Part shown: positions 1-56,214 of the stretch, one piece after another
Layout of the letters: the number at the start of each line of letters is the position of its first letter
How positions within the stretch are numbered: the stretch's first letter is position 1
NCBI GenBank assembly: GCA_043818175.1
Contig: JBDRGA010000046.1
Span: 1-56,214, forward strand
Direction of reading: 5' to 3'
Length of the DNA: 56,214 bases
Origin: Candidatus Woesearchaeota archaeon
GTDB lineage: Archaea; Nanobdellota; Nanobdellia; Woesearchaeales; JBDRGA01
The notes under the pieces: model-generated
Databases searched by the model: none
Told to the model about the DNA's origin: nothing
The model's input: only the letters and a program-made list of their open reading frames with translations
Position numbers and translations under genes: made by a program

Positions 1-31
1 ACTACATCAAACTCTAAGACTGATGCGCCGA

Positions 32-122
32 GCTTCGCTGCGCGAAGCAAGCAGGGGCAAAGCCCCTGCTTAAAATTTTCCACATCTCAAAAGAAGCACC
101 ATCCTCTGCCTAAAGGCAGAGG
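32..122. repeat. Cluster of three perfect hairpins in an intergenic gap
   Basis: GCTTCGC-tgc-GCGAAGC (32-48), AAGCAGGGGC-aaa-GCCCCTGCTT (49-71) and CCTCTGCC-taaa-GGCAGAGG (103-122). The third resembles IS200/IS605-family subterminal hairpins. Function is not shown by the sequence. Confidence 0.6.
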
Positions 123-136
123 TATTCAAATATGAT

Positions 137-144
137 AAAAAAAA
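137..144 (-). terminator. Oligo-T tract, likely archaeal terminator of 148-834
   Basis: T8 on the minus strand 3 nt after the stop codon. Confidence 0.45.
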
Positions 145-147
145 GAA

Positions 148-834
148 TTAATTATTTCTCACAAACACAATCATATCCCCTTCGTGGTGGTTGTTAATGT
201 ACAGACTATAAAGTGCGTAGCCTTCCTTTTTTGGATTAAACTCTAGATTTATGTTGCCTGAGCTACCTCTCGCAAGCGTAAGGCTTCCATCTGCAGGGGT
301 TGCAGTGATTGCGTCCAAGAACGTTGACCTTTGCCTAATGTCTAAGTCAAACTTCATCTCGGCAGTGCCTATATTCTTAATCACAACTGATGTCGTGAAT
401 TTCTCGCCTGGCTGAGCAAGGATATATTTTTGCCACGTTACTTCGTAGGAATAGTATGGTTGCGATTTTGTTTCTTTGCTCTCTTTATTAAGAGAATCCA
501 ACAATCCATCGAATATGCCAACTTCAGCCTTCAAATCTTGAGTTTCTAGGCTTAGTTTCTGGTTTTCCGCTGTCAGCGTCTGTTTTTCTGAATTGGCCAA
601 TGCTACCGCGGAATCTTTTTCTGCAGTCAACACACCAAGAGTGTTCTTGTTGCCCTGATTGAGCTGTTCAATCGTTCCTTGCTTCATGTAGTTTGATACC
701 AACAGTCCAGCAATAAAAGCTATTAGTATCACTCCAACAACAGTATATGTCTTAACTTTGCCACTAAAAAATGAAGGTTTCTTATCAACAATCTCAATCT
801 CCTGCATTTTTTCCGATTCTTTCTTCTTTTCCAT
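148..834 (-). CDS. Membrane-anchored protein with coiled coil and C-terminal Ig-like domain
   Basis: One N-terminal TM (VVGVILIAFIAGLLV), a heptad-like segment and a beta-rich C-terminus (FTTSVVIKNIGT). Start moved from the TTG at 861 to the ATG at 834, which follows a GGGTGA SD-like sequence. Confidence 0.7.
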   Translation of the reverse strand: MEKKKESEKMQEIEIVDKKPSFFSGKVKTYTVVGVILIAFIAGLLVSNYMKQGTIEQLNQGNKNTLGVLTAEKDSAVALANSEKQTLTAENQKLSLETQDLKAEVGIFDGLLDSLNKESKETKSQPYYSYEVTWQKYILAQPGEKFTTSVVIKNIGTAEMKFDLDIRQRSTFLDAITATPADGSLTLARGSSGNINLEFNPKKEGYALYSLYINNHHEGDMIVFVRNN

Positions 835-985
835 TCGTTTCACCCTTTTCAGCACTACCAACTAATCATTCCAAGCAACATTTGGTTTATTTCCACCTGC
901 CAAAACGTGCTAACTGCTAGATTTTCAGGTAAGCAAGTATATAAAGCTTTGTTGACAAACCTGCTCTTAGGCAACTTGTGTTTTT

Positions 986-1109
986 TGGCGCCTATGTCGT
1001 AAGCGATGTAGCACGCCGAGAATTCGATGCGCTACATGGGGCATGCTCCAATTGATTTTAGCACCCGCTCCTTCAGGACTGGTTTATTACCCTTTGTCTA
1101 AGCGCGCCA
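986..1109. ncRNA. Candidate structured non-coding RNA, unknown class
   Basis: Terminal stem TGGCGC/GCGCCA, internal hairpins (ATGTAGC...GCTACAT; CC-gc-TCC-ttca-GGA-ct-GG), about 52% GC, TATA box at 939-946 and T6 immediately after 1109. Confidence 0.3.
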
Positions 1110-1151
1110 TTTTTTCAATAGATATAAAAACAGCACACGTACAGAAATAAC

Positions 1152-1745
1152 ATGGTGGGCATTAATCTTGACGTAACAACCGCAACCGCCGTGTTGAAAC
1201 CCTTGATAATTTTCATCGTGGGCGTGGTTATTTATTCCATATTTATCTTTAAGTTCTACAGATTCTTGGCCAGGAAAGACATCTTCCAGCTCAATCTCGA
1301 AAAGCACGAACAAGAGAAAGGTGCTGGATTCAAGAAATTCATGGACACCCTTGTTTACCTTTTCAAGTACATTCTTGTCTTCCCAATCATTACGTTCTTC
1401 TGGTTTGGCGTACTTGCATTACTCTTATCGTTCTTGTCCAAGAACGCGGACGTCCAGAATATACTGATGATAGCAATGGCGCTGGTGGGTGCTGTAAGGG
1501 TTACTGCTTACTACAATGAAGACCTTTCAAAAGACCTTGCAAAGATGCTTCCTTTTGCGCTTCTTGGCATATTCCTTGTGGACGTAACGTTCTTCAATTG
1601 GGACAACTCTTTGAACTCGATATTGTCTGTTGCGGATTACCTACAAACGATTATCTACTACTTCTGCTTCGTAATCGTGCTCGAGTTCATCCTTAGGATT
1701 GCTCATGGCATGAGAAAGAAAGGCAAGGCGAAGAAGGAAAAATAA
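1152..1745 (+). CDS. Hypothetical multi-pass membrane protein
   Basis: 197 aa with about 5 hydrophobic segments and a basic C-terminal tail. TATA at 1122-1129, 30 nt before the ATG. Confidence 0.75.
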   Translation: MVGINLDVTTATAVLKPLIIFIVGVVIYSIFIFKFYRFLARKDIFQLNLEKHEQEKGAGFKKFMDTLVYLFKYILVFPIITFFWFGVLALLLSFLSKNADVQNILMIAMALVGAVRVTAYYNEDLSKDLAKMLPFALLGIFLVDVTFFNWDNSLNSILSVADYLQTIIYYFCFVIVLEFILRIAHGMRKKGKAKKEK

Positions 1746-1793
1746 GTGGGGAGATTGCTGCCAGAGGAGCCACTGGACCATCACATAAACTGC

Positions 1794-3083
1794 TTATGAA
1801 CGGATGAACTCGTCATAAATCGCGTTCACTGCACTATGTCCGTTTGCTTCGTCAACACCCAACACTAAGCTTGGCGCACCATCATCTCCCATCGTAGTAG
1901 TGGCTTGTACTCCTGCATGATGCAGTGCAGAGTATATCCTACCCATTGCACCCATATCGCGTCGCAATGACTTACCAACTACAACAAGACAGCCCGCGTG
2001 GGGGTTCACGTCTAGCGAAGGAACGTCCACCACTTTCTTGATGCGCGTGCAGAGCTCGTGAAGTTTTCTTGAATCGATTCCTTCCCTCGGAATGAACAAT
2101 GACATACTGTCAACACAGTGCGGCATGTAATCCCACGATACATCCATGTCTTTCAGTATTCCAAGCATATCTGCGAATACCCCCGTGGTGCGATGAATTC
2201 CCATTCTGGTAAGGTGTATTGAGTACAGTCCTGACTTGTACGTCACGCCTACTACTGGCTTTCCTGCCATGGGCGCGCGTTCCTGCAAAACAAGGGTGCC
2301 TGGTTCCTGGGGATTCCTGAAGTTCTTAAGTTCAAGCGGAACGTCCGTCTCGTACAAGTATCTGAGTGCGTCGTGGTGAAATACATTGAACCCATTGTAT
2401 GATAATTCTCTCAGCTCCAAATATGTGAGTTCATTGATTAGTTCGGGATTTGAAACAATGTCTGGATGCGCAGACAATACCGGCGTGTCGGAGTACTTTT
2501 CACATGAATCTGCAAAAAGACACGCACCAAGGAAAGCGTTGGTTATATCAGAACCTCCCCTTTCAAATGTTAAGGTTTTTCCATCGTTTGTTCTTCCGTA
2601 GAATCCAGGTACAACAGTAGGGGTCTTGGCGCTTGTAATCTTGGCTTGTCCTTTGAACGATCCAGGTAAGGGAATGGCATGTCCAGGTCTGCCCTCCACA
2701 ACAAACAATTCAGAAGGATCCAAAAAAGCATAACCAAGTGTGTCTGCAATAATCTTTGCGGTAGCGTACTCACCAAAACTTACCAAACCGTCCCTGAACG
2801 TATCATCATTTGTTCCTCGGATTCGTGATTCTAGCTCTCTTTTGTACTCAGACATATCTAGTTCAGGATTGAGCGCACTAAGCCTTTCGATAACCTGTTC
2901 GGGCGAGACGCTTCCCCCATTTGAGGCGATTTCTTCCAGCATGTCCGTAACTCTGCCTTTAGGTCCACCAGGCGCGCTTACAACTATCACTTGTCGTCTC
3001 CCATCGCTTTCTGTTATCCTTCTTATAAGCCCTAGGTCTTCAAGACAAGTAACCGAACTTCCACCATACTTAGTAACAATCAT
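1794..3083 (-). CDS. lysC: Aspartate kinase with C-terminal ACT domains
   Basis: TKYGGSSV, IVVSAPG, VVPGFYG and RGGSDIT motifs; 429 aa. Confidence 0.9.
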   Translation of the reverse strand: MIVTKYGGSSVTCLEDLGLIRRITESDGRRQVIVVSAPGGPKGRVTDMLEEIASNGGSVSPEQVIERLSALNPELDMSEYKRELESRIRGTNDDTFRDGLVSFGEYATAKIIADTLGYAFLDPSELFVVEGRPGHAIPLPGSFKGQAKITSAKTPTVVPGFYGRTNDGKTLTFERGGSDITNAFLGACLFADSCEKYSDTPVLSAHPDIVSNPELINELTYLELRELSYNGFNVFHHDALRYLYETDVPLELKNFRNPQEPGTLVLQERAPMAGKPVVGVTYKSGLYSIHLTRMGIHRTTGVFADMLGILKDMDVSWDYMPHCVDSMSLFIPREGIDSRKLHELCTRIKKVVDVPSLDVNPHAGCLVVVGKSLRRDMGAMGRIYSALHHAGVQATTTMGDDGAPSLVLGVDEANGHSAVNAIYDEFIRS

Positions 3084-3105
3084 GTCTTTAGGAGTTGTGC
3101 AAAGG

Positions 3106-3113
3106 TATTAAAA
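3106..3113. promoter_or_regulatory. Bidirectional TATA box shared by lysC and lysA
   Basis: TATTAAAA lies about 30 nt from both divergent start codons (3083 and 3135). Confidence 0.6.
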
Positions 3114-3134
3114 CGTATGTCTTAATCTGAACTT

Positions 3135-4355
3135 ATGGCAGACAAGAGTTTTCCATTTACCCCGACTGCACTTAAAGAAGTCGTCTCAAGATTTGGCACT
3201 CCTTTCCATATATATGATGAGAAAGGAATCAGGATAACCGCCAGGAAACTGAACGGTGCCTTTTCGTGGGCGCCCAAGTTCAAGGAATACTTCGCAGTTA
3301 AGGCTCTCCCAAATCCCACTATACTGTCAATACTCAAAGAAGAAGGGCTTGGTGTTGATTGCAGCTCAATGAGCGAATTGCTTCTTGCCGAAATGGTTGG
3401 ATTCAAAGGAGAGGAAATCATGTTCTCTTCAAACAACACCCAAATCGAAGAGTTCAGGAAAGCCCTGGAGATGGGCGCCATCATAAATTTTGATGATTTC
3501 GAGCACATAGAGTTCATAAAAACCAACGCAGGACTTCCAAAAGTGGCTTCATGTAGGTACGCTCCAGAAGCATTTGGAAAAGGGGACACAATAATGGGGG
3601 AAACTGGCTCAACCAAGTTTGGAATGACGAGAAAGCAGTTGATTAAAGCACTCTTGTTGCTCAATAAGCATGGAGTAGAGAGACTTGGAGTTCATATGAT
3701 GACCCGCACGAAAGTCCTGGACGTTGGTTTCTTTCTGGACAACGCCAAGATACTCTTTGATATTGTGAGGGAAGCAGAGCATGCAGGACTACGCATTGAG
3801 TTCATTAACTTATCAGGAGGAATAGGCATTCCATATCACACGAATGAGAACGCGTTTGAGCTGGATAAGTATTCCAAAACACTTTATGAGTTGTTTCATG
3901 CTTCGGAGTTCAAGAATATGGGCATTGCAATGGAACTGGGAAGGTACGTCACAGGACCACATGGCTGGCTCGTCACAAAGGTGCTACACGTGAAGAATTC
4001 CAACAAGCGTTTTGCTGGAATCGATGCAAGCATGGCTGATTTGATGCGCCCAGGTATGTACGGAGCGTATCATCACATCAGCGTAATTGGAAAAGACAAA
4101 GCAGAATTTGCATATGACGTCGTGGGAAGTCTCTGTGAAAACACCGATACGTTCGCAAAAGATAGGATGCTTCCTTCACTTGTACCTGGAGACATAATTA
4201 TAATCCACGATACTGGCGCCCATGGTCATTCAATGGGCTTCAACTACAATGGAAAGCTCCGTGCGAAAGAACTCCTTTTGAGAGAAAATGGCACGGTCGA
4301 AATGATACGACGCGCAGAGACGTTTTCAGACTACATCGCAACATTGAAATTCTAA
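3135..4355 (+). CDS. lysA: Diaminopimelate decarboxylase
   Basis: FAVKA PLP-lysine motif, TKFG, INLSGGIG, ELGRY, DVVGSLCENTD and HDTGAHG...FNYN. Confidence 0.9.
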   Translation: MADKSFPFTPTALKEVVSRFGTPFHIYDEKGIRITARKLNGAFSWAPKFKEYFAVKALPNPTILSILKEEGLGVDCSSMSELLLAEMVGFKGEEIMFSSNNTQIEEFRKALEMGAIINFDDFEHIEFIKTNAGLPKVASCRYAPEAFGKGDTIMGETGSTKFGMTRKQLIKALLLLNKHGVERLGVHMMTRTKVLDVGFFLDNAKILFDIVREAEHAGLRIEFINLSGGIGIPYHTNENAFELDKYSKTLYELFHASEFKNMGIAMELGRYVTGPHGWLVTKVLHVKNSNKRFAGIDASMADLMRPGMYGAYHHISVIGKDKAEFAYDVVGSLCENTDTFAKDRMLPSLVPGDIIIIHDTGAHGHSMGFNYNGKLRAKELLLRENGTVEMIRRAETFSDYIATLKF

Positions 4356-4380
4356 CCCGTATGATATTGCTTATTAAGGC

Positions 4381-5229
4381 GTGTTAATACCCAATCACAT
4401 GAAACCAACGTTCATGCTCGCCCCAATGGAAGACGTAACCGACAATGCAATGCGGGCATTGTGTTACAGGCACGGTGCTGATTTTACGTTTACTGAGATG
4501 GCGCGCTTCGATAGCCTTGCTCGAAAGAACAAAGGCACTGTCGAAAAAACATTGATTCTTGATGATACGCCTACATGGATTCAGATTGTTGGAAGCAACG
4601 AGCAGAAGCTCAAGGCGTACCTTAAGGACTTTGAACCTGCAAAGAGTTTCTTAGGGTTCAACCTTAACCTGGGATGCCCGAGTCCCAATCTCGTTAATAC
4701 TGGGATAGGTTGTGCAATGGTACGAAGAATATCAAAGACACGAAAACTCGTAAACATCGTGAAAGAACGTGGTTTTCCGTGCTCTGTAAAGATGCGTTTG
4801 GGATTGAACGCGATGGACAAGAAAAACAAGGTTTACCTTAACCTTATTGATGCCGTTGATGCTGACATGTTCATCGTGCACACGAGAATCGCTACGGACA
4901 CTTATGATGTTCCTGCAGACCATAGTGTGCTGAAAGAATGCGTTGCCATTGGTAAGACTATTATTGCAAATGGTGATATTGACACAAAAGACAAGGTGCA
5001 AAAGGTTCTTGACTTGGGCGCTAAGGGCGTCATGATAGGCAGGAGTGCAATCTGCAATCCCGGAATCTTTGCAATGCTAAAAGGCATGCCCGTTCCTTCC
5101 ATTGATTCATTGAAAGCAGAATATAATCTATTGGCTGAAAGGTTCAATTCTCCGCAAAAATACAGGAAGAATGTTATGAAGCATCTTGGTAAGCATGCCA
5201 CAGTTGACAACGAGCACGTGCAGGGCTGA
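4381..5229 (+). CDS. dus: tRNA-dihydrouridine synthase family protein
   Basis: LAPMEDVTD, NLNLGCPSP (catalytic Cys), SVKMRLG, IANGDI and GVMIGR. Confidence 0.9.
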   Translation: MLIPNHMKPTFMLAPMEDVTDNAMRALCYRHGADFTFTEMARFDSLARKNKGTVEKTLILDDTPTWIQIVGSNEQKLKAYLKDFEPAKSFLGFNLNLGCPSPNLVNTGIGCAMVRRISKTRKLVNIVKERGFPCSVKMRLGLNAMDKKNKVYLNLIDAVDADMFIVHTRIATDTYDVPADHSVLKECVAIGKTIIANGDIDTKDKVQKVLDLGAKGVMIGRSAICNPGIFAMLKGMPVPSIDSLKAEYNLLAERFNSPQKYRKNVMKHLGKHATVDNEHVQG

Positions 5230-5276
5230 AGCTTCGAACGAAGAATATTTAAAACAAACATTCGAATTACCCTGAG

Positions 5277-6011
5277 ATGCCGAGACGCAGAAAACACTTC
5301 ATAAGGTTCTCCAAACGAGAGTATAAACATGGAGAGGTAGTGCCAGTAAGCGCCATTTACGAGTTCTCTGAATGCGATAATGTTGATGCCTACAAGAAAG
5401 GCGAAGTATTCACAACGTGCGATAACTGTCATTCAGAGGAAGAAGAACAGCATTGGTATCCCACCACCGAAGTTCTCCATTTCGTTTCAAAGAACCTGAA
5501 CACAGAGTTCTCACGTGTAGAAACTCTCGGACTCAAGGTTTCCGACATAATAGCGCAGTTCTCAGGAAGTATAACATTTGTCATCCTGCATGTCATATGG
5601 TTCTGGGCATGGATTCATGCCAACAACGGTGGAAGTATTTTTGGTTTGAAGAACTTTGACCCGTATCCTTTCGGTCTTCTTACGATGATTGTTTCGCTGG
5701 AGGCAATTATTCTTAGTACTTTCATTCTCATTAGCCAGAACAGGCAGGCGCAGAAAAGCGAACTGCGTGCCGACCTGGATTATAAGGTTAATCTAAGCAC
5801 CGAGAAGGCAGTTGCCGAAGTTCTAGCAATTCTTCGTGACCTGAAAGAAGAAGGTCAGGTACTAAGCAAGAAGGCAAGCGAAATTCTTGAGGATACAACG
5901 CAGATAACCGAGCCTGAGAAGAAACCAAGGAAAGGAAGGAAGAAGAAACCTCCATCGGGAAAGAAGATACTAAAGGACGCAGGCATCGACCTGATAAACC
6001 AGGGACGTTAG
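5277..6011 (+). CDS. DUF1003 membrane protein with N-terminal Cys-containing zinc-ribbon-like segment
   Basis: SGSITFVILHVIW...FDPYPFGLLTMIVSLEAIILSTFILISQNRQ; N-terminal ECD...TCDNC...W. Confidence 0.8.
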   Translation: MPRRRKHFIRFSKREYKHGEVVPVSAIYEFSECDNVDAYKKGEVFTTCDNCHSEEEEQHWYPTTEVLHFVSKNLNTEFSRVETLGLKVSDIIAQFSGSITFVILHVIWFWAWIHANNGGSIFGLKNFDPYPFGLLTMIVSLEAIILSTFILISQNRQAQKSELRADLDYKVNLSTEKAVAEVLAILRDLKEEGQVLSKKASEILEDTTQITEPEKKPRKGRKKKPPSGKKILKDAGIDLINQGR

Positions 6012-6100
6012 TTAGACTAACTGGTGTGTGCACTAAAATACTTCATCTGTAGTAACCAATGAACGAAAAGTAATTATACAACGAACTCATCCCAGTACAT

Positions 6101-6619
6101 ATGCCCGCGTCACGCATCAGCATCGAGCACGCAAAGAAAGACAAATTATTCTATTTTGTCGCGAACGTCGTAATCTACCGAGAGGACGGAAAATGCCTCA
6201 TCCTCCGTCGTTCAGAAACTGAGAAAGTTCACCCTGGAAAGTACGCTTTGCCTGGAGGAAAACTGGAATGGAAAGACCTGAACATTGAAAATCCTGCAAG
6301 GAGAGATGGAGAAGTACTTGCCTTTGATGATGCAGTCGAAGAATTGTTGGTGCGTGAAGCAAAGGAAGAGTCAGGTGTGGACATTGATAAACATCTGAAG
6401 TACGTTAGTAATGTCGTGTTTGTGCGACCAGATGGAATTCCTGTAGTAATGGTCCTGTTTGCTGCCAAATACCTTGGCTGTGAAGTCGTTCTGGAGGAAG
6501 GCTGCTTTACTGATTATGCCTGGGTCGATGCTGAAGAAGTTAAAAAGCAGGACTGCATATCAGGTGTGCCCGAGCAGGTCAAGATGGCAATCGAGCTCAT
6601 GAAAAAGCAATCAGCGTAA
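6101..6619 (+). CDS. NUDIX hydrolase
   Basis: YALPGGKLE...REAKEESG Nudix box with an internal insertion. Confidence 0.85.
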   Translation: MPASRISIEHAKKDKLFYFVANVVIYREDGKCLILRRSETEKVHPGKYALPGGKLEWKDLNIENPARRDGEVLAFDDAVEELLVREAKEESGVDIDKHLKYVSNVVFVRPDGIPVVMVLFAAKYLGCEVVLEEGCFTDYAWVDAEEVKKQDCISGVPEQVKMAIELMKKQSA

Positions 6620-6693
6620 CTTGTCTACTAGTATCTTAACGCACCAACATGTTTGAGCGAAATCTTTACATACTGAAATTAGTATACATTGCC

Positions 6694-7137
6694 ATGAACG
6701 AAGCCGAATTCTTCAAAATTGTGGATTACATCCTATTGAAAGGAGCGGAAGCCACGATGAATCTTACGAGTGATTTCAAAGCCGACTTCGTCGATATATT
6801 CGCGAAGAACGAGGATGAATTCGAAGAGCTGAAGCAATGGCTTCACACCCACGGAAAAGTCGTTCATTCCAAACCATCAGGGGATACTGTGAGACTTGAC
6901 AAACCACATTCCACACCCTATGGTCCTTTGCAGTACTTGAAGATAAGACCTTTCGACCCAAGCAAGCCATTTAGAGGAGCGCCTGACTTTGAGGTTGATT
7001 ATGAAAAAATGAAGACAGAGCATCCGGAACTGAAACAGATTCAGAGCCAACTTTACGAGATGCTTGAACTCAAAGGCGATGATGTTCTCGTTTATTTCCT
7101 GAAGCCGACCGTGAGTGAATTGTTTGACGAAAAATAA
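6694..7137 (+). CDS. Hypothetical protein (possible VOC/YecM-like fold)
   Basis: Open frame with protein-like composition. Start at 6694 is supported by a TATA-like TTTACATA about 29 nt upstream. The fold guess is weak. Confidence 0.6.
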   Translation: MNEAEFFKIVDYILLKGAEATMNLTSDFKADFVDIFAKNEDEFEELKQWLHTHGKVVHSKPSGDTVRLDKPHSTPYGPLQYLKIRPFDPSKPFRGAPDFEVDYEKMKTEHPELKQIQSQLYEMLELKGDDVLVYFLKPTVSELFDEK

Positions 7138-7144
7138 TAAAGAA

Positions 7145-7615
7145 TTAAGCTTGCTCCTCAACAGGAATACCATATTTCTCATGAATGATTAGCTTCAGTT
7201 CTTGAAGATGCGATTCTCCCACTTCTTCCGCAATTGCTTTCGCAAAGTACTCAGAAAGGTACTTGTTGCCATGTCCCTCTAGAATCTCACCAATGCATTC
7301 ACCACAAGGATGTCTTCCATTAACCAAATCATTCAGGCAGTCGCACGTAGCGCCTTCACCATGGCCTGGCGTTTTCTCGATACAGTATGTGCATGGTGTT
7401 TCCAAGCAACAGCGATACATGCTTTGAGGAAGCAGGTCCTTTACGATTCCATCGCGCATTTCGAGGTAGTTTTCTCTACGCGCATCCATTGGCATCATAT
7501 CCTGCATCTGATCGTGGAGAATGCCCATCATCCAAAATGGAGCTACGATTGATCCAACGAAGATGCCTAACAAAGCTACGGCAAGCAAGTGTCCTGATTT
7601 TGTATTCAAGTTCAT
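7145..7615 (-). CDS. Membrane-anchored Met/Cys-rich putative metal-binding protein
   Basis: N-terminal TM, MMGILHDQMQDMMPM, 8 Cys (CC, CxxC, CxC, CxxC); last gene of the copper cluster. Confidence 0.7.
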   Translation of the reverse strand: MNLNTKSGHLLAVALLGIFVGSIVAPFWMMGILHDQMQDMMPMDARRENYLEMRDGIVKDLLPQSMYRCCLETPCTYCIEKTPGHGEGATCDCLNDLVNGRHPCGECIGEILEGHGNKYLSEYFAKAIAEEVGESHLQELKLIIHEKYGIPVEEQA

Positions 7616-7627
7616 TTTTTCACCAAT

Positions 7628-8401
7628 TTATACAATCAAATAGTCCTTTGGAACACCTTCATTCAGAGAGTAGATGTGCCATGGTTCTGTTTTCCTCCCT
7701 GGCATGCCGGGAGTTCCAACAGGCATCCTTGGAAGAGCAATACCCTCAATTGCTGGCTGCTCATCAAGAAGTTTGTTCACTACATCTATTGGAACATGCC
7801 CTTCGACGACATATCCTCCAACTATACTGGTGTGGCAGCTCTCCATTGCGCTTGGTATTGAATACTTTTCCTTGATTGGTGCCATGTTTTCAGTCGGGAC
7901 AACCTTGACTTCAAATCCTTGTTTCTCCAGCTCGGCAACATAACCTACACAACACCCACATGAAGGTGATTTGTAGACCGTGACCGTCTTGTCTATTGCA
8001 GAAAATGAGCCAAACGAACGCTCCGTGAAGCTTTTGCCTGCCGCGTCCCACGCATTTGTTCCTCCATCCATATCATATACTGTAGTGTACCCCATTTTTT
8101 GCAAGGTTTGTGCCGCTTCTGCACTCATCGTTCCACTTCTACAATAGACCGCGATTGGTGTATTCTTATCCGTTGGAAGCAATGCTCTGTTTTCTTCAAG
8201 CGCATCGTATGCTATGAATGCATCAGTACCAACTATATGTTTGCCCTCCGGTGTGTGCGTGTCAATGACAAATACAGCTCTATCGCTTATTTTGGCTTCA
8301 AATTGGCCAGGGCTCAATGACTCAATTGTCGGAGTTCTTGGTGTGCACGCAACCAGTATCAATAGTGGCACCATGAGAAGCAGTGCTCTTTTCATTAGCA
8401 T
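7628..8401 (-). CDS. Lipoprotein: rhodanese domain fused to DUF411 (CopG-like) domain
   Basis: Lipobox LVAC; rhodanese YCRSGTMS...MDGGTNAW; DUF411 VYKSPSCGCC...SCHT...VEGHVP...MPVGTPGM. Confidence 0.85.
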   Translation of the reverse strand: MLMKRALLLMVPLLILVACTPRTPTIESLSPGQFEAKISDRAVFVIDTHTPEGKHIVGTDAFIAYDALEENRALLPTDKNTPIAVYCRSGTMSAEAAQTLQKMGYTTVYDMDGGTNAWDAAGKSFTERSFGSFSAIDKTVTVYKSPSCGCCVGYVAELEKQGFEVKVVPTENMAPIKEKYSIPSAMESCHTSIVGGYVVEGHVPIDVVNKLLDEQPAIEGIALPRMPVGTPGMPGRKTEPWHIYSLNEGVPKDYLIV

Positions 8402-8616
8402 CCGCCCACCATAACCGGTTGTGCTTCGGGCTGTTGCTGTGTGGTAGTTGTTCGCGGCGCAGTGGGTGCCACGTTTACAGAACCATCTGATGTGTCCTGC
8501 TTGATGTGGCTTATCTGCACTGCCTGCACCGTCGACACTACGACAAGGGCAAGTGCCACAATAAACAAGACGTATGTTACTATGTTTCTAGTTCCATTTG
8601 TTTCTTCTTTCTTCAT
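8395..8616 (-). CDS. Small membrane-anchored protein ending in MVGGC
   Basis: 73 aa: one TM, a Thr/Gln/Pro linker and C-terminal MVGGC. GGAGGT SD lies 7 nt upstream. Confidence 0.75.
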   Translation of the reverse strand: MKKEETNGTRNIVTYVLFIVALALVVVSTVQAVQISHIKQDTSDGSVNVAPTAPRTTTTQQQPEAQPVMVGGC

Positions 8617-8617
8617 T

Positions 8618-9274
8618 CTAACAACCTCCTACCATGCTTCCTGCTGTTTGTCCTTGTTCTATTCCTCTGTATTTGTTGCTCGCTACGTTCACGTATGAAG
8701 TTTCTATCCCTTGCTCTTCAAGGATTTTGGCTTTAGCTTGTATTTGAGTGGGGAAGAACAGCGCTTTCCATTTTCCTACTTCTTCAAGTATTTGAGCATC
8801 AGTATATTCCACGCCATGTTTTGTTATCAAGTATTTTGCCAAGCCTCGCATCGCGTAGCTATGCGCACACCCGCAAGCAGGCTCTCCATTCTCGAATATA
8901 ATTGAACGGGCACCGCAACAGTACTCACAGCTCATTCCGTTTTCCATGCGATATAGTATGTTGATGTACCTTTCTTTGTCCGCTCCTTCAAGTTTGACGC
9001 TTCTATCGATATTGCCCATTATCCGTATCGTAGCATCCGCCAGTTGCGGATCGTTGGGAGAAACATCGTCATAGTTCACTTGAAGTTCGTCTCCATATGT
9101 TGCTGGTGTGCCCTGCGGCACGATGCCCGTAAGCGTTGTTACCTGCTGCGCTACCACTCCTTGAGTTGCCTGACTTACTGCCGGCGCCACACTTTGAAGC
9201 GCGCTTGCATTGTAGCCGGCAAGAACAACTGTGATGAGCAGGACTGCAGCCGTGCTGTATTCTAGTGCATTCAT
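8618..9274 (-). CDS. Exported Cys-cluster protein ending in MVGGC
   Basis: N-terminal hydrophobic anchor, CEYCCG and CGCAHS motifs, C-terminal MVGGC. Start moved to the ATG at 9274 (GGAGG at 9282-9286) because 9319 lies inside the promoter. Confidence 0.8.
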   Translation of the reverse strand: MNALEYSTAAVLLITVVLAGYNASALQSVAPAVSQATQGVVAQQVTTLTGIVPQGTPATYGDELQVNYDDVSPNDPQLADATIRIMGNIDRSVKLEGADKERYINILYRMENGMSCEYCCGARSIIFENGEPACGCAHSYAMRGLAKYLITKHGVEYTDAQILEEVGKWKALFFPTQIQAKAKILEEQGIETSYVNVASNKYRGIEQGQTAGSMVGGC

Positions 9275-9310
9275 TCTTGTCCCTCCATGTATTTCATGCA
9301 ATTCACGGAT

Positions 9311-9349
9311 GTGAAACACCTTTAAGAAGTACCGGCGAAACTGGTTTCA
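9311..9349 (-). promoter_or_regulatory. Internal promoter/operator of the copper cluster
   Basis: Minus strand TGAAACCAGTTTCGccgGTACttcTTAAAGgtGTTTCAc; 28/39 identical to 13458-13496. Confidence 0.75.
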
Positions 9350-9352
9350 CAA

Positions 9353-11575
9353 TCAGATTCTCTTCGTCTTCAACAGCAACGAATTACTCACAACACTAAC
9401 AGAACTCAACGCCATTGCCGCGCCAGCGATGATGGGGCTCAACATCAGTTTGGGGTTGCCTGTTATGACATAAAGCACTCCTGCTGCTATTGGTATTCCC
9501 AACACATTGTAGAAGAACGCCCAGAAGAGATTCTGCTTTATCTTCGCCATTGTTGCTTTACTAAGTGCAATTGCTCGTGGAACGTCCCTTAAGTCATCCT
9601 TCATTAGCACTATGTCTCCTGTTTCCATCGCAACATCAGTTCCCGAACCCATTGCGATTCCAATGTCAGCCTGCGCCAGTGCGGGCGCGTCGTTAATTCC
9701 ATCTCCTACCATTGCTGTCGGCCCGTTTAATTGAAGACGCTTCACATTTTCCGCCTTGTCCTGGGGGAGCACGTCAGCAAACACATTTCCTTCCTTTATT
9801 CCAGCTTGCAAAGCTATTGCTTTTGCAGTTCGTTCGTTGTCTCCTGTAATCATGTAAACGTTAATTCCAAGGTCATGAAGTTTCTTAATCGCTTCTTTAG
9901 ATGTTGGCTTTAGTGTGTCAGCAACTGCAATTAACCCAATTAGTTTCCTTCCTTCAGCAAGAACCATCACTGTTTTGCCTTGTTCTTCCAGAGCACGTAT
10001 TTTTCCCAGAACATCTTTGAGTTCCACGCCTTGTTTCTTCATTAGGCGTTCATTTCCAAAATAGTACTCTTTCTTTCCCAGTTTCGCAATGATTCCATGA
10101 CCAGGAATTGCCTTGAACGAAGAAGCGTGAGTTATCTTCATTTTCTTTTCTTTTGCATGGTTCACAATTGCTTCAGCCAACGGATGTTCGCTTCCCTGTT
10201 CGATGCTTGCTGCTATTAAGAGCAAGTCATCTTCTTTTCCAGACACTGGAACCAAATCAGTTACCTTTGGTTTGCCATATGTTACAGTTCCTGTCTTGTC
10301 GAGCACGATGTTTTTCAGGCGGTGCGCAGTTTCAAGTGAATCACCACCTTTGATTAGTATTCCTTCCTTTGCTCCTTTGCCCGTGCCCACCATTATTGCT
10401 GTTGGTGTGGCAAGTCCTAATGCACAAGGACAAGCTATTACCAAAACTGCTACTGCTGCTATGAATCCAAGCCCAGTCTGTCCTGCCAAAGCCCACGCAA
10501 TCAAAGTCAGCACGGCAATCCCTAATACAATGGGAACAAAATAACTGCTTATCACGTCCGCAAAACGCTGTATTGGTGCTTTTCTTGACTGAGCATCCTC
10601 AACAAGTTTAACTATTCTGGCCAGAGTTGTGTTCGTGCCTACTTTTGTAGCCCTAAATTGTATGCTTCCGTGGGCATTGATCGTACCACCAATCACTTCA
10701 TTTCCAACATTCTTCTCTACGGGCATGCTCTCTCCTGTTATCATGCTTTCGTCGATGCTCGTATTACCTTTGATAATAATTCCATCAACAGGTATTTTTT
10801 CGCCCGGCTTCACTATTATGATGTCTCCTTGGCGTACTTCATCGACGGGGATGCGTGTCTCAGTGTTACCTCGGAGGACTAAAGCTTGTTTTGGTTGCAA
10901 ACCAACAAGTTTCTTTATTGCTTCTGATGTTCGTTGCTTTGCTCTGTGCTCGAGAACTTTTCCCAGTATAACAAGAGTGATAATAACTGCAGCTGCCTCG
11001 AAGTACTGTCCTAGTTCCATGATTTTTCCGCTTAATATTGTATATACGCTGAAAAAGTAAGCAGCACTCGTTCCCAACACTATTAGCGTGTCCATGTTGG
11101 CGCTCTTGTTTTTTAGAGCTGCCCATGCTCCTTTGTAGAATACACTTCCAACGTAGAACTGTACTGGTGTTGCAAGAATAAAAAGTATCCATGCAGCGTA
11201 GGGCATCGCGATTCCAGCAAAGAGAACGCTGTCCGACATCATGAACATTCCTATGATAAATGCAGGCACGCCAAAAAGAAGGCTTACTGTGAGTCTGTTC
11301 TTCAATGATGTGAAAGCTTCCTTGTCTGCTGCGCTTTTTGCTTCGTATGGATCTTTGCTGCTTGCATTCAGGATAACGTCGTATCCTTTGGAACGTATTG
11401 CTTTTACGAAATCGTCTTCCTTCGCATTATTTGGGTCAAAAGTTATGCTTGCTTTTTCTGTAGCGTAGTTGACGTTGGCATCAGTTACACCAGGAACCTT
11501 CTTCAGTGTTCTCGTAAGTAAGTTAGAGCAGCTTGCGCAGTGCATTCCTGTTATCTGCAATTCTTTTTTTGTCAT
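9353..11575 (-). CDS. copA: Cu(I)-translocating P1B-type ATPase
   Basis: [43 protein letters not shown], and YN...PI plus MALSS P1B-1 signatures. Confidence 0.95.
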
Positions 11576-11781
11576 TATTCCACTTTGTATCCTTCTGCCG
11601 TTATTGCTGTCTTTATAGTCTTCTCATTGACTTTACTTTCGTCATAACTTACAACCGCGAGGCCCTTTTGATGGCTTATGTCTACTTTGCCAATACCGTC
11701 AAGGTCAAGCAAGGCATCCCTTATCAGTTCCTCACAGCTTGAGCAATGCATTCCTTTTATCTTTATTGTTGAACTTTTCAT
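11575..11781 (-). CDS. copZ: Copper chaperone (HMA domain)
   Basis: 68 aa, GMHCSSC; stop overlaps the copA start. Confidence 0.9.
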
Positions 11782-13445
11782 TGTGACACCTTGAACTCAC
11801 CTATCTTGCTTCCCATGCTGCACGTGAACGCTACTGTTCCAGGCTCAGTCGGTGTGAACTTTAGCACACTGTTTCCTTGAGTTATTCTGTGCGCAACTCC
11901 GTATTTTGGCACGAGTATTGTGCTTGAGCATCCTCTTGGAACCACTTCCGCATTAATGTTCAGTTCAACAGGTACCCCAGTCGTCACATCAAATGTCCTA
12001 GGATTCCATCCTTGCTGATTAATTGTCATGTCGAGTTTTTGAACAGAACACTCAGCAAACTGAGGATCACACCCCGTCACTACTGGTGCTATCACTTCGG
12101 CTTTTTGCTGCACAGGTGCATCATTTGGCAGTACGGTTATACTCGCTCCGAGCGTGGTCATTGCCATTGGACAGCTGAATCTGAAAGTTCCTGCCTTAGT
12201 AGGTGTGAACTCTATCACTTTGACTGGACCTCTTGTGGCGTACGCTGTGATGTCAAGTCCGGGCACTACAACTACTTGCGCACATCCAGAAGCAGTATTA
12301 CCATCAATTTCCCACCTTACTGGCACTCCTTGCTTTACTGTGAATTGTGCTGGCTCATATTCAAGCCCGTTGATTTTCATCTTTATGGTTTGCAAGCCTT
12401 GTGTGACCACTGCTTGTGGTGCCGTAGATGTTCCTATGACATTTATTGGCGCTGTCGCAAGTGTTATCCCGTTATTCAAACTGAATATTCCCAATGTTAT
12501 AACTAGAACAGCACTTGCCTTTGCTACGTACTTGTAAACATTTCCTTTGGTAAAGCTCGTTAATGCACCTATTCCAAGCAGGCCTGGTAAGGTTCCTATG
12601 CTGAAAGCCAGCATTACTAATGCGCCTTGTATTGGATTGCCTAAGGTTAAGACATACAATTGTAGTGCCTGCGTGAACCCACACGGAAAGAAGAAACTCG
12701 TAGCACCAAGACCTGCAGCACCAATTGTGCTTGGTTTCTGACTCGACTCATATGCCTTGTGCGCGAATATTTTTGGCATCTTGAAGCTAAACCTGCTTAG
12801 GACTCGTATTCCAAGCAGTTGTAATCCTAGAATCACCATTGCAGCGCTAACAACAATTGTGATTATGCCTGTTACACCCATGCTGATTGAGATTACACCA
12901 CCAAGTAGTGCAAGTAATCCACCAAGAACGGTGTAGCTAACTATTCTTCCTGCGTTAAAGGCAAGGTTTGGTTTGAAACGCTGCATACCTGTAGCATTTG
13001 GAAACTTTGTTCTCCATCTGTTTGCAATTGCAAGTAACAATCCTCCTGTTACGGCCATGCATGTGCTGAACGCTGCTACAACACCTAGTCCAAGTGCCAG
13101 ACCAAAACTCACATTTTCAGTTATGCCTATGTTTGGAAGAATGTCAAACTGCTTCAAAAGCAAGTAAGCACCAAGAAGTACTATAATTATGCCTCCGAAC
13201 TCGGCTATCTCCCTTGAGCGTTTGCGTTTAGCATCTCCAATCTGTATTGTGTACTTTCCTTCTCCTAGAGCATTTTGCAGTTCTGTCGTTGTTATAGCGC
13301 GATTGCACCGCAGTTCAGCGGTTCCTCTGGAGTGGTCTACTTTAACTCGCTGCACTCCTCTTACTTTCCTGAACTTTCGTTCTATCAGGACTTCGCAGCT
13401 CGCGCAGGTCATTCCATTTATCTTGAGTGTTACTGGTTTTGCCAT
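11778..13445 (-). CDS. HMA + DsbD_2/TauE-like membrane domain + two cupredoxin-like domains
   Basis: GMTCASC; TM domain with FSTCMAVTGG and FFPCGFTQ; two repeats GC...F(S/T)C(P/S)M. Confidence 0.85.
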   Translation of the reverse strand: MAKPVTLKINGMTCASCEVLIERKFRKVRGVQRVKVDHSRGTAELRCNRAITTTELQNALGEGKYTIQIGDAKRKRSREIAEFGGIIIVLLGAYLLLKQFDILPNIGITENVSFGLALGLGVVAAFSTCMAVTGGLLLAIANRWRTKFPNATGMQRFKPNLAFNAGRIVSYTVLGGLLALLGGVISISMGVTGIITIVVSAAMVILGLQLLGIRVLSRFSFKMPKIFAHKAYESSQKPSTIGAAGLGATSFFFPCGFTQALQLYVLTLGNPIQGALVMLAFSIGTLPGLLGIGALTSFTKGNVYKYVAKASAVLVITLGIFSLNNGITLATAPINVIGTSTAPQAVVTQGLQTIKMKINGLEYEPAQFTVKQGVPVRWEIDGNTASGCAQVVVVPGLDITAYATRGPVKVIEFTPTKAGTFRFSCPMAMTTLGASITVLPNDAPVQQKAEVIAPVVTGCDPQFAECSVQKLDMTINQQGWNPRTFDVTTGVPVELNINAEVVPRGCSSTILVPKYGVAHRITQGNSVLKFTPTEPGTVAFTCSMGSKIGEFKVSQ

Positions 13446-13457
13446 GATGTTTGAACT

Positions 13458-13496
13458 ATGAAACGGCTTTATAAGGTACTGATGAAACCAGTTTCA
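13458..13496 (-). promoter_or_regulatory. Main promoter/operator of the copper cluster
   Basis: Perfect palindrome TGAAAC-CA-GTTTCA (13483-13496), TATA CTTATAAA (13468-13475) 30 nt before the ATG at 13445, and a second half-site GTTTCA. Confidence 0.8.
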
Positions 13497-13533
13497 AGGG
13501 TAGATTTTTAAGCAGAAGCATGATTATTGTTGT

Positions 13534-14025
13534 GTGGAAGCATCACAAACTAGATGGATTGGGTACGCATTGCTTGCAGTAGGCGTATTGCTAATAATGA
13601 TTCTGGCCGTAGTAAAAGTAAACACGGACAGAGAGGGTGCGTTCATGTGTGAACTTGTTGAAGCTTCACCTGATTTGTCCATGACTGACTGTCCCGCACA
13701 TAATAGCAGCACATCGTGGGTTGTACTTGTCGGTTTTGGCTTTGCGGCTTTGGTGCTTGCCGCGGGAGCATATTTGGCGTTCGTACAAAACATGCAGGGC
13801 ACTTCTAAACCTGCGACGAAGCCAAAGGACATCAAGCTTGATTCAGAGGAATCCAAGGTTGTCGAAGCAATTAAGCAGGCAGGCGGAAGCGTATTCCAAG
13901 GAGACATCGTAAGAGAAACGGAGTTCTCGAAGGTCAAGGTAACAAGAATTCTTGATAGACTTGAGACAAAACAGGTCATCGAAAGAAAGCGTAGAGGCAT
14001 GACCAATCTTGTCGTGCTGAAATAG
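13534..14025 (+). CDS. Membrane-anchored winged-helix (MarR-like) transcription regulator
   Basis: Two TMs flanking the loop MCELVEASPDLSMTDCPAH; C-terminal wHTH FQGDIVRETEFSKVKVTRILDRLETKQVIERKRRGMTN; divergent from the copper cluster. Confidence 0.8.
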   Translation: MEASQTRWIGYALLAVGVLLIMILAVVKVNTDREGAFMCELVEASPDLSMTDCPAHNSSTSWVVLVGFGFAALVLAAGAYLAFVQNMQGTSKPATKPKDIKLDSEESKVVEAIKQAGGSVFQGDIVRETEFSKVKVTRILDRLETKQVIERKRRGMTNLVVLK

Positions 14026-14074
14026 CATAATCTTTATATACGCTTCCGGCATCATTCATTCGAGGTGTTACTCT

Positions 14075-14806
14075 ATGAAAGCACTACTTGTAATAATGAT
14101 AGTCGCGGGCCTTATGCTCGCTGCCTGCACCGCAGGCAACACAAGCCAGCCCAAACCGGCTGACGATAACAATGCAGCCAACCAAGAAACTGCTCCATCT
14201 GGTGATTCTGCAGGAACCACGGATGATTCGATGAAGAACGAGAAAATCGCGCCTGCAGATGACGCAAGCGCTGAGTGGAAGTCTTTGGTAGGCAAGAATG
14301 TTGGTCTATCATTTATGGTGAAGTATGAAGTTCAATCAAATGCAAATGGTCAGGCAACAAATGCTGAAATGACTCAATACTCAAAATCCGGAAAGTCCCG
14401 TGTTGACAGCATGGCACAGGGCATGGAGTCAAGAGCATACATGATGGACAACAAGGTTTATTCATGCATTAACCAAGGTACGTGGATGTGTTTCGCTGCT
14501 GACTCTCAGCAGGATAGTGGCGCGGACTTGACCAAGTACAACGATGATTCCAAAGCGTATCAGGTAACTGCAATGCCTTCGAGAAACATTGCAGGAAAAA
14601 CGGCAAAGTGCTTCCAGATTATTGTCGAGAGCGCAAAAGCACAGTATTGCTTGAGTCCGGAGGGCGTACCTTTGTACATCATGAGCGAAGGTTCTGAAGG
14701 AGGCGTTTCATACACCTCAACCATGACAGCAAAGGAATACAGTACTTCAGTGAGTGATTTAGTATTCGAATTGCCAGCAGAGCCGACAGCGATGCCCACG
14801 TATTGA
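14075..14806 (+). CDS. Lipoprotein, paralog of 25975-26709 (possible LolA/DUF4412-like fold)
   Basis: Lipobox LAAC, low-complexity linker, four Cys, FELPAE near the C-terminus; GAGGTG SD. Confidence 0.7.
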   Translation: MKALLVIMIVAGLMLAACTAGNTSQPKPADDNNAANQETAPSGDSAGTTDDSMKNEKIAPADDASAEWKSLVGKNVGLSFMVKYEVQSNANGQATNAEMTQYSKSGKSRVDSMAQGMESRAYMMDNKVYSCINQGTWMCFAADSQQDSGADLTKYNDDSKAYQVTAMPSRNIAGKTAKCFQIIVESAKAQYCLSPEGVPLYIMSEGSEGGVSYTSTMTAKEYSTSVSDLVFELPAEPTAMPTY

Positions 14807-14848
14807 ATCTATTAGAATTTATTTTTCTTTTCTAATATCACTTAACTC

Positions 14849-15556
14849 TCAAGTATTATTGGATTGAGTCATGTCCGCAAGAACATCTTCCAAGGTTTGT
14901 GATTGTTGTGTTGGTGATTCGTCAAACACTTGACGAAGTGGTCGCGTCACCCGTTCAGCAAACCATGCAATTGTCGATATCGGAGGTGATAAGACACTTG
15001 TTGGAGCAAAGCTGGCTTTGCCAGGATTGTGGTTGTGGTAGCGCACCCGCCCCCATATCTGAACTGTGTAAAGCAAAGAGGGTACTGCTGGAGCTGCCGC
15101 TCCAAACATTCTTGCCCACCAGGGGGGAGAAAAATGATCAACCCCCGCATAAATTGCTACACCAATAGCAGCAGCCTTTGTCAAGGCGAAAGTGTCTCCA
15201 ATGTATACTGCATGACGCGACAACTTTTGAGGGTTTTCCTCACCCCAGATAATCTTACTTGCTTCTTCTGAAATACGAGGCGCTAGCCCACTTATTTGAG
15301 TGGCGAAGCATGCGTATTTAGCAACGCTACCTCTGGTCCAATTAATTCCACCATCTTCGGTCTTATAATCTCGTGCAAACTCTCTTGCTTTTTCAACTGT
15401 AATAAACCCAACAGAACCAGGCGTGTCCATGTCTGTGACTTCATTTCGCAGACGGGTTTCAATCCGGTTACCCCATCCTGTTCGTCTAGCTCGTTCCCCT
15501 ATTCTATGGAAATAATCCTTTACGGGCCTTCCATTAACGTAATCCCCAAACGCCAT
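14849..15556 (-). CDS. Hypothetical membrane protein
   Basis: 235-aa ORF with hydrophobic segments; shares a TTTTAAA box (15579-15585) with the divergent JAMM gene. Confidence 0.6.
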   Translation of the reverse strand: MAFGDYVNGRPVKDYFHRIGERARRTGWGNRIETRLRNEVTDMDTPGSVGFITVEKAREFARDYKTEDGGINWTRGSVAKYACFATQISGLAPRISEEASKIIWGEENPQKLSRHAVYIGDTFALTKAAAIGVAIYAGVDHFSPPWWARMFGAAAPAVPSLLYTVQIWGRVRYHNHNPGKASFAPTSVLSPPISTIAWFAERVTRPLRQVFDESPTQQSQTLEDVLADMTQSNNT

Positions 15557-15606
15557 GCCTCAGAGTTCATATGAGAGCTTTTAAAGGTGAGGGTTTTTCT
15601 TGCAGT

Positions 15607-15981
15607 ATGATTGTCAATATAGATTTGGGTGTTGTTGAGACTCTAGTAGACCTCGCCAGTCAAGCCCATCCGAAAGAAACTGTGATGATTCTTGAGGGTT
15701 CGAACAGGAAGGGTGAGATTAAGGTTACTGGAGTTCTTTTTCAACAGTATTCAGCAAACGAGAACAGCACGCATTTCAATCTAGATTTACCAATGGGCAC
15801 TAAATCCGTTGGAACGTTTCATTCTCATCCCGGACCAAGCAACAGGCCTTCTCAGGCAGATTTGAAGCTGTTTGAGAAGTTCGGTCTAGTGCACTTCATA
15901 GCGCATTACCCGTACAGAATTGAAGATTTCGCGTGCTATGATAAGATGGGCACACGAGTCCCTTTTTCTGTCTCGAACTAA
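15607..15981 (+). CDS. JAB/MPN+ (JAMM) metalloprotease
   Basis: HPKET...GTFHSHPGPSNRPSQADL matches E-HSHP-x7-S-xx-D. Start at 15607 is 28 nt after the TATA box. Confidence 0.9.
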   Translation: MIVNIDLGVVETLVDLASQAHPKETVMILEGSNRKGEIKVTGVLFQQYSANENSTHFNLDLPMGTKSVGTFHSHPGPSNRPSQADLKLFEKFGLVHFIAHYPYRIEDFACYDKMGTRVPFSVSN

Positions 15982-18900
15982 CCTTCGTGATGATGCGTTG
16001 GCTTCTTGGGCCTGCGCCATGCTGCAAATATGATGGCCAGGACAACTATGAATGCCAGTCCTATGAAGTATGGAATCGCACTTCCACCACCTTGATCTTC
16101 CTTGGTGGATTCTGCTGCTTTACCCGCTAGGTTCTGCTCGTCAGTCGCCGCAACTTTAGCCTCATCTTGAGCAGGCAAATCCTCAGCCACTTCACTCACT
16201 TCTGGCTCGATTGCTGGTTCCGCACTTGCCTTCTCAGCTCCAATTGCGAAAGTGCTGAACCCAGGTGTGTTGAAGCGGTATGTTTCTTCTGTTATTTTCG
16301 TGGGTTTGAACATCTGCCATTCTCCAGCTGAAAGCCTGAAAAGCCTGACGTTTCCTGCAAGAATACCATTTTCTTCCAACCAGGATTCGGGAACCCTCAC
16401 TTCTATCCACGCGTTTCCGACCGTTCCCATGTTCTTGAGAGTTATTTCCAAGTACTGGTAGACATGTCCATTAGGTGCTTCCTTAACGCTACTTGGTTTG
16501 CCTGAAGCATACTGCTGCACTAATACTTCGCCCTTGCTGACAGCATTCTCTGGCTTGAATCCAACTCCGACAACGCTAATTTTCGGGTCGTCAATCTTCA
16601 TACTTATAGCCTGTCCTGCGGGTACCGCGCCCCAGAACTGTACTCTGTTTGGATTTGTGTTTCTGGGTGCGCTACTACCGCCACTGCCACTGCTACTTGT
16701 TGTACAGCTTTGAGAGCTACTTTCTGAAGTTGAGCCACCACCATAACATGTTCTTGTCCTTGTCCTGGTCTGTGAGCTTGACGAACAGGTGCTCCAGTCA
16801 CTCCAGTCACTCCATCCTCCATCGCATGCAGAAGGCGTTATGTTCTTGGTGTTATTCACTGTTACTGTGCTGTTATGATTTGCACCATCATCAAGTGACG
16901 TTATAACGTATGAATATGCCATTTCTGAAGTCATAGTAGTATCCTGATACCATGCATTTGTTGTATTGGCAAGGGCTGTATTTGTATTGCTTGTATTCAG
17001 ACTGCTTATGTTTGTGGTTCGGAAAACATAATATGTCATTGCCAAATCCGCATTTCCATCGACGTCAAGCGTTACTGCTGTCCATGTAATGTTTACGGCA
17101 CCATTCGTTTTTGTGGAACCATTGGCAGTTGTGGGCGAGCGTGGCATTAATGTATCGTCAGCGGTCGCATTATAACTGCTTGATACGATGCTCTTGTTCT
17201 CGTTTGAAGACGCATCGAGACTTGTTATAGCATACCAATACGTCGTGCTGTCTGTTGTTGTATTATCCTCAAATGTTGTGTTAGTGAGCGCAGCAATTGC
17301 TGTCAGTGCTGCTGCGCTAGTTATTGCTGTAGTTGACCGGTACACCTTGTAGCTTGCTGCATTCGCGTCAGCAGTCCAGTTCAGCTCTATGTTACCATCA
17401 CTGTCAGAATCATTTACACCTACTTGTGTTAGCGTTGGAGCTGTTGTTGGGGGTGTAGTATCTATAACTGTAAAGTAATACAACCCGCTGAAGTTAGCTG
17501 CGTTGCTTAAATTATCTTCAACCTGAATTGTCCAGTTATGTGTTGTACCACTGACGAACCCTCCAACAGTGAAGTTGGTTGCTGTGTTGTTGCCTGCTGT
17601 TAATCCTGTGGCATTGGCAACTCCATCAAGGAACAACGTGTAGTTCAATATCGTATCAATTCCATCATAACTTGTAAAGTTGAACGTTACGATGGTATCT
17701 GACGCGTTTGAGTTGTTACTTGGGGCATTTAGTGTCGATACCACTGGTACTGTCGCATCTATCTTCAATACGAGGACGCTGCTGTTGGCAGCATTACCAT
17801 TGTTGTCCGTGGCTTGAACTTCAATATCGTGACTTCCATCCTCTAGTATTGATGTCACGGCAACCGTTGGCGTTCCATTGAGTGCAGTGCCAGAGGCAAC
17901 TGATACACCATCTACATAGATAACATAACTGAGGTTCGTGTCCATGTTATCTGTGAGGGTGAAGTTGATTTCAGGCGTGACATCATTTGTCCAGGAATCA
18001 TTTGCAGGCGACGTTATATTACTGGTTGGCACAGTTGTATCTACGTGAATTACAACAGACCCGTTTGCCAGGTTTGAAGCACTGTCAGCAGCTTCTATCA
18101 CTACAGTGTACGTTCCATCCAAAAAAACTCCCAATGTAACACTCTTCACAGTATTGTTTGTTGCGTTTCCCGTGCCGCCAGCAACACCATTTACATAAAG
18201 GGTGTAGTTGATGACTGTGTCTGTTTCATCAGTTAAAATAAAGTTGATGTCTGGCGTCGTATCCGTAGTCCAAGAATCATTTGCAGGCGAGGTAATTACA
18301 CTCGTTGGTGCAGTTACGTCTACTGTCAATACTATTGCTGTGCTGTTCACGCTGTGTAGTGCACTGTCAGTGGCCTGCACGAGCACAGTATACACACCCG
18401 CGCCCAGAACGCTGAGTTCTACGACTGTTGGTGTGTTGTTCAGTGCACTACCTGTCTGATTTGCAGAGCCATCTACATACACAACATAACTTAAGTTGGT
18501 ATCCAGACTATCCGTGAGCGTAAATGTGATTGCTGGAGTTGTATTTGATGTGGATGTGTTATCTGCAGGAGATGTTATCACACTGGTTGGATTTGCAGTA
18601 TCTACGTGAATAACCAAGGCAGTACTATTGAACATGTTTCCTGCTTCGTCCTCTGCCTGCATTATTAGAGTGTACGTTCCTTCTGGTGTTGCACCCATCG
18701 TAAGCGAAGAAACTGTGTTGTTGCTTACATTACCAGTAAGGTTTGCTACACCATCAACGAATAGCGTGTAGTTTAGCATGGAATCGTACACGTCAGTTAT
18801 CGTGAAGTTAATGCTCGGCGTCGTGTTCGTAGTCCAAGAATCGTTACCAGGAAAGGTAATATTGCTAGTTGGGTAACCCGTGTCGACATTAACTGTCCAC

Positions 18901-19229
18901 GTAGCACTGGTTGAGGAATTCTCCAAGTCTGTACAATTTACATTCCAGAGTCTGGTTCCCTGGGACAAACTTGCATTAGCCGTGATTATCGTGCTCGTAT
19001 CATTGAACGTTGTAGCGTTGATACCGAAACCTACGTTATCTACCAAGAGTTCACATGAGAAGTTTCCGCTGCTATTGCTTATCGCGGTGAACGTGAAGCC
19101 AGGAGTTGCACTGGGCACCCACAGATTATCAGCTGGCGATGCTGGTGCTACACTGCTAATCCCTGCCCAAACTGTATTCGCAGCGAGAATTGAAAAAACT
19201 ATTGCCAGAATTATATTACTAGTTCTCAC
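15978..19229 (-). CDS. Large cell-surface glycoprotein: Ig-like repeats, FN3-like domains, TSP1-like motif, PGF-pre-PGF domain, C-terminal TM
   Basis: Signal peptide; about 6 repeats of ITSPANDSWT.D.TP.INFT.TD..D..LNYT.YVDG; WSDWSDWSTC...TRTRTRTC; VYQYLEI...TPGFSTFAIG; TM plus basic tail; more than 40 N-x-S/T sequons. Confidence 0.9.
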   Translation of the reverse strand: MRTSNIILAIVFSILAANTVWAGISSVAPASPADNLWVPSATPGFTFTAISNSSGNFSCELLVDNVGFGINATTFNDTSTIITANASLSQGTRLWNVNCTDLENSSTSATWTVNVDTGYPTSNITFPGNDSWTTNTTPSINFTITDVYDSMLNYTLFVDGVANLTGNVSNNTVSSLTMGATPEGTYTLIMQAEDEAGNMFNSTALVIHVDTANPTSVITSPADNTSTSNTTPAITFTLTDSLDTNLSYVVYVDGSANQTGSALNNTPTVVELSVLGAGVYTVLVQATDSALHSVNSTAIVLTVDVTAPTSVITSPANDSWTTDTTPDINFILTDETDTVINYTLYVNGVAGGTGNATNNTVKSVTLGVFLDGTYTVVIEAADSASNLANGSVVIHVDTTVPTSNITSPANDSWTNDVTPEINFTLTDNMDTNLSYVIYVDGVSVASGTALNGTPTVAVTSILEDGSHDIEVQATDNNGNAANSSVLVLKIDATVPVVSTLNAPSNNSNASDTIVTFNFTSYDGIDTILNYTLFLDGVANATGLTAGNNTATNFTVGGFVSGTTHNWTIQVEDNLSNAANFSGLYYFTVIDTTPPTTAPTLTQVGVNDSDSDGNIELNWTADANAASYKVYRSTTAITSAAALTAIAALTNTTFEDNTTTDSTTYWYAITSLDASSNENKSIVSSSYNATADDTLMPRSPTTANGSTKTNGAVNITWTAVTLDVDGNADLAMTYYVFRTTNISSLNTSNTNTALANTTNAWYQDTTMTSEMAYSYVITSLDDGANHNSTVTVNNTKNITPSACDGGWSDWSDWSTCSSSSQTRTRTRTCYGGGSTSESSSQSCTTSSSGSGGSSAPRNTNPNRVQFWGAVPAGQAISMKIDDPKISVVGVGFKPENAVSKGEVLVQQYASGKPSSVKEAPNGHVYQYLEITLKNMGTVGNAWIEVRVPESWLEENGILAGNVRLFRLSAGEWQMFKPTKITEETYRFNTPGFSTFAIGAEKASAEPAIEPEVSEVAEDLPAQDEAKVAATDEQNLAGKAAESTKEDQGGGSAIPYFIGLAFIVVLAIIFAAWRRPKKPTHHHEG

Positions 19230-19494
19230 GGAACCCCTCCGATGTGACCATCAAACACAGAAATGTAATACTCGATTTATATAGTTATCGCAACTATTGT
19301 CACCACTTTTTAGTTCTGCACGGAATGATTCGAATATTACTTAACACAGTTGCTAAACAAGATGGTTTAGTATTGGATATCCTAGCTGTTATGTACTGCG
19401 CGATACGAATTTATTAGCATCGGAACAAGGCACATAATTTGACAAAAAATCGCTAACGAACCTTTATAAATCGAGCAGGGTTCTCTCGAAAAAC

Positions 19495-19568
19495 GGGCTC
19501 GTAGCTCAGTCCGGTAGAGCGCTCCGTTCGCAGCGGAGAGGCCCCGGGTTCGAATCCCGGCGGGTCCA
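19495..19568 (+). tRNA. trnA: tRNA-Ala (anticodon CGC)
   Basis: Full cloverleaf, G3:U70 Ala identity pair, anticodon loop TT-CGC-AG, TTCGAAT T-loop, no intron, CCA not encoded, TATA TTTATAAA at 19463-19470. Confidence 0.97.
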
Positions 19569-19570
19569 TT

Positions 19571-19954
19571 TTAGATCATCAGTACATTCGATAAACCAGT
19601 AAAATCATTATCTCTTGTGACAAGTGTTGCGTGTTCATTAAGAGCCGTAGCGTAATGCATAGCATCAACAATACTAAATTTGTTCTTGGTTTTCCTTTGC
19701 TTGTGCTTTATTCTTGATGCGTTCACACTCAATGAAATGTTAATTGGGATTGGTTTGCATTTGCTGGTAATGAATTGCAACAGCTCCTTTACTTGAAGCT
19801 CGTTCATTCCCCCCACGGTGCATATGTCTGCGACTTCAACCAGTGCCAAAGAAGAGCAAACCAACTCGTTCATCTCGATGCATTCATGCACTTTTCCGGA
19901 CTCTCCCCGGATATAGGATATCCATACCGAACTATCAATGCAGTATTTACTCAT
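19571..19954 (-). CDS. vapC: PIN-domain toxin (VapC family)
   Basis: CIDSSVWI...LVEV...SIVDAMHYATA...LVTRDNDF. Confidence 0.9.
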   Translation of the reverse strand: MSKYCIDSSVWISYIRGESGKVHECIEMNELVCSSLALVEVADICTVGGMNELQVKELLQFITSKCKPIPINISLSVNASRIKHKQRKTKNKFSIVDAMHYATALNEHATLVTRDNDFTGLSNVLMI

Positions 19955-20144
19955 GCTTCATCCTCATCCTGTCTGATTTCTTCCATTTTGGGATGTCTTT
20001 GTAAGCTCCGAACATCGATTTTGGAATGTTGTTGCTCTTGACAAGCAGCCCCTTTATTATGTCATCGTATGTCCTTGCAGAGCCTTCCTTCATCTGCTCA
20101 AGCATTCTTTTTGTGTCATCCGAGACCTGTACTGTGGTTGTCAC
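19947..20144 (-). CDS. Antitoxin (VapB-like)
   Basis: 65 aa TTTVQVSDDTKRML...TYDDII..LL; overlaps the vapC start. Confidence 0.75.
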   Translation of the reverse strand: MTTTVQVSDDTKRMLEQMKEGSARTYDDIIKGLLVKSNNIPKSMFGAYKDIPKWKKSDRMRMKHE

Positions 20145-20156
20145 TATAGGCTATAG
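20144..20156. promoter_or_regulatory. Putative TA operator palindrome
   Basis: CTATAG-G-CTATAG between the TATA box (about 20165-20174) and the antitoxin start. Confidence 0.4.
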
Positions 20157-20234
20157 ACTGTAGAAGTATTTATACTTATCGAAAGAAATACGCTATCAGC
20201 CCAGATGGCACTGCATACACGAGAAGAATCCACC

Positions 20235-21341
20235 TCAGCGGACACTAACATACCCACCCCGCACTCCTTTCTTGCTCAGAACTATCTGCCACAAGTGGTT
20301 CTTTCTCGCCCTGAACGAGCCCGCACAACTCAATAAATAGTATTCCCACATTTTGTAGAAACGTTCTGAATAGTTTTTCTTCAATGAGGGCCAGTTTTTC
20401 TTGAAGTTGGAGTACCATGCCATCAATGTATTATTGTAATAGATTCCAAAATTGTGAAGGTCTTCAACGACGAACTTTCCTTCTACGTTCTGCATGATTT
20501 GCTTTAGGGAAGGCAAATGTGAATTGGGGAATATGTACTTGTTCATCCACGCGTCTGTATTTACAACTGAATTGTTGCCTCCTATGGTGTGCAAGAGGAA
20601 GATTCCATCGTCCTTTAGGCATCTTTCTGCAACTTCAAAGTATGTCTTGTAATTTTTGTGACCTACGTGTTCGATCATTCCTATTGAGACAATCGCGTCA
20701 AACTTTCCAGTAACTTTCCTATAATCCTGCAAGAGTATCTTCACTGGAAGTTTTTTGCATCTTTCCTTAGCATAAGCTGCCTGCTCTTTGGATATCGTTA
20801 CACCTAATACCTCAACGCCGTATTTTCTTGCTGCGTATTCTGCAAATCCACCCCAACCACATCCAATGTCCAAAACTCGCATCCCTTTTTTCAGCTGCAT
20901 TTTCCTGCAGCAAAGATCTAGTTTTGCTTCCTGCGCTTTGTCAAGCGTTTTTGCATCTTTCCAATAACCACAGCTATAATTTAATCCTTTGTCGAGCATT
21001 TTTTCGTACAAATCATTTCCAAGGTCGTAATGTTCCTTACCTACCTTTCTCGCGCCTTTCAGTGTTTGACTGTTGAAGATTTTTGACTTAAGGGCGAGAA
21101 AGAGCAGGTTGAACGTCTTAACTTTCTTGTCAAGTTGTGCATTCAGTATTTTGTAAAAGAATACGTCCAGTTTCTTTGCTGTCCACCATCCATCCATGTA
21201 GCTTTCTCCAAGACCCATTGAACCCTCAGAAAGAACCCTATCGTAGAATCTTTCATCAAGGACCTGCAAATCATGGTCGCGCTTGCCATTTATCTTCACG
21301 TCTGCCAAATCAAGAAGTTCCTGTACTTTTTGGATGTTCAT
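20235..21341 (-). CDS. cfa: Cyclopropane-fatty-acyl-phospholipid synthase
   Basis: GSMGLGESYMDGWW, HYDLGNDLY, YSCGYW, VLDIGCGWGG, SIGMIEHVG, KYIFP and MWEYYLLSCAGSF. Confidence 0.92.
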   Translation of the reverse strand: MNIQKVQELLDLADVKINGKRDHDLQVLDERFYDRVLSEGSMGLGESYMDGWWTAKKLDVFFYKILNAQLDKKVKTFNLLFLALKSKIFNSQTLKGARKVGKEHYDLGNDLYEKMLDKGLNYSCGYWKDAKTLDKAQEAKLDLCCRKMQLKKGMRVLDIGCGWGGFAEYAARKYGVEVLGVTISKEQAAYAKERCKKLPVKILLQDYRKVTGKFDAIVSIGMIEHVGHKNYKTYFEVAERCLKDDGIFLLHTIGGNNSVVNTDAWMNKYIFPNSHLPSLKQIMQNVEGKFVVEDLHNFGIYYNNTLMAWYSNFKKNWPSLKKNYSERFYKMWEYYLLSCAGSFRARKNHLWQIVLSKKGVRGGYVSVR

Positions 21342-21478
21342 GACAGTAGAAATGCGGTTTCATTAATAAATTTTAGTGGAATTTAACGATAATACTATAA
21401 TATAAGCTCAAAAGCATAGAACTCCAGAGGAGTGCCTGACATCAACAGAATTATAAATAAATTTGCCTTACAGATAAT

Positions 21479-21895
21479 GTGGCCAACACTTGGAAAGGCT
21501 GGATAATCGACAAGAGCATACAAGACACTTCAATCTTGACAACTTTGAAAGTCATACGTGAAAAGGTCGAAGAAAACACTTCAACCGGCACGAAGAATGT
21601 ATGGACGCTTTTCACCGTTGAGGTGAATTACGAGGACATTGATTCGGTGGCCAAACTTCTTGAGAAGCAAATCAAGCAAGGGTATTACTGTCACTTCACC
21701 AACGGAAAGGGATTGATAGTGGTCTTCAGCGGAAAATCGTTTGTCATTCGCTTGAAGAGCGTTGGAGAAGACAAAGGATTTGGCATAACCTCATTTGAGG
21801 CCGAGCCCGAAGATATCCCCGTGTGGAAATCCGCCGTTGAATACGGGACAACGAAAGGCAAGGTCAATCCAAAGTACATCCTAACAGTCAGATAG
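21479..21895 (+). CDS. Hypothetical protein
   Basis: 138-aa ORF with TATA TTATAAAT about 28 nt upstream. Confidence 0.65.
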   Translation: MANTWKGWIIDKSIQDTSILTTLKVIREKVEENTSTGTKNVWTLFTVEVNYEDIDSVAKLLEKQIKQGYYCHFTNGKGLIVVFSGKSFVIRLKSVGEDKGFGITSFEAEPEDIPVWKSAVEYGTTKGKVNPKYILTVR

Positions 21896-21970
21896 ACCAT
21901 GTATCGGTGGGCCATAATCCAAACGCCATATCAAGACAACATTAATATACCTCAGACATTACCTTAAATA

Positions 21971-22855
21971 GTGATCCTCGTCGATAAGATTTTTGGTTTT
22001 GATCAGAACTGGCAGATGACTTCTCCTAAGGTAGACCATCATACCACAATGGTAAGCCATGCTCATTACGATCACCTTCCAACGAAGTTCAAGGACAAGA
22101 AACTCGTCTGTTCAAGAGAAACGGAGAAGATTATCCGAATGAGAAGGAACAACAAGGAGCTGAACTTCTGGAAAGACCCTAACGTCAAAATGCTTAACGC
22201 AGGCCACACCATAGGAAGCAAGATGTTTCATTTTCAGGAGCAGGACATTCTTTACACTGGAGATTTCAACACGCAGAACAAGTACTGCGGTACGGCAAAG
22301 CCAGTGCAATGCAACACTTTGATTATGGAAGGTACGTTTGGAGCACCTGAATACATCTTCCCAAAACACGAATTGGTTGTTGAGCAGTTGGTTGATTACT
22401 TGAAGAATAATCCAAAAGCAATAATTCGCGCTTATAGTTTCGGTAAATCACAGGAAATCTGCCACATCCTAGATAAACATAAGATTGACTTCAAGATTGA
22501 GAGCGCTCCTGCAAAAGCAATAAATGACGAACTAGGCTTGAAGTTCAAGCATGAAAAAGAAGACGCGACAGTTCTCCTAGGCCCAGATCATAGGATTGGT
22601 TTCAAGAGCATCGCAGTTTCCGGCTGGGCCATTGACCCAAGGTACAGATTCCAGATGGGTGTTGATGCCGCCTTCCCCTTATCTGACCATGCGGACTTTC
22701 CTTCTCTTTTACAGTTCGCGCAAAGTTGTAATCCAAAAAAGATAAGGGTATTCCACGGCGGTCATCACGTAGAATTGGCTCATTCTCTAAGAAAGATGGG
22801 CTTTGATGCGGAAGCATTTCCTGTAACGCAAAGGAGATTAACGCAGTTCTCTTAA
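21971..22855 (+). CDS. Metallo-beta-lactamase/beta-CASP-like exonuclease
   Basis: SHAHYDH, AGHTIGS, YTGDF, MEGTFG, LSDHADF and FHG motifs. Confidence 0.85.
   Translation: MILVDKIFGFDQNWQMTSPKVDHHTTMVSHAHYDHLPTKFKDKKLVCSRETEKIIRMRRNNKELNFWKDPNVKMLNAGHTIGSKMFHFQEQDILYTGDFNTQNKYCGTAKPVQCNTLIMEGTFGAPEYIFPKHELVVEQLVDYLKNNPKAIIRAYSFGKSQEICHILDKHKIDFKIESAPAKAINDELGLKFKHEKEDATVLLGPDHRIGFKSIAVSGWAIDPRYRFQMGVDAAFPLSDHADFPSLLQFAQSCNPKKIRVFHGGHHVELAHSLRKMGFDAEAFPVTQRRLTQFS
22799..22855 (+). repeat. Direct repeat copy 1 (last 19 codons of the MBL nuclease gene)
   Basis: 51/57 identical to 23789-23845; exact 29-bp core at 22823-22851. Confidence 0.9.
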
Positions 22856-23788
22856 GGTCGGATGGTGTATTTGATATTCCAATAATGTTTCAGAAGGCGT
22901 TACTTTAATTTCTTCTTCCCTTCATTCGAAAGGTAATTCTTGCTGGATATTGTGCTTCTTCCAAGTCGTTTTTCGACGCTTTCCCTGGCTTCTCCGGCTG
23001 CCTCACCTCCCTCTTTGGCCGAGTCCTTGCATTCTGGAAACCCTTGAGAATCACGTTCTCTTGTAATTTCAGTAGTTGTCTTTTCACCCAGCATCGTGAA
23101 TATCAATTCGAAGTCAGTCATGTGGTCACGAAGATTCTGGTTCTTCCTTTTCAGTCGTTTGAATTCCTTGTACTCGCCAACAGTCTTGCCAAACGTCGCC
23201 TTTGATATCTCGTTAGTTAAAATCGCAAATTCGTTCTCTGTTTTTATATCTCTGTCTTTCCACTCGTCAGTCAATTCCTGCCTGATTGCTATACCGCGCA
23301 GTCTCTTGTCAATCCAACCTTTGGGATATCCCTTAAGTTCATAGTATTCTTTAATCCTGTCTTGACCCACTTCTGGATTTTCAATTTCTTCAATCCGCTC
23401 GTATCCCACTTGCGCCAGCCATTGCTTGAATGGTTCGGCTCTCTTTGAAGGAATGGATTGTATTATTCTGAAAATCTGTTTGGTACTGCCCGCCAAAGTC
23501 CTCCGTTGCTTTCCTGTTTCTGTAGGCATGTCTACATGGGGACAATTTGTCCCTAGGTAACTTCCGAGTTCTTCATCCCGCTTACGAAGTTTCTTCAGGT
23601 AATCTGTAGGATTTGTACTGTCTGTCAAAACCGCTATGATGTCAACAATCGAAAAATACCATTCTCCATTGTACCAAGCTCTCCGTATTCTCCTGTTCTG
23701 GAACACAACCAGCTTGTTCTTTTCGTCCATGAAATTGGCAAGGCCTTGACGTTTATATGCTTTCAGGGAGGTTGTCCAGTGCACACAA
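22856..23788. mobile_element. 933-bp inserted cassette carrying only a BRO-N gene, bounded by att-like direct repeats
   Basis: Flanked by the 57-bp gene-end duplication; no recombinase inside. Confidence 0.55.
22900..23730 (-). CDS. BRO-N domain protein (phage antirepressor-like)
   Basis: IRRAWYNGEWYFSIVDII...PSKRAEPFKQWLAQVG. Start at 23730 is supported by a TATA box at 23751-23758. Confidence 0.85.
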   Translation of the reverse strand: MDEKNKLVVFQNRRIRRAWYNGEWYFSIVDIIAVLTDSTNPTDYLKKLRKRDEELGSYLGTNCPHVDMPTETGKQRRTLAGSTKQIFRIIQSIPSKRAEPFKQWLAQVGYERIEEIENPEVGQDRIKEYYELKGYPKGWIDKRLRGIAIRQELTDEWKDRDIKTENEFAILTNEISKATFGKTVGEYKEFKRLKRKNQNLRDHMTDFELIFTMLGEKTTTEITRERDSQGFPECKDSAKEGGEAAGEARESVEKRLGRSTISSKNYLSNEGKKKLK

Positions 23789-23845
23789 GGATTCGATGCG
23801 AAACCATTTCCAGTAACGCAAAGGAGATTAACGCAGTTCTCGTAA
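23789..23845 (+). repeat. Direct repeat copy 2 (displaced gene end, reads GFDAKPFPVTQRRLTQFS*)
   Basis: Same frame and stop as copy 1; exact core at 23813-23841. Confidence 0.9.
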
Positions 23846-23892
23846 TACTTCCAACCGTAAAATTATTATACTACTCTTCAGTCGTTGTTCTC

Positions 23893-24660
23893 ATGCCACT
23901 ACATTTAGGAGTCATTCTTGATTTGGCAGTCGAAGTAGAGCAAATCTACGAATGCAGGGGTTCAGACAGTTCATCCCGTCTTGCTCTTTCTCACGGCATG
24001 GGCACCAGAAACGATGGCCACTCCGGTTGGATAACGCTCGAAGAAGGTCTTGACGCAGTAGAGCAAGCATACCTCAAACAAGAATTGGCAGGGCTTGCTC
24101 TCGATGAATGGGATGCCACGTTTGATTACATTGGGGTCTCTGAACCAAAAAATGCCGAGTCATTGTGGGCGCATTTGAGGAGCAGGGACATGAGGGATAA
24201 GAAAATCAGAGAGAACAAGAAGCTTTACGCAAATCCTCCAAGAGTTTTCCAATCAATACTAAACACTGCTCTAAGCACAGTGGCGGGCGCGGCAGTTGGT
24301 TCTGCAACCGCGAGCCAAGAAGCTCACTCGAGTGGGCTATTGGGCGCTGGAATCGGAGCGCTAGTGGTTGGCCTACCCGTAGGAACTAGGGAAGTGTACC
24401 GTCATCTGAAAGCAGAGCGTGTTGCCGTTGAGTTCGATGCGAATTCCGCGGAAATGCAAAGGAAAGCTAACGATAGAACGTACAACGACTATGTAGTCAA
24501 TAGTGCTGTGGGCACAGCCAACGAATTCGCCGATGACAAAGAGCAGCACGCAGGACCGCTATATTCCCGCGAACAATACGTAGAGGAACGCGTAAGGCGA
24601 GCAAGACTGATTGCCGACATTAGCATGGCCTGGGAACTCTTAGAACCTCACAACACATAA
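23893..24660 (+). CDS. Hypothetical protein with Gly/Ala-rich hydrophobic hairpin
   Basis: Start moved to the ATG at 23893 (AT-rich box at 23861-23870); the upstream extension runs through the repeat. Confidence 0.6.
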   Translation: MPLHLGVILDLAVEVEQIYECRGSDSSSRLALSHGMGTRNDGHSGWITLEEGLDAVEQAYLKQELAGLALDEWDATFDYIGVSEPKNAESLWAHLRSRDMRDKKIRENKKLYANPPRVFQSILNTALSTVAGAAVGSATASQEAHSSGLLGAGIGALVVGLPVGTREVYRHLKAERVAVEFDANSAEMQRKANDRTYNDYVVNSAVGTANEFADDKEQHAGPLYSREQYVEERVRRARLIADISMAWELLEPHNT

Positions 24661-25028
24661 TCCACATCTCCCCCGTCTCCCAAGAAGAAAACCGTTGCCT
24701 TCGTTCTTCTCGCGTAGAACCTTAGTTCCTGCAATTGTCTCGGCGTAGCATCGCTAAGCAGTATCAAGCTTGGCTTTATCGCTTTGAGCAATGGAAGCAA
24801 TGACCCCTTAACGGGCTTTCCTACTATAACTCTGCTCACTGCTTCAGCAAGATGTGGATATTGCGCTTCAATCTGAGCAGTATCAAAAATATCAAGAGGG
24901 TCTAAGAAAAGTACTGACTCGTACTGTGCTTTTAGCGCCAGTCTTATCAGAAATTCTCCTCCAGTGAACCTGTCTCCTGTTATGCCGATGAGCGTGCCTC
25001 TTAGTTTTGGTTCGATTAATGCGTCCAT
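24648..25028 (-). CDS. Short degenerate RecA/RadB-like protein
   Basis: GTLIGITGDRFTGGE (degenerate Walker A position) and VLFLDPLDIFD. Start at 25028 is about 28 nt from TTTAAA. Confidence 0.4.
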   Translation of the reverse strand: MDALIEPKLRGTLIGITGDRFTGGEFLIRLALKAQYESVLFLDPLDIFDTAQIEAQYPHLAEAVSRVIVGKPVKGSLLPLLKAIKPSLILLSDATPRQLQELRFYARRTKATVFFLGDGGDVDYVL

Positions 25029-25141
25029 AATTGCATTGAGATTCAGTTCTTTAAATGCGCTGTCTCGGGTTGTCCAGTGGTTGTTCTCTGCATCACAATG
25101 GTTGCACAAGTATTAAAAGCATTTGACATTACCTAGAGAAT

Positions 25142-25951
25142 ATGAAGTATCCTCATTTCAACCTTTCCGCAACTCTGGACTCAGGTCAGATTTTCCGGTG
25201 GAAGCAGGCCGAGGAAGGATTTTTAGTGCAGCATGCAGACCAGTTCTTCAACGTAATGCAGAAAGATGGCCTGCTCAGCTTCCAAGGCACCAATCCAAAA
25301 TTCTTCAACAGTTTCTTCGCGCTTGATTTTGATTATGGGAAGATGCTTCAGAACCTGCAACAATTTCCAGAATTACAGAACCCGTTGGCTGATTTTTCAG
25401 GTTTAAGGTTGTTAAGGCAGGACCCGTGGGAATGTACTGTTTCTTTTGTATGCAGTGCTAACGCAAACATTCCAAAGATAAGAAAGAATGTTCATGGATT
25501 AAGCGAGCGTTTTGGTCAAAAGAAAACTAGCAAAGTATTCAACACGGAATTCCACACATTTCCCAGAATAGGAGAACTAAAAGAGTTTGAAGGAATCCAC
25601 GCAGCAGGCACAGGATACAGAGCAAAACATATTCATGAACTGAACTCCCAGGTAGACAAACAATTCTTCCAAAAACTGAAAAATAAATCCTACGATGATG
25701 CCCGCGCTTCATTGATGGAACTGCCTGGTGTAGGTCCAAAAGTGGCTGACTGCGTTTCTTTGTTTTCTTTGCAGAAGTACGAAGCGTTTCCAGTCGACGT
25801 GCACATAAAAAGAGCAATGGAGTTTATCTTCTTCGACGGAAAACCACAGAAGGAAACAAGGATAGTGGAACTCGGTCAGGAAAGATATGGAGAATATGCG
25901 GGATACGCACAGCAGTTTCTATTTCACGCGATGCGGAAGAAAACCATTTAA
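25142..25951 (+). CDS. ogg: 8-oxoguanine DNA glycosylase, Ogg1 type
   Basis: TLDSGQIFRW, RLLRQDPWEC..SF..S.N.NI, GTGYRAK, HhH LPGVGPKVADC and FPVDVHI. Confidence 0.9.
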   Translation: MKYPHFNLSATLDSGQIFRWKQAEEGFLVQHADQFFNVMQKDGLLSFQGTNPKFFNSFFALDFDYGKMLQNLQQFPELQNPLADFSGLRLLRQDPWECTVSFVCSANANIPKIRKNVHGLSERFGQKKTSKVFNTEFHTFPRIGELKEFEGIHAAGTGYRAKHIHELNSQVDKQFFQKLKNKSYDDARASLMELPGVGPKVADCVSLFSLQKYEAFPVDVHIKRAMEFIFFDGKPQKETRIVELGQERYGEYAGYAQQFLFHAMRKKTI

Positions 25952-25974
25952 ACGTGCTTCTCGTTGCCTTTAGT

Positions 25975-26709
25975 ATGAAAATACTTATTGCGCTCACTTT
26001 TGTCTCTCTTTTCGTTCTGGTTGCTTGCCAGCCTGAGAACGTCACAGTGCTTAATCCTCCGAAAGAACCAAACGGGCCTACTGATTCTATGATAAACGAA
26101 ACAAACAGTTCATCTGTTACACCAGAAGTTGAAAATAGCGTTTCGCCATCTGAGATTAAAGCTAAACGGGCAAAACTATTAGAAAACACGCCAAACCACG
26201 TTGCAAAGTACTCTTACAGCATCAAGAGCCCACAGGGAACTCAATCTGGTTATGAAACAATGGCCGTAAGGAACAAGGACTTCAAGGATTACAGAGTTTT
26301 CACAGTTAACAACACGCAGGTTTGGCAGTCCACGTTCATTCTTGGAGGAACGTTTATTATCTGCCAGAAAGACGACCCTGACCTTTGTTACCAATACCCT
26401 AAGCAAGACAATCTTCCAGAAGTGCCAGGTTTTGGAGAAAGCTTGGCAAATGTGACTGTTGCTTTTGCTGACAAACCTGCATCCCTGAAACTTGATGCTC
26501 AGTGTTTCGCGATAAATCCGCACTTAAGTGCTTTCGTTCAAATTGAATGCTACACGAATGATGGCATTTTCGCTTATGAACGCATTGAAGGCGATAGTTT
26601 CACGCAGGAAGTTATTGCGACAAGCATTGAGCTTGGTACGTTCAACGACGAATTCGAATTGCCCGCTGAAGTAATTACGGTGCCTGACTCATGGCTTCAG
26701 CAATCTTAA
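25975..26709 (+). CDS. Lipoprotein, paralog of 14075-14806
   Basis: Lipobox LVAC, same four-Cys pattern and FELPAE. Confidence 0.7.
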   Translation: MKILIALTFVSLFVLVACQPENVTVLNPPKEPNGPTDSMINETNSSSVTPEVENSVSPSEIKAKRAKLLENTPNHVAKYSYSIKSPQGTQSGYETMAVRNKDFKDYRVFTVNNTQVWQSTFILGGTFIICQKDDPDLCYQYPKQDNLPEVPGFGESLANVTVAFADKPASLKLDAQCFAINPHLSAFVQIECYTNDGIFAYERIEGDSFTQEVIATSIELGTFNDEFELPAEVITVPDSWLQQS

Positions 26710-27332
26710 CAATACTAAACAAGCTAGAGCATACTTATGGAAGGACTATGCTTGCCCGTTTAGGTAAAGACCATACGCCATTCCAACTCTTGATTGCAAC
26801 TGCGTTGAGTGCAAGGGCAAAGGACGAGATGACCGAAGTTGTCGCGAGAGAATTGTTCAAGGTTTATCCTGATGCAGAGTCAATTGCGAAAGCACCAATT
26901 CCTAAGCTGGAAAAACTCGTTAAACGAACTGGATTCTACAAGATTAAGGCAAGAAGAATCAGAGACATTGCAAGATTCGTGATTAAGGAATACGGAAACA
27001 AAGTTCCTGATTCTTTAGAAAAACTGACTGCAATTCCAGGCGTGGGAAGAAAAACTGCTAATTGCGTTTTAGCTTATGCTTATGGTCATCCTGCAATCGC
27101 TGTAGATGTTCACGTTCATAGAATTAGTAACAGATTAGGCATTGTCAAAACAAAACAACCCGAGGAAACCGAGTTCGCGTTGATGAAGATAGTACCAAAG
27201 CGGAAATGGAGCCTCGTCAACGATGTCCTCGTGCACCACGGAAAGACAATATGCCTGCCCACTGTACCGAAGTGTTCTGAATGCACTGTCTTTAAGTATT
27301 GCAAACGCCAAAATGTGCCAAAATGGAAATGA
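26691..27332 (+). CDS. nth: Endonuclease III
   Basis: PFQLLIATALSA, IPGVGRKTAN, AVDVHVHR and C-x6-C-x2-C-x5-C 4Fe-4S motif. Confidence 0.95.
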   Translation: MASAILTILNKLEHTYGRTMLARLGKDHTPFQLLIATALSARAKDEMTEVVARELFKVYPDAESIAKAPIPKLEKLVKRTGFYKIKARRIRDIARFVIKEYGNKVPDSLEKLTAIPGVGRKTANCVLAYAYGHPAIAVDVHVHRISNRLGIVKTKQPEETEFALMKIVPKRKWSLVNDVLVHHGKTICLPTVPKCSECTVFKYCKRQNVPKWK

Positions 27333-28054
27333 AGGACATGCACGAAGGTCATAAGCACGTTCTCATGCTAGCAATATTTATTGTCATATTTCTCGGGATT
27401 ACCGCATTATCGATATTTGGCCTTCCATTCAATGACCCTGCTGCAATGAAAGCGCTGGTTCTTTCAGTGGGGGTGTATGGTCCATTGATTCTTATGCTTT
27501 TTCAGGTAGCCCAAGTTGTCGTGCCCTTCATTCCAGGACTAGTGCTTCACGCAGCATCCGGAGCTATTTACGGCTGGTTTCTTGGAGCAGTATACAATAT
27601 CATAGGAATTCTTATTGGTTCTCTTATGGCATTTTGGCTTAGCAGAAAATTTGGCAGACAGTTTGTAGCACGCTTCATAAAAGAACATGACCTAGCACAT
27701 TTCGATTCGATGTTTGCAACCAGAGGATGGATGACAATTCTAATTGCCCAACTCATTCCAATAATTCCATCGGATGTTGTTTGCTTTGCTGCAGGTCTTA
27801 CTGTCGTCAGGTTCAGAGTTTTTGCTCTTATAACTGCGTTAACGCTAGCAATAAAGGCGCCGATTGTTTCGTTCTTTGGCGAGTCGCTTTTCAACGGCAC
27901 TCTTAACTTTGGATTTGTCCTTGCAGCAGTTGTAATCCTTGCTGGCGTGATTGTTTATCATTTCAGACATTCAGTGCGCGTGTATCTGTTGAAAGAAGTG
28001 CGAGCATTGGAGAACACCGTCACTAATATTGAGCAAAACCACAGTGACCGCTAG
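27329..28054 (+). CDS. TVP38/TMEM64 (DedA/VTT) membrane protein
   Basis: VVVPFIPG...SGAIYGWFLG...GSLMAFWLSRKFGR, LIPIIPSDVVCFAAGL; ATGA overlap with nth. Confidence 0.88.
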   Translation: MKDMHEGHKHVLMLAIFIVIFLGITALSIFGLPFNDPAAMKALVLSVGVYGPLILMLFQVAQVVVPFIPGLVLHAASGAIYGWFLGAVYNIIGILIGSLMAFWLSRKFGRQFVARFIKEHDLAHFDSMFATRGWMTILIAQLIPIIPSDVVCFAAGLTVVRFRVFALITALTLAIKAPIVSFFGESLFNGTLNFGFVLAAVVILAGVIVYHFRHSVRVYLLKEVRALENTVTNIEQNHSDR

Positions 28055-28085
28055 GTTTTTATACCACTCTGGAGTTTCTACACTC

Positions 28086-28745
28086 ATGGAATTGGATTGT
28101 GATAACCTTCGTGCCATCGCAGAGGAAGTTCGCCAAGTGTATCTCGGCACAAGTGCAAATGCTATGGAGAGGTACATGTTCAACGCTTCAGGACTTAGCA
28201 CAGAGCCAACTCTTCGACACACTGCGGAACAGGAGCGGGAATCTGGAAGGATAACAAGGTATGGCTGGATAAAACCTGAAGAAACATGTGAAGCGGTAAA
28301 TGTTGCTCTTGGAGCAAGTGGCGATGTTGCCCTGCTTGACTACCAATGGGAATCTGTCATGGACTTAAGTGGGGCGCGGTTTTCCCTCATACCCAACAAC
28401 GTATGGTTGTTGGCGACGAAAAGGGACGTACTGGAAGGAAAACTAGATGACGAAGTGCGCGCAGAACAGAAGAAGCAAAGACCAAGCAGGTTAAGGCGCA
28501 TGTTTTCGGGAAGCGGAGCCTCCAAAACAACACAAACCATGAAGCTACCAGACACAAAACAATGGAGACGGGATGCGATAGTACATGATTACAATGCGAG
28601 TCTCGACAGGACCATTGCAAGAGTTCTGAAAAACCTTGAAACGGGTGTCCCCGTGCCATACCAGCAGCCCATAACTGGAATGGAATACGTTGAGGTAATG
28701 CGGAGCTCACGTGACCACATGGTCTTAGCTTGGACACTGGAATGA
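28086..28745 (+). CDS. Hypothetical protein
   Basis: Long ORF; start at 28086 is 30 nt after TTTTTATA. Confidence 0.6.
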   Translation: MELDCDNLRAIAEEVRQVYLGTSANAMERYMFNASGLSTEPTLRHTAEQERESGRITRYGWIKPEETCEAVNVALGASGDVALLDYQWESVMDLSGARFSLIPNNVWLLATKRDVLEGKLDDEVRAEQKKQRPSRLRRMFSGSGASKTTQTMKLPDTKQWRRDAIVHDYNASLDRTIARVLKNLETGVPVPYQQPITGMEYVEVMRSSRDHMVLAWTLE

Positions 28746-28797
28746 ATATTACCCTGCCAAAGCAAACTATATAAACCAATTCAAGTAAGTTCATTCA

Positions 28798-29166
28798 ATG
28801 CACCAAGGCATTTACGGACTGGTTTTGTTCTTGAACGATAATACTACTATTAGAGTCAACATGAAGCCAGTAACCTTTCCAGAAGGGTTCTACATTTATG
28901 TTCAGGGTCATTCTGCTTCGCATAAGAGAGTTGCAGAGCACATGCAGGGCAAGGGCGAAGAAAGGGTTGACCTTTTCATCAAAAAAGCGCACTTGGTTGA
29001 CACAATCATCTCTGAGAAGCAGTACAATGACAGCAAGAAGATGCTATCAGATGTACTCTCCCTTAGAAAAAAGCTCGTTGACAAGCATAAGGCGCAGTTA
29101 ACGCCCATTATAGGACTTCTCCACATCCCCGGCGACCAGGTTCTTAAGGCGAGAAAGCAGTTCTAA
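28798..29166 (+). CDS. Hypothetical protein with degenerate DUF123/GIY-YIG-like N-terminus
   Basis: GIYGLVL...IRV...FPEGFYIYV...KRVAEH; the usual VGSA motif is absent. Confidence 0.45.
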   Translation: MHQGIYGLVLFLNDNTTIRVNMKPVTFPEGFYIYVQGHSASHKRVAEHMQGKGEERVDLFIKKAHLVDTIISEKQYNDSKKMLSDVLSLRKKLVDKHKAQLTPIIGLLHIPGDQVLKARKQF

Positions 29167-29210
29167 GAACCATTATCCATTTAAACAAACGGCTTTATCT
29201 TAGTAGTCCA

Positions 29211-30974
29211 ATGGTTTTCCGGATGGTGGTGAGGAACTGGAACGGCCTTCTGGGCTTAAGTGACCACATAAGAAGGCTAATGAAGCGAATGTTCTGGCTT
29301 CTTTTGTTCTTCGAGATTGTCAAATTCCTGCCGCCAATCATCTTCTCGCGCATAATCGATTCAAGCGTCACGTACACTCCAGGAGGCCCGTTCGGATTCG
29401 ATCTTGTGGTTTACCTAGTTGCGGGTTACTTTGCGAGCATGATTGCAATGACCATTCTAGAAGTCATAGGCGAGCGCCTGATGATTGGAAGAATTACTGA
29501 TGCGGAAGTGGATTTATCGCACAAGACGTTCGAAAAACTCCTGAACCTTCATTTAAGGTATCATGAGGAGCAAAATACAGGCGTGAACATGAGCAAGGTG
29601 CTCAAGGGATCTAGGAGAATTGTTGACTTGTTGTTTACAATGATGCATAATCTCCTTCCAATTATTTTCCAAGCAGCACTAACGCTCATTGTTCTGCTTG
29701 CTATTGCATGGCAGATTGCACTAGTGTATGTTGTATTTGCGCCATTGTTCATCTGGGTTCTCCTAAGAGGTTCTTTGGCGACACAGCAGGCCCGCAAGGC
29801 ATATCACGAGTCTTACGATGAATTTGCAGCAAAAATGACTCAGGGCATGACGAACATTCGAACAGTTAAGGATTTCGCAAACGAAAAGAAGGAACTAAAC
29901 AAAGCAAGAAAACATCTCGACGACTACTCATTCCACGTCATGAAACGCATCAAAATAGGATTGAAGAACATGATGCTGGAAGACACTATTGTGAACGTAG
30001 CAAGGGTTGCCGTCCTTGGTTTCTCGGTCTGGCTTATGACAAAGGGAACTGTCTCTCCGGGAAATCTGGTGCTTCTAGTTACTTTAGGAGAAAAGGCATT
30101 CATCAACCTTGCAAGATTAAGCAGAGTGTATTACCAGGTGCAGGATACAGAACCAAGCATCGAGCGCTTCCATGAAATACTCAATTATCCATTAGATGTT
30201 GTTGACAAAGACACTCCATTCAAAGTTACAAAAGGTTTCGTGGAGTTCAGGGACGTAACGTTCCAGTACCCCGACACAGAACAAGCTGCTCTGAAGAAAG
30301 TGAGCTTCATGATTAAGCCTCTTGATACTGTTGCCTTCGTGGGAAGGTCCGGCTCTGGAAAAACTACAATCATCAAGCTCCTATTGAGACATTATGATGT
30401 TACAGGTGGAAAGATTCTGATAGATGAACATGACGTAAAAGATTATTCGTTCAGTAATTTGCGAGATGGTATTTCCGTTGTCTCGCAGGACGTTGAACTC
30501 TTCAATGAAAGCGTACACGAAAACATTGCTTACGGCACAACAGGCATGTCAAGACAGGATGTGATTGATGCTGCAGAAATGGCGAATGCGCATGAATTCA
30601 TAATGGAATTGCCAAAAGGATATGAAACTTTAGTAGGAGAGCGCGGGGTAAAACTGTCAGGAGGACAGAAACAGCGCATAGCCATTGCGAGAGCACTTCT
30701 CAGAAAACCAAAAATTCTGATTTTTGACGAAGCAACCTCTTCACTTGACTCAGAATCTGAGAAGTTAATACATAGGAGTATAGTCAAACTGATGGGCAGG
30801 GTAACTCTGGTAATAATTGCCCACAGGTTCGCAACAATAGAGAGTGCGGACAAGATAATAGTTCTGGAGAAGGGTCTGTTGAAAGAAGAAGGCACGCACG
30901 CACAACTAATGGAAAAGAAAGGCATATTCGCAATGCTTAGAAAACTACAGGAACTTGGCGAAATGGAGAAATGA
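29211..30974 (+). CDS. ABC exporter, fused permease + ATPase (MdlB/MsbA-like)
   Basis: Six-TM N-domain, GRSGSGKTT, LSGGQKQR, IFDEATSSLD and IAHR. Confidence 0.93.
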   Translation: MVFRMVVRNWNGLLGLSDHIRRLMKRMFWLLLFFEIVKFLPPIIFSRIIDSSVTYTPGGPFGFDLVVYLVAGYFASMIAMTILEVIGERLMIGRITDAEVDLSHKTFEKLLNLHLRYHEEQNTGVNMSKVLKGSRRIVDLLFTMMHNLLPIIFQAALTLIVLLAIAWQIALVYVVFAPLFIWVLLRGSLATQQARKAYHESYDEFAAKMTQGMTNIRTVKDFANEKKELNKARKHLDDYSFHVMKRIKIGLKNMMLEDTIVNVARVAVLGFSVWLMTKGTVSPGNLVLLVTLGEKAFINLARLSRVYYQVQDTEPSIERFHEILNYPLDVVDKDTPFKVTKGFVEFRDVTFQYPDTEQAALKKVSFMIKPLDTVAFVGRSGSGKTTIIKLLLRHYDVTGGKILIDEHDVKDYSFSNLRDGISVVSQDVELFNESVHENIAYGTTGMSRQDVIDAAEMANAHEFIMELPKGYETLVGERGVKLSGGQKQRIAIARALLRKPKILIFDEATSSLDSESEKLIHRSIVKLMGRVTLVIIAHRFATIESADKIIVLEKGLLKEEGTHAQLMEKKGIFAMLRKLQELGEMEK

Positions 30975-31002
30975 TTATAAACCGGCAATCCCTCCCAGTG
31001 AA

Positions 31003-31716
31003 ATGCACAAACCACTCCACCAGCTCGACTCTTACACAAAGGAATTTGATTCTAAAGTAAAAGCGGTAATTGACGGCAAACGCATAATTCTTGAAGACAC
31101 GGCATTCTACCCCCAAGGAGGCGGACAACCTTGTGACCAGGGCACCCTAACCACACATGCAGGAACTGTCTACAAGGTTCTCTCAGTGAGCAAAAAAGAC
31201 GGGTTGATAGTTCATGAGGTTGACAGTCCAGGACTACAGAAAGGAGATAAAGTGCATGGCGTGCTTGACTGGGAACGAAGATACAGATTAATGAGAATGC
31301 ATACTGCGGCCCACGTTCTTTGCGGCGTTTTCGAGCAAAGAGAAGAAACCTTGATTACAGGAAACCAGCTTGATTTGGAGCAGAGCAGGGTTGACCTTTC
31401 TTTGGAAGAATTCAACCGCGAAAAAATTGAACAGAGCGTCGAAATAGCAAATGGCATTCTCAATAAAGCACTTCCAATCGAAGTGAGTTTCATAAAGATG
31501 GAAGACGCGAAGAAGAACACTAAATTGTTCAAGCTTGCAATGGAATTCCCGCACGATTTGGATGAAATACGACTTGTTGATATTGTAGGACATGATTTTC
31601 AGGCAGATGGTGGCACGCATGTTAAGAACACAAAGGAAGTTGGAAAAATAGTTCTTCTGAAATGCGAGAACAAAGGAAAGGATAAAAGACGTGTTTATTT
31701 TGGATTGGAGCCTTAA
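31003..31716 (+). CDS. alaX: Alanyl-tRNA editing protein AlaX (AlaX-M type)
   Basis: TAFYPQGGGQPCDQG, MRMHTAAHVL and ADGGTHV. Start at 31003 is 28 nt after TTATAAA. Confidence 0.9.
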   Translation: MHKPLHQLDSYTKEFDSKVKAVIDGKRIILEDTAFYPQGGGQPCDQGTLTTHAGTVYKVLSVSKKDGLIVHEVDSPGLQKGDKVHGVLDWERRYRLMRMHTAAHVLCGVFEQREETLITGNQLDLEQSRVDLSLEEFNREKIEQSVEIANGILNKALPIEVSFIKMEDAKKNTKLFKLAMEFPHDLDEIRLVDIVGHDFQADGGTHVKNTKEVGKIVLLKCENKGKDKRRVYFGLEP

Positions 31717-31851
31717 ACTCAATTTCTTGAACTAAACCATATCAAACATTTCAGTTGTCTACACACAGTTACGACGCTGTAGACTTTCCACTAAATCAAC
31801 TAATCTAATACCACATTAAATATAATATTTTCACTATTTAAACAATCACTT

Positions 31852-31869
31852 AATCACACACTGGACAAG
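31852..31869 (+). repeat. 18-bp exact direct repeat (second copy at 32055-32072)
   Basis: AATCACACACTGGACAAG appears in the intergenic DNA and again 203 bp downstream inside the exonuclease CDS. Confidence 0.85.
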
Positions 31870-31910
31870 ATGACGATTGTGTTAAATAAGCACAAACCTT
31901 AGATCAAAAA

Positions 31911-32690
31911 ATGCTGATGAAGACCCTTGCATTCTTGCCTGGAATAAGTCAAAAGATGGAAGAAAGACTTCAAGCAGAAGGTTTAACAGATTGGACCCGT
32001 TTCTCAAGGAGAGAAAAAATTAAGGGAATTAGCTCTAGCAAAAAAATTCTGCTCAATCACACACTGGACAAGGCAAGGGTTGCCCTCCTCAACGAAGACA
32101 GCAAGTGGTTTGCTGAACATTTACCCCCAAGGGAACACTGGCAGTTATATGACGAGTTCAAGGATGACGTGCTCTTCATTGACATCGAGATTGCCTCAAA
32201 AAGAAATCATGTAACGGTCATAGGCATAAGTGATGGTTTAACAGTTAAGACCTTGATGTCTGGCATGCACATTGACAAGAACACATTCCAAAGACAAATT
32301 TCAAGGGCAAAACTTCTTGTAAGCTTCAATGGAAAAAGCTTCGACATTCCTGTGCTTGAGAAGTTTTTCGGCATTAAAATTGAAACGCCACACTTTGATG
32401 CGAGGCATGCATGCGCCAGAGTTGGATTGAAAGGTGGCTTGAAGCAAATTGAGAAAGAACTTGGAATCTACAGGCCAATTGAACTTCGAGGCAATCCTGT
32501 TGATTTGTGGAAAGCGTTCATGGCTTCAGGCGACAGGGAATGGTTGGAGAAACTCGCCGAGTACAATGCTTATGATTGTTTGAACTTGAAACTCGTTTGC
32601 GAGAAAATAGTACCTATTCTTTCCGGGGCAGTTTCTTCGCCTTGGCAGGATTCTTCGATTCCATCTGAGGAAAATCAGTCTTCTCCATAA
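31911..32690 (+). CDS. RNase H-like (YprB/RNase_H_2) 3'-5' exonuclease
   Basis: LFIDIE, VSFNGKSFDIP, GGLKQIE and YNAYDC (DEDD type). Confidence 0.88.
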   Translation: MLMKTLAFLPGISQKMEERLQAEGLTDWTRFSRREKIKGISSSKKILLNHTLDKARVALLNEDSKWFAEHLPPREHWQLYDEFKDDVLFIDIEIASKRNHVTVIGISDGLTVKTLMSGMHIDKNTFQRQISRAKLLVSFNGKSFDIPVLEKFFGIKIETPHFDARHACARVGLKGGLKQIEKELGIYRPIELRGNPVDLWKAFMASGDREWLEKLAEYNAYDCLNLKLVCEKIVPILSGAVSSPWQDSSIPSEENQSSP

Positions 32691-32799
32691 TCAAAGAGCC
32701 CATGTACCCACATTCCTTGCATAGATATGTTCCTGTAACGCCGCCAGCATAATACGTAATGTTGGGGCTTCTGCACCGTGGACAGAATATAGTATGCAT
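32614..32799 (-). CDS. Small zinc-ribbon protein
   Basis: 61 aa FCPRCRS...YLCKECGYMG; start moved to the ATG at 32799. Confidence 0.7.
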   Translation of the reverse strand: MHTIFCPRCRSPNITYYAGGVTGTYLCKECGYMGSLIMEKTDFPQMESKNPAKAKKLPRKE

Positions 32800-32878
32800 A
32801 CTATAGAAATATTCTTGACATATTAAATCATTTCCATAAAGCATATATACGCACCACCTGTCCCTAAACAAGGGGATT

Positions 32879-33604
32879 ATGGAAAAGTTCAAGGCAAGGC
32901 TTGAGAATGCTTTAAGCAATAATCATACAATCGTCTTCTCAGCGCGCTGTACTGTAGACTACAAAGGAAGGGCCGAAGCTTTTTTGCCGGAAGGAGACCG
33001 CTTTGTTATCATAAAGTCAGACAAAGCTTTGTTGGTGCACCAACCCCAGGGAAACACTCCCGTAAACTACATGAAGCCAGGTTCAAGACATACCTTAATC
33101 CTTGATGATGATTCATGCACCCTCCTTAGCGAAAACCACTCTTTGAAGGAATATCTGGAGATTGCAATTAAGGACATTCACTTCCTGGAGTCAAGAAAAC
33201 TAGACGATAACAGCAAATTATCCCTTGCGGGTAATGAGCGAGACATGTCAGACCATTTGTTTGAGAATCCTGAGTTGGTTGAGCCGGGCTTCAAACCCGT
33301 CTCAAGGGAAGAGCAAACAAAGTATGGATTCCTAGATTTATGGGGAAAGGATGAAAATGGCATTCTTACAGTAGTTGAATGCAAAAGGTACCTTGCAGAT
33401 CTGGCTGCAGTAACACAATTAAGAAGATATGTTGAGAGAATGGAGCACGAAAAGAAGCAGAAAGTAAGGGGTATTCTGGCCGCTCCGAAGATAAGCGCCA
33501 ACGCAAAGAAGATGCTTGAAGATTGGGGTTTCAGGTTCAGCCCTGTTGACCCCCCTCTAAGATTAAAGAGAGACCAATCACAACAAAACTTGTTCGAGTA
33601 CTGA
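32879..33604 (+). CDS. nucS: Mismatch-specific endonuclease NucS/EndoMS
   Basis: CTVDYKGRA, IIKSDKALLVH...PVNY, DLWGKD...VVECKR, QLRRY and RGILAAP. Confidence 0.93.
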   Translation: MEKFKARLENALSNNHTIVFSARCTVDYKGRAEAFLPEGDRFVIIKSDKALLVHQPQGNTPVNYMKPGSRHTLILDDDSCTLLSENHSLKEYLEIAIKDIHFLESRKLDDNSKLSLAGNERDMSDHLFENPELVEPGFKPVSREEQTKYGFLDLWGKDENGILTVVECKRYLADLAAVTQLRRYVERMEHEKKQKVRGILAAPKISANAKKMLEDWGFRFSPVDPPLRLKRDQSQQNLFEY

Positions 33605-33676
33605 ATTACAATAAACACACTACTTAATTAAACACTAAAAGATACATTTATCAAGACAACAAGAACCAAAAGGACA

Positions 33677-33817
33677 ATGATACTAACAATAATCTATCTC
33701 ATCGTTATGCTTGCATCGCATCCGGTTTCAACACCCGCGACTCTTCTCTGGGCATTCATGGCAGTGGACGTTGCTGCAGTATTGTGGTTCTCGAATGAAT
33801 CTGAGAAATCAGAGTAA
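33677..33817 (+). CDS. Putative 46-aa two-helix membrane protein (below the ORF-track cutoff)
   Basis: MILTIIYLIVMLASHPVSTPATLLWAFMAVDVAAVLWFSNESEKSE; fills an otherwise empty gap. Confidence 0.45.
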   Translation: MILTIIYLIVMLASHPVSTPATLLWAFMAVDVAAVLWFSNESEKSE

Positions 33818-34591
33818 AAGCTTCCTTGCTTCTTCAGCGCTCTTCCTGTGAAAGACGACTTCATGCAGTGCTTTCGAAAGCTTAATTGGGTCTGGATGCT
33901 GCCAGATATTCCTTCCAATTGCAAAGCCTGTAACACCAGCACTTAAGGCCTGTTCTGCCATCTTAAGAAAATCAGTTTCGGGCTCGTAATCCCCCCCGGC
34001 AACAAGTACTCTCGCCCTTCCTGCGTTCTTCACTATCCATTTGTATCCTTCTGCGTCTCCATTCCATTTCAGCTTCACGAAGTCAGCGCCAAGCTCCAAA
34101 GCAATTCTTGCAGAGTAAGCAATTAAGTCAGTGTCTAGATCGTTCTTTATTGTAGGGCCTCTTGGATACATCCACGCAATAACAGGTAGCCCATAATTAT
34201 GCGCTTCCTCCACTATCTTCCCAAACTCCTGGAACATCACAGTCTCAACTGGAGAGCCATCATAAATAGTGTAACCCACTGCTGACGCACCCAGTTTAAT
34301 TGCCCTATCGACAGAGCATATCTGCCTAGATATGGGATTAACTTTCGGGATTTCAGTCTTCCCGTTCAGCTTCACAATCAAAGGAACGTCTCTGTAATGC
34401 TCATGATAGTACTTTTCTGCTAAACCATTCTGAAGTATAACGCCAGTATACTTTCCTTCAAGTGCTATGTCTAGAATGTACTTGGGGTCTGAGTTCTGCA
34501 AATTGAAATCTCTTGGGCCGTGCTCCAGCCCCTGGTCGTAAGCGAGGAACAGTGCCCTGTTCTTTAGGAGAAGCTTGCGTGCATTAATCAT
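33809..34591 (-). CDS. Class I (DhnA-type) fructose-bisphosphate aldolase
   Basis: LAYDQGLEHGP, IVKLNGKT, AWMYPRG, ELGADFVKL and AIGRNIWQ. Confidence 0.9.
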   Translation of the reverse strand: MINARKLLLKNRALFLAYDQGLEHGPRDFNLQNSDPKYILDIALEGKYTGVILQNGLAEKYYHEHYRDVPLIVKLNGKTEIPKVNPISRQICSVDRAIKLGASAVGYTIYDGSPVETVMFQEFGKIVEEAHNYGLPVIAWMYPRGPTIKNDLDTDLIAYSARIALELGADFVKLKWNGDAEGYKWIVKNAGRARVLVAGGDYEPETDFLKMAEQALSAGVTGFAIGRNIWQHPDPIKLSKALHEVVFHRKSAEEARKLLL

Positions 34592-34684
34592 ACTGCAATT
34601 TCGTAAAGAGCGTATTTAAAGGTTATGGTGAAACTGGGTTAGCGAAGGGGCATATTCTTTGGCACCTTCACAGTATGCGCGAGC

Positions 34685-35668
34685 CTACAACGGCTTAGTA
34701 TGCACAGCCCGCTTATCCTCGTTAACGCGCTTCAATGCTTCATCTCGTGAGAGAAGGATATTCTGCGCTCCTTTGTGGGTAATTACGCTTTCCGCATTGC
34801 AGAATGCCATCTTAACTGCTTTCTTGAATGGAAGTTTCATTGCAATACCAGCAACCAATGTTGAAGCAAATGCATCGCCCGCACCTGTTGTCTCGACGAC
34901 CTTAACGTTTACGGGCAGTGCGTGATACACCAATCCTTCATGGAGAACGTGTGCGCCATGCACTCCATCTGTGATTGCAACAGTATGTGGACCTGCATCC
35001 CTTAATCGCAGAAGCAATTGTTCAACAGGATGTTCCCCTGCAATGAGCCGCGCTTCTTCGTTGTTAAGCACGAGAACATCACAATACGACAATATTTTGC
35101 TTAGTTCTTTTATTCCCATATTGGCAAGATATGCGCTTGCACTCAGCGCAACTTTGACTTCCTGGTCATGTGCCCTTTTCACGAGCACCTTCATGCTTTC
35201 CCAGCTCTCACCCAGCATAGTGCTGCAGTAAACCCATTTGGTATCTATTTTCTTTGGCAGAAACTGGGAAGAAAAATGGTCATTGCACCCTTTGTAGACG
35301 AGAATAGTACGATCTTCTGCTTGACTGTCCAGAACAACGCTATATCCTGAGATTCCTTGGGTTGATCCAACAAAAGCCACACCCTCTCCGTTTAGCTTCT
35401 TGGAAATGTGCTCGCCCGTTTCATCTTTGCCTATCATGCCCATGAATGCGGTTGACAAACCAAGTCTGGCAAAGCTCACTGCTGCATTTGCTCCCGAACC
35501 CCCTAACTCAAATGATAAGTGCTTAACAAGAATTTTGCTTCCAAGAGGATACGCTACTAGTTCTTCCTCTTTTCCAGGCGTCTTGATGGTTATGAATTCT
35601 GCGTCTGTGTCTACGAAAACGTCAAGAGTACAACTCCCATAACAAATGACGTCATTCATTCTCTTCAT
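34685..35668 (-). CDS. PfkB/ribokinase-family carbohydrate kinase
   Basis: GGSGANAAVSFARLG, LVLNNEEA and VETTGAGDAF. Confidence 0.9.
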   Translation of the reverse strand: MKRMNDVICYGSCTLDVFVDTDAEFITIKTPGKEEELVAYPLGSKILVKHLSFELGGSGANAAVSFARLGLSTAFMGMIGKDETGEHISKKLNGEGVAFVGSTQGISGYSVVLDSQAEDRTILVYKGCNDHFSSQFLPKKIDTKWVYCSTMLGESWESMKVLVKRAHDQEVKVALSASAYLANMGIKELSKILSYCDVLVLNNEEARLIAGEHPVEQLLLRLRDAGPHTVAITDGVHGAHVLHEGLVYHALPVNVKVVETTGAGDAFASTLVAGIAMKLPFKKAVKMAFCNAESVITHKGAQNILLSRDEALKRVNEDKRAVHTKPL

Positions 35669-35693
35669 CAGAGATGCCTGTTTTTAAATATTG

Positions 35694-36500
35694 TCAGAAT
35701 CTGGCAGAATCCAGAATGGAATGGGCATCCCTGGCACCTTTGACTTTCGCGAATCTCTTCTTATCCTTTGCCTCAATCTCTGCTCTGATTCTCATGACTG
35801 AAGTTTCCTCGTTACTCACCCTTGCTAATTGGTCCGCGACAACTAATCCATAAGGATATCCAAGGAAAGCAGGGTCGTTATGAAGCTGCAATGATTCCAG
35901 GTCATGCAAGTTGGCTTCATGAAATTGGATTTTGAATATTCGTTCTGATTTAGGATGGAGCTTCACGTAACCTTGCACACCATCTCCACTGTACCACGCA
36001 CCATTTCCAGACGCAAAACTCATTGTTTCCGCGTCCTCGCTGGTCTTGCAGAAGCCAATTACTCTTTTTAGTCCTTTAAGAATTTCTGACTCTTTCTTAT
36101 TTCGTGCTCTTGCCTCTCCATCGAGAACTGTAATGCCTTGAAATGGTTTTAATGCTTCTTTCAACTCAAGTAATCTGCGGGCTTCGTTGAATGCTGATTC
36201 GGCATCACTGGCATCAATTTCCTCATGGAGTTTTAGGTTTTCTGACTCAATAGCGTACTTGCTTGAATTCTTCTTCACCAAAACGAGTCCTTCGCTTATT
36301 TTTTGTTGGGTTCTCTCTTTTCCCTGAAACTCGACCGAAGCAATTCTAATGAATCCAAGAGTTGAATGTCCTGCAGAAAAAATGATTTGAGAGCCGCCAT
36401 CTATGAAACGCATAGGTGCAGGAAGAGGAGGTGCAAGACGCACTTTCCCATTTGTTTCACTATTTTCGAATCCCTCAATCCACTTATTTACAATATCCAC
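35694..36500 (-). CDS. NurA-family nuclease
   Basis: FIDGGS, TVLDG and GYPYGLVVADQLARVS. Confidence 0.75.
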   Translation of the reverse strand: MDIVNKWIEGFENSETNGKVRLAPPLPAPMRFIDGGSQIIFSAGHSTLGFIRIASVEFQGKERTQQKISEGLVLVKKNSSKYAIESENLKLHEEIDASDAESAFNEARRLLELKEALKPFQGITVLDGEARARNKKESEILKGLKRVIGFCKTSEDAETMSFASGNGAWYSGDGVQGYVKLHPKSERIFKIQFHEANLHDLESLQLHNDPAFLGYPYGLVVADQLARVSNEETSVMRIRAEIEAKDKKRFAKVKGARDAHSILDSARF

Positions 36501-36596
36501 GAGAAAGATACATCCACGTTGCTTTTATTGCTTTCTGAAATTCGTTCTGCGTGAATTTCAGGATGAAAAACCTCTCCAGACTAAGGTTTTTCATTT

Positions 36597-37178
36597 CTAA
36601 ACACCCTTTACGTGGTGGAACAGTTTTGGCTGCTCAGAAGGTTGTTTTAATGCCAGGTACTCTTTAATTGTTCTGTGTAGACGGTAAGTGGTGGAGTAAA
36701 GATCGTCCTTGTGTTGTTTTATTATTTTGTTGTAGATTCTGTGCCTAAACAGCCAGTGGAAATGTTTCAAAATTGGGTGTTTTTGCATTCGTTCTAAGGG
36801 ATCAAGTCGAAGGTACGACGTTACTCGTATTATACCATCTCCTCTATTGGTGCTCACTTTGTGCCCTTCCACCATTACTTCCGCAGTGCCAAAATTAATG
36901 CCTTGGAAATTGATTTTTATGAAATACTCAAAATAGTCGTTGCCTGGCACTCTCTTTGCCCTCCACCATATATGAAAGTCCTTGTTGCCATTTGGATTTA
37001 CTCGTTCCCAATAAAGGTCCTCAACGTAGTCAGTGCCATCAAGATGTTTGAATCCCTCATCCTGAAGCCACATGTAAACTTGTTTGTAGAAGTTCTTCCA
37101 ATGATAAACGTCTTCGTGCTCAACTTCGAACCTCGCCACCTCTTCGTTGAGCTCTGAGTCGCTTACATTTCGGAACAT
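36597..37178 (-). CDS. Conserved hypothetical protein
   Basis: 193-aa ORF co-oriented with its neighbours; aromatic-rich alpha/beta pattern. Confidence 0.7.
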   Translation of the reverse strand: MFRNVSDSELNEEVARFEVEHEDVYHWKNFYKQVYMWLQDEGFKHLDGTDYVEDLYWERVNPNGNKDFHIWWRAKRVPGNDYFEYFIKINFQGINFGTAEVMVEGHKVSTNRGDGIIRVTSYLRLDPLERMQKHPILKHFHWLFRHRIYNKIIKQHKDDLYSTTYRLHRTIKEYLALKQPSEQPKLFHHVKGV

Positions 37179-37202
37179 ATTGTAATCAAGACACGGCAGG
37201 TT

Positions 37203-37910
37203 TTAAAGGTTTCGAGGCCAGCCTGAGCCACGACAGTGCGGATGCGTCACATGCTTAAGCACAAGCTTCGCAACAAAGAATGCAGGCATTGGTTTTGAGA
37301 CGACCTTTGCCCGTTTCGGCTTTCTAAGTGCTTCTAGTATTCCTTCTTTGGTTGGCTGTGCTTCAAGTTCCGTCCAAGTATACCCCATTTCAGCAAGATC
37401 GTGAGTATCGCTATTTCCTATCAGTGTTTTCTTGTGCAAAAGTGCCCATCTCTTTGCTTTCTCATTTGGAATGTTGTAAAACCACGTCCTGAAATGGTTG
37501 TACTCGACTGCATGAAACATTTTCTCGTAATCGTTGATTCCTGCTCCGATTGATGTTCCAAACGGATAAAATGGATGTGCAGCACAAATAACTGCATTAT
37601 TCTTTATTTCTTCAAGGTCATCGAGAGTTTTAATCTTCTTTCTTTCCTCATCTGTTATCCCGTAAACAAGTACATGGGGTCCAGCAGGCCATAACTCAAC
37701 ACCTGGAATCATAGTTATTCCTTTTGCCTTTGCATACTGCACCAAATCCAGCGGAAAATGAACCTTGCCGTGCAGCGTGAGAGAAATAACGTCCAGTTTC
37801 AACTGCTTTGCTCTGTCAACCAACTGCCTCGCAGAATACTGTGCCAGCTTCCCATGATGACCATGGCATGGATCTTCCTTGCTGTGATGATGTAAGTCTG
37901 CGTGGAGCAT
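37203..37910 (-). CDS. PHP-domain metal-dependent phosphoesterase
   Basis: DLHHHS, SLTLH, PGVEL, AAHPF and GNSDTH. Confidence 0.85.
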   Translation of the reverse strand: MLHADLHHHSKEDPCHGHHGKLAQYSARQLVDRAKQLKLDVISLTLHGKVHFPLDLVQYAKAKGITMIPGVELWPAGPHVLVYGITDEERKKIKTLDDLEEIKNNAVICAAHPFYPFGTSIGAGINDYEKMFHAVEYNHFRTWFYNIPNEKAKRWALLHKKTLIGNSDTHDLAEMGYTWTELEAQPTKEGILEALRKPKRAKVVSKPMPAFFVAKLVLKHVTHPHCRGSGWPRNL

Positions 37911-37947
37911 ACTAATGGTAGAAAACTGAAGTTTAAAAGATGCTCGG

Positions 37948-39029
37948 CTAAGGCAGCCAGCTCTTCTCGTCCTTTAGTTTCTCTGGAAGGTAAGTATCGA
38001 TAACGTAATTCAGACCCCAAGCAGCGAGTGCTTGTTGTTCTGCCCTTACCTTCATTTTCATGAGTTTTTCTATCGCATTTTCCCATTCCTTGTGGTGCTG
38101 TATGAACGGGTCGTCTTGATTCCATCCTTGATTCTCTTGATATCCACTTCCTTAAGAGGATGTGTCGGTAGTTTGTACTTGATGATGTCATCAGGGGTAA
38201 CCCCAAGGAATTTTGCATTGGGAACGCAGAAGTACTGGTTGATGTGCGCTGCATTACCAGATCCTACTTTGAACGTCCTGTAAATGTTGAGGAATCCGTA
38301 TGGGTCTCCGTCCGTAAATACGTACACAGGGAGTTTCATCTCATCGCTCAGCCTTCTGATGAATCGCCTACATGCTCTTGTTGGAACGCCCCCCATGCTA
38401 ACCAAGATGCAATTGGATTTCTTCCAGTAATTATGCTTTACGAGACGTTGGAACATACCCGCTGTTTCAATTGCAAGAATGAACTTGGCTTTCGTTTCAA
38501 ACGTTAATTCCTCTACACTTGAAGGTATTGAATATGCACCTGAGCCGAATTTTGTGCAGTCTATCCTTACTTCCTTTCCTGTTTCCGGGTCTTTATCTAT
38601 TACTATCAAAGCACCAGCTATATCTCCCCCTTTCTCCTCAGGAATAAAACCCAACTGCTCTCTGTTCACACCAAACATAGCCTCAACGTCATCCATTACT
38701 GTGTCGGATTCGGGTTGTTCGTTGAAGCGTGCCTCTCCCCAGTTTTTAGAAACGTAATATGCTTCCCTCTTTGTAGCTATATCGTTCGTCTCAACAAGTT
38801 GCTTGCTCAAACCCATCATTCGCAATGTTTGCGCGAATGTCTTAACTGTAGAAGCTGTTAGTGTTCTTTTCTTTTCGCCTTGTCCCAGTTGAAAGTAACC
38901 ACCTTTCTCGTTGTACGTTACATTGCTAAGGCTTCTTATGGGAGTGCTTATGCTGGGGCTTTTATTCTTCTTGATACTCTCGTAGATGAGCTTGGACGTA
39001 TCCTTGATTTTCTTTACAACATCACTCAT
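37948..39029 (-). CDS. top6A: DNA topoisomerase VI subunit A, interrupted by a 1-base frameshift near 38114
   Basis: TKREAYY (catalytic Tyr), AIETAGMF and FTDGDPYG. The conserved tail DPF...RAEQQALAAWGL.YV...YLPEKL continues in another frame to a stop at 37948. Start overlaps the top6B stop. Confidence 0.92.
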
Positions 39030-40683
39030 CGTCGTCCTCCCTTTCTTCCTTGCCGATTTTTGCGAATTCGGCATCGTATTCCTCATTAACTGTTGGATCA
39101 AAGTCTACCTTGTCAAGTTTTCCACGCTGTTTCTCAAGCAATTCTTCCAGTTGGTCTTCTAACGCTTTCTTTTCCTGTTCTGGCAGCCCAAGAATTTCCT
39201 GCAATGCCGCAGCAAGATGTGGAATGTACTTTTCTATGTATCCTCTTTTCTTCAGCTCTTCCTTCACTCTGTGTTTTTTCTTTACGTAGCTCGCAAGTTT
39301 CCTGCCTGCTTCCTGCAAAGCCAGTTTCATCTCCTTTATGATTTCGGGATAATGTGCAATTGCTTCCTTTGATTCTGATGTGAAAGGAACCCATACAGAT
39401 GCAATACTTACTGCAATGGTAAGTGGGCCCACGGGCAGAGAACCTTGACTTTGATTTAATCCGTATGATTTCCATGATGTTCCCATTACTGCCTTTGTCA
39501 CGGCACAAGCTCCTTGCTGGAAAAGTAAAGGTACTCTATTTGCGAATCTTATTAGTCTGGCTTGCTTGTCTCCTGGTTGGTCTCCTCCGTATGCCAGACC
39601 AACTTCAATAACAAATGGATTTCCCCGGTAAACCGCAGGACTTCTTGATACTGCACAGTAGAACTCCGCATTGATTTCCTTTCTCAATCCCTTTTCGAGT
39701 TGTTCTGAGCCAATTGGCGAGATACAGTCTGTGGGGGGAGCCATCAGTTTTGTTTCCTTGATTCCCTTCATCAGTTGCTCTGCATTCTCCCTGCTCATTT
39801 CCTTTGGCTTCGTATTTGGAAGTAGTCTGGCATTCTCGCATATTTGTTTAGCTGCTTGTGCTCCAACTCTTGAAAATTCAGTTGTCAGGAAACTTTGCAA
39901 AGTTCTGGCTTCAGTATGTTGTAACATATCCCATAAATAACCTAACTCTACTCCTTCTGGATGTGGTTTGATTTCTTCCGGTTGCGGAGGTAGTTGGTTT
40001 ACTGCTCTTGCGAATATTATCTGTTCTGCTTTTGGATTCGTGTAAATAATAGTAACGTGAGGGTTGGAGATTGCCGTTTCTTTCAAGTATTCATCAATAC
40101 TTTGAGAGCCACCTTGATATGATGCCTCTAGGTCCAATTCAATCTTTGTCCCGTGCGCTTTCTCGTCCCACGCAACGTCCTCTTCCGAAACAATTTCTGC
40201 GTCGTTCTTCTTTGTGTCTAACCTTAGTTCGAATGCGTGAGCAAGCTTATGCCCCTTGACTTTGCTAAGAATCTTCGCGCTTCTTCCCGTTGTTAGTTGC
40301 GCGTACATTACTGAAGCTGAAATGCCTATTCCCTGCTGGCCTCTTGATTGACGTAATCTGTGAAACTTGCTTCCATAGAGTAATTTAGCAAAAATCTTGG
40401 GAATCTGTGCTTTTACGATTCCAGGACCATTGTCTTCCACTATTACCCTGAATCGTTCATTAGTCATATCAATAACTTCAACTAGGACTTCAGGCATGAT
40501 TCCTGCTTCCTCGCACGCATCTAGAGAGTTATCTACCGCTTCCTTGATCGTGGTCATCAGGGCTTTTCGTTTGTTATCAAAACCCAGAAGATGTCTGTTT
40601 CTTGCAAAGAACTCAGCTACACCTATATCTCGTTGCTTGGCCGCCATCTCGTCGGCAGTAAGCCCTTGTTGACCGTTTGGCAT
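39022..40683 (-). CDS. top6B: DNA topoisomerase VI subunit B
   Basis: GHKL motifs IKEAVDNSLDA, EDNGPGI and SRGQQGIGISA; RFANRVPLL; PFTSESKEA. Confidence 0.97.
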   Translation of the reverse strand: MPNGQQGLTADEMAAKQRDIGVAEFFARNRHLLGFDNKRKALMTTIKEAVDNSLDACEEAGIMPEVLVEVIDMTNERFRVIVEDNGPGIVKAQIPKIFAKLLYGSKFHRLRQSRGQQGIGISASVMYAQLTTGRSAKILSKVKGHKLAHAFELRLDTKKNDAEIVSEEDVAWDEKAHGTKIELDLEASYQGGSQSIDEYLKETAISNPHVTIIYTNPKAEQIIFARAVNQLPPQPEEIKPHPEGVELGYLWDMLQHTEARTLQSFLTTEFSRVGAQAAKQICENARLLPNTKPKEMSRENAEQLMKGIKETKLMAPPTDCISPIGSEQLEKGLRKEINAEFYCAVSRSPAVYRGNPFVIEVGLAYGGDQPGDKQARLIRFANRVPLLFQQGACAVTKAVMGTSWKSYGLNQSQGSLPVGPLTIAVSIASVWVPFTSESKEAIAHYPEIIKEMKLALQEAGRKLASYVKKKHRVKEELKKRGYIEKYIPHLAAALQEILGLPEQEKKALEDQLEELLEKQRGKLDKVDFDPTVNEEYDAEFAKIGKEEREDDDE

Positions 40684-40769
40684 GAATGTGCCGCCCCAGG
40701 ACGATTATTAAGCTTTGTGGTCAGAAGCAAGGCATAACCTTTAAAAACCCCTCTCGTTTCCCTCAAAAC

Positions 40770-41366
40770 ATGGAAATGAAGGCGTTCAACCGCTGGAGCA
40801 CTGAGGGTATTAAGGTAGACGACCCTGGCCTCGTAAGGTACATCCAGATTCAGCCTCGAATAGTTCCAAGGTCTGGCGCAAAGTATGCAGGCCGTGATTT
40901 CCATAAGAGCAGAACTTTCATTGTTGAAAGGCTCATGAACAAGCTTATGGGAACGGGACACAAGGGAAAGAAGCACGTTACCAGTTCAGGTCACAACACA
41001 GGACAAGGTTTGAACGCTTATGCAATTACTGAGAAAACGCTTGGTATCATCGAAACCAAGACCAAGGAAAACCCAATCAAGATTCTTGTTAAAGCTATTG
41101 AGAACGCAGCTCCTCGTGAGGAAATCATAACGATTGAGTATGGTGGTGCGCGTTATCCAAAAGCAGTTGAGTGCGCACCCCAAAGACGCGTCGACATTGC
41201 ATTAAGGCAGATGACTCAGGGTGCAGCGCAGAAGAGCTTCAAGTCCAAACGCGTTATCGAAGAAACTTTGGCAGAAGAAATAATCAACGCATTCAATATG
41301 AACGGTGCTTCTCAGGCAATCTCTAAGAAGCTCGAGACGGAAAGACAGGCGGACTCGAGTCGTTAG
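40770..41366 (+). CDS. rps7: 30S ribosomal protein S7 (uS7)
   Basis: IVERLMNKL, AIENAAPREE...YGGARY..AV..AP.RRVD.ALR and ERQADSSR. Start at 40770 is 30 nt after TTTAAAA. Confidence 0.96.
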   Translation: MEMKAFNRWSTEGIKVDDPGLVRYIQIQPRIVPRSGAKYAGRDFHKSRTFIVERLMNKLMGTGHKGKKHVTSSGHNTGQGLNAYAITEKTLGIIETKTKENPIKILVKAIENAAPREEIITIEYGGARYPKAVECAPQRRVDIALRQMTQGAAQKSFKSKRVIEETLAEEIINAFNMNGASQAISKKLETERQADSSR

Positions 41367-41437
41367 GTCTGTTTACTCACTAATTCAACTTCTGAGAGCC
41401 AACATTTATATACACATTTCTACTCACCAATAGTAAT

Positions 41438-42073
41438 ATGGGAATAATCAACTCAGCAAGAAACAATCTGTTTGGCGGCAGAAAACGAATGGCGCTCACA
41501 GCATTACTGACAGCAGCCACACTCTATGGCACTTACTCTGCAAACGGAGGAGGGTTTCCACCTTTTTCCGTTCACAAGAACCAAAATTCTGCAGGAATCT
41601 GTATGGCGCCAAGAGTCGAAATCTCAGAAGGTTCGACGTTTTATGGCATTGTTTTGTCTGGTTACAATGTCAACAATGGCAAAGTAATTGGATTGAACCT
41701 TAACCTGGCAGGGGGCCATGGTGCCAAGGGAGAAATGAGGGGTCTGGAATTCAGCGTGATAGGCAATTTAGAAGACAACAAAATAAATCTAGACTCAACT
41801 CTCTTTGATGACATGACGCCAAAGCATAATTACACTGTGAATGGAGTGAATGTTGGACTAATGGTGGCTCGTGCTGGAACGGTCAATGGAGTACAGAGCG
41901 CATTGTTTGACAACACCGCACGAACGCTGAATGGTATTCAACCCTCGCTAATCTCTTCAAAAGCAGAACAAGGTACATATGGACAAATTGGCATAGAATG
42001 CAAACAAGGAGATGCAGCACACCGAACGCATTCATTTGTGATAGGCGGCGACTTGCCCGACCTGCTCAAATAG
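41438..42073 (+). CDS. Exported protein with Gly/Asn-rich short repeats (LA_2272-like)
   Basis: N-terminal hydrophobic segment; repeated V/I-N-G-V/L/I-Q/N units. Confidence 0.55.
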   Translation: MGIINSARNNLFGGRKRMALTALLTAATLYGTYSANGGGFPPFSVHKNQNSAGICMAPRVEISEGSTFYGIVLSGYNVNNGKVIGLNLNLAGGHGAKGEMRGLEFSVIGNLEDNKINLDSTLFDDMTPKHNYTVNGVNVGLMVARAGTVNGVQSALFDNTARTLNGIQPSLISSKAEQGTYGQIGIECKQGDAAHRTHSFVIGGDLPDLLK

Positions 42074-42095
42074 AATGCCAAGCAGACAGAAGTAA

Positions 42096-42464
42096 TCAAG
42101 CAACAAACTCAACGTTCTTCATGTCTTTGAATGCTTTGTCTCCTGTGAGGAACTTTATGCCTAGTCTTCTCGCTGTTTCGTATCCTATGCAGTCTGCCAT
42201 GCTGAGCTTCTTCTTTTTATGAACGAACTTCAGTTTTGCTGCGCGTAACACGTCGCTTGTGAGCATATTTCTTACTAGGTGTTCGTAACCACCAGTAACT
42301 GCATAAGCCGCTGTCTCGTTCTGTGTTCTTAAAACGTAGAAGAAAAGTTCAAAGATATTCACTTGAGTCAAGACAGCTTCGCAACCAGCATATTGCTTAT
42401 AGTTTGGATTACCCAAAATCAATTCAATAAGAGCATACGTATCAACATAATAAGATTCAGTCAT
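42096..42464 (-). CDS. vapC: PIN-domain toxin (VapC family)
   Basis: YVDTYALIE...NIFEL...LSMADCIGYETA...FLTGDKAF. Confidence 0.9.
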   Translation of the reverse strand: MTESYYVDTYALIELILGNPNYKQYAGCEAVLTQVNIFELFFYVLRTQNETAAYAVTGGYEHLVRNMLTSDVLRAAKLKFVHKKKKLSMADCIGYETARRLGIKFLTGDKAFKDMKNVEFVA

Positions 42465-42684
42465 CGTAAAGTTCTTTGTCCATTTCATCCAATATCTGCT
42501 GGGTTGACTTGCCTTTAGGTCTCTTTATCATTCCGAACATTTCTTTGGGAATTCTTCCCGGCTTCACTATTAGCAAGGTGTTAGGCTTATCCAATTCAAT
42601 CCCTTCAGCATCCACTAATTCTTTAGGGAGGATAATTCCCACACTGTTTCCCCATTTTCTAGGTGTCACATCACAGGTTGTCAT
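42457..42684 (-). CDS. AbrB/MazE-type antitoxin
   Basis: RKWGNSVGIILPKELV; start moved to the ATG at 42684. Confidence 0.88.
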   Translation of the reverse strand: MTTCDVTPRKWGNSVGIILPKELVDAEGIELDKPNTLLIVKPGRIPKEMFGMIKRPKGKSTQQILDEMDKELYDD

Positions 42685-42751
42685 GTTTAGACAAAGTATA
42701 ATATCTTTATATGTGTTTCGGCTTAGATTCTGAAGATTTTCCAGAACAACA

Positions 42752-43420
42752 CTATTTCTTCGAAGCTTCAATAGCTAGATACAGTCCCTTTTCGCTTGTC
42801 TCTGCCTTGCCCATTCTCGTAACTGACTGAATCGTGAACCCTGCCTCCTTGATTGCCTTTTCTATTTGTTCTTTGCTGTGAAGATACAGGGTTGTATCAG
42901 TAAGCGTTTTTCCTTGGCCTAGGTCAAACGTACCAGTAAGAAGATTGCCATTGACTTCATAGTGAGAATAAAACGTTTTGCGCTCTTCGTATGTTTCTGG
43001 ATTAGCAGTAATTACAAGCATCTTTCCGCCTTTCTTCAGAACGCGATACATCTCTTCAGCTACCTTGTTCAAATTTTCTAGATGCGACCATACCCAGATT
43101 GACATGACCGCATCAACCGAATCATCTCCAAGAGGAATTAAGTACGCATCTCCAAGGATGAACTGTTTGTTGTACTCTGGATATATTTCATGAGCTCTTT
43201 CTAGCAAAGACTCAGATGGCTCCACACCCACGTACTCAGTTTTCTCGTCGACAAGAGCAGAGCAAGCTCCCTGACCGCAACCAATGTCTGCAACTGCTTC
43301 CGGCTTAATGTTATTCAGCCATTTCTTGATGAAGGGGAATATCTCAGTCTCTCTAGTCCCCTCAGAGTTCGGTGTTTCCACCCACTCAACCCATTCGTCT
43401 GAAAGCTTTTTGTTGTACAT
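42752..43420 (-). CDS. Class I SAM-dependent methyltransferase
   Basis: VADIGCGQG, GVEPS, GDAYLIPL.DDSVD and RVLKKGG. Confidence 0.88.
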   Translation of the reverse strand: MYNKKLSDEWVEWVETPNSEGTRETEIFPFIKKWLNNIKPEAVADIGCGQGACSALVDEKTEYVGVEPSESLLERAHEIYPEYNKQFILGDAYLIPLGDDSVDAVMSIWVWSHLENLNKVAEEMYRVLKKGGKMLVITANPETYEERKTFYSHYEVNGNLLTGTFDLGQGKTLTDTTLYLHSKEQIEKAIKEAGFTIQSVTRMGKAETSEKGLYLAIEASKK

Positions 43421-43482
43421 ACGACCAGCTCCCAGTACATTGATTCACACGTACCTTTTAACGTTTACGTTGCAATGTCTAA

Positions 43483-44130
43483 TCAACCACGCGCAATGGC
43501 CTGAATTGCTCTTGGTATGTCTGAAGCTGCATTCACCAGAACCAGTTGTTTGGGCATAATATCTTTTGTATACCCCCAACCGTACTCAACTAGAATTATG
43601 TTCTTTAGGCCTGCTTTCGTGCCTTCCTCGAAGTCGATGCTCCTGTCCCCAATTAGGACTACCACATCAGGCTTCATGCCTCTCTCTTTCAGAAAATCCC
43701 GTATGAGCTTGTCCTTCCTAATTCCCTGCTGACCATCTCTTGCAATCACTCTTGAGAAGAACTGCGCAAGTCCGTACCGCTGAAGCTTGTCGTTGATTTC
43801 ATCGCTATGTGTGGAGGATAAGATTACCAGTTCATAGTCCTGCAGTTGCTGCAACGCTTCCCTGATGCCAGGGAACAATGGAGGCGTTGCCTTCAATATC
43901 TCTTCCCTGTAGAACTTGCTTGTTTCTCTTTCATGTAAATCTCTAATGCCCAGCACATTCTGCACATGATGATGGTCTTGTCCCCTCCAAAGGTCCCTGA
44001 ATTCCTCATTGGTTGCAGGGTACGTGCCGCCGAATCTTGCACACATTTCCCTATAAATCTTGCAAAGGTTGGGAAACGTGTCAACAATCACGCCATCGTA
44101 GTCGAAGAGGATTACTTTTATTTCCATCAC
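43483..44130 (-). CDS. HAD-superfamily hydrolase
   Basis: LFDYDGVIVDT, VILSS, K and LIGDRSID motifs I-IV. Confidence 0.9.
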   Translation of the reverse strand: MMEIKVILFDYDGVIVDTFPNLCKIYREMCARFGGTYPATNEEFRDLWRGQDHHHVQNVLGIRDLHERETSKFYREEILKATPPLFPGIREALQQLQDYELVILSSTHSDEINDKLQRYGLAQFFSRVIARDGQQGIRKDKLIRDFLKERGMKPDVVVLIGDRSIDFEEGTKAGLKNIILVEYGWGYTKDIMPKQLVLVNAASDIPRAIQAIARG

Positions 44131-44230
44131 AAGTAATATCCATAGTCATTTATATAAATTGTTCAGTACATGGAAGGAAACAAATGGACATACCTGATAT
44201 TCTTAACAACATAAATAATCGGAAAATCTT

Positions 44231-44617
44231 TCAGGATTCACCGCTCGGCTTTTCTGTCGGAATAAAGAGAATAAAACCTCTTAACCCAAGAGGAATGGTG
44301 CCTGAGGTTACACGTGCGTATTCCGTGGTTGGTTTAGCTTTGGGAACAAGTCTAATGTGACCAGTGGCGCTATGCCCCCCAAACGCTGCATTATATGTCT
44401 GCCTAGTTTGTTCAGGTATCAGTCCATACTTCTTATCCGCACCAGTTAATACCTGGCCAAGATTATCGCCCACTATCACGACTCGATACCATTCATCGGG
44501 TGCCACAATTGCAGATTCTGTTTGTGTGGCTGGGCTAATCTCAGTTGCCCCAGGTCCCTCAAAGATAAGCTGTACAACGTCCCCAATATTGTAACCCTCA
44601 TCAGTCGTGCGTTCCAT
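44231..44617 (-). CDS. Hypothetical protein
   Basis: 128-aa ORF with TATA about 28-30 nt upstream. Confidence 0.55.
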   Translation of the reverse strand: MERTTDEGYNIGDVVQLIFEGPGATEISPATQTESAIVAPDEWYRVVIVGDNLGQVLTGADKKYGLIPEQTRQTYNAAFGGHSATGHIRLVPKAKPTTEYARVTSGTIPLGLRGFILFIPTEKPSGES

Positions 44618-44723
44618 GGCTCAAGGGAGATATCACATTAAATATAAGCTTTGCCATGAACAGCGGCAGTTCCAATGGACAAACGCAGGCATAGTTAATC
44701 CAAAGAATACCATTCGTTCCAGG

Positions 44724-45281
44724 TCAAAGAGAAGTACCACCTGAATGAACTATGGGTACGTGCGGCGCAATCGCCCGTATCTGCAAATTATCATTAGGAA
44801 AGTCCACTAGCCTAAATATATTCCTCAACTCAGAATGTATTATCACCTGATAACAGAGAGACGAACCAGGTTCGATGCGGTACCTCAGAGCGACTGCACG
44901 CGAGTAAGAACGGTGCCTGGAGTATTTGAGTTCCAGGTGAGGAAGAGGCGTGTCAGGTTTCAAGACTTGTTCAAGCACGTTTGTGTAGCCCATCTTTCTG
45001 TGCACGGGTGGCATTCTTCTCAGGTCTTTCACAACCAAGTCATCCCATCCTCTCAACTTTTCTCCCCGCAAAGTAGGGTACGAGATTTCGTACGCGTGTG
45101 ATTGAAATATAAAGTCCTCAAACACGACTATCATGTCCGGCTCTAGAAGTGAGTTTTCTATGAGAGCCGGGTGGAATGCATGCGTTGTTTCCTTGGCAGT
45201 CATACCTTCATACCATTTACCAATCAATGTGTCATACTCTGCCTTGTCAAAAGGCCTTATGTGAAAGTCAGCGGGTAGCAT
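44724..45281 (-). CDS. Hypothetical protein
   Basis: 185-aa ORF overlapping the dph2 stop. Confidence 0.55.
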   Translation of the reverse strand: MLPADFHIRPFDKAEYDTLIGKWYEGMTAKETTHAFHPALIENSLLEPDMIVVFEDFIFQSHAYEISYPTLRGEKLRGWDDLVVKDLRRMPPVHRKMGYTNVLEQVLKPDTPLPHLELKYSRHRSYSRAVALRYRIEPGSSLCYQVIIHSELRNIFRLVDFPNDNLQIRAIAPHVPIVHSGGTSL

Positions 45282-45972
45282 TTTCAGAACTCCTTCCTTT
45301 CACACTACTAAAACTACTCAACCCCAATTCATCCAAGTCAACAATCGGCCTCGGAATCTTAACAGTATCTTCATATGCTATTCTAGGACATGCAGTATTA
45401 ACAAAAACTTCACAGAACGGGAAGTCCTCCAATGATTGAAGGTTGAATGTGTTATCTGTTAAGAAGTAGAAGTTCTTGTCAGGATACTTTTCTTTGAGTT
45501 GTAAGGCGTTCCTTATTCTTGTCTGGCCTGGTTTTGTTGTAACGAGCACACCAACATTCTTTGCCATTAAGAATGCAGACATTGCTGCCTGCCTTTGCTT
45601 CTTCATCTTCTCAACGTGCGCTTTATCAACAATGCCATGCGCGTTGTTGAACGGATTGTAATAATAAACGGGCTTGTTGTTCTTCAGCATTAGTGCATGT
45701 GGATGAAACAACCCATCACCAACGTAGAAGAAAGCAGGAACATCAAATTCATCAACATTGCAACCATAGAGTTGCCCTAAATATTGCGTATGTCTCGTCT
45801 CAGAAAGCACGGGCTTCTTGCCTGCATCTTCCAACTGCTTCTGGATTTCTTCAAGCTGGTGTATGAATTGAACCGTCGTAAACAATCCGAAATCAACAGG
45901 CAGCTCGTCAAGTACTTCTTTGGGCAAAACTATCTTGCCAGTGTACCTCACCTCTGCGTGAATAATTTTCAT
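45268..45972 (-). CDS. dph2: Diphthamide synthesis protein (Dph2 family, short form)
   Basis: GLFTTVQF, GQLYGC, YVGDGLFH, GVLVTTKPGQ and NTACPRI. Confidence 0.88.
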   Translation of the reverse strand: MKIIHAEVRYTGKIVLPKEVLDELPVDFGLFTTVQFIHQLEEIQKQLEDAGKKPVLSETRHTQYLGQLYGCNVDEFDVPAFFYVGDGLFHPHALMLKNNKPVYYYNPFNNAHGIVDKAHVEKMKKQRQAAMSAFLMAKNVGVLVTTKPGQTRIRNALQLKEKYPDKNFYFLTDNTFNLQSLEDFPFCEVFVNTACPRIAYEDTVKIPRPIVDLDELGLSSFSSVKGRSSENATR

Positions 45973-45998
45973 GGTAAGAAGAAAAAATGATTAAAAAA

Positions 45999-47312
45999 TT
46001 ATATAGTGCATCCGCTAAGCTTTGCAAGCTGCGCGAAGCTCTGTTCTCCTGAAACCCTTGTGCCATCCTTGAATACCCAAGTTGGATATCCAGTTATGCC
46101 TGCATCCTTGCAAGCTTGTGCTTGTGCATTAGGGTTTTCGGGTGTTGAGCATTCAACGTAAGGCAGGTCTTTTGCTGCTTCTCCGAACAATTCTTTCTGA
46201 GAATTGCAGTGACTGCACCATGACGCACCATAGAAGTACGCACCATTGTCTGCAAGGCAAGTCGCCAGTTTAGCTTCTGTGCTTAAAGTGTTGTCTTCCT
46301 TTCCAGCATACGTTATTGCTGCCTTGTTCTTAATGTTCTGCAGGAAAACTGCGTACATTCCCTTTGCCTTTTCGAGCTTTATTGCTTCTGCAATTGCGCT
46401 TCGAACATCCTCGAACGGAACTGTCTTTGCGGGCTGGCTTGAGACTTTCTCGATGTAATGGTATCCGAATTGGGTCTTCGCCACTGCATTTTCTCCTACA
46501 TTAATACTGAAGCTCGCATTTTCGAACTCTGGAACCATGTATCCCCTTGGGAACGTATATTCGCCGCAGTTGGCTACACTTCCTGCATCATCGCTGTACT
46601 CAGTAACGAGTTCACAGAAACCTGCTCCTTCTGCCAATTTCTGCTTGATTATGTCAATAACAGCCATTGCAGCTGTATCTGAGACATTATCAGATGTTGC
46701 GACCAGAATATGTCTTGCAGTTACCTGTTCTGGCTGCTGGAACTGGGCTGAGTTGTTCTTGTAGTATGCCTGCTCGTCAGCTTCAGATACAGTTACCGCT
46801 TCCAGTATTGTCTGGTTAAGGTAGTTTGTAATGGTAATCTGCCTTCCATACAAGTCCCTGAACTCCTCGAGGCTTGAGCCTCTTGATTCAAGAGTTGTTA
46901 CGAGGTCTTCGTCAGTTAAGCCATTGGTTAGCTTGATTTCCTCAATTGCATTATCAATGTCTGCAGGAACCGCCTTAAATCCTGCCTCTTCAGCTGCCTG
47001 ATATAACACTTCTTCATCAACCATCTGTTCAAGCACATCATCCTTGGTCATTGTAGCCTGAAGGTTTGCAGGCAGCCTGTCATACTGGTTATTCAACGCC
47101 AGCTGAGTGATTGGTTGTCCGTTCACCGTAACAAGTACAGTGTCATTGTTCGCTGTGGTAGGTTGCTTGTTAGTGGATATAATTATTCCAACTATGATTA
47201 CAAGTACGACTACCACTGGAACGATAATCCAGCTGGGATTCATCTTGTTCCTGGATTGTACAGGAGCTGCTGATTTCTTTGTTGTTTTCTTTGAACTTTT
47301 CTTTCGTGCCAC
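45999..47312 (-). CDS. PrsA/SurA-type parvulin foldase fused to a C-terminal thioredoxin-like domain
   Basis: TM anchor, SurA-N region, ARHILV...MVPEFE...TQFGYH rotamase, FYGASWCSHC...GYPTW. Start at the GTG 47312 (GGTGG SD) is preferred over 47351. Confidence 0.88.
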   Translation of the reverse strand: MARKKSSKKTTKKSAAPVQSRNKMNPSWIIVPVVVVLVIIVGIIISTNKQPTTANNDTVLVTVNGQPITQLALNNQYDRLPANLQATMTKDDVLEQMVDEEVLYQAAEEAGFKAVPADIDNAIEEIKLTNGLTDEDLVTTLESRGSSLEEFRDLYGRQITITNYLNQTILEAVTVSEADEQAYYKNNSAQFQQPEQVTARHILVATSDNVSDTAAMAVIDIIKQKLAEGAGFCELVTEYSDDAGSVANCGEYTFPRGYMVPEFENASFSINVGENAVAKTQFGYHYIEKVSSQPAKTVPFEDVRSAIAEAIKLEKAKGMYAVFLQNIKNKAAITYAGKEDNTLSTEAKLATCLADNGAYFYGASWCSHCNSQKELFGEAAKDLPYVECSTPENPNAQAQACKDAGITGYPTWVFKDGTRVSGEQSFAQLAKLSGCTI

Positions 47313-47408
47313 TTGACCACCTGAGAGTAATTTGGAATGGAGAATGGTCATGCGTTTTTAAGGTTTTCCCGTGGAAACCCTTTTATATAGAATAGACGCA
47401 TAAGCATC

Positions 47409-48707
47409 GTGATTGACATAATTATAGGGAGATCTGAGTCAGACAGGAAGAAATACGGCACAAAAGGCACGATTCTGCTTGGAAAACAGTATGTTCGAAT
47501 GGGTCAAACGGAAAGTTTAAGCAATCCTGTTTATCTTGACACTGCACAAAGCCACGTTATCTTCGTATGCGGTAAGAGAGGAGCGGGAAAGTCGTATACG
47601 CTCGGCGTAGTCGCAGAAGGCATCACCGCCCTTCCAAAAGAAATAAGAGCAAACCTTTCCATCGTAATCCTTGACACGATGGGCATTTATTGGACTATGA
47701 AGCACGCCAACAAGCCAGATAAGAAGCTGTTGAAGGAATGGGGCTTGGAAGCAAAGGGACTGGACATAACATTATGGGTTCCAAAGGGCGCAGTTCAGAG
47801 GATGAAGAAGCAGGGGATGCCAGTGGACGAAGCATTCAGCATTAGCCCTATGGATTTAAGCGGAGAGGATTGGAAGACAGCGCTGGGCATCTTGGAAGGA
47901 ACTGAATCTTCAATCATCATTGACAGAGTCGTCGCAGACTTAAGAGACTCCGAGAAAAAGTATGGCATGAAGGATATTGTTAAAGCAGTTGGTGCTTCTT
48001 CTGCTGGCAAGCTGGCAGTTCAGGACGTGCTTAACAGGCTTGACTCTGCTGAGTCCTGGGGTTTGTTTTCCGATGACGCAACACCATTGGATGATATTGC
48101 AAAGCCTGGAAGAGTTAGCGTCCTTGACTTAAGTCCGTACAACCAGGAAGGAGGTTGGACGATAAAGTCCCTCGCTGTTGGTCTTGTTGCTGAAAAGTTA
48201 TTTACGCAAAGGATGCTTCAGAGACAGCAGGAAGAGTTCACAGCAGTTGAAGAGGCAGAGCATTTTGCTTCTGCGGGCGCTTCAAGGAAGTATCCTCTTG
48301 TATGGCTTGTTATTGATGAGGCACATGAATTCTTACCAAATGATAGAAAGACTCTTGCTTCGGATGCTTTGATAACGATTCTTCGCGAAGGAAGGCAGCC
48401 AGGAATATCTCTTGTGCTTGCTTCACAACAGCCAGGAAAGATTCACACTGATGTCCTCACTCAAGCAGATACTGTCATTTCGCACAGGATTACAGCTAGA
48501 ATTGACACTGATGCTCTTGGTGTTTTGATGCAGAGCTACATGCGTAAAGGACTTGCTGAAGAGCTCGACCATCTTCCAAGGGAGAAGGGCGCTGCTTTGG
48601 TGTTCGACGACACTAATGAACGCCTTTACCCAATCAAAGTGCGTCCAAGACTAACATGGCATGGTGGAAGTAGCCCAACTGCCTTGAAAGATGAGGAATC
48701 ATTATAA
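47409..48707 (+). CDS. HerA/FtsK-family ATPase (DUF87-like)
   Basis: GKRGAGKS, VIDEAHEF and REGRQPGISLVLASQQP. Confidence 0.88.
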   Translation: MIDIIIGRSESDRKKYGTKGTILLGKQYVRMGQTESLSNPVYLDTAQSHVIFVCGKRGAGKSYTLGVVAEGITALPKEIRANLSIVILDTMGIYWTMKHANKPDKKLLKEWGLEAKGLDITLWVPKGAVQRMKKQGMPVDEAFSISPMDLSGEDWKTALGILEGTESSIIIDRVVADLRDSEKKYGMKDIVKAVGASSAGKLAVQDVLNRLDSAESWGLFSDDATPLDDIAKPGRVSVLDLSPYNQEGGWTIKSLAVGLVAEKLFTQRMLQRQQEEFTAVEEAEHFASAGASRKYPLVWLVIDEAHEFLPNDRKTLASDALITILREGRQPGISLVLASQQPGKIHTDVLTQADTVISHRITARIDTDALGVLMQSYMRKGLAEELDHLPREKGAALVFDDTNERLYPIKVRPRLTWHGGSSPTALKDEESL

Positions 48708-48730
48708 TATCAGAAAGATTCCCTCTTCTC

Positions 48731-49399
48731 ATGTCAAACGAAGTGCCCGATTCAAGGATAGGTTACAAGTTCGCGTATACTACACTTTCTGATGAAACCA
48801 CACCTGACGCTGTCGTGCTGGGAGGCGCTGCAATGGAGCATCAGAGTCCCCTGCAAGGTAATCGCACTCTGAATGAACCATATTTCCAAGTGTTAAAGCT
48901 ATGGCTTGACCTTATTGCGCGCAGGACGGGCCATGAAGTTCACGATCCAGAAGTGCATCATGCTTACGTCCTTGGAAGCCCTCTTCTTGATAAAGTGTTT
49001 ACGAGATTGCCTGGCGAAGAAGCTTCTGACATGGTATATGCTGGCATTCACAGATGCATGGTTGAAAAGTTCCCTCGTTTCGAAGACATGCCTCCTTCTG
49101 ACGAAACGAGAAGACCACATCATAACCTGCACGTTGACGTTTATGGAATTGCGAGCAATCCTTCTGCTACAGAGGAACAAATCACATTATGTCGAGTAAT
49201 TCCAGGCATACTACTTGACGATGATATGATGGCATCAGTTGTTGGAAGTCATGACGATTTACGTTTACCTGCAAGAGATAAATTTGCACTGCAACCTGAC
49301 TTGGGAAGTCTGGTAGCAACTCATAGAGGCATAATCATCGCAAAGCTCGATGAACCCGGCGCAAGAAGGTTAATCAAATATGGTTTCCCTGACAGTTAA
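48731..49399 (+). CDS. Hypothetical protein
   Basis: 222-aa ORF with TATA ATTATAAT about 30 nt upstream. Confidence 0.6.
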   Translation: MSNEVPDSRIGYKFAYTTLSDETTPDAVVLGGAAMEHQSPLQGNRTLNEPYFQVLKLWLDLIARRTGHEVHDPEVHHAYVLGSPLLDKVFTRLPGEEASDMVYAGIHRCMVEKFPRFEDMPPSDETRRPHHNLHVDVYGIASNPSATEEQITLCRVIPGILLDDDMMASVVGSHDDLRLPARDKFALQPDLGSLVATHRGIIIAKLDEPGARRLIKYGFPDS

Positions 49400-49433
49400 T
49401 CATCTTTTTATACTTCCCAATATATCTCGCATC

Positions 49434-50117
49434 ATGCACCGCGTCCAAAAGCTCTTGAGTAATTGGGGTTATTGTTCCAGAAGAAGTGCTGAAGATATTA
49501 TTGCACAGGGCAGGGTTTCAGTTAATGGAAAAATTATTTCATTGGGTGACCAGGCAACCGAACAAGATGATATCAGAATTGATGGTAAGCGCGTAAGACA
49601 AGAAAGAAAAATTTACATTGCATTCCACAAGCCCATTGGTTGCGTCACAGCAGTTACGGACAAGCACGAAAAAACAGTTATTGATTACATTCGAATAAAA
49701 GAACGCATTTTTCCTGTTGGACGATTGGATAAGAACACTTCAGGTTTGCTCATTCTTACAAATGATGGTGATTTCGCAAATCAGATTATGCACCCTTCTA
49801 ACGAGATTAAGAAAACATATTTCGTCAAGCTTGGCTGGGCCATCGCGCCTTCAGACATAAGACGTTTGAGAGAGGGAATTCAGCTTGAGGATGGCCTTAC
49901 CAGACCTGCTCTTGTGCGTATTCACGACCCCGACTTCATCGAAATTACGATTCATGAAGGAAAGAACAGGATTGTACGAAGGATGATTGAAGCACTAGGG
50001 CATAAAGTAATAGCGCTGCAGAGAACACGTATTGGCAGAATTGACCTTGGAACATTAAGGCCTGGGCGTTACCGCCATTTACCCGTGCCTTATGGAAAAG
50101 ATTCTCCTATAGTATAA
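49434..50117 (+). CDS. rRNA pseudouridine synthase, RsuA/RluB family
   Basis: S4 domain VQKLLSNWGYCSRR, FHKPIG, PVGRLDKNTSGLLILTNDG and HEGKNRIVRRM. Confidence 0.92.
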   Translation: MHRVQKLLSNWGYCSRRSAEDIIAQGRVSVNGKIISLGDQATEQDDIRIDGKRVRQERKIYIAFHKPIGCVTAVTDKHEKTVIDYIRIKERIFPVGRLDKNTSGLLILTNDGDFANQIMHPSNEIKKTYFVKLGWAIAPSDIRRLREGIQLEDGLTRPALVRIHDPDFIEITIHEGKNRIVRRMIEALGHKVIALQRTRIGRIDLGTLRPGRYRHLPVPYGKDSPIV

Positions 50118-50148
50118 GATTTTTATACTCCCGAATCATTCTCTTTGC

Positions 50149-50790
50149 ATGACCTCAAAATCAGACTTATTACAGTACTGGAGCGACAGGTTTGCTTTCT
50201 CGAAAAGAGAGCTTGCTGCCTTTACTGCTGTACACAGGGAGGATTTTATTCCTTCTTCAGCGCAGAGTATGGCTTACGAGGACATCCCACTACCTACATT
50301 GAGAGGAAAGACCGTATCCCAGCCAACTACAGTAATGATTATGACTCATGCTTTGGACGTGAAGAAAGGGATGAAGGTCTTTGAAGTTGGTACTGGCTCT
50401 GGCTACCAGTCTGCCATTCTTGCACATCTGGTTGGTGCTTCTGGAAAGGTCGTTACCACTGAAATCATTCCTGAGCTCGTTCAATTTGCCAGATTGAATA
50501 TAATGCGTGCAGGATACGAGAATATTGTTGTTCTGGAGGAGGATGGTCCACGAGGTCATGCGAAGGAAGCACCTTTTGATCGCATAATTCTAACGGCAGC
50601 TGCAAAAGAATTTCCTCCTGAACTTGTTAAACAGTTGAAGTTGAAAGGAATTATTCTTGGACCTCTTGGCACTGAAGAGGAGCAGCAGATGGTACGCGGC
50701 ACGAAGAACAAACAGGGAGGCCTCGACATAGAGTTCCTGGGAAGTTTCCTTTTCTCACCATTGGCGGGAAAACACGGGTTTGTTTACTGA
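50149..50790 (+). CDS. pcm: Protein-L-isoaspartate O-methyltransferase
   Basis: REDF...AYEDIPLP...TVSQP, EVGTGSGYQ and APFDRIILTAA. Confidence 0.92.
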   Translation: MTSKSDLLQYWSDRFAFSKRELAAFTAVHREDFIPSSAQSMAYEDIPLPTLRGKTVSQPTTVMIMTHALDVKKGMKVFEVGTGSGYQSAILAHLVGASGKVVTTEIIPELVQFARLNIMRAGYENIVVLEEDGPRGHAKEAPFDRIILTAAAKEFPPELVKQLKLKGIILGPLGTEEEQQMVRGTKNKQGGLDIEFLGSFLFSPLAGKHGFVY

Positions 50791-51476
50791 AGAGCTTCAA
50801 CAGCTTCTGAGAACGTATTCACTTTCACTATATTCAATTTTGTAAGAGGCGTTTCCTGCTGAGGAATAATAAATATATCCACATTGTCTCGTTCCGCAAC
50901 AATAAGTTTCTGTGCAATACCTCCAACGGGCACCACAGTGCCATTCTCCAGTAAATCTCCAGTTGCAGCTATCTTCCTTCCTTTTACGAGGTCTGGACCA
51001 TACTGATGTACTAGTTCCAAAGCAATGGGAAGCGAAGCACTGCCGCCTGACGCACCTGTGGAATTTACTGTTACATTAATTCCAAGATATTGTCCTGCAA
51101 GAAGTTCTGCAACATCCAACCCCTGTGCATAGTTTTGCGCCAACACAGGGTCAACGTTCATTGGCACGGCAATTGACTCTATGGTTGCAGTATGACTAAT
51201 TCGTGAAACAAAAAAGCCGAAGATGCTCAAATGGTATTTGTCCGGCGCCAACCTAAACCAGTAAGCCAAAGGATTCTCTGCAATCTTAGCGCTTGTAACC
51301 AGAATGTGTGTATCTTTATTCTCGACGTGAATCAGTTGTTCCGTACTCACTAAATCTCCAGGCAAAATCGCATAGTATGGTAATGGAATTGCAAAGAACA
51401 AAATCACGAGAAACAATCCTAGGATGAGCGCCGCGCCCTTATTCCGCCTTGAAGCCCTGGAACCATTCTTTTTCAT
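50784..51476 (-). CDS. Membrane-anchored Lon-type (S16) protease domain protein, YlbL-like without PDZ
   Basis: PYYAILPG, GGSASL (Ser), KIAATG and VPVGGIAQKL (Lys). Confidence 0.75.
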   Translation of the reverse strand: MKKNGSRASRRNKGAALILGLFLVILFFAIPLPYYAILPGDLVSTEQLIHVENKDTHILVTSAKIAENPLAYWFRLAPDKYHLSIFGFFVSRISHTATIESIAVPMNVDPVLAQNYAQGLDVAELLAGQYLGINVTVNSTGASGGSASLPIALELVHQYGPDLVKGRKIAATGDLLENGTVVPVGGIAQKLIVAERDNVDIFIIPQQETPLTKLNIVKVNTFSEAVEALQ

Positions 51477-52047
51477 TTAGACGTTGGGGTATCTTGTTTA
51501 TTTGAGACTTTCTACCCTCAAGAAGATAAGTCATGCTCTGGTGATTTTCCTTCTTGTTCACTTCAACCATTATTCTTTTGTGCTTTACCAAGAGCAATGC
51601 TTCCAGTTCCTTTTCGGGAACGATTCTGTTCGTGATTATCGTTACTCTGCTTTGATAGCTTCCAATACCATACGTTTCAAGATAATGGTCAACCAGGATT
51701 ACAGTCCAGATGAGTATGTAAAGCATGATGCCTATGGAGTATTCTCCAAGTCCGATTAACATCCCAAATATAGCAAAGACCCATATGCTTGCTGCCGACG
51801 TAAAGCCGAAGATCTTGTCAGACGTCTTGATTAAAGCTCCTGCACCCAGGAATCCAATACCAGTAACAATCGCACCTAATAAACCACCCTGACCTTCAAC
51901 GCTTGCCACTATTGCAAGAGCGCACGCACCTACGGCAACGAACGTAAATGTTCCAAATCCAATGGGCTTGTGGGCCTTTTGCCTTTGCACGCCGAATATC
52001 ATGCTGAGTATGAAGACTATGACAAAACGTAATATGTACTCGAGCAT
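51439..52047 (-). CDS. MgtC/SapB family membrane protein
   Basis: QRQKAHKPIGFGTF, GAIVTGIGFLGAGAL and GFTSAASIW. Confidence 0.9.
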   Translation of the reverse strand: MLEYILRFVIVFILSMIFGVQRQKAHKPIGFGTFTFVAVGACALAIVASVEGQGGLLGAIVTGIGFLGAGALIKTSDKIFGFTSAASIWVFAIFGMLIGLGEYSIGIMLYILIWTVILVDHYLETYGIGSYQSRVTIITNRIVPEKELEALLLVKHKRIMVEVNKKENHQSMTYLLEGRKSQINKIPQRLNEKEWFQGFKAE

Positions 52048-52228
52048 GAGCGCAAACAGCGTGTGCTCCTGTTCTTAAGGATTGCGAAAAAATAACGCAC
52101 AGAGTTTACGAAGAACAAAACAACCTGATTAAATTGCAATATTGAAAATAATTACAAGAAAACATCATAACTACTACCCAGTAGTATATTTCAGAAAGGT
52201 TTATATACTTAGAAACCCTAAGAAAGCC

Positions 52229-52906
52229 ATGCCTAGAGTCATAAGAATGAAGGAAAGGGATGCTTTCAAAGGATCTCTCACTGCAGCAGTATTAAACACA
52301 GACATGTCTAAGCTTGGTTATGTTGGTTTGTTTGGCTCAAGCCTAAGCGAAAATGAAGCACATGACCTGGATATCATGGTCGTGCCTGCTTTGGACGCAA
52401 AGGTTGGTGAAGCACTCTTGGCAGAACAAGCACTCCTTCGAGAAACAGATGCACGCCTCAGAAGGGACCATGACTTGTACGTAGGTACTTGTCCCAGAAA
52501 AATATTCCAGCCAGAGGCATATTGGATTATCGGAGAGCACAAGGGAGTTGCCACATTGTTACCCGTGCACAACATATTCTATCCCGACAAAGGCTCAGGA
52601 GACAGGAACAGCCCCGTTCGTTTCTTCGACTCCATTCGAGGCACCACACTCGACCTCTACGGGAGCATGGATTCATTGCTAGCAAGACCAAGTTTGCCAC
52701 AAGCAACTTTGGAACCATATTTCGTACTGAGTGACATGCGTCCTGCAGACGCTTACCCCGAAGCGCTTCAGAGAGAAAAGCTTGGCGCAGCTCTAAGCTA
52801 TCTAGCCACACATTATGGAGGTCGTAAACCTGGGAACTTGAGAACGCATGCAGACAGAGACAACGCACTCAGAGAAGCGCTTGTAACTCTAGACAGTTCT
52901 AATTGA
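52229..52906 (+). CDS. Protein with Pol-beta-like nucleotidyltransferase motif
   Basis: VGLFGSSLSENEAHDLDIMVV (GS...DxD). Start at 52229 is about 29 nt after TTTATATA. Confidence 0.5.
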   Translation: MPRVIRMKERDAFKGSLTAAVLNTDMSKLGYVGLFGSSLSENEAHDLDIMVVPALDAKVGEALLAEQALLRETDARLRRDHDLYVGTCPRKIFQPEAYWIIGEHKGVATLLPVHNIFYPDKGSGDRNSPVRFFDSIRGTTLDLYGSMDSLLARPSLPQATLEPYFVLSDMRPADAYPEALQREKLGAALSYLATHYGGRKPGNLRTHADRDNALREALVTLDSSN

Positions 52907-52959
52907 GCTTGCTAATCCTATCTTCTCAATTACGGACAAAATCTGAAAAAACAATCAAG

Positions 52960-53259
52960 TCACGCAACCCTAACCCGAAGCTCCTTATCATGTACGCTAA
53001 GCTCGACCTCTTCGCCTTGCTTAAGACCAAGAACTGCTTCAACGTCCTTAGGGAGCCGCAGAATCAAATTGCTTCTGTTTCTGCCGAGCTTGGCTTTCAT
53101 CTTTTGCTTCCTTAGCTTGTTAGCAACAAGCACGCGCTCGATCTGCTCTGGGTCAAAGTAAATTTCGCCGCATGCACATACGAATCCATCGATGTACTCC
53201 CCATTGAAAGGTATCCCTTTCTTGTACTTCATGTTCTTACCGCATTTATGGCATTTCAT
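52960..53259 (-). CDS. Putative antitoxin: YgiT/MqsA-type zinc ribbon + AbrB domain
   Basis: MKCHKCG...CACGEIYFD; C-terminal NLILRLPKDV...LKQGEEV; ATGA overlap with the upstream gene. Confidence 0.75.
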   Translation of the reverse strand: MKCHKCGKNMKYKKGIPFNGEYIDGFVCACGEIYFDPEQIERVLVANKLRKQKMKAKLGRNRSNLILRLPKDVEAVLGLKQGEEVELSVHDKELRVRVA

Positions 53260-53522
53260 CGTGAAAACCTCCCGCAGTGAATCAGCACCCACACCTCTTC
53301 CCTCAGTATTTCATGGTAATCCCGCACGACTACCACGTTGATTACCTTTCTGTTCCTCTGGAGCCATCGTTCGATGGTCCCTATCTTTCTTCTTCTCGGG
53401 GCATCAATCCCCTCTTCAAGGACCATCTTGACGTCCTGCAGGGAGTACCCGTTGTGAATCATCTCCCGTGTGGCAGCGAGCGAGGGCACAATCCTCAGTC
53501 CTAAGTAACGCACGTCAAACAT
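53256..53522 (-). CDS. Putative toxin (DUF4258/RelE-like)
   Basis: 88 aa, basic, translationally coupled upstream of the Zn-ribbon/AbrB gene. Confidence 0.55.
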   Translation of the reverse strand: MFDVRYLGLRIVPSLAATREMIHNGYSLQDVKMVLEEGIDAPRRRKIGTIERWLQRNRKVINVVVVRDYHEILREEVWVLIHCGRFSR

Positions 53523-53530
53523 ACGTTCCT

Positions 53531-53553
53531 AACATATGCAATCTGCATATGTT
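53531..53553. promoter_or_regulatory. Perfect 23-bp palindromic operator of the TA module
   Basis: AACATATGCA-ATC-TGCATATGTT between the TATA box (53551-53560) and the start codon (53522). Confidence 0.7.
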
Positions 53554-53821
53554 TATTAATCTTGGCATTGTTTCAAGAAAGTCCATTCAGTTAGCCAGTT
53601 CTGAAGCGTTTAAGTGAATTCAGCTCCGAAACTTGAAAGATTTCCAGGGATTACACTGTCTTCTTGAAACTATCGAAGTAAACCTCATCCTCCCAGGAAG
53701 AGTACTCTTTCAGCTTCTTGATGACTTCGTCCATAGCCCCAACACCCTATGGAGTATATTTTTCCAAGTAAATACAGGTTTGGCATATATCTTCTTTAAT
53801 TTCAATATTGAAAGATATAGT

Positions 53822-54367
53822 TTAGAGTAAGTTATTTTTCTTCAGTAACATCCCTGGCTTGCCTTCCTTGACATCCTCAGTCTTAAGACCAAGCTCTGAG
53901 ATAAACTTCTGAATCTGTGATTTTGCCTTCTCTGCATCTTCGGGTTCGCGCTTCAGCTCCACTTCAAGAAATAGCCCCAAATCCTTGACGTCTTCGAGAA
54001 CAATTTCGTAATCATCTTGTTTGAACACATTCCGTTCATTGTGAAGCGTTATCAATTCCTGGAAACCAAGCTCTTCAAGAATCTTATTCATCAACTCAGC
54101 ATCCTTAACCTCTGTTTCGTGCTCGTCGCTGTAAATCCATTCTTTTCCTTTGAAAACGTCCTTCTTGAACGTGACGAAACTTCGTCCTTCCTGAGTTCTG
54201 ACTCTGAGCCATGACCTTGGCTCCTTGACAAATTGAACCAATCCTGCAGGATGCTTATAATATACGTCGTGAATAACCCTTATGCCTTCCGGCTCAAAAC
54301 GCTTCAACAATGAGAGCGCCTTCTCCTTGTCATCAATTACTTTCACTAGAATCTCGACTTCCTTCAA
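53822..54367 (-). CDS. cyaB: Class IV adenylate cyclase / CYTH protein
   Basis: MKEVEI, DVYY, LRVR..EG...VTFK, EHET.V and LGLFLEVE. Confidence 0.88.
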   Translation of the reverse strand: MKEVEILVKVIDDKEKALSLLKRFEPEGIRVIHDVYYKHPAGLVQFVKEPRSWLRVRTQEGRSFVTFKKDVFKGKEWIYSDEHETEVKDAELMNKILEELGFQELITLHNERNVFKQDDYEIVLEDVKDLGLFLEVELKREPEDAEKAKSQIQKFISELGLKTEDVKEGKPGMLLKKNNLL

Positions 54368-55323
54368 CTCGGCTCCTCCGCCCTCAACTCCCTAAGCTTC
54401 TCAAGAACTTGTTCAGGGCTCATCAACGGTTTCAAAGCCCTCACTTTTGGAGGAATACCATCCTCGTCATCCAACAAATCTGTTTTGGAAACATAGCATA
54501 ACGTTGGCTTCAATAACTCCAATGTTTTCTCGTACATCGCCCACTGTTTCTCGAAAGTGTACGAGGGAGTGGGGTCATAAACCCAAACAAGCACATCAGC
54601 AACGTACTTCATCGCCAAGTACGCCTGTTTCTCAATTTGATTCATCTTCTCAAACCTGTTCAAAGAACCTGGAGTATCAATGATTTGTACTTTGTGATGC
54701 TTCGCTTCAAAATAACCTAGATTGAGTTGCTTCGTGGTAAACGCGTAATCCTTTATTTCGGGCTTGGCTGTTGTAATCTTTGACAGTAGCGTGCTCTTTC
54801 CAACGTTAGGAAAACCAACAAGACAAACTGTAAACAATCCATCTTTAACCGACGGAAAGGTCATGAACAAAGCCCTGTCTTCTCTTAACCTCTCACACAC
54901 TGGAACTGCTCTTTGAACGAAACTTGCAGACCGTCCATAAAATCCCTTAAGAGCAGCGCTCATCTGCATTGGCGTCTTCGCGTCTTTTAGCCTTCCAAGA
55001 AGTTCTCTCCTGCAATCCTTAACATTCTTAGTAATCCACATTAACGTTGCAAGGTCTTTCCTGTATCGTTCTTCTTTAATGAGTGCTGTAGTGAGCTCCC
55101 TGTAGAACTCTGTCATTGAATCAAGGGAAGGAAAGCCCTTGACAGTTCGCATGAACATGTCCTGCACCGTGTCCTGAAAGGCCTGAGAACGCAAAGTCGC
55201 AAGTTTTCTTGACTTGTCCTCAGGAGAAAGCTTCTTCTCAGGCTTTATCTTCAAAGCTCTAGTAAATGGGAGATCTTTCAGTTCTGCCTTTGTTGGCAGG
55301 GGAGGGATGTCTGTGAATGCCAT
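54364..55323 (-). CDS. NOG1-family GTPase
   Basis: FPSLDSM..FY.EL helical N-domain, GFPNVGKSTL, YAFTTK, DTPG and MNQIEKQA..A. Confidence 0.92.
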   Translation of the reverse strand: MAFTDIPPLPTKAELKDLPFTRALKIKPEKKLSPEDKSRKLATLRSQAFQDTVQDMFMRTVKGFPSLDSMTEFYRELTTALIKEERYRKDLATLMWITKNVKDCRRELLGRLKDAKTPMQMSAALKGFYGRSASFVQRAVPVCERLREDRALFMTFPSVKDGLFTVCLVGFPNVGKSTLLSKITTAKPEIKDYAFTTKQLNLGYFEAKHHKVQIIDTPGSLNRFEKMNQIEKQAYLAMKYVADVLVWVYDPTPSYTFEKQWAMYEKTLELLKPTLCYVSKTDLLDDEDGIPPKVRALKPLMSPEQVLEKLRELRAEEPS

Positions 55324-55377
55324 GCTAAAAGGAGCGATGTTTCATTTATAAATGTGCCCGCCTCATGCAGACAGAAG

Positions 55378-55770
55378 TTATTCACTCAATAATGCAATGA
55401 GTTCTCTGATTATTAGTTCTATTCTTGCCTGATTTAGGATGAAGTAATTCTTGTGTATTATGAATCCTTCGTAAGATGTGCGATTCCAATAGTCTCGCAT
55501 CTGTTGCATAAATACCCGTGTCTGTTCATCAAATCCGTATTTCATCGAGATGTATTCGATGAGTTCTTGATGCGCACCGTCACCCTTGACCTTCACTCCT
55601 TCCAAAGCAGTCAGGGCTTCCATGAGCTTGTGCATACTGTCGTAATAGTCTGTTAAGGTGTTCGTTGGATATTTCTCTCTGTTGGTTTCCTGTAGACGTT
55701 CCAATGTGACCTCTGCCATCTTCCGAAGCGCCAAAGCTTTCTGGGGGTCTGGACGTACTTTGATTCTCAT
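55378..55770 (-). CDS. HEPN-like protein
   Basis: YYDSMHKLMEAL...GAHQELI...MRDYWNRTSYEG; coupled to the MNT gene. Confidence 0.75.
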   Translation of the reverse strand: MRIKVRPDPQKALALRKMAEVTLERLQETNREKYPTNTLTDYYDSMHKLMEALTALEGVKVKGDGAHQELIEYISMKYGFDEQTRVFMQQMRDYWNRTSYEGFIIHKNYFILNQARIELIIRELIALLSE

Positions 55771-56214
55771 TTATACACCTCAAGGTATCCGGAAAGCACA
55801 ACACCATTCACAATGTTGTTTTTCAGCTCGCTTGGATACGCGCTAAAGTCCCTGTTAAAGTGCAGTTCTATTGCTCTATGAAGTTTTCGTTCGAATTTCT
55901 TTAAATCAAGCTTCTCCTGCACGCACCCCACGAACAAATCAATATCGCTGTCTTCGACATCTTCACCATTCTTGTAACTTCCAAAAAGCACTATCGATTT
56001 TGGCATTATGGAATCCGCAATGAATTCCACCAGACCGGATTCAAGGATTGCAAGCATGTTGTGAATTACCTTGTATCTCTTGTAAAGCTTGTTTTCCATG
56101 TCTGCCATGTACACTGGAAATTTTCTCACTCCTTTCCTCTCGAATGACTCCTTGATGATTCCAAGCCTTGCCAGTTCTGTGAGATTTTTCTTGACAGAAG
56201 TGTGCGCCACACCA
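55767..56214 (-). CDS. Minimal nucleotidyltransferase (MNT) with N-terminal HTH, truncated at the window edge
   Basis: IVLFGSYKNGEDVEDSDIDLFV; the frame stays open to the end of the window. Confidence 0.85.
   Translation of the reverse strand, partial: GVAHTSVKKNLTELARLGIIKESFERKGVRKFPVYMADMENKLYKRYKVIHNMLAILESGLVEFIADSIMPKSIVLFGSYKNGEDVEDSDIDLFVGCVQEKLDLKKFERKLHRAIELHFNRDFSAYPSELKNNIVNGVVLSGYLEVYK

Follow-up and report, generated by a model that had tools for sequence, protein, structure and literature searches.

CupA of Streptococcus pneumoniae is a cupredoxin-fold Cu(I) chaperone that carries a binuclear C...CxMxM site and acts at the cytoplasmic face (PMC7558416). CopG, which is genetically linked to copA in Gram-negative cop/cus clusters, holds a Cys-bridged tetranuclear Cu cluster, the chemistry of which is described in the same work (PMC7558416). 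In ScsABCD, a Cu-induced thiol-oxidoreductase system, the DsbD-superfamily protein ScsB is combined with exofacial Cys proteins (PMC10907172). The locus described here resembles each of these in part, and also encodes two proteins that end in MVGGC-COOH. For these tails we invoke two analogies: SoxY, which has an Ig-like β-sandwich fold, ends in GGCGG, and MerA has a C-terminal cysteine tail. The SoxY cysteine is carried on a swinging arm (PMC5336275).

The locus lies in a stretch of archaeal DNA of 56,214 nucleotides (the window). We read it as a copper- (or copper/thiol-) responsive envelope regulon, in which tethered thiolate sites would capture and relay Cu(I), coupled to its efflux, and we give this reading a slightly better than even chance. 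It draws on what was observed in gene content, motif conservation, synteny across 80 related loci, the shared operator and the ligand sets of CopA, CupA and CopG, together with Met/His-rich stretches, the MVGGC tail and the pairing of g7 with DUF411.

Two operons, a shared operator and a divergent regulator gene

The seven ORFs, g1–g7, are all on the minus strand within positions 7145–13445 (Table 1). The initial annotation had described them as co-oriented and tightly packed, and both its coordinates and its domain calls were confirmed, the latter by Pfam and by comparison of DUF411 with CopG (PDB 6wis). Neighbouring genes overlap by 4 nt (g1/g2), 1 nt (g2/g3) and 7 nt (g5/g6), or are spaced by 1 nt (g4/g5) and 12 nt (g6/g7). 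The sole real gap in the run, of ≈78 nt between copA and g4, contains operator 2. The locus consists of two operons, g1-copZ-copA and g4-g5-g6-g7, plus a divergent regulator gene; the initial annotation had included all seven genes and overlooked the regulator gene and the operators.

Table 1. Features of the locus, in window coordinates. The listed ORF of g4 is 8618–9319; the start used here follows the database copy.
Feature	Position	Strand	Description
Regulator	13534..14025	+	Membrane-spanning transcription regulator; DUF7343/MarR-type wHTH; divergent from g1
Operator 1	13483..13496		Perfect palindrome TGAAACCAGTTTCA; between the divergent starts of the regulator and g1
g1	11778..13445	-	555 aa; Pfam matches over the cut-offs to HMA, DsbD_2 and, in two stretches, Cupredoxin_1
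g2	11575..11781	-	CopZ-like HMA metallochaperone, 68 aa; GMHCSSC; Pfam HMA 61.8 bits
g3	9353..11575	-	P1B-1 Cu(I)-exporting ATPase CopA, 740 aa; TIGR01511, motifs
Operator 2	9336..9349		TGAAACCAGTTTCG on the minus strand, 13/14 positions; after the copA stop, ahead of the g4 start
g4	8618..9274	-	218 aa from ATG 9274; membrane anchor, outward mostly helical domain, MVGGC-COOH
g5	8395..8616	-	Small protein, 73 aa; N-terminal TM anchor, low-complexity linker, MVGGC-COOH
g6	7628..8401	-	Lipoprotein, 257 aa; lipobox LVAC, rhodanese, DUF411/CopG
g7	7145..7615	-	156 aa; one TM helix, exactly 8 Cys

The operator consensus is a 14-bp palindrome, TGAAAC-NN-GTTTCA. At one mismatch or fewer, only two matches occur in the 56-kb window, one ahead of each operon. 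Operator 1 is flanked by TATA-like sequences, TTTATAA (13467–13475) and TTTTTAAG (13503–13510), and operator 2 is followed ≈7 nt later by the TATA-like CTTCTTAAAGG and by GGAGGG ahead of the g4 start; the TATA-like elements are probably the TATA boxes of the two operons. Both the palindrome and the synteny counts were made on 80 related DPANN loci, totalling 1.05 Mb. The core palindrome occurs there 60 times, against ≈1 expected, and 48 of these copies are upstream of the g4 ORF as listed, at distances of about −2 to 153 nt from its start, with two further copies near 400 nt upstream. Elsewhere, the palindrome precedes g1, CopZ or a CopZ-TM protein, DUF411, or a membrane protein with the motif HCPLC.

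Hydropathy places two TM segments in the regulator, which is arranged as TM1, an outer loop with C39 and C53 (in CPAH), TM2 and a cytoplasmic wHTH domain. This domain matched DUF7343 with 49.9 bits (Pfam cut-off 27.6), while the match to MarR_2 was slightly under the cut-off (26.5 vs. 27 bits). The two loop cysteines are conserved in 88% and 100% of 24 homologues and are the sole conserved sensor residues. A homologue of the regulator is found in 61 of the 80 related loci, at a median distance of 178 nt upstream of g4. Both operons would be under the control of this one regulator, its two-cysteine loop sensing the cell exterior and its wHTH domain binding the palindrome, TGAAACNNGTTTCA (TGAAAC-NN-GTTTCA), beside their TATA boxes. 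The roles of operator binder and of inducing signal are assigned presumptively.

The regulator, the operator, g4 and one or two small membrane-anchored proteins form the conserved core of the related loci, usually with DUF411/CopG next. The core regulator-operator-g4-g5 set recurs across DPANN archaea and is so far undescribed. Relatives of g4 are present in 385 species-representative genomes, and the suggestion that the system is unusually elaborate for a streamlined archaeon does not hold for this core. The seven-gene order is rare, g7 being found in 4 and full-length g1 in 5 of the 80 loci. What had been taken as a single cluster is correct in gene content, but as a conserved unit it is a composite of two modules. 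The first, which is DPANN-wide, comprises the regulator, the operator, g4, g5 and usually DUF411. The second comprises DUF411-g7 with g1/CopZ/CopA and is seen in DPANN and CPR; the order DUF411-g7-g1-CopA was also seen in one CPR bacterium.

The initial annotation had named a lack of synteny between the distal genes and copA in other genomes among the grounds for rejecting its reading. Full-length CopA was found within the ≈12 kb flank in 31 of the 80 loci, on the same strand as g4 in 27 of these 31, so this refutation fails; by our own estimate, copA would lie this close (≈12 kb) to a gene picked at random from a ≈1-Mb genome in only a few percent of cases. CopA was absent from the available flanks in 49 loci, and full-length g1 in 75. 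Thus, the core g4/g5 module needs neither CopA nor g1 in cis. These absences, and the rarity of the seven-gene order, are what would be expected if a copZA operon had landed beside an unrelated DPANN surface-protein operon with which it shares no function. We consider such a juxtaposition extremely unlikely. The same operator stands ahead of both operons, and of HMA/CopZ/g1 genes elsewhere, CopA is strongly over-represented near g4, and a known copper protein family, DUF411, is found inside the distal operon. Together with the CPR gene order, the common operator and the CopA flanks tie the distal genes to copper genes, as had been proposed.

The g1-copZ-copA operon

As in CopZ/Atx1, g2 is a single HMA domain of ≈70 residues with GMxCxxC. 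The NCBIfam CopZ models match it, but under their equivalog cut-offs (58.9 vs. 91). The ATPase g3 scored 659.3 bits with TIGR01511 (cut-off 397) and 687 with TIGR01525 (cut-off 346). It has eight TM helices, seen as hydropathy peaks, and its motifs are an N-terminal GMHCASC (residue 10), TGE, CPC (382), DKTGT (426), GDGIND, YN (689) and MALSS (721), which include the P1B-1 set; this set places CPC in TM4 (8-TM numbering), YN in TM5 and MxxSS in TM6, and also comprises DKTGT and an N-terminal HMA CxxC. From family membership, tested here, we infer that CopZ hands Cu(I) to CopA, and operon 1 would accordingly serve to remove Cu(I) from the cytoplasm.

We also considered that the cargo might be a different thiophilic metal (Hg, Ag, Cd or As/Sb), imported or exported by g1 through its Cys pair in the manner of MerT, with the MVGGC tails comparable to the C-terminal cysteines of MerA. 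The HMA domains do about equally well with CopZ models and with those for MerP, MerA and MerTP, and several membrane proteins with TM Cys pairs (HCPLC, CHNVC and FCxIC) are neighbours in the related loci. However, MerA, MerB and ArsC are absent, the ATPase bears the P1B-1 Cu/Ag signature, and sites of the CupA and CopG types are copper sites in characterised proteins, making this cargo highly improbable.

The first gene of the operon codes for a protein with an HMA domain on the cytoplasmic side (GMTCASC), an additional TM helix, a DsbD_2 core of six TM helices (106.9 bits, Pfam) and two CupA-like domains. The TM cysteines that had been pointed out in FSTCM (C129) and FPCGF (C255) are present and invariant in 25 homologues, giving the 6-TM core one Cys per half, as in DsbD/CcdA. 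Unlike in DsbD/CcdA, the flanking domains are HMA and CupA-like, and no thioredoxin-fold partner was found among the cluster genes and the scanned flanking ORFs.

The C-terminal domains of g1 matched CupA (PDB 2mry/4f2e, E = 1e-8) and the CopA metal-binding domain (CopA-MBD, PDB 4f2f, E = 2e-6) with their ligands aligned. In domain 1, C388...C425-P-M427-A-M429, all four ligands align with those of CupA and are invariant, whereas domain 2 has only C506...C542-S-M544, the second Met being missing. Across the 25 homologues, the ligand residues of the two domains are invariant or at least 90% conserved. A type-1 blue copper cupredoxin was rejected, as no His is found at the positions of the His-Cys-His-Met set, only Cys and Met. 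The two cupredoxin domains of the initial annotation therefore stand as Pfam matches, but not as blue-copper redox centres; judged by their ligands, they are CupA-type Cu(I) binding sites (C...CxMxM).

Hydropathy and the positive-inside rule, in part applied by hand, gave seven TM helices for g1 with the N-terminus inside, and from this topology the CupA-like domains are predicted to face outward. The same CupA fold works on the cytoplasmic side in S. pneumoniae, which counts against an outward position. Delivery there is at the cytoplasmic face, to a cupredoxin-type CopA N-terminus; the N-terminus of the local CopA is an HMA domain. In the predicted topology, g1 would offer metal- or thiol-reactive sites on both sides of the membrane: the HMA CxxC inside, the DsbD_2 Cys pair, and two CupA-type sites outside. 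Through these it might either pass reducing equivalents outward, by which exofacial thiolates would be kept reduced, or pass Cu(I) itself; direction and cargo are presumptive. The electron feed from DsbD_2 to the distal proteins that had been proposed corresponds to the first of these two readings, but cannot be a general role, since no more than 5 of the 80 loci have a full-length g1 in the vicinity of g4.

The two invariant cysteines in the DsbD_2 core would also suit a thiol-disulfide (Scs/Dsb-like) system for envelope repair, in which the exofacial Cys-rich proteins act as redox carriers or enzymes, the Cys of MVGGC is on a redox-active swinging arm, g1 exports reducing equivalents as DsbD/CcdA do, and copper is the stressor rather than the cargo. 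This alternative is rather unlikely. There is a precedent in the Cu-induced Scs system with its DsbD-like ScsB (PMC10907172), and the only conserved sensor residues of the regulator are cysteines. In other genomes, genes for Thioredoxin_3-like, DsbA/Thioredoxin_4-like, CPHC-lipoprotein and DoxX-like proteins are found in or beside the regulon, some of them preceded by the operator, and among the distant relatives of g4 is one with a fused FKBP domain. The thioredoxin/DsbA-like and DoxX-like members and the FKBP-g4 fusion fit thiol redox or folding as well as they fit a metal relay. On the other hand, the window encodes no thioredoxin-fold protein except the CopG-like domain, the ends of g1 are metal-binding (HMA and CupA-type) instead of the thioredoxin-like or Ig-like ends of DsbD and ScsB, Cu(I) ligation is suggested by the Met/His-rich stretches of g7 and of g5-type proteins, and g1 seldom adjoins the core.

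The membrane-anchored cysteine-rich proteins

The invariant motifs of g4 are SCEYCCGA...ACGCAHS, GKWKxLFFP and the C-terminal MVGGC-COOH. None of its 1887 homologues is named or has a Pfam domain. The AF2 model is mostly helical (pLDDT 90.3), and nothing in the PDB matched, whether compared by fold (best E = 2.9) or by sequence. A small MVGGC ORF directly follows g4 in 77 of the 80 copies with downstream sequence, which shows that the arrangement is non-random, and two such ORFs are found in 19 copies; with phmmer, 29 ORFs from these loci were identified as relatives. The tail is identical in g4 and the adjoining small protein, with MVGDC in both at one locus, and is invariant throughout the g4 family, distant members and fusion proteins among them. 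In some distant relatives the Met is replaced by Gln (QQVGGC), which weakens the case for a strict Met-Cys Cu(I) site. Many g5-type proteins carry Met/His-rich stretches, such as EIMNYEMHG and DEMMARMHPD; these and the linker of g7 are typical of exofacial Cu(I) sites.

In g6, the DUF411 domain scored 81.5 bits (Pfam cut-off 27) and includes SCGCC, SCHT and MPVGTPGMP. Comparison with CopG (PDB 6wis) gave E = 4e-20, with CxCC and MPxGxPGM conserved, bearing out the correspondence of DUF411 to CopG in the initial annotation. The rhodanese domain scored 48.5 bits (cut-off 22.2) and has a six-residue loop, CRSGTM (CRSGTMS), with the catalytic Cys. DUF411 follows g4/g5 in 52 of the 80 loci, and the rhodanese is a separate gene in 14.

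An active-type rhodanese, fused to DUF411 here or encoded next to it, could load sulfane sulfur onto the Gly-Gly-Cys arm, the flexible Gly-rich C-terminal position of which resembles the SoxY swinging arm (PMC5336275). Such a sulfur-carrier relay would serve sulfide or polysulfide detoxification or Cu-sulfide precipitation. It is very unlikely: most of the loci have no rhodanese, no Sox, Dsr, TusA or sulfide-oxidising genes were seen in the window or the loci, and the strongest neighbours are copper proteins. The mostly helical g4 model, its lack of a PDB fold match and the absence of Sox genes also led us to reject g4 as a SoxY.

The last gene, g7, encodes a TM-anchored protein whose juxtamembrane linker is rich in Met and His and whose Cys-rich domain, which faces outward, has the pattern CC..C..C...H...C.C...H.C..C...H, in which eight Cys and two His are invariant and one His nearly so. 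None of 538 homologues is named or has a Pfam domain. The AF2 model (pLDDT 75.7) is of low confidence over the Cys region, and there was no PDB match. In all eight contexts seen, g7 directly follows DUF411, including that in the CPR bacterium with g1 and CopA next. Annotated relatives and PDB fold matches are lacking for g4, g5 and g7, and no characterised homologue was found for these three, g1 or the regulator; all five are putative metal binders, judged by their conserved residues.

In the copper reading, the four Cys-rich proteins of operon 2 would sit at the outer face, each tethered to the membrane. The flexible Met-Val-Gly-Gly-Cys tail shared by g4 and g5 might swing like an arm to collect Cu(I) and pass it on. 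We infer an order of hand-off from the tail to possible acceptors, which are the Cys5-His site in g4, the CxCC cluster of CopG type in g6 and the Cys8-His3 domain in g7. Metal could be buffered at these exofacial sites and redox-converted, by analogy with the proposal for CopG, and the fused rhodanese of g6 may add a further reactive cysteine, as sulfane carrier or reductant. Tentatively, g4 and the tail-only g5 may represent a new class of membrane-tethered carriers, with an invariant arm shuttling Cu(I), sulfane sulfur or electrons from one exofacial Cys-cluster protein to another, under the control of a one-component transmembrane two-Cys sensor/wHTH protein that acts via the conserved palindrome; the odds are somewhat against it, but if true, this envelope system would be DPANN-wide and without a counterpart among those described.

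Comparison with characterised systems

By sequence, g2 and g3 correspond to CopZ/CopA efflux pairs (HMA CxxC, CPC, DKTGT, YN and MxxSS). In contrast to those pairs, they are co-transcribed behind an HMA-DsbD_2-CupA-like membrane protein, and their operator is common with an operon of uncharacterised exofacial proteins. The C-terminal domains of g1 both align with S. pneumoniae CupA and the CopA N-terminal domain, domain 1 keeping the four ligands. Unlike CupA, they are in tandem, fused to a DsbD_2 core and predicted to be outside, and domain 2 is without the second Met. With ScsABCD, the locus shares a link to Cu and the combination of a DsbD-superfamily membrane protein with exofacial Cys proteins; it differs in that the window is without thioredoxin-fold ScsC/ScsD, g1 ends in metal-binding domains, and the regulator and operator are unrelated.

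The PCYCGC family (PF13798) has two links to the locus: in Aenigmatarchaeota loci a PCYCGC protein sits after g4/g5, and its Cys/His spacing is faintly g7-like. Membership of g4 or g7 in this family was rejected, as there was no Pfam match at E up to 10 and the hhalign probabilities were 0.2% and 1.7%. The MVGGC proteins are like the SoxY arm and the Cys tails of MerA and thioredoxin reductase in that a flexible C-terminal arm with Gly residues carries a reactive Cys and might act as a shuttle for a ligand between sites. There is no relation in sequence or fold to these proteins, and MVGGC-COOH is placed at the very C-terminus and is also found on a tail-only mini-protein. Like CopG, the DUF411 domain of g6 keeps CxCC, SCHT and MPxGxPGM and is linked to copA. 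Unlike CopG, g6 is a rhodanese-fused lipoprotein of an archaeon without a periplasm, and DUF411 is here always followed by g7 or an HCPLC membrane protein.

Gene content of the copper region

The seven minus-strand ORFs of the copper region overlap or lie no more than 12 nt apart, with the sole exception of a gap of ≈78 nt between copA and g4. The domains assigned to them in the initial annotation were borne out by Pfam and NCBIfam searches, in which g4, g5 and g7 gave no family match at permissive thresholds (E up to 10). Topoisomerase VI and NOG1, both encoded outside this region of the window, mark the genome as archaeal, and the closest relatives of g4 and g7 carry the labels Nanoarchaeota/Woesearchaeota.

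Features of the window with their positions, strands and assignments
Feature	Position	Strand	Description
Copper region	7145-13445	-	Seven ORFs, g1 to g7
g1		-	HMA, DsbD_2 and two Cupredoxin_1 stretches
g2 (copZ)		-	HMA chaperone
g3 (copA)		-	Copper P-type ATPase; TIGR01511 659 bits (cut-off 397); CPC, DKTGT, YN and MALSS present
g4	from ATG 9274	-	218 aa, Cys-cluster protein
g5		-	73 aa, small protein
g6		-	Lipobox LVAC, rhodanese domain with CRSGTM loop, DUF411
g7		-	156 aa, eight Cys
Operator 1	13483-13496		Perfect palindrome, between the divergent regulator and g1 starts
Operator 2	9336-9349		One mismatch, between copA and g4
Inverted repeat	13483-13512 with 9320-9349		Longest of the region
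Regulator	13534-14025	+	DUF7343/MarR-type wHTH protein
ORF	6649-7137		Left out of the system
Lipoprotein	14075-14806		Left out of the system
ORF	14849-15556		Left out of the system
Surface protein and Prok-JAB protein	15571-19229		Big_13/Y_Y_Y, 1083 aa; adjoining genes
Cyclopropane-fatty-acyl-phospholipid synthase	20235-21341	-	CMAS type, Pfam 307 bits
Bro-N domain protein	22900-23784	-
Topoisomerase VI A and B	38070-40683	-	ORFs overlap by ≈80 nt as mechanically listed
SurA-N/PpiC protein	45999-47351	-	Peptidyl-prolyl isomerase
HerA/Zot-like ATPase	47409-48707	+

Several other genes deserve mention. CMAS-type synthases modify bacterial-type lipids, and the presence of one in this archaeal genome is therefore of interest for lipid-scavenging DPANN. 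The combination of SurA-N with a PpiC-type isomerase, also found here in an archaeon, is a bacterial periplasmic chaperone architecture. The Bro-N protein and the HerA/Zot-like ATPase may have been left behind by a virus or mobile element. For topoisomerase VI subunit A, the true start is probably downstream of the listed TTG. Neither the Big_13/Y_Y_Y surface protein nor its Prok-JAB neighbour is syntenic with the copper cluster.

Two modules in related genomes

Scanning a single genome for each species identified relatives of g4 in 385 of them, and gene neighbourhoods were compared in a sample of 80 loci with g4 (1.05 Mb, almost all from DPANN). A small ORF ending in MVGGC directly followed g4 in 77 of the 80 copies with downstream sequence, and there were two such ORFs in 19. 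The DUF7343 regulator was present in 61 loci, at a median distance of 178 nt upstream of g4, DUF411 followed g4/g5 in 52, and a membrane protein with an invariant AHCPLCT motif was found in 50. Full-length CopA occurred in the flanks of 31 loci, on the same strand in 27, with an available flank of 12.4 kb on average. Rhodanese, full-length g1 and g7 were seen in 14, 5 and 4 of the 80 loci, respectively. DUF411 directly precedes g7 in every locus where g7 was found, and the same adjacency occurs in three further contexts, one of them a CPR bacterium. From these counts and the DUF411-g7 contexts, the seven genes of the window are a composite of two modules: a DPANN-wide one, consisting of the regulator, g4, g5 and usually DUF411, and another, found in DPANN and CPR, that comprises DUF411-g7 together with g1, CopZ and CopA. 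The genes and domains of the originally proposed seven-gene cluster stand; its seven genes are not a single conserved unit. Chance juxtaposition of the genes is among the less likely explanations. The genes flanking the cluster were syntenic in no related locus, and the lipoprotein, the two ORFs and a NUDIX gene were therefore excluded from the system.

The CPR bacterial contig (L086; ERZ27237544 k141_140702) has the gene order DsbA-like protein, 183-aa Cys membrane protein, DUF411, g7, g1 and CopA, with a single CupA-like domain in g1. The surrounding genes are bacterial and encode an ECF sigma factor, a protein resembling polynucleotide phosphorylase (RNase_PH/KH/S1 domains) and a peptidase M23. 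CPR bacteria and DPANN archaea therefore have part of the system in common; g4, g5 and the operator palindrome described below are absent from this contig. The repeated adjacency raises the possibility that g7 is a constant partner of CopG, the characterized DUF411 protein, in DPANN archaea and in at least one bacterium of the CPR.

Further conserved, unannotated families lie downstream of DUF411 in L001/L008, L002 and many other loci, none of them represented in the window. They include membrane proteins with the invariant AHCPLCT, with FCxIC and a C-terminal ECCKxW, or with SWQICHNVC, a cytoplasmic helical protein with WCISKHLL, and an exofacial protein with NTHSVDL...GHHxSG.

The g4 family comprises at least 1887 database clusters, all unnamed and nearly all from DPANN archaea, with members 55-70% identical to the window protein; an exhaustive profile search yielded 297 clusters at 50% identity. 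Family alignments show an invariant N-terminal membrane anchor, the motifs SCEYCCGA-x11-ACGCAHS and GKWKxLFFP, and MVGGC at the extreme C-terminus. A [M/Q]VGGC end is kept even in distant relatives and in fusions. In P0438, P0501 and P0450, the g4 domain is fused to an FKBP-type isomerase or to CPVC-type Cys-pair membrane domains, and all three end in MVGGC. The AlphaFold model of g4 is confident (pLDDT 90.3) and largely helical, and a small knuckle surrounds the cysteines; a Foldseek search of the PDB gave no fold match (best E 2.9), and the family profile matched no PDB sequence.

Like g4, the g5 protein is anchored in the membrane and ends in MVGGC, with a low-complexity linker in between; at one locus, both g4 and its small ORF end in MVGDC. 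The tail-only proteins that follow g4 in L005-L084 fall into subtypes that are short with AGQAASAYSGMVGGC, or carry GWTENEIMNYEMHGTIPAR or ETYDEMMARMHPDQV. In many of them, the cytoplasmic N-terminus also contains a CC motif (MDCCENK or MSDCCKTKG, for example), so that soft metals could be bound on either side of the membrane. We set aside, by reasoning alone, the possibility that the tail is a sortase, prenylation or ubiquitin-like processing signal, since the proteins are exofacial, have no transmembrane helix after the motif and are not syntenic with such enzymes. No mention of MVGGC was found in the biological literature searched. There is a real chance that g4 and g5 are a new kind of carrier; a relay in which sulfur is carried, as by SoxY, is one of the less likely readings of the system.

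The g7 family (538 clusters) has eight invariant cysteines, two invariant histidines and a third that is nearly so, with a juxtamembrane linker rich in Met and His. The predicted model had low confidence across the Cys region, and neither Foldseek with this model nor a family-profile sequence search found a match in the PDB. A relationship of g4 or g7 to PCYCGC proteins was considered and dropped: BLASTP, HMM search and hhalign found none among the three.

Operator and candidate regulator

The core of the longest inverted repeat of the region is the palindrome TGAAAC-NN-GTTTCA, and the two operators are its only matches with at most one mismatch in the 56-kb window. A putative TATA-like element can be read in the sequence a few bases downstream of each. 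In the 80 loci, GAAACNNGTTTC occurred 60 times, compared to ≈1 expected, with the consensus TGAAACTAGTTTCAcc. For 48 of the 60 copies, g4 is the next ORF downstream; 46 of these lie at about -2 to 153 nt before the listed start and two near 400 nt. Further copies lie in front of g1, a CopZ-TM protein, DUF411 or the protein with the HCPLC motif. In L014, L038 and L058, the genes that follow the palindrome encode a CPHC thioredoxin-like lipoprotein, a DoxX-like membrane protein and an LCPCCG-motif protein, which points to a broader regulon with copper as well as thiol-redox functions. The regulator has two transmembrane helices around a loop, in which two cysteines are the only conserved residues, followed by a well-conserved wHTH. 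From the adjacency of gene and operator, we infer that this protein binds the palindrome TGAAACCAGTTTCA.

Copper, thiols and known systems

Beyond CopZ and CopA, four lines of evidence link the cluster to copper. The DUF411 domain of g6 aligns with CopG (6wis, E 4e-20), and both CxCC and the Met motifs are retained. For g1, the two C-terminal domains can each be aligned with CupA of S. pneumoniae and with the N-terminal domain of CopA, the first of them with the full C...CxMxM ligand set. As described in a review, CupA is a Cu(I) chaperone that has a cupredoxin fold and a binuclear site, and CopG resembles thioredoxin, contains a tetranuclear Cu cluster and is linked to copA and cus genes (PMC7558416). 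Finally, Met/His-rich stretches are present in g7 and many g5-type proteins. A system for other thiophilic metals is less likely.

Across 25 homologues of g1, conservation is complete or at least 90% for the Cu(I) ligands, for the CxxC of the HMA domain and for both transmembrane cysteines. With the CupA alignment, this identifies the domains initially annotated as cupredoxins as Cu(I) sites, not blue-copper centres. Seven transmembrane helices are predicted, with the HMA domain inside and the CupA-like domains outside (hydropathy and positive-inside rule, partly by hand). The architecture is common (1781 matches in DPANN and CPR), and these proteins are annotated only as "sulfite exporter TauE/SafE"; the literature searched held no description of an HMA-DsbD_2-cupredoxin architecture. 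These observations suggest a possible extracellular use of CupA-type Cu(I) sites and a possible link to copper for DsbD_2 proteins that carry the sulfite exporter annotation.

We lean, by a little over an even chance, towards a copper/thiol-responsive envelope regulon. CopZ and CopA would export Cu(I), which tethered exofacial thiolate sites (the CupA-like domains of g1, the MVGGC arms of g4 and g5, the CopG-like cluster of g6 and the Cys8-His3 domain of g7) would capture, buffer and possibly redox-convert. The DsbD_2 core of g1 would supply either reducing equivalents or Cu(I) itself, and the two-Cys transmembrane regulator would set expression. The main alternative is a thiol-repair system like Scs/Dsb (PMC10907172), with copper merely the stressor. 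The thioredoxin, DsbA and DoxX neighbours and the FKBP-g4 fusion favour this explanation, which we nevertheless consider rather unlikely.

DPANN archaea have tiny genomes, and most of their conserved genes of unknown function lack an explanation. The regulon, present in 385 species-level genomes, comes with a defined operator sequence, a candidate sensor-regulator and three families that lack annotation (g4, g7 and g5-type), and these families are thereby directly testable in DNA-binding, metal-binding and heterologous Cu-tolerance assays. Judging by title and abstract, the 10 papers listed, of 17 that name DPANN, copper and CopA, were metagenome surveys or unrelated genome papers. The libraries and literature searched contained no description of the g4, g5 and g7 families, of the MVGGC tail, of the transmembrane regulator with its operator, or of exofacial CupA-type domains on a DsbD_2 core. 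CopA, CopZ and CopG-like proteins are already known, and the overall system is classed as a copper homeostasis cluster.

Follow-up and report, generated by a model that had tools for sequence, protein, structure and literature searches.

Copper-responsive regulators of archaea have been described in the CopR/CopT group (Pyrococcus furiosus PF0739, Saccharolobus/Sulfolobus CopR and Halobacterium VNG1179C), whose genes lie beside copA, often divergently. The CopR motif is located between divergent TBP/TFB sites, and the protein probably stays bound while it switches between repression and activation (PMC7830388). Archaea are also known to have transcription factors that are bound to the membrane (census in PMC10269533), among them ArnR. 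ArnR and ArnR1 of Sulfolobus acidocaldarius are membrane-bound one-component factors with two transmembrane (TM) segments and sites upstream of the promoter (PMC6396743). In the CusRS, CopRS and DsbRS systems, copper sensed outside the cytoplasm leads to the expression of copper export and Dsb-type envelope thiol genes, as described in passages of PMC10100754 and bioRxiv 10.1101/2020.08.17.255257. Furthermore, passages of PMC3096576 report that bacterial CadC uses a periplasmic cysteine pair.

Here, we describe a locus of a Ca. Woesearchaeota archaeon within the window (the whole 56-kb stretch of DNA that was analysed). An initial annotation had read it as a membrane copper-sensing one-component system, an interpretation that appears supported overall by the sequence comparisons below. 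The combination of a conserved operator with a small membrane-anchored DNA-binding protein in DPANN archaea points to copper stress being sensed outside the cell and genes being switched from the membrane. To the whole reading, a transmembrane one-component regulator that would bind the operator and sense copper or copper-driven thiol oxidation outside, we assign a probability of roughly 0.6.

Results

Two promoter/operator modules in the window

The features of the locus are listed in Table 1. In minus-strand reading, the two modules are identical at 28 of 38 bases without gaps, and each comprises a TGAAAC-N2-GTTTCR palindrome, a TATA-like box and a downstream GTTTCA half-site. The likeness reported in the initial annotation is real, whereas the segments measure 38 bp and not 39 bp (28/38 instead of 28/39) and their low-end coordinates were off by one. 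The palindrome, TATA box and second site described there are all present, the 24 bp separating the GTTTC of the palindrome from the second GTTTCA. GTAC also occurs in both segments, but only its central TA is conserved elsewhere. One copy precedes the first operon gene and the other the MVGGC sub-operon, as had been claimed.

Table 1 Coordinates of features in the window. Strand is given as + or −; a dot denotes a strandless feature.
Feature	Position	Strand	Description
Regulator gene	13534..14025	+	ORF, 163 aa, GTG start
Loop codons (aa 28–62)	13615..13719	+	Proposed sensor residues M38, C39, M50, C53, P54, H56
Winged-helix codons	13843..14019	+	Recognition helix region FSKVKVTRILDRLE, wing ERKRRGMTN, both nearly invariant in the family
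Module 1 (promoter/operator)	13459..13496	−	38 bp, read from 13496 to 13459: TGAAACTGGTTTCATCAGTACCTTATAAAGCCGTTTCA; palindrome 13483..13496, TATA-like box 13467–13475, third half-site GTTTCA from 13464 to 13459
Palindrome 1 (operator)	13483..13496	.	TGAAACTGGTTTCA, dyad centre 13489.5; exact match
Module 2 (promoter/operator)	9312..9349	−	38 bp, read from 9349 to 9312: TGAAACCAGTTTCGCCGGTACTTCTTAAAGGTGTTTCA; palindrome 9336–9349 (TGAAACCAGTTTCG), TATA-like box ~9320–9328, half-site from 9317 to 9312
Regulator-promoter TATA-like box	13504..13512	+	ATTTTTAAG
HMA-DsbD-cupredoxin (target gene 1)	11778..13445	−	555 aa; Pfam HMA, DsbD_2, Cupredoxin_1
CopZ-type HMA metallochaperone	11575..11781	−	68 aa; Pfam HMA, E 7.9e-17
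CopA, P1B-1 Cu(I)-exporting ATPase	9353..11575	−	740 aa; TIGR01511 ATPase-IB1_Cu, 659 bits, cut-off 397
MVGGC218	8618..9274	−	Membrane-anchored, all-alpha, Cys-rich protein
MVGGC73	8395..8616	−	73 aa, membrane-anchored, also MVGGC at the C-terminal end
Rhodanese + DUF411 (CopG-like) lipoprotein	7628..8401	−	Pfam
Cys156	7145..7615	−	156 aa, Cys-rich, membrane-anchored, last cassette gene

The ATG of the first operon gene (13445) begins 13 nt downstream of the end of module 1, which places it at module position 52 and about 27 nt from the TATA centre. We infer that module 1 drives a leaderless unit of HMA-DsbD-cupredoxin, copZ and copA. Module 2 begins 3 nt past the copA stop codon and precedes MVGGC218, whose likely ATG at 9274 has GGAGGG ahead of it; the module is the predicted internal promoter of the MVGGC cassette, with a transcription start site near 9298 and a 5′ UTR containing GGAGGG. 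Palindrome 1 is common to two divergent mirror-image promoters. Its dyad centre lies 44.5 nt from both the operon ATG and the regulator GTG (13534), and TATA-like boxes are found about 19 nt away on either flank. The box of the regulator promoter keeps the palindrome spacing of module 1, without a third half-site. A weight-matrix scan detected no third module site in the 56-kb window.

A membrane-anchored winged-helix protein

The regulator gene, which is probably leaderless, encodes TM1 (residues 9–27), an extracytoplasmic loop (28–62), TM2 (63–81), a basic linker (89–103) and a minimal winged helix (104–162). The protein matches Pfam DUF7343 with 49.9 bits (cut-off 27.6), and both MarR and MarR_2 stayed below their Pfam cut-offs. 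The AF2 model (pLDDT 92) contains helices at residues 3–44, 54–57 and 60–88, a low-confidence linker and then an H-E-H-H arrangement with a beta wing. Translation, Pfam and AF2 thus agree with the order TM, loop (M-C-x13-C-P-A-H), TM and wHTH proposed initially for the divergent gene. A literature search found no published description of the family. Among 120 relatives, 116 have two TM segments and an acidic loop, and N-terminus and linker are basic.

The loop reads F-M-C39-x13-C53-P-A-H56. C39 does not vary, and the conservation of C53 and P54 is at least 90% (A1). The cysteine pair was found in 118 of the 120 relatives, about 110 of which carry a His or Met after it. A long-loop form, C-x11-13-CP[AV]H, accounts for 75 relatives, and a short-loop form, C-x5-7-C[PTS]M[YW] or CPH, for about 35 of roughly 43 short-loop relatives. 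The AF2 model places C39 where the TM1 extension ends and C53-P-A-H where the return helix of the hairpin begins.

Within the winged helix, K133, V134, K135, R138, D141, R151, R153, R154, G155, M156 and N158 are invariant. Foldseek matched no part of the protein but this domain, to winged helices of MarR, CzrA, MecI and BlaI (E about 1e-3 to 1e-2), and the domain has no dimerisation element of its own. Across the family the linker is of low complexity and varies from about 11 to 50 residues in length. A rigid allosteric relay is unlikely with such a linker, and a signal could pass only by proximity, oligomerisation or proteolytic release.

Genes downstream of the operator

Target gene 1 joins an HMA domain, a DsbD_2 membrane domain and two cupredoxin-like domains, and its homologs follow the operator at other loci. 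The translation of CopA contains the motifs CPC, YN and MALSS. CopZ/CopA genes stand directly behind the operator in 16 metagenome loci; in the regulator-seeded loci copA usually has no preceding operator, and across genomes the MVGGC cassette, not copA, is the main partner of long-loop regulators, to which the protein of the window belongs. MVGGC218 is the most frequent direct operator target, the module preceding its homologs in 39 other genomes. At least 1890 homologs were found, in which SCEYCCGA...ACGCAHS and the C-terminal MVGGC are invariant, and the protein has no match in Pfam, NCBIfam or PDB. Small MVGGC73-like proteins follow MVGGC218 at loci L066, L190 and L205–L207, and homologs of Cys156, which matched no known family, follow DUF411 at L041, L066 and L080. 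DUF411 corresponds to CopG, which is copper-induced within a CueR regulon (PMC12341060). Other operators have Met/His-rich peptides and thioredoxin/DsbA-like genes downstream. With P1B-1 CopA, CopZ, HMA-DsbD-cupredoxin, DUF411/CopG and Met/His-rich peptides, the predicted regulon is copper-flavoured.

These targets bear on the nature of the signal. It may be speculated that the regulator binds the operator while its loop is not a copper site. The cysteine pair would then form a redox-sensitive or structural disulfide that responds to envelope thiol or oxidative stress, or the protein would be a constitutive anchor, with a partner (MVGGC218) or a protease acting as the sensor. We regard this explanation as rather unlikely. 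In its favour, DsbD-like, DsbA/thioredoxin-like and rhodanese proteins are part of the regulon, the most conserved target is a Cys-rich protein without an assigned family, the flexible linker would suit proteolysis- or partner-based control, and a periplasmic disulfide with a regulatory role has a precedent in CadC (PMC3096576). However, both subfamilies carry a third soft ligand (His or Met) after the second cysteine, which a plain disulfide would not need, and bona fide Cu(I) exporters and chaperones are among the targets. Record titles also suggest groundwater and sediment as sources; such DPANN habitats are often anoxic, and extracellular disulfides would be disfavoured there.

Conservation of the module and its link to the regulator

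In 920 kb of related loci we found 71 palindromes with at most one mismatch, compared to about 2 expected by our own arithmetic under uniform composition. The architecture, with the consensus TGAAACTAGTTTCA-n4-TA-TATA-like-TGTTTCA, is gap-free across sites, and 55 of 65 distinct sites have the third half-site at +24, compared to 3 on the control side. In about 20 loci the start codon follows the module at 13–17 nt; this spacing is compatible with leaderless transcripts and gives the module a set position with respect to the start site.

Module, regulator and copper genes co-occur. Starting from the regulator, the module was found in 66 of 80 species-level genome loci, usually 0–50 nt from the regulator stop codon, and in 11 of these 66 the palindrome opens with the TGA stop itself. 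In a motif-seeded metagenome scan, a regulator ended at most 120 nt upstream in 31 of 56 promoter-like matches, compared to 1 of 38 bare matches (Fisher p 2e-8). Finally, all three loci seeded with the main target gene MVGGC218 had the module and a DUF7343 gene within 4 kb. The presence of the motif at orthologous loci and its co-occurrence with the regulator, on which the initial annotation had staked its reading, were thus found in three independent samplings. The operator is almost invariant, as are the predicted DNA-contact residues, at 35–50% overall regulator identity. The short-loop subfamily goes with the same palindrome; a palindrome of this kind was absent for the short-loop paralog at L201.

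Co-occurrence is correlation only, and the module could be the site of another, unlinked transcription factor, the membrane winged-helix protein being only a conserved neighbour or co-regulated gene. At some loci the module lies 0.3–3 kb from the regulator, and 25 of the 56 motif-seeded sites have no regulator within 120 nt, but many of these 25 have one farther upstream (−186 to −2223 nt) or offer little upstream flank. We consider this explanation improbable, as no DNA-binding gene other than the regulator consistently adjoins the module, which often overlaps the regulator stop codon, as the invariant recognition residues of the regulator parallel the invariant operator, and as a DUF7343 gene occurs in all target-seeded loci.

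It is very improbable that palindrome and half-site instead fold, as RNA or single strand, into a hairpin that would serve the 3′ end of the upstream gene as a terminator, stability element or attenuator. TGAAAC is able to pair with either GTTTCA, the module usually stands behind a stop codon, and site 1 has a folding z of −2.15; site 2, however, folds no better than shuffles (z −0.40), and the short hairpin would have a loop of 2 nt. No covariation is seen: the columns that would pair do not vary, apart from one pair whose changes abolish pairing in 18/59 and 10/59 sequences. What lies between the arms is a conserved TATA box, site 1 occupies a divergent intergenic stretch that has no gene upstream on the same strand, and an Rfam search matched no family.

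Taken on its own, the pairwise 28/38 match is of borderline significance and near chance, with 0 and 1 such direct pairs in two shuffles of the window. Two palindromes with at most one mismatch were found in the window (0.44 expected), a number reached in 6 of 100 shuffles. With a weight matrix of 38 bp derived from 68 sites, all in other genomes, module 1 scored 45.6 bits and module 2 scored 44.0 bits, compared to a maximum of 9.4 bits in 30 shuffles; the next best match in the window (19.2 bits) is the plus-strand reading of palindrome 1. Likeness by chance or as generic archaeal promoters, which would match many genes, is refuted by these scores together with the palindrome excess at related loci, the conserved architecture and the motif-seeded scan, and the two segments form a real and specific module.

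Discussion

In the mechanism that we infer, covering DNA binding, copper sensing and its ligands, oligomerisation and the sign of regulation, the regulator would be a membrane helical hairpin with a short extracytoplasmic cap that holds two cysteines and a histidine, joined by a flexible basic linker to a minimal cytoplasmic winged helix. Hairpins would pair in the membrane, so that two winged helices bind TGAAAC-N2-GTTTCA at about −51 to −38 of the promoter, just upstream of BRE/TATA, and the GTTTCA half-site, which lies between TATA box and start site at about −20 to −14, may be bound by a further subunit. Targets in the window would be the HMA-DsbD-cupredoxin/copZ/copA unit and the internal cassette of MVGGC218, MVGGC73, rhodanese-DUF411 and Cys156; the regulator's own mirror-image promoter is probably controlled as well.

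On the outer side of the membrane, the protein would respond to Cu(I) or to thiol oxidation driven by copper. Occupation of the Cys2-His site may alter hairpin association and, with it, the number of half-sites, up to three, that are bound. The promoter geometry is ambiguous, as a site upstream of BRE suggests activation and the −20/−14 site repression. Our best guess is that full occupancy, including the −20/−14 half-site, would block RNA polymerase at rest, and that under copper a palindrome-bound dimer would remain and permit or stimulate TBP/TFB recruitment.

Like CopR/CopT, the protein is a candidate copper-responsive archaeal regulator encoded next to, and divergently from, a copper operon. 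CopR, in contrast, is soluble, combines an Lrp-type HTH with a cytoplasmic TRASH domain (and a His stretch in Thermococcales) and assembles into octamers, wrapping a stretch of about 150 bp with a weak semi-palindrome in it. The regulator described here has neither a TRASH nor an Lrp domain, is predicted to be membrane-embedded and to expose its candidate metal site on the outside, and is associated with a sharp 14-bp palindrome plus half-site. With MarR, ArsR-SmtB and BlaI-MecI-CopY proteins it shares the winged-helix fold, and those families, too, use palindromic operators; they are soluble and dimerise by extra helices, which are missing here.

The bacterial transmembrane transcription regulators (TTRs) of the ToxR/CadC/TcpP type are likewise one-component proteins with a membrane-tethered DNA-binding domain, a sensor on the opposite side and a target promoter adjoining the regulator gene. 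ToxR-type proteins start with an OmpR-type winged helix, cross the membrane with a single TM segment and end in a folded periplasmic domain, whereas the order is reversed here, with the TM hairpin first and the winged helix last. A loop of 35 residues is the putative sensor of the regulator described here, and its promoter is of the archaeal TATA/BRE type. A Pfam search found no sequence relationship between the two. ArnR/ArnR1 resemble the regulator in membrane localisation, two TM segments and a (here candidate) site upstream of the promoter. ArnR, however, has an N-terminal HTH, a HAMP domain, a cytoplasmic sensor domain and two C-terminal TM segments, and acts on archaellum and pilus genes in the starvation response; PMC6396743 describes no extracytoplasmic Cys loop or metal regulon. 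The regulatory logic proposed here is the same as that of CusRS, CopRS and DsbRS, with a similar regulon. While those systems rely on phosphotransfer from a histidine kinase to a response regulator, sensor and DNA-binding domain would here be united in a single polypeptide of 163 aa.

The regulator and its locus

A tight row of genes runs on the minus strand from 13445 to 7145 and is faced by the divergent gene of the regulator. The copA product can be assigned to the P1B-1 Cu(I) ATPases based on its TIGR01511 match above the cut-off and the transmembrane (TM) motifs CPC, YN(x)4P and M(x)2SS (AMALSS in the translation), which we take, following the established P1B classification, to denote Cu(I) specificity. 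Neither Pfam, NCBIfam and PDB sequence searches nor Foldseek gave a match for the 156-aa Cys-rich protein at the end of the row. Homologs of this protein follow DUF411 in three loci of other genomes (L041, L066, L080), and a PCYCGC-domain protein takes a similar place in L207. The 243-aa lipoprotein-like protein downstream of the regulator has its own TATA-like box (~14031-14039) and GAGGTG, and is without operator and without family match. An Rfam scan of the window revealed one tRNA only and no RNA family at the module sites. Scans for sigma-70 promoters and intrinsic terminators, not relevant to an archaeal locus, gave counts at or below shuffle expectation.

Table Features of the regulator locus and of its surroundings in the window.
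Feature	Position	Strand	Remarks
HMA + DsbD_2 membrane domain + two cupredoxin-like domains, 555 aa	13445-11778	-	
HMA chaperone, 68 aa	11781-11575	-	
Copper P-type ATPase (copA), 740 aa	11575-9353	-	TIGR01511 659 bits, cut-off 397; CPC, YN, MALSS in translation
Protein ending in MVGGC, 218 aa (MVGGC218)	9274-8618	-	
Second protein ending in MVGGC, 73 aa	8616-8395	-	
Rhodanese-DUF411 lipoprotein	8401-7628	-	
Cys-rich membrane-anchored protein, 156 aa	7615-7145	-	motifs CC..PCTYC..C.C....CGEC
Regulator, 163 aa	13534-14025	+	divergent from gene row; DUF7343 match
Lipoprotein-like protein, 243 aa	14075-14806	+	
Thr/Ser/Asn-rich surface protein, 1083 aa	15978-19229	-	many internal repeats; C-terminal membrane anchor
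Promoter module, site 1	13496->13459	-	
Promoter module, site 2	9349->9312	-	

The regulator matches Pfam DUF7343 (PF24034) with 49.9 bits (cut-off 27.6), residues 103-162 corresponding to profile positions 2-61 of 62, and the same family is carried by all listed homologs. With a winged helix-turn-helix (wHTH) domain at residues 104-162 and hydrophobic segments at 9-27 and 63-81 it belongs to the transmembrane transcription regulators (TTRs), a known and widespread class, archaea included, that is defined by a predicted DNA-binding domain and at least one TM segment in one protein (PMC10269533). Scores for the MarR family in Pfam stayed below the cut-offs (MarR_2 26.5, cut-off 27; MarR 18.6, cut-off 24.6), and a PDB search with the regulator profile yielded weak MarR matches only (best E 0.013). 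A word-index search returned 209 relatives, and a profile search recovered 859 clusters at E<=1e-10, among them 184 at E<=1e-30, with lengths of ~150-190 aa throughout. Species-representative genomes contain 484 relatives, of which the named ones are almost all Woesearchaeota/Nanoarchaeota, with some Aenigmatarchaeota, Diapherotrites and Pacearchaeota.

An AlphaFold2 model based on a 40-sequence alignment (pLDDT 92) shows a membrane part in which a long first helix (3-44) is joined to a return helix (60-88) by a short cap containing helix 54-57, followed by a linker of low confidence (89-103) and a minimal winged helix (H104-115, E119-121, H122-129, recognition helix H133-145, beta wing 149-162). 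Foldseek detected similarity of the winged helix only, to MarR, CzrA, MecI and BlaI (E ~1e-3 to 1e-2; ~60-70 residues aligned with low rmsd). The N- and C-terminal dimerisation helices that surround the wHTH domain in MarR-type proteins are absent from the model, so that pairing on the palindrome would have to be supplied by the membrane part, in whose TM segments G10 and G78 are nearly invariant. Among relatives the linker is disordered and varies in length (~11-50 residues).

Since the DNA-binding domain must lie in the cytoplasm, an outward orientation is expected for the loop between the TM segments, which is acidic; Lys/Arg are abundant at the N-terminus and in the segment following TM2. 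C39 is invariant; conservation is at least 90% at C53 and P54. The Cys pair of the loop is present in 118 of 120 relatives, 75 of which have the C-x11-13-CP[AV]H arrangement of the regulator, and most of the other ~43 carry C-x5-7-C[PTS]M[YW] or C-x6-CPH. Two thiolates together with an imidazole or thioether are a typical soft-metal ligand set for Cu(I), and the loop may represent such a set. A redox or structural role of the Cys pair is a serious alternative for the sensing step. The putative assignment to copper draws on the genomic association with CopA, CopZ, HMA, cupredoxin and DUF411 as well as on the conserved Cys2-His/Met loop.

The two promoter modules of the window

The initial annotation had described two similar 39-bp segments on the minus strand. 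Both exist, although the module is 38 bp long with 28 of 38 positions identical. Each segment indeed contains the palindrome TGAAAC-N2-GTTTC(A/G) (module positions 1-14), GTAC (18-21), a TATA-like box (~22-30) and, 24 bp downstream of the palindrome's GTTTC, a third half-site GTTTCA (33-38). Their placement ahead of two units likewise holds: site 1 stops 13 nt short of the first gene's ATG, and site 2, which begins 3 nt past the copA stop codon, precedes the MVGGC218 gene. By itself the pairwise similarity of the two sites is unimpressive, and other genomes supply the decisive statistics. In two shuffles of the window, 0 and 1 direct pairs at >=28/38 were present, and the palindrome with at most one mismatch occurs twice in the window (0.44 expected). 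Most of the 189 direct 38-mer pairs that the window holds at >=28/38 probably stem from the repeats of the 1083-aa surface protein.

At site 1 the ATG lies at module position 52, and its distance of ~27 nt to the middle of the TATA-like box is the usual archaeal spacing; in ~20 loci the start codon is located 13-17 nt past the module. Transcripts with this spacing are therefore probably leaderless. Start sites are predicted at ~13445, for a leaderless transcript, and at ~9298. The deduced position of the palindrome is ~-51 to -38, directly upstream of the BRE, and that of the third half-site ~-20 to -14. Known archaeal activators have their sites upstream of the BRE and known repressors over or downstream of the TATA box; the module combines both types of position.

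The intergenic region 13445-13534 is mirror-symmetric around a dyad at 13489.5, with the operon ATG (13445) and the regulator GTG (13534) each 44.5 nt away and TATA-like boxes ~19 nt to either side. The third half-site is found on the operon side only, and the regulator thus probably uses the shared operator for its own expression but escapes the effect of the third half-site. In the metagenome locus L130 (414-473), one palindrome forms complete modules, with TATA box and half-site at +24, in both directions and is flanked by CopZ-like genes on both sides.

Conservation of the module and its association with the regulator

Homologous loci were sampled in three ways, seeded on the regulator, on the motif alone in metagenome contigs, and on the target MVGGC218. 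In the best 80 regulator-seeded loci (920 kb), the palindrome with at most one mismatch occurs 71 times, nearly always once per locus, compared to ~2 occurrences expected by arithmetic under uniform composition. The ungapped alignment of 69 sites reads TGAAACTAGTTTCA cca.TA.tTa.atAaG.TGTTTCa; of the GTAC that had been regarded as a shared element, only the central TA is conserved in other genomes. On a weight matrix built from the 68 non-window sites (maximum possible score 56.9 bits), scores of 45.6 and 44.0 bits are obtained for the window sites and of 9.4 bits at most for 30 shuffles, and the remaining matches in the window are only reverse readings of the same two palindromes. Sites of >=18 bits are present in 66/80 regulator-seeded loci and typically start 0-50 nt after the regulator stop codon. 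In 11 loci (L006, L013, L018, L025, L036, L039, L041, L058, L060, L066, L077) the stop codon TGA is itself the first triplet of the palindrome. In 65 distinct sites selected solely for the palindrome, GTT[TG]C was found at +24 in 55 and at +23 in 5, compared to 3 at +24 on the opposite flank, which served as control.

With the pattern TGAAAC-N2-GTTTCA-N18-GTTTC, at least 120 loci were retrieved from metagenome contigs, and the matches were divided into promoter-like and bare ones according to how their unspecified positions score on the matrix. Among the matches listed, a regulator 3' end lies at most 120 nt upstream of 31/56 promoter-like but only 1/38 bare matches (Fisher p 2e-8), and several more of the listed promoter-like sites have a regulator further upstream (-186 to -2223 nt). 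The third sampling, of MVGGC218 homologs on long contigs, revealed the module upstream of the MVGGC218 transcription unit and a DUF7343 gene within 4 kb, each in 3/3 of the loci with DNA. In all three samplings, the motif hence occurs at orthologous loci together with the regulator. The observation in the initial annotation is confirmed, and its interpretation, namely that a membrane-anchored wHTH protein senses extracytoplasmic copper or thiol redox and binds the palindrome at both promoters, is supported as far as sequence evidence reaches.

Almost no variation is seen in the recognition region FSKVKVTRILDRLE or in the wing ERKRRGMTN, at an overall identity of 35-50%, which agrees with the near-invariant operator. 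Because of this joint invariance of recognition helix and operator and the three-way co-occurrence, which speak for it indirectly, it is very probable that the regulator binds TGAAAC-N2-GTTTCA. Binding of the module by another factor is disfavoured by the same joint invariance and by the adjacency of regulator and module. An RNA hairpin was rejected, as covariation is absent from the paired columns, pairing at the variable outer position is disrupted in 18/59 and 10/59 sequences, and the folding z-scores of the two window sites are weak (-2.15 and -0.40).

Proposed target genes and regulator subfamilies

The first gene downstream of the sites in the regulator-seeded loci is a MVGGC218 homolog in 39 cases, DUF411 in 6 and HMA-DsbD in 4, with several further HMA-DsbD cases that have a 1-bp shorter spacer; other downstream genes encode Met/His-rich small secreted proteins, CxxC membrane proteins and thioredoxin-like proteins. 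Promoter-like sites of the motif-seeded sampling are followed, among the matches listed, by CopZ and/or CopA in 16 cases (one with HMA-DsbD), by MVGGC218 in 11, by DUF411 in 3 and by HMA-DsbD alone in 1. Because an operator stands ahead of copA only in L022 and L038 of the regulator-seeded loci, the best palindrome elsewhere having 2-5 mismatches, copA is a variable and not a core member of the regulon. A second promoter class, found before CopZ/CopA in metagenome loci such as L108, L122, L124, L147, L155 and L162, reads TGAAACTAGTTTCA-TACAAT-nnn-TTATAAG-CTGTTTCT, and a third class before HMA-DsbD (L008, L011, L022, L034, L038) has a spacer shortened by 1 bp and the half-site GTTGCA or GTTACA. 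Genes that directly follow operators also code for Met/His-rich small secreted proteins (L048, L052, ~8400-8700), CPCCGQ...CCGM proteins (L016, L049), AHCPLCTVG membrane proteins (L021, L067) and a 126-aa protein that is DUF302-like by eye (L005). The C-terminal half of the CPCCGQ...CCGM proteins appears thioredoxin/peroxiredoxin-like, likewise by eye.

MVGGC218 is the core output of the regulator/operator system. At least 1890 homologs with 55-73% identity exist, all labelled hypothetical, and the protein is more conserved than the regulator preceding it. It consists of an N-terminal membrane anchor and an all-alpha domain (AlphaFold2 pLDDT 90), and the alignment of its relatives (A2) shows the invariant motifs SCEYCCGA...ACGCAHS..MRG..KYL..H and the C-terminal MVGGC, the latter being kept in 25 of 39 homologs downstream of operators. 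Searches of Pfam, NCBIfam and PDB sequences gave no match for MVGGC218, and Foldseek none in the PDB below E=1; the 73-aa MVGGC protein is without family match in Pfam, NCBIfam, the PDB sequence search and Foldseek. The MVGGC terminus is also found on unrelated small membrane-anchored proteins, such as this 73-aa neighbour and a 77-aa protein in L050 (8513+), and recurs in L059. It may serve these proteins as a common metal-binding tail or as a signal for processing/attachment.

Relatives with a short loop are followed by HMA/DsbD/CopA operons and have the same palindrome right after the stop codon, e.g. in L203 (TGAAACTAGTTTCA) and L204 (AGAAACTAGTTTCT). In a comparison of loop type and target, which is a sample and not a census as the strict regulator pattern missed some members including both L206 paralogs, long-loop regulators pair with MVGGC218 or DUF411 in 27/28 assignable cases and short-loop regulators with CopZ or HMA-DsbD in 6/8. 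Some genomes contain tandem paralogs with differing loops. The window is unusual in having a single long-loop regulator that faces both kinds of target and is divergent, not co-directional; a second regulator paralog was not detected within the 56 kb, but one may lie elsewhere in this genome. L206 carries tandem DUF7343 paralogs (100-582, 617-1075) with loops C-x9-CPM and C-x6-CFA; the recognition helix diverges in the first (GKVGITR), and the operator comes after the second gene. In L201 (5950-6000 and 11570-12040), which harbours the short-loop paralog P0110, no TGAAAC palindrome is present within 12 kb. There, a related ATGAACTTGAGTTCAT and then TTATTTAAA lie upstream of the regulator itself, the P0110 gene is followed by a cupredoxin and methyltransferases, and a second DUF7343 gene adjoins a thioredoxin gene.

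Discussion

The architecture of the regulator, the conserved promoter module with its three half-sites, and the reciprocal association of this module with the regulator and with copper/envelope-thiol genes are established. We propose that the regulator occupies the module while tethered to the membrane, in the form of a dimer or higher oligomer, and that its loop, outside the cell, would bind Cu(I) or undergo copper-dependent oxidation. This could alter the association of the hairpins and hence the occupancy of the half-sites. In the favoured switch, full occupancy would repress transcription and the palindrome-bound dimer would permit or activate it, with close to even odds on the sign of regulation. 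A rigid conformational relay is hardly possible because the linker is variable and disordered, and proteolytic release or a control of proximity/oligomerisation is the more plausible route. Having its gene next to the operator would suit a membrane-bound factor, as coupled transcription, translation and insertion would deposit the regulator beside its target; where its stop codon lies inside the palindrome, co-translational insertion would place the protein beside its only target. We estimate the probability that the whole copper-sensing model is right at roughly 0.6. Its extension to a DPANN-wide ~160-aa TM one-component sensor, in which a Cys2-His/Met hairpin cap detects Cu(I) outside and controls an envelope copper-defence regulon from the membrane, is tentative and slightly less likely to hold than to fail.

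Most DPANN archaea have not been cultivated, and the regulation of their genes is little studied. A regulator, operator and regulon at base-pair resolution, with predicted start sites and half-sites flanking the TATA box, offer a first handle on it and are open to in vitro tests with recombinant protein and heterologous archaeal TBP/TFB/RNAP. If the copper-sensing model is correct, this would be the first defined regulon, promoter and operator for uncultivated Woesearchaeota and a minimal model for signal transmission and target finding by membrane-tethered transcription factors, and paralogs with different loops on one operator could integrate several signals. The operator also points to the large, highly conserved MVGGC218 family as a lead into copper or thiol biology.

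In bacteria, extracytoplasmic copper is sensed by two-component systems. The copper-sensing designs compared here are either soluble and cytoplasmic (archaeal CopR; bacterial CueR, CsoR, CopY) or two-component kinases (CusS, CopS); a single small membrane protein with its metal site outside and its DNA-binding domain inside the cell would, if the model holds, be a third design. Members of the ToxR/CadC family have an N-terminal OmpR-type domain, a single TM segment and a C-terminal periplasmic sensor, whereas the regulator is without Trans_reg_C match and has the order TM-loop-TM-wHTH. ArnR and ArnR1, which are characterised archaeal TTRs, consist of an N-terminal HTH, HAMP, a cytoplasmic sensor domain and two C-terminal TM segments (PMC6396743). 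The domain order of the regulator is opposite, and it shows no HAMP match. The archaeal CopR/CopT proteins combine an Lrp/AsnC-type HTH with a C-terminal TRASH metal-binding domain (PMC7830388), and the regulator has neither a TRASH nor an Lrp/AsnC match in Pfam and NCBIfam. As stated in the initial annotation, the characterised archaeal copper regulators are soluble, being Lrp-TRASH proteins (PMC7830388). The favoured switch would be akin to that of P. furiosus CopR, a protein that probably stays bound throughout (PMC7830388). In the TTR census (PMC10269533), neither copper nor any other metal was found mentioned. The literature on DUF7343, COG2512, DPANN copper regulators and transmembrane one-component copper sensors yielded no description of the regulator family, in line with the earlier remark that no characterised example was known. 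As far as we found, the regulator would thus, if the model is correct, be the first extracytoplasmic metal-sensing one-component regulator in archaea. Transmembrane one-component regulators are a known class; new are the architecture, a defined archaeal operator with its regulon, and the putative sensor loop with its extracytoplasmic Cys2-His set.

What the first reader, a model, noticed from the sequence alone, without database searches (positions are those of the whole stretch)
22799..23845. Minimal 933-bp BRO-N cassette flanked by a duplicated, still-coding gene end
Seen: the last 19 codons of the MBL nuclease gene (22799-22855) recur at 23789-23845 with 51/57 identity and a 29-bp exact core. 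Four of the six differences are synonymous third-position changes and the stop is retained (GFDAEAFPVTQRRLTQFS* vs GFDAKPFPVTQRRLTQFS*). The core holds TAACGCA twice, 8 bp apart. Only a BRO-N gene with its own promoter lies between the copies. Established: elements integrating into gene 3' ends carry a replacement end and leave attL/attR repeats. Inference: either the remnant of an integrative element that lost its integrase, or a tiny trans-mobilised cassette. Integration into a protein-coding gene rather than a tRNA would mark an unrecorded att site.
Basis: partly seen in the sequence, partly recalled or inferred. Interest (0 to 1): 0.7.

Follow-up and report, generated by a model that had tools for sequence, protein, structure and literature searches.

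The report
Defence-gene cassette with duplicated target
A single candidate anti-virus gene, carrying its own promoter, sits just after a DNA-repair nuclease gene in a tiny archaeon's chromosome and is flanked by two copies of that gene's last 57 bases; relatives of this gene show the same signature at many unrelated sites, which fits recombinase-free "insertion with long target duplication" better than a new integrase attachment site.

Summary
The 57 nt at 22799-22855 recur at 23789-23845 with 51/57 identity, a 29-nt exact core and the stop codon kept.

- **The insert.** The 933 bp between the copies hold one gene on the minus strand (22900-23730, 276 aa). It has a BRO-N domain plus a helical C-terminal half with weak similarity to DinD. 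It matches PADLOC candidate defence system PDC-S13 over its full length. It has its own TATA box and a conserved upstream motif.
- **The context.** The window is an archaeal chromosome, probably DPANN. No recombinase was found within 9-39 kb.
- **The nearest relative.** The closest syntenic contig (L001) has one gene end and no BRO gene.
- **The family pattern.** 22 of 138 loci carrying a relative of this gene have imperfect flanking direct repeats of 22-143 nt. Only 2 of 179 control windows do (p = 4e-7). The repeat differs at every locus, and targets include intergenic DNA, a terminator, gene starts and gene ends. No junction motif is shared.

This argues against a dedicated att site. It matches "insertion with long target duplication", described for restriction-modification genes in bacteria, whose mechanism is unknown. 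No close-relative empty site or excised circle could be found. I file it as a new member of a known kind, of moderate interest.

The parts
21971..22855 (+). Host target gene: a small MBL/beta-CASP nuclease resembling the ligase-associated exonuclease. It is intact and its C-terminus aligns with homologues.
   Evidence: Pfam RMMBL; partial TIGR04122 match at 1e-32; homologues and C-terminal alignment.
22799..22855 (+). Repeat copy A: the functional last 18 codons plus stop of the MBL gene.
22856..22899 (-). The 44-nt 3' tail of the cassette, between the BRO stop codon and copy A.
   Evidence: Sequence. Related positive loci also have short gaps between the stop codon and the repeat.
22900..23730 (-). 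Cargo gene of 276 aa: an N-terminal BRO-N domain plus a conserved helical C-terminal half with weak similarity to DinD. It belongs to PADLOC candidate defence system PDC-S13 and to phrog_15286.
   Evidence: Pfam Bro-N, 40.3 bits against a 25.6 cutoff; PDLC04920 at 5e-114 over residues 1-273; phrog_15286 at 1e-98; more than 8000 homologues, 70-79% identical in DPANN archaea.
23731..23788 (-). Cassette promoter of 58 nt. The TATA box (ATATAAA) is the reverse complement of 23752-23758, 22-28 nt upstream of the ATG. The operator-like motif CACTGGACAACCT lies at 23769-23781, only 7 nt inside the repeat boundary.
   Evidence: Sequence; exact motif match; the same motif-plus-TATA geometry in 20 of 165 related loci against 0.49 expected.
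23789..23845 (+). Repeat copy B: an orphan copy of the MBL gene end, not joined to any MBL body.
23846..23892 (+). Presumed original spacer downstream of MBL. It holds an A/T-rich TATA-like box (23859-23870) 23 nt before the next ATG.
   Evidence: Sequence; the promoter role is inferred.
23893..24660 (+). ORFan of 255 aa lying outside the repeats. It is absent from the syntenic relative L001 and its 3' end overlaps the convergent gene.
   Evidence: No homologue among 5.8 billion or 1.84 billion proteins; coding-like codon usage and GC 0.50; L001 comparison.
24648..25028 (-). Convergent host gene of 126 aa, the orthologue of the L001 128-aa gene. In L001 it directly abuts the MBL stop codon. 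It carries the same upstream motif at 25067-25079.

Best explanation
A 933-bp single-gene cassette inserted immediately after the stop codon of a chromosomal MBL nuclease gene in an archaeon, probably a DPANN lineage. The cassette consists of a promoter with an operator-like motif, a BRO-N/PDC-S13 candidate defence gene and a 44-nt tail. The insertion duplicated the last 57 bp of the target.

- Copy A stayed attached to the gene and keeps it intact.
- Copy B became an orphan on the other side of the cassette.
- The two copies have since diverged at 6 positions.

The event belongs to the class 'insertion with long target duplication'. In that class the duplication is made from the recipient's own DNA at whatever site is hit, and no element-encoded integrase or fixed att core is involved.

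Shown here: the anatomy, the recurrence of the signature in the gene family, the heterogeneity of targets, and the absence of a nearby recombinase.

Inferred: that the duplication arose at the moment of insertion, for example by fill-in of widely staggered breaks or by joining of the incoming DNA to two offset points of sister or replicating duplexes. The repeats could later allow loss, amplification or circle formation by homologous recombination; this is also inferred.
For: - **Repeat.** It is real and unique in the window.
- **Cargo.** Only one gene lies between the copies, with its own TATA box and a conserved motif 7 nt from the repeat boundary.
- **Syntenic relative.** L001 shares the MBL gene (68% aa), the 126/128-aa gene (50%) and OGG (60%). 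It has one gene end and no BRO gene.
- **Family-wide test.** 22 of 138 loci have flanking direct repeats scoring at least 36 bits, against 2 of 179 equally spaced control windows in the same loci (Fisher p = 4e-7, odds ratio 17).
- **Further cases.** The closest relative examined has a 39/40 repeat starting 2 nt before a neighbour's stop codon (L178). Viral contigs add L263 (76 nt, 97%) and L188 (90 nt, 88%).
- **Unit size.** Copy-to-copy spacing is 962-1413 bp in 21 of the 22 positive loci (1947 bp in L045), which is one gene.
- **Target heterogeneity.** Repeat sequences all differ and targets vary. No shared junction motif was seen on inspection, and the window shows no inverted repeat pairing the cassette ends.
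- **No recombinase.** No integrase or transposase Pfam hit in 9-39 kb.
- **Precedent.** The same signature is published for R-M genes: repeats over 30 bp, imperfect, including 46-bp repeats overlapping gene 3' ends (PMC2853133).
Against: - No empty site in a close relative. L001 is distant, and it also lacks the adjacent ORFan, so the pre-insertion state is not reconstructed exactly.
- The 29-nt core was not found in metagenome contigs.
- Exact-pattern scans for two other positive loci found no empty alleles.
- Identical BRO proteins sit in one fixed context each, so no recent movement was seen.
- Some positive loci may be insertions between pre-existing paralogous sequences (L019, L054).
- About 84% of loci show no repeat.
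- The biochemical mechanism is unknown, and all related loci come from metagenome assemblies.
Confidence: 0.6

Rival explanations
1. A small circular element, or the remnant of a larger one, carrying a mimic of the MBL gene end integrated by site-specific recombination within the 29-nt core. An alternative route is single-crossover homologous recombination. The recombinase would be supplied in trans or have been lost. The repeats would then be attL and attR.
For: - An exact 29-nt core is flanked by diverged arms.
- Four of the six differences are synonymous and the stop is kept in the orphan copy. This is what two orthologous gene ends from different lineages would look like.
- Copy B keeps the family-typical Pro while copy A keeps the Glu.
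- The repeat ends exactly at the stop codon.
- Once a cassette is flanked by repeats, circle formation and re-integration by homologous recombination at the same site in relatives is plausible.
Against: - No recombinase in the cassette or within 9-39 kb.
- The core and the TAACGCA pair are absent from all 174 loci held at that point, most of which carry a relative of the gene.
- Repeats at the other positive loci are all different and often non-coding.
- The exact run and the excess of synonymous changes are not significant (P = 0.07; P of about 0.1, my estimate).
- A 933-bp circle has no replication or transfer function.
Confidence: 0.22
2. The duplication came first or is unrelated to the insertion. 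A local duplication or rearrangement at the crowded convergent gene ends produced a second MBL end, and the BRO gene later landed between the copies or replaced what lay there by ordinary recombination. This is 'chance insertion between repeated sequences'.
For: - This site is variable. The ORFan 23893-24660 is also absent from L001.
- In some related loci the flanking similarity reflects paralogous neighbours (L019, L054).
- Degenerate BRO fragments next to intact genes show repeated turnover at one site.
Against: - It needs two independent events at exactly the same junction.
- Repeats abut the single-gene unit in 22 of 138 loci against 2 of 179 controls in the same regions, so generic local repetitiveness does not explain the association.
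Confidence: 0.1
3. Assembly artefact: a chimeric join of strain haplotypes, or of a chromosome and a co-occurring element, at the shared 29-mer.
For: The window looks like a metagenome-assembled contig, and reads were not available.
Against: - Copy B is an orphan gene end joined to the BRO promoter, which no haplotype switch can create.
- The repeats are imperfect, whereas k-mer artefacts are exact.
- A 29-nt identity is shorter than the usual final k-mers.
- The same signature occurs in more than 20 independent assemblies made with different assemblers.
Confidence: 0.03

Closest known systems
Insertion with long target duplication of restriction-modification gene units (Nobusato et al. 2000, as cited in Furuta, Abe and Kobayashi, NAR 2010, PMC2853133)
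   Same: - A small gene unit without transposase or integrase.
- Flanked by direct repeats longer than 30 bp that are copies of the recipient's own sequence.
- Repeats are variable in length, slightly diverged and unique in the genome.
- Some repeats overlap the 3' end of a neighbouring gene.
- The cargo is a defence-type gene.
- Flanking repeats are significantly more frequent than for average genes.
   Different: - The cargo is not an R-M system but a single BRO-N/PDC-S13 gene with no recognisable nuclease domain. The published idea that the restriction enzyme's own double-strand breaks drive the event would therefore not apply.
- Many hosts here are archaea (labelled Woese-, Nano- and Aenigmatarchaeota), whereas no archaeal case passed their screen.
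- The empty-site criterion is met here only by a distant relative.
Integrative elements that target gene 3' ends and carry a replacement end (tRNA/tmRNA-type attL/attR; CIME-like remnants)
   Same: Direct repeats that include a gene's 3' end, an intact target gene and an orphan second copy.
   Different: No integrase. No conserved core across family members. Targets are not restricted to gene ends. The unit is only 0.9-1.4 kb.
PDC-S13, a PADLOC candidate single-gene defence system, and E. coli DinD
   Same: Full-length HMM match to PDC-S13. A published survey groups S13 with candidates that are mainly bacterial and were probably acquired by archaea through horizontal transfer (PMC12988326). 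The region around the KNQ..DHM segment resembles DinD.
   Different: Defence activity is unvalidated. The match to E. coli DinD is only 29% over 80 aa and lies far below the NCBIfam cutoff. E. coli dinD has no flanking repeats.

Membership tests
Insertion with long target duplication (criteria of PMC2853133) | Insert flanked by direct repeats longer than 30 bp | tested here: met
   57 nt, 51/57 identical.
Insertion with long target duplication (criteria of PMC2853133) | Short insert (under 20 kb) with no mobility gene in or next to it | tested here: met
   933 bp holding one BRO-N gene. No integrase or transposase Pfam hit in 9-39 kb.
Insertion with long target duplication (criteria of PMC2853133) | A related genome has an empty site with a single copy of the repeated sequence, aligned on both flanks | tested here: inconclusive
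   L001 has one MBL end and no cassette. It is only 68% identical in MBL and also lacks the ORFan on the far side. No closer relative was found.
Insertion with long target duplication (criteria of PMC2853133) | Repeat sequence is not a multicopy element | tested here: met
   Only two copies in the 56-kb window, none in the other fetched loci or in metagenome contigs. The rest of the genome was not available.
Insertion with long target duplication (criteria of PMC2853133) | Cargo is a restriction-modification unit | tested here: not met
   The cargo is BRO-N/PDC-S13. The class may not truly depend on cargo, because it was only ever screened for R-M genes.
Site-specific integrative element (attL/attR) | Tyrosine or serine recombinase encoded in or beside the element | tested here: not met
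   The rest of the genome is unknown.
Site-specific integrative element (attL/attR) | The same att core is used by related elements | tested here: not met
   The core motif is absent from the 174 loci held at that point. Repeats differ at every positive locus.
Site-specific integrative element (attL/attR) | Excised circle and empty-site junctions exist | not testable with these tools
   No reads were available.
IS/transposon or MITE-like cassette | Terminal inverted repeats and a short fixed-length target duplication | tested here: not met
   No inverted repeat pairs the window's cassette ends. Duplications in related loci are 22-143 nt and variable.
PADLOC PDC-S13 | Full-length match to the family HMM | tested here: met
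   PDLC04920, E = 5.4e-114, residues 1-273 of 276.
PADLOC PDC-S13 | Protects against viruses | not testable with these tools
   The literature states that most PDCs lack validation (PMC12988326).
DinD (NCBIfam NF008573 equivalog) | Score above the curated cutoff | tested here: not met
   18.7 bits against a cutoff of 242; 29% identity over 80 aa to E. coli DinD.

The most novel reading that the evidence does not exclude
The BRO-N/PDC-S13 gene is an autonomous one-gene mobile element. Its own product, with a DNA-binding BRO-N domain and a highly conserved helical domain carrying invariant R/E/D/H residues, would direct or provoke its insertion through widely staggered breaks. That would explain why long, variable target duplications recur around this gene in both archaea and bacteria. 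The CACTGGACAA operator it carries would couple its expression to a host stress or repair regulon.
Probability: 0.08. Interest if true: 0.85.

Novelty: new member of a known kind. Interest (0 to 1): 0.5.

Why it matters
How single defence genes move between genomes without their own recombinases is poorly understood. Here one candidate defence family (PDC-S13) shows, at about one locus in six, the same recombinase-free signature of a long, variable and imperfect target duplication that was described for R-M systems. It does so in archaea as well as bacteria. If this holds, the mechanism cannot depend on a restriction enzyme's own cleavage, and it may be a general route by which compact defence genes seed new sites. 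That is relevant to small-genome DPANN archaea, which are reported to rely on single-gene systems (PMC12988326). It also gives a concrete gene family in which occupied and empty alleles can be sought and the mechanism tested.

Tried and rejected
- **Exact-protein look-ups** of the window's MBL and BRO proteins found nothing on record.
- **The 29-nt core in metagenome contigs** gave no match, so there is no strain-level empty site.
- **Identical BRO proteins in different contexts** were not seen. P0204, P0122 and P0129 each occupy a single context, so there is no evidence of very recent movement.
- **TAACGCA-N8-TAACGCA as a recombinase site** was rejected. It is absent from all related loci, and single TAACGCA is only mildly enriched in the window.
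- **Shared cassette ends or inverted repeats** were not found. Nucleotide similarity between loci stops at the ORF limits.
- **Structure.** The AlphaFold model had mean pLDDT 66, and Foldseek against the PDB gave nothing significant (best hit DdrC, E = 0.04, TM 0.22). A profile search against PDB sequences also found nothing.
- **E. coli dinD as a well-sampled test case** is too distant and has no flanking repeats.
- **Phage and plasmid collections.** The gene is rare there: 3 of 50,697 phage records and 13 of 72,556 plasmid records. The one plasmid locus checked had no repeats.
- **Exact-pattern scans of viral contigs** for empty sites of L263 and L188 returned only the occupied contigs.
- **Homologues of the neighbouring ORF 23893-24660**, which might have revealed an MBL-ORF adjacency without the cassette, do not exist in the databases searched.

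Full report
**1. The observation**

The window holds a 57-nt direct repeat, 22799-22855 and 23789-23845, with 51/57 identity. Its 29-nt exact core occurs only at these two places even with three mismatches allowed, against none expected in shuffles. Similarity ends abruptly on both sides, on the right exactly at the TAA stop codon.

Copy A forms the last 18 codons plus stop of an intact MBL/beta-CASP nuclease gene (21971-22855). That gene has a Pfam RMMBL match and a partial match to the ligase-associated exonuclease family TIGR04122. Copy B translates to the same peptide except E to K and A to P, and it is not joined to any MBL body.

A difference-free run of 29 nt given six differences in 57 has P = 0.07. 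Four of six differences at third positions has P of about 0.1 (my binomial estimate). The twin TAACGCA simply reflects the V-T-Q and L-T-Q codons.

**2. What lies between the copies**

The 933 bp at 22856-23788 contain one gene on the minus strand. Alignment with relatives places its start at the ATG at 23730, giving 276 aa.

- It has a BRO-N domain above Pfam's threshold.
- It matches phrog_15286 over its full length.
- It matches PADLOC's candidate single-gene defence system PDC-S13 at 5e-114 over residues 1-273.
- Its link to E. coli DinD is only remote.
- A structure model was of middling confidence, and no solved fold matched significantly.

The 58 nt upstream hold a TATA box 22-28 nt before the ATG and, 7 nt inside the repeat boundary, the motif CACTGGACAACCT. 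So the unit is a promoter, an ORF and a 44-nt tail.

**3. The surroundings**

The window is an archaeal chromosome, probably DPANN. It encodes topoisomerase VI, NucS, NurA, OGG and Nth, and the nearest homologues that carry names come from Woese-, Pace- and Nanoarchaeota. No integrase, resolvase or transposase domain appears between 9 and 39 kb. GC content and codon usage of the cassette match the host.

The MBL protein's closest relative in 5.8 billion proteins is only 68% identical. That contig, L001, is syntenic: MBL, then a convergent 128-aa gene (50% identical to the window's gene), then OGG (60%) and Nth. In L001 the MBL stop codon overlaps the convergent gene's stop. There is one gene end, no BRO gene, and no counterpart of the window's ORF 23893-24660.

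That ORF has coding-like codon usage but no homologue anywhere. L001 is therefore an unoccupied site, but a distant one. The site has changed in at least two ways between the two genomes.

**4. The gene family**

The BRO-N/PDC-S13 protein has more than 8000 relatives. Those labelled DPANN are 70-79% identical, and those in Bacteroidales, Treponema, Planctomycetes and others are 50-60% identical. This is far more conserved than the neighbouring host genes. A published survey likewise lists S13 among candidates probably acquired by archaea through horizontal transfer (PMC12988326).

I fetched 160 loci from genome and metagenome collections. For each I compared the 600 nt upstream of the gene with the 600 nt downstream on the same strand.

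- 22 of 138 testable loci, the window included, have a direct repeat scoring at least 36 bits.
- Only 2 of 179 control windows of the same geometry, placed about 2 kb away in the same loci, reach that score (Fisher p = 4e-7).
- Further cases came from the closest relative examined (L178: 39/40, starting 2 nt before the stop codon of the upstream E2 gene) and from viral contigs (L263: 76 nt at 97%; L188: 90 nt at 88%).
- Repeats are 22-143 nt long and 84-100% identical. Copy-to-copy spacing is 962-1413 bp in 21 of the 22 positive loci (1947 bp in L045), which is one gene.

Every repeat is a different sequence. Targets include intergenic DNA, a terminator hairpin, gene 5' ends and gene 3' ends. 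The junctions show no common motif on inspection, and no inverted repeat pairs the window's cassette ends. Nucleotide similarity between loci ends at the ORF limits. A few positives (L019, L054) may instead reflect paralogous neighbours.

**5. Interpretation**

A dedicated att site used by an integrase would predict the same core at related elements and a recombinase nearby. Neither is seen. The pattern is the one described by Kobayashi's group as "insertion with long target duplication". In that class, R-M units without mobility genes are flanked by long, variable, slightly diverged copies of the recipient's own sequence. Their examples include 46-bp repeats overlapping gene 3' ends, and flanking repeats were significantly more frequent than for average genes (PMC2853133). 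The mechanism is unknown. They suggested double-strand breakage and a cycle of insertion, amplification and release through the repeats. No archaeal case passed their screen.

I therefore read the window's feature as a new member of this class: a non-R-M, single-gene defence candidate, inserted at the very end of a coding gene in an archaeon. The duplication preserves the target gene.

Secondary spread between relatives by recombination through the repeats is compatible with either model. An assembly artefact is very unlikely, because an orphan gene end fused to the BRO promoter cannot arise from haplotype switching, and the imperfect repeats recur in many independent assemblies.

**6. What could not be shown**

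No close-relative empty site, circle junction or recent movement was found. All related loci are metagenome assemblies. The function of PDC-S13 is untested. E. coli dinD was too distant to serve as a test case.

**7. Seen in passing**

Archaeal cassettes of this family share a promoter layout: a CACTGGACAA-type motif, often as tandem CTGGACAA units, about 50-60 nt before the ATG, followed by a TATA box. It occurs in 20 of 165 loci against 0.49 expected. The same layout precedes two host genes in the window (25067-25079 and 31859-31869) and the L001 orthologue of one of them. This suggests the cassette plugs into, or defines, a small regulon.

Five loci carry a degenerate BRO-N fragment directly upstream of the intact gene, and L124 has a second full copy in tandem. 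This hints at repeated insertion or replacement at one site.

Noticed in passing
window 23769-23781 (-), 25067-25079 (-), 31859-31869 (+); L001 1032-1044 (-); upstream regions of L010, L012, L015, L018, L036, L086, L103, L106, L108, L150, L161, L175, L178 and others: An operator-like motif CACTGGACAA(C), often as tandem CTGGACAA units, lies about 50-60 nt before the ATG and just upstream of a TATA box. It occurs in 20 of 165 BRO/PDC-S13 loci with at most one mismatch, against 0.49 expected. The same geometry precedes two host genes in the window: a 126-aa gene, whose orthologue in L001 also has it, and an RNase_H_2-superfamily gene. This may mark a regulon, bound either by the BRO-N protein or by a host factor.
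   Followed up: partly
window 23893-24660 (+): A 255-aa ORFan with coding-like codon usage, GC 0.50 against about 0.44 locally, and no homologue in 5.8 billion or 1.84 billion proteins. It is absent from the syntenic contig L001. The database's gene call for it (293 aa, starting at 23779) runs through repeat copy B in another frame.
   Followed up: partly
L034 4001-4177, L050 4001-4299, L081 4001-4186, L120 2348-2647, L140 1765-2016; L124 156-950: Degenerate N-terminal BRO-N fragments, and in L124 a second full copy, lie directly upstream of an intact BRO/PDC-S13 gene on the same strand. This suggests repeated insertion or replacement at the same site.
   Followed up: no
window 24648-25109 (-): The mechanical 153-aa ORF is probably 126 aa, starting at the ATG at 25028 (MDALIEPK...). 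This follows from its alignment with the L001 orthologue and the position of the motif and TATA box. It has no Pfam match.
   Followed up: partly
window 19495-20144: tRNA-Ala(CGC) is immediately followed by a PIN-domain gene (19571-19954, minus strand) overlapping a 65-aa upstream ORF (19947-20144, minus strand). This is a likely VapBC-type toxin-antitoxin pair next to a tRNA gene.
   Followed up: no
window 15978-19229 (-): A 1083-aa Asn/Thr/Ser-rich protein with many repeats of roughly 85 aa (the 'TSNITSPANDSWT...' pattern), an N-terminal signal-like segment and a C-terminal membrane anchor. It is probably a surface or S-layer-type protein.
   Followed up: no
L207-L262 (IMG/VR contigs, mostly sample 3300045988): A large population of closely related viral contigs carries one PDC-S13 relative (45% identical to the window's protein) with no flanking repeats. 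The gene can therefore also travel as ordinary viral or proviral cargo.
   Followed up: no
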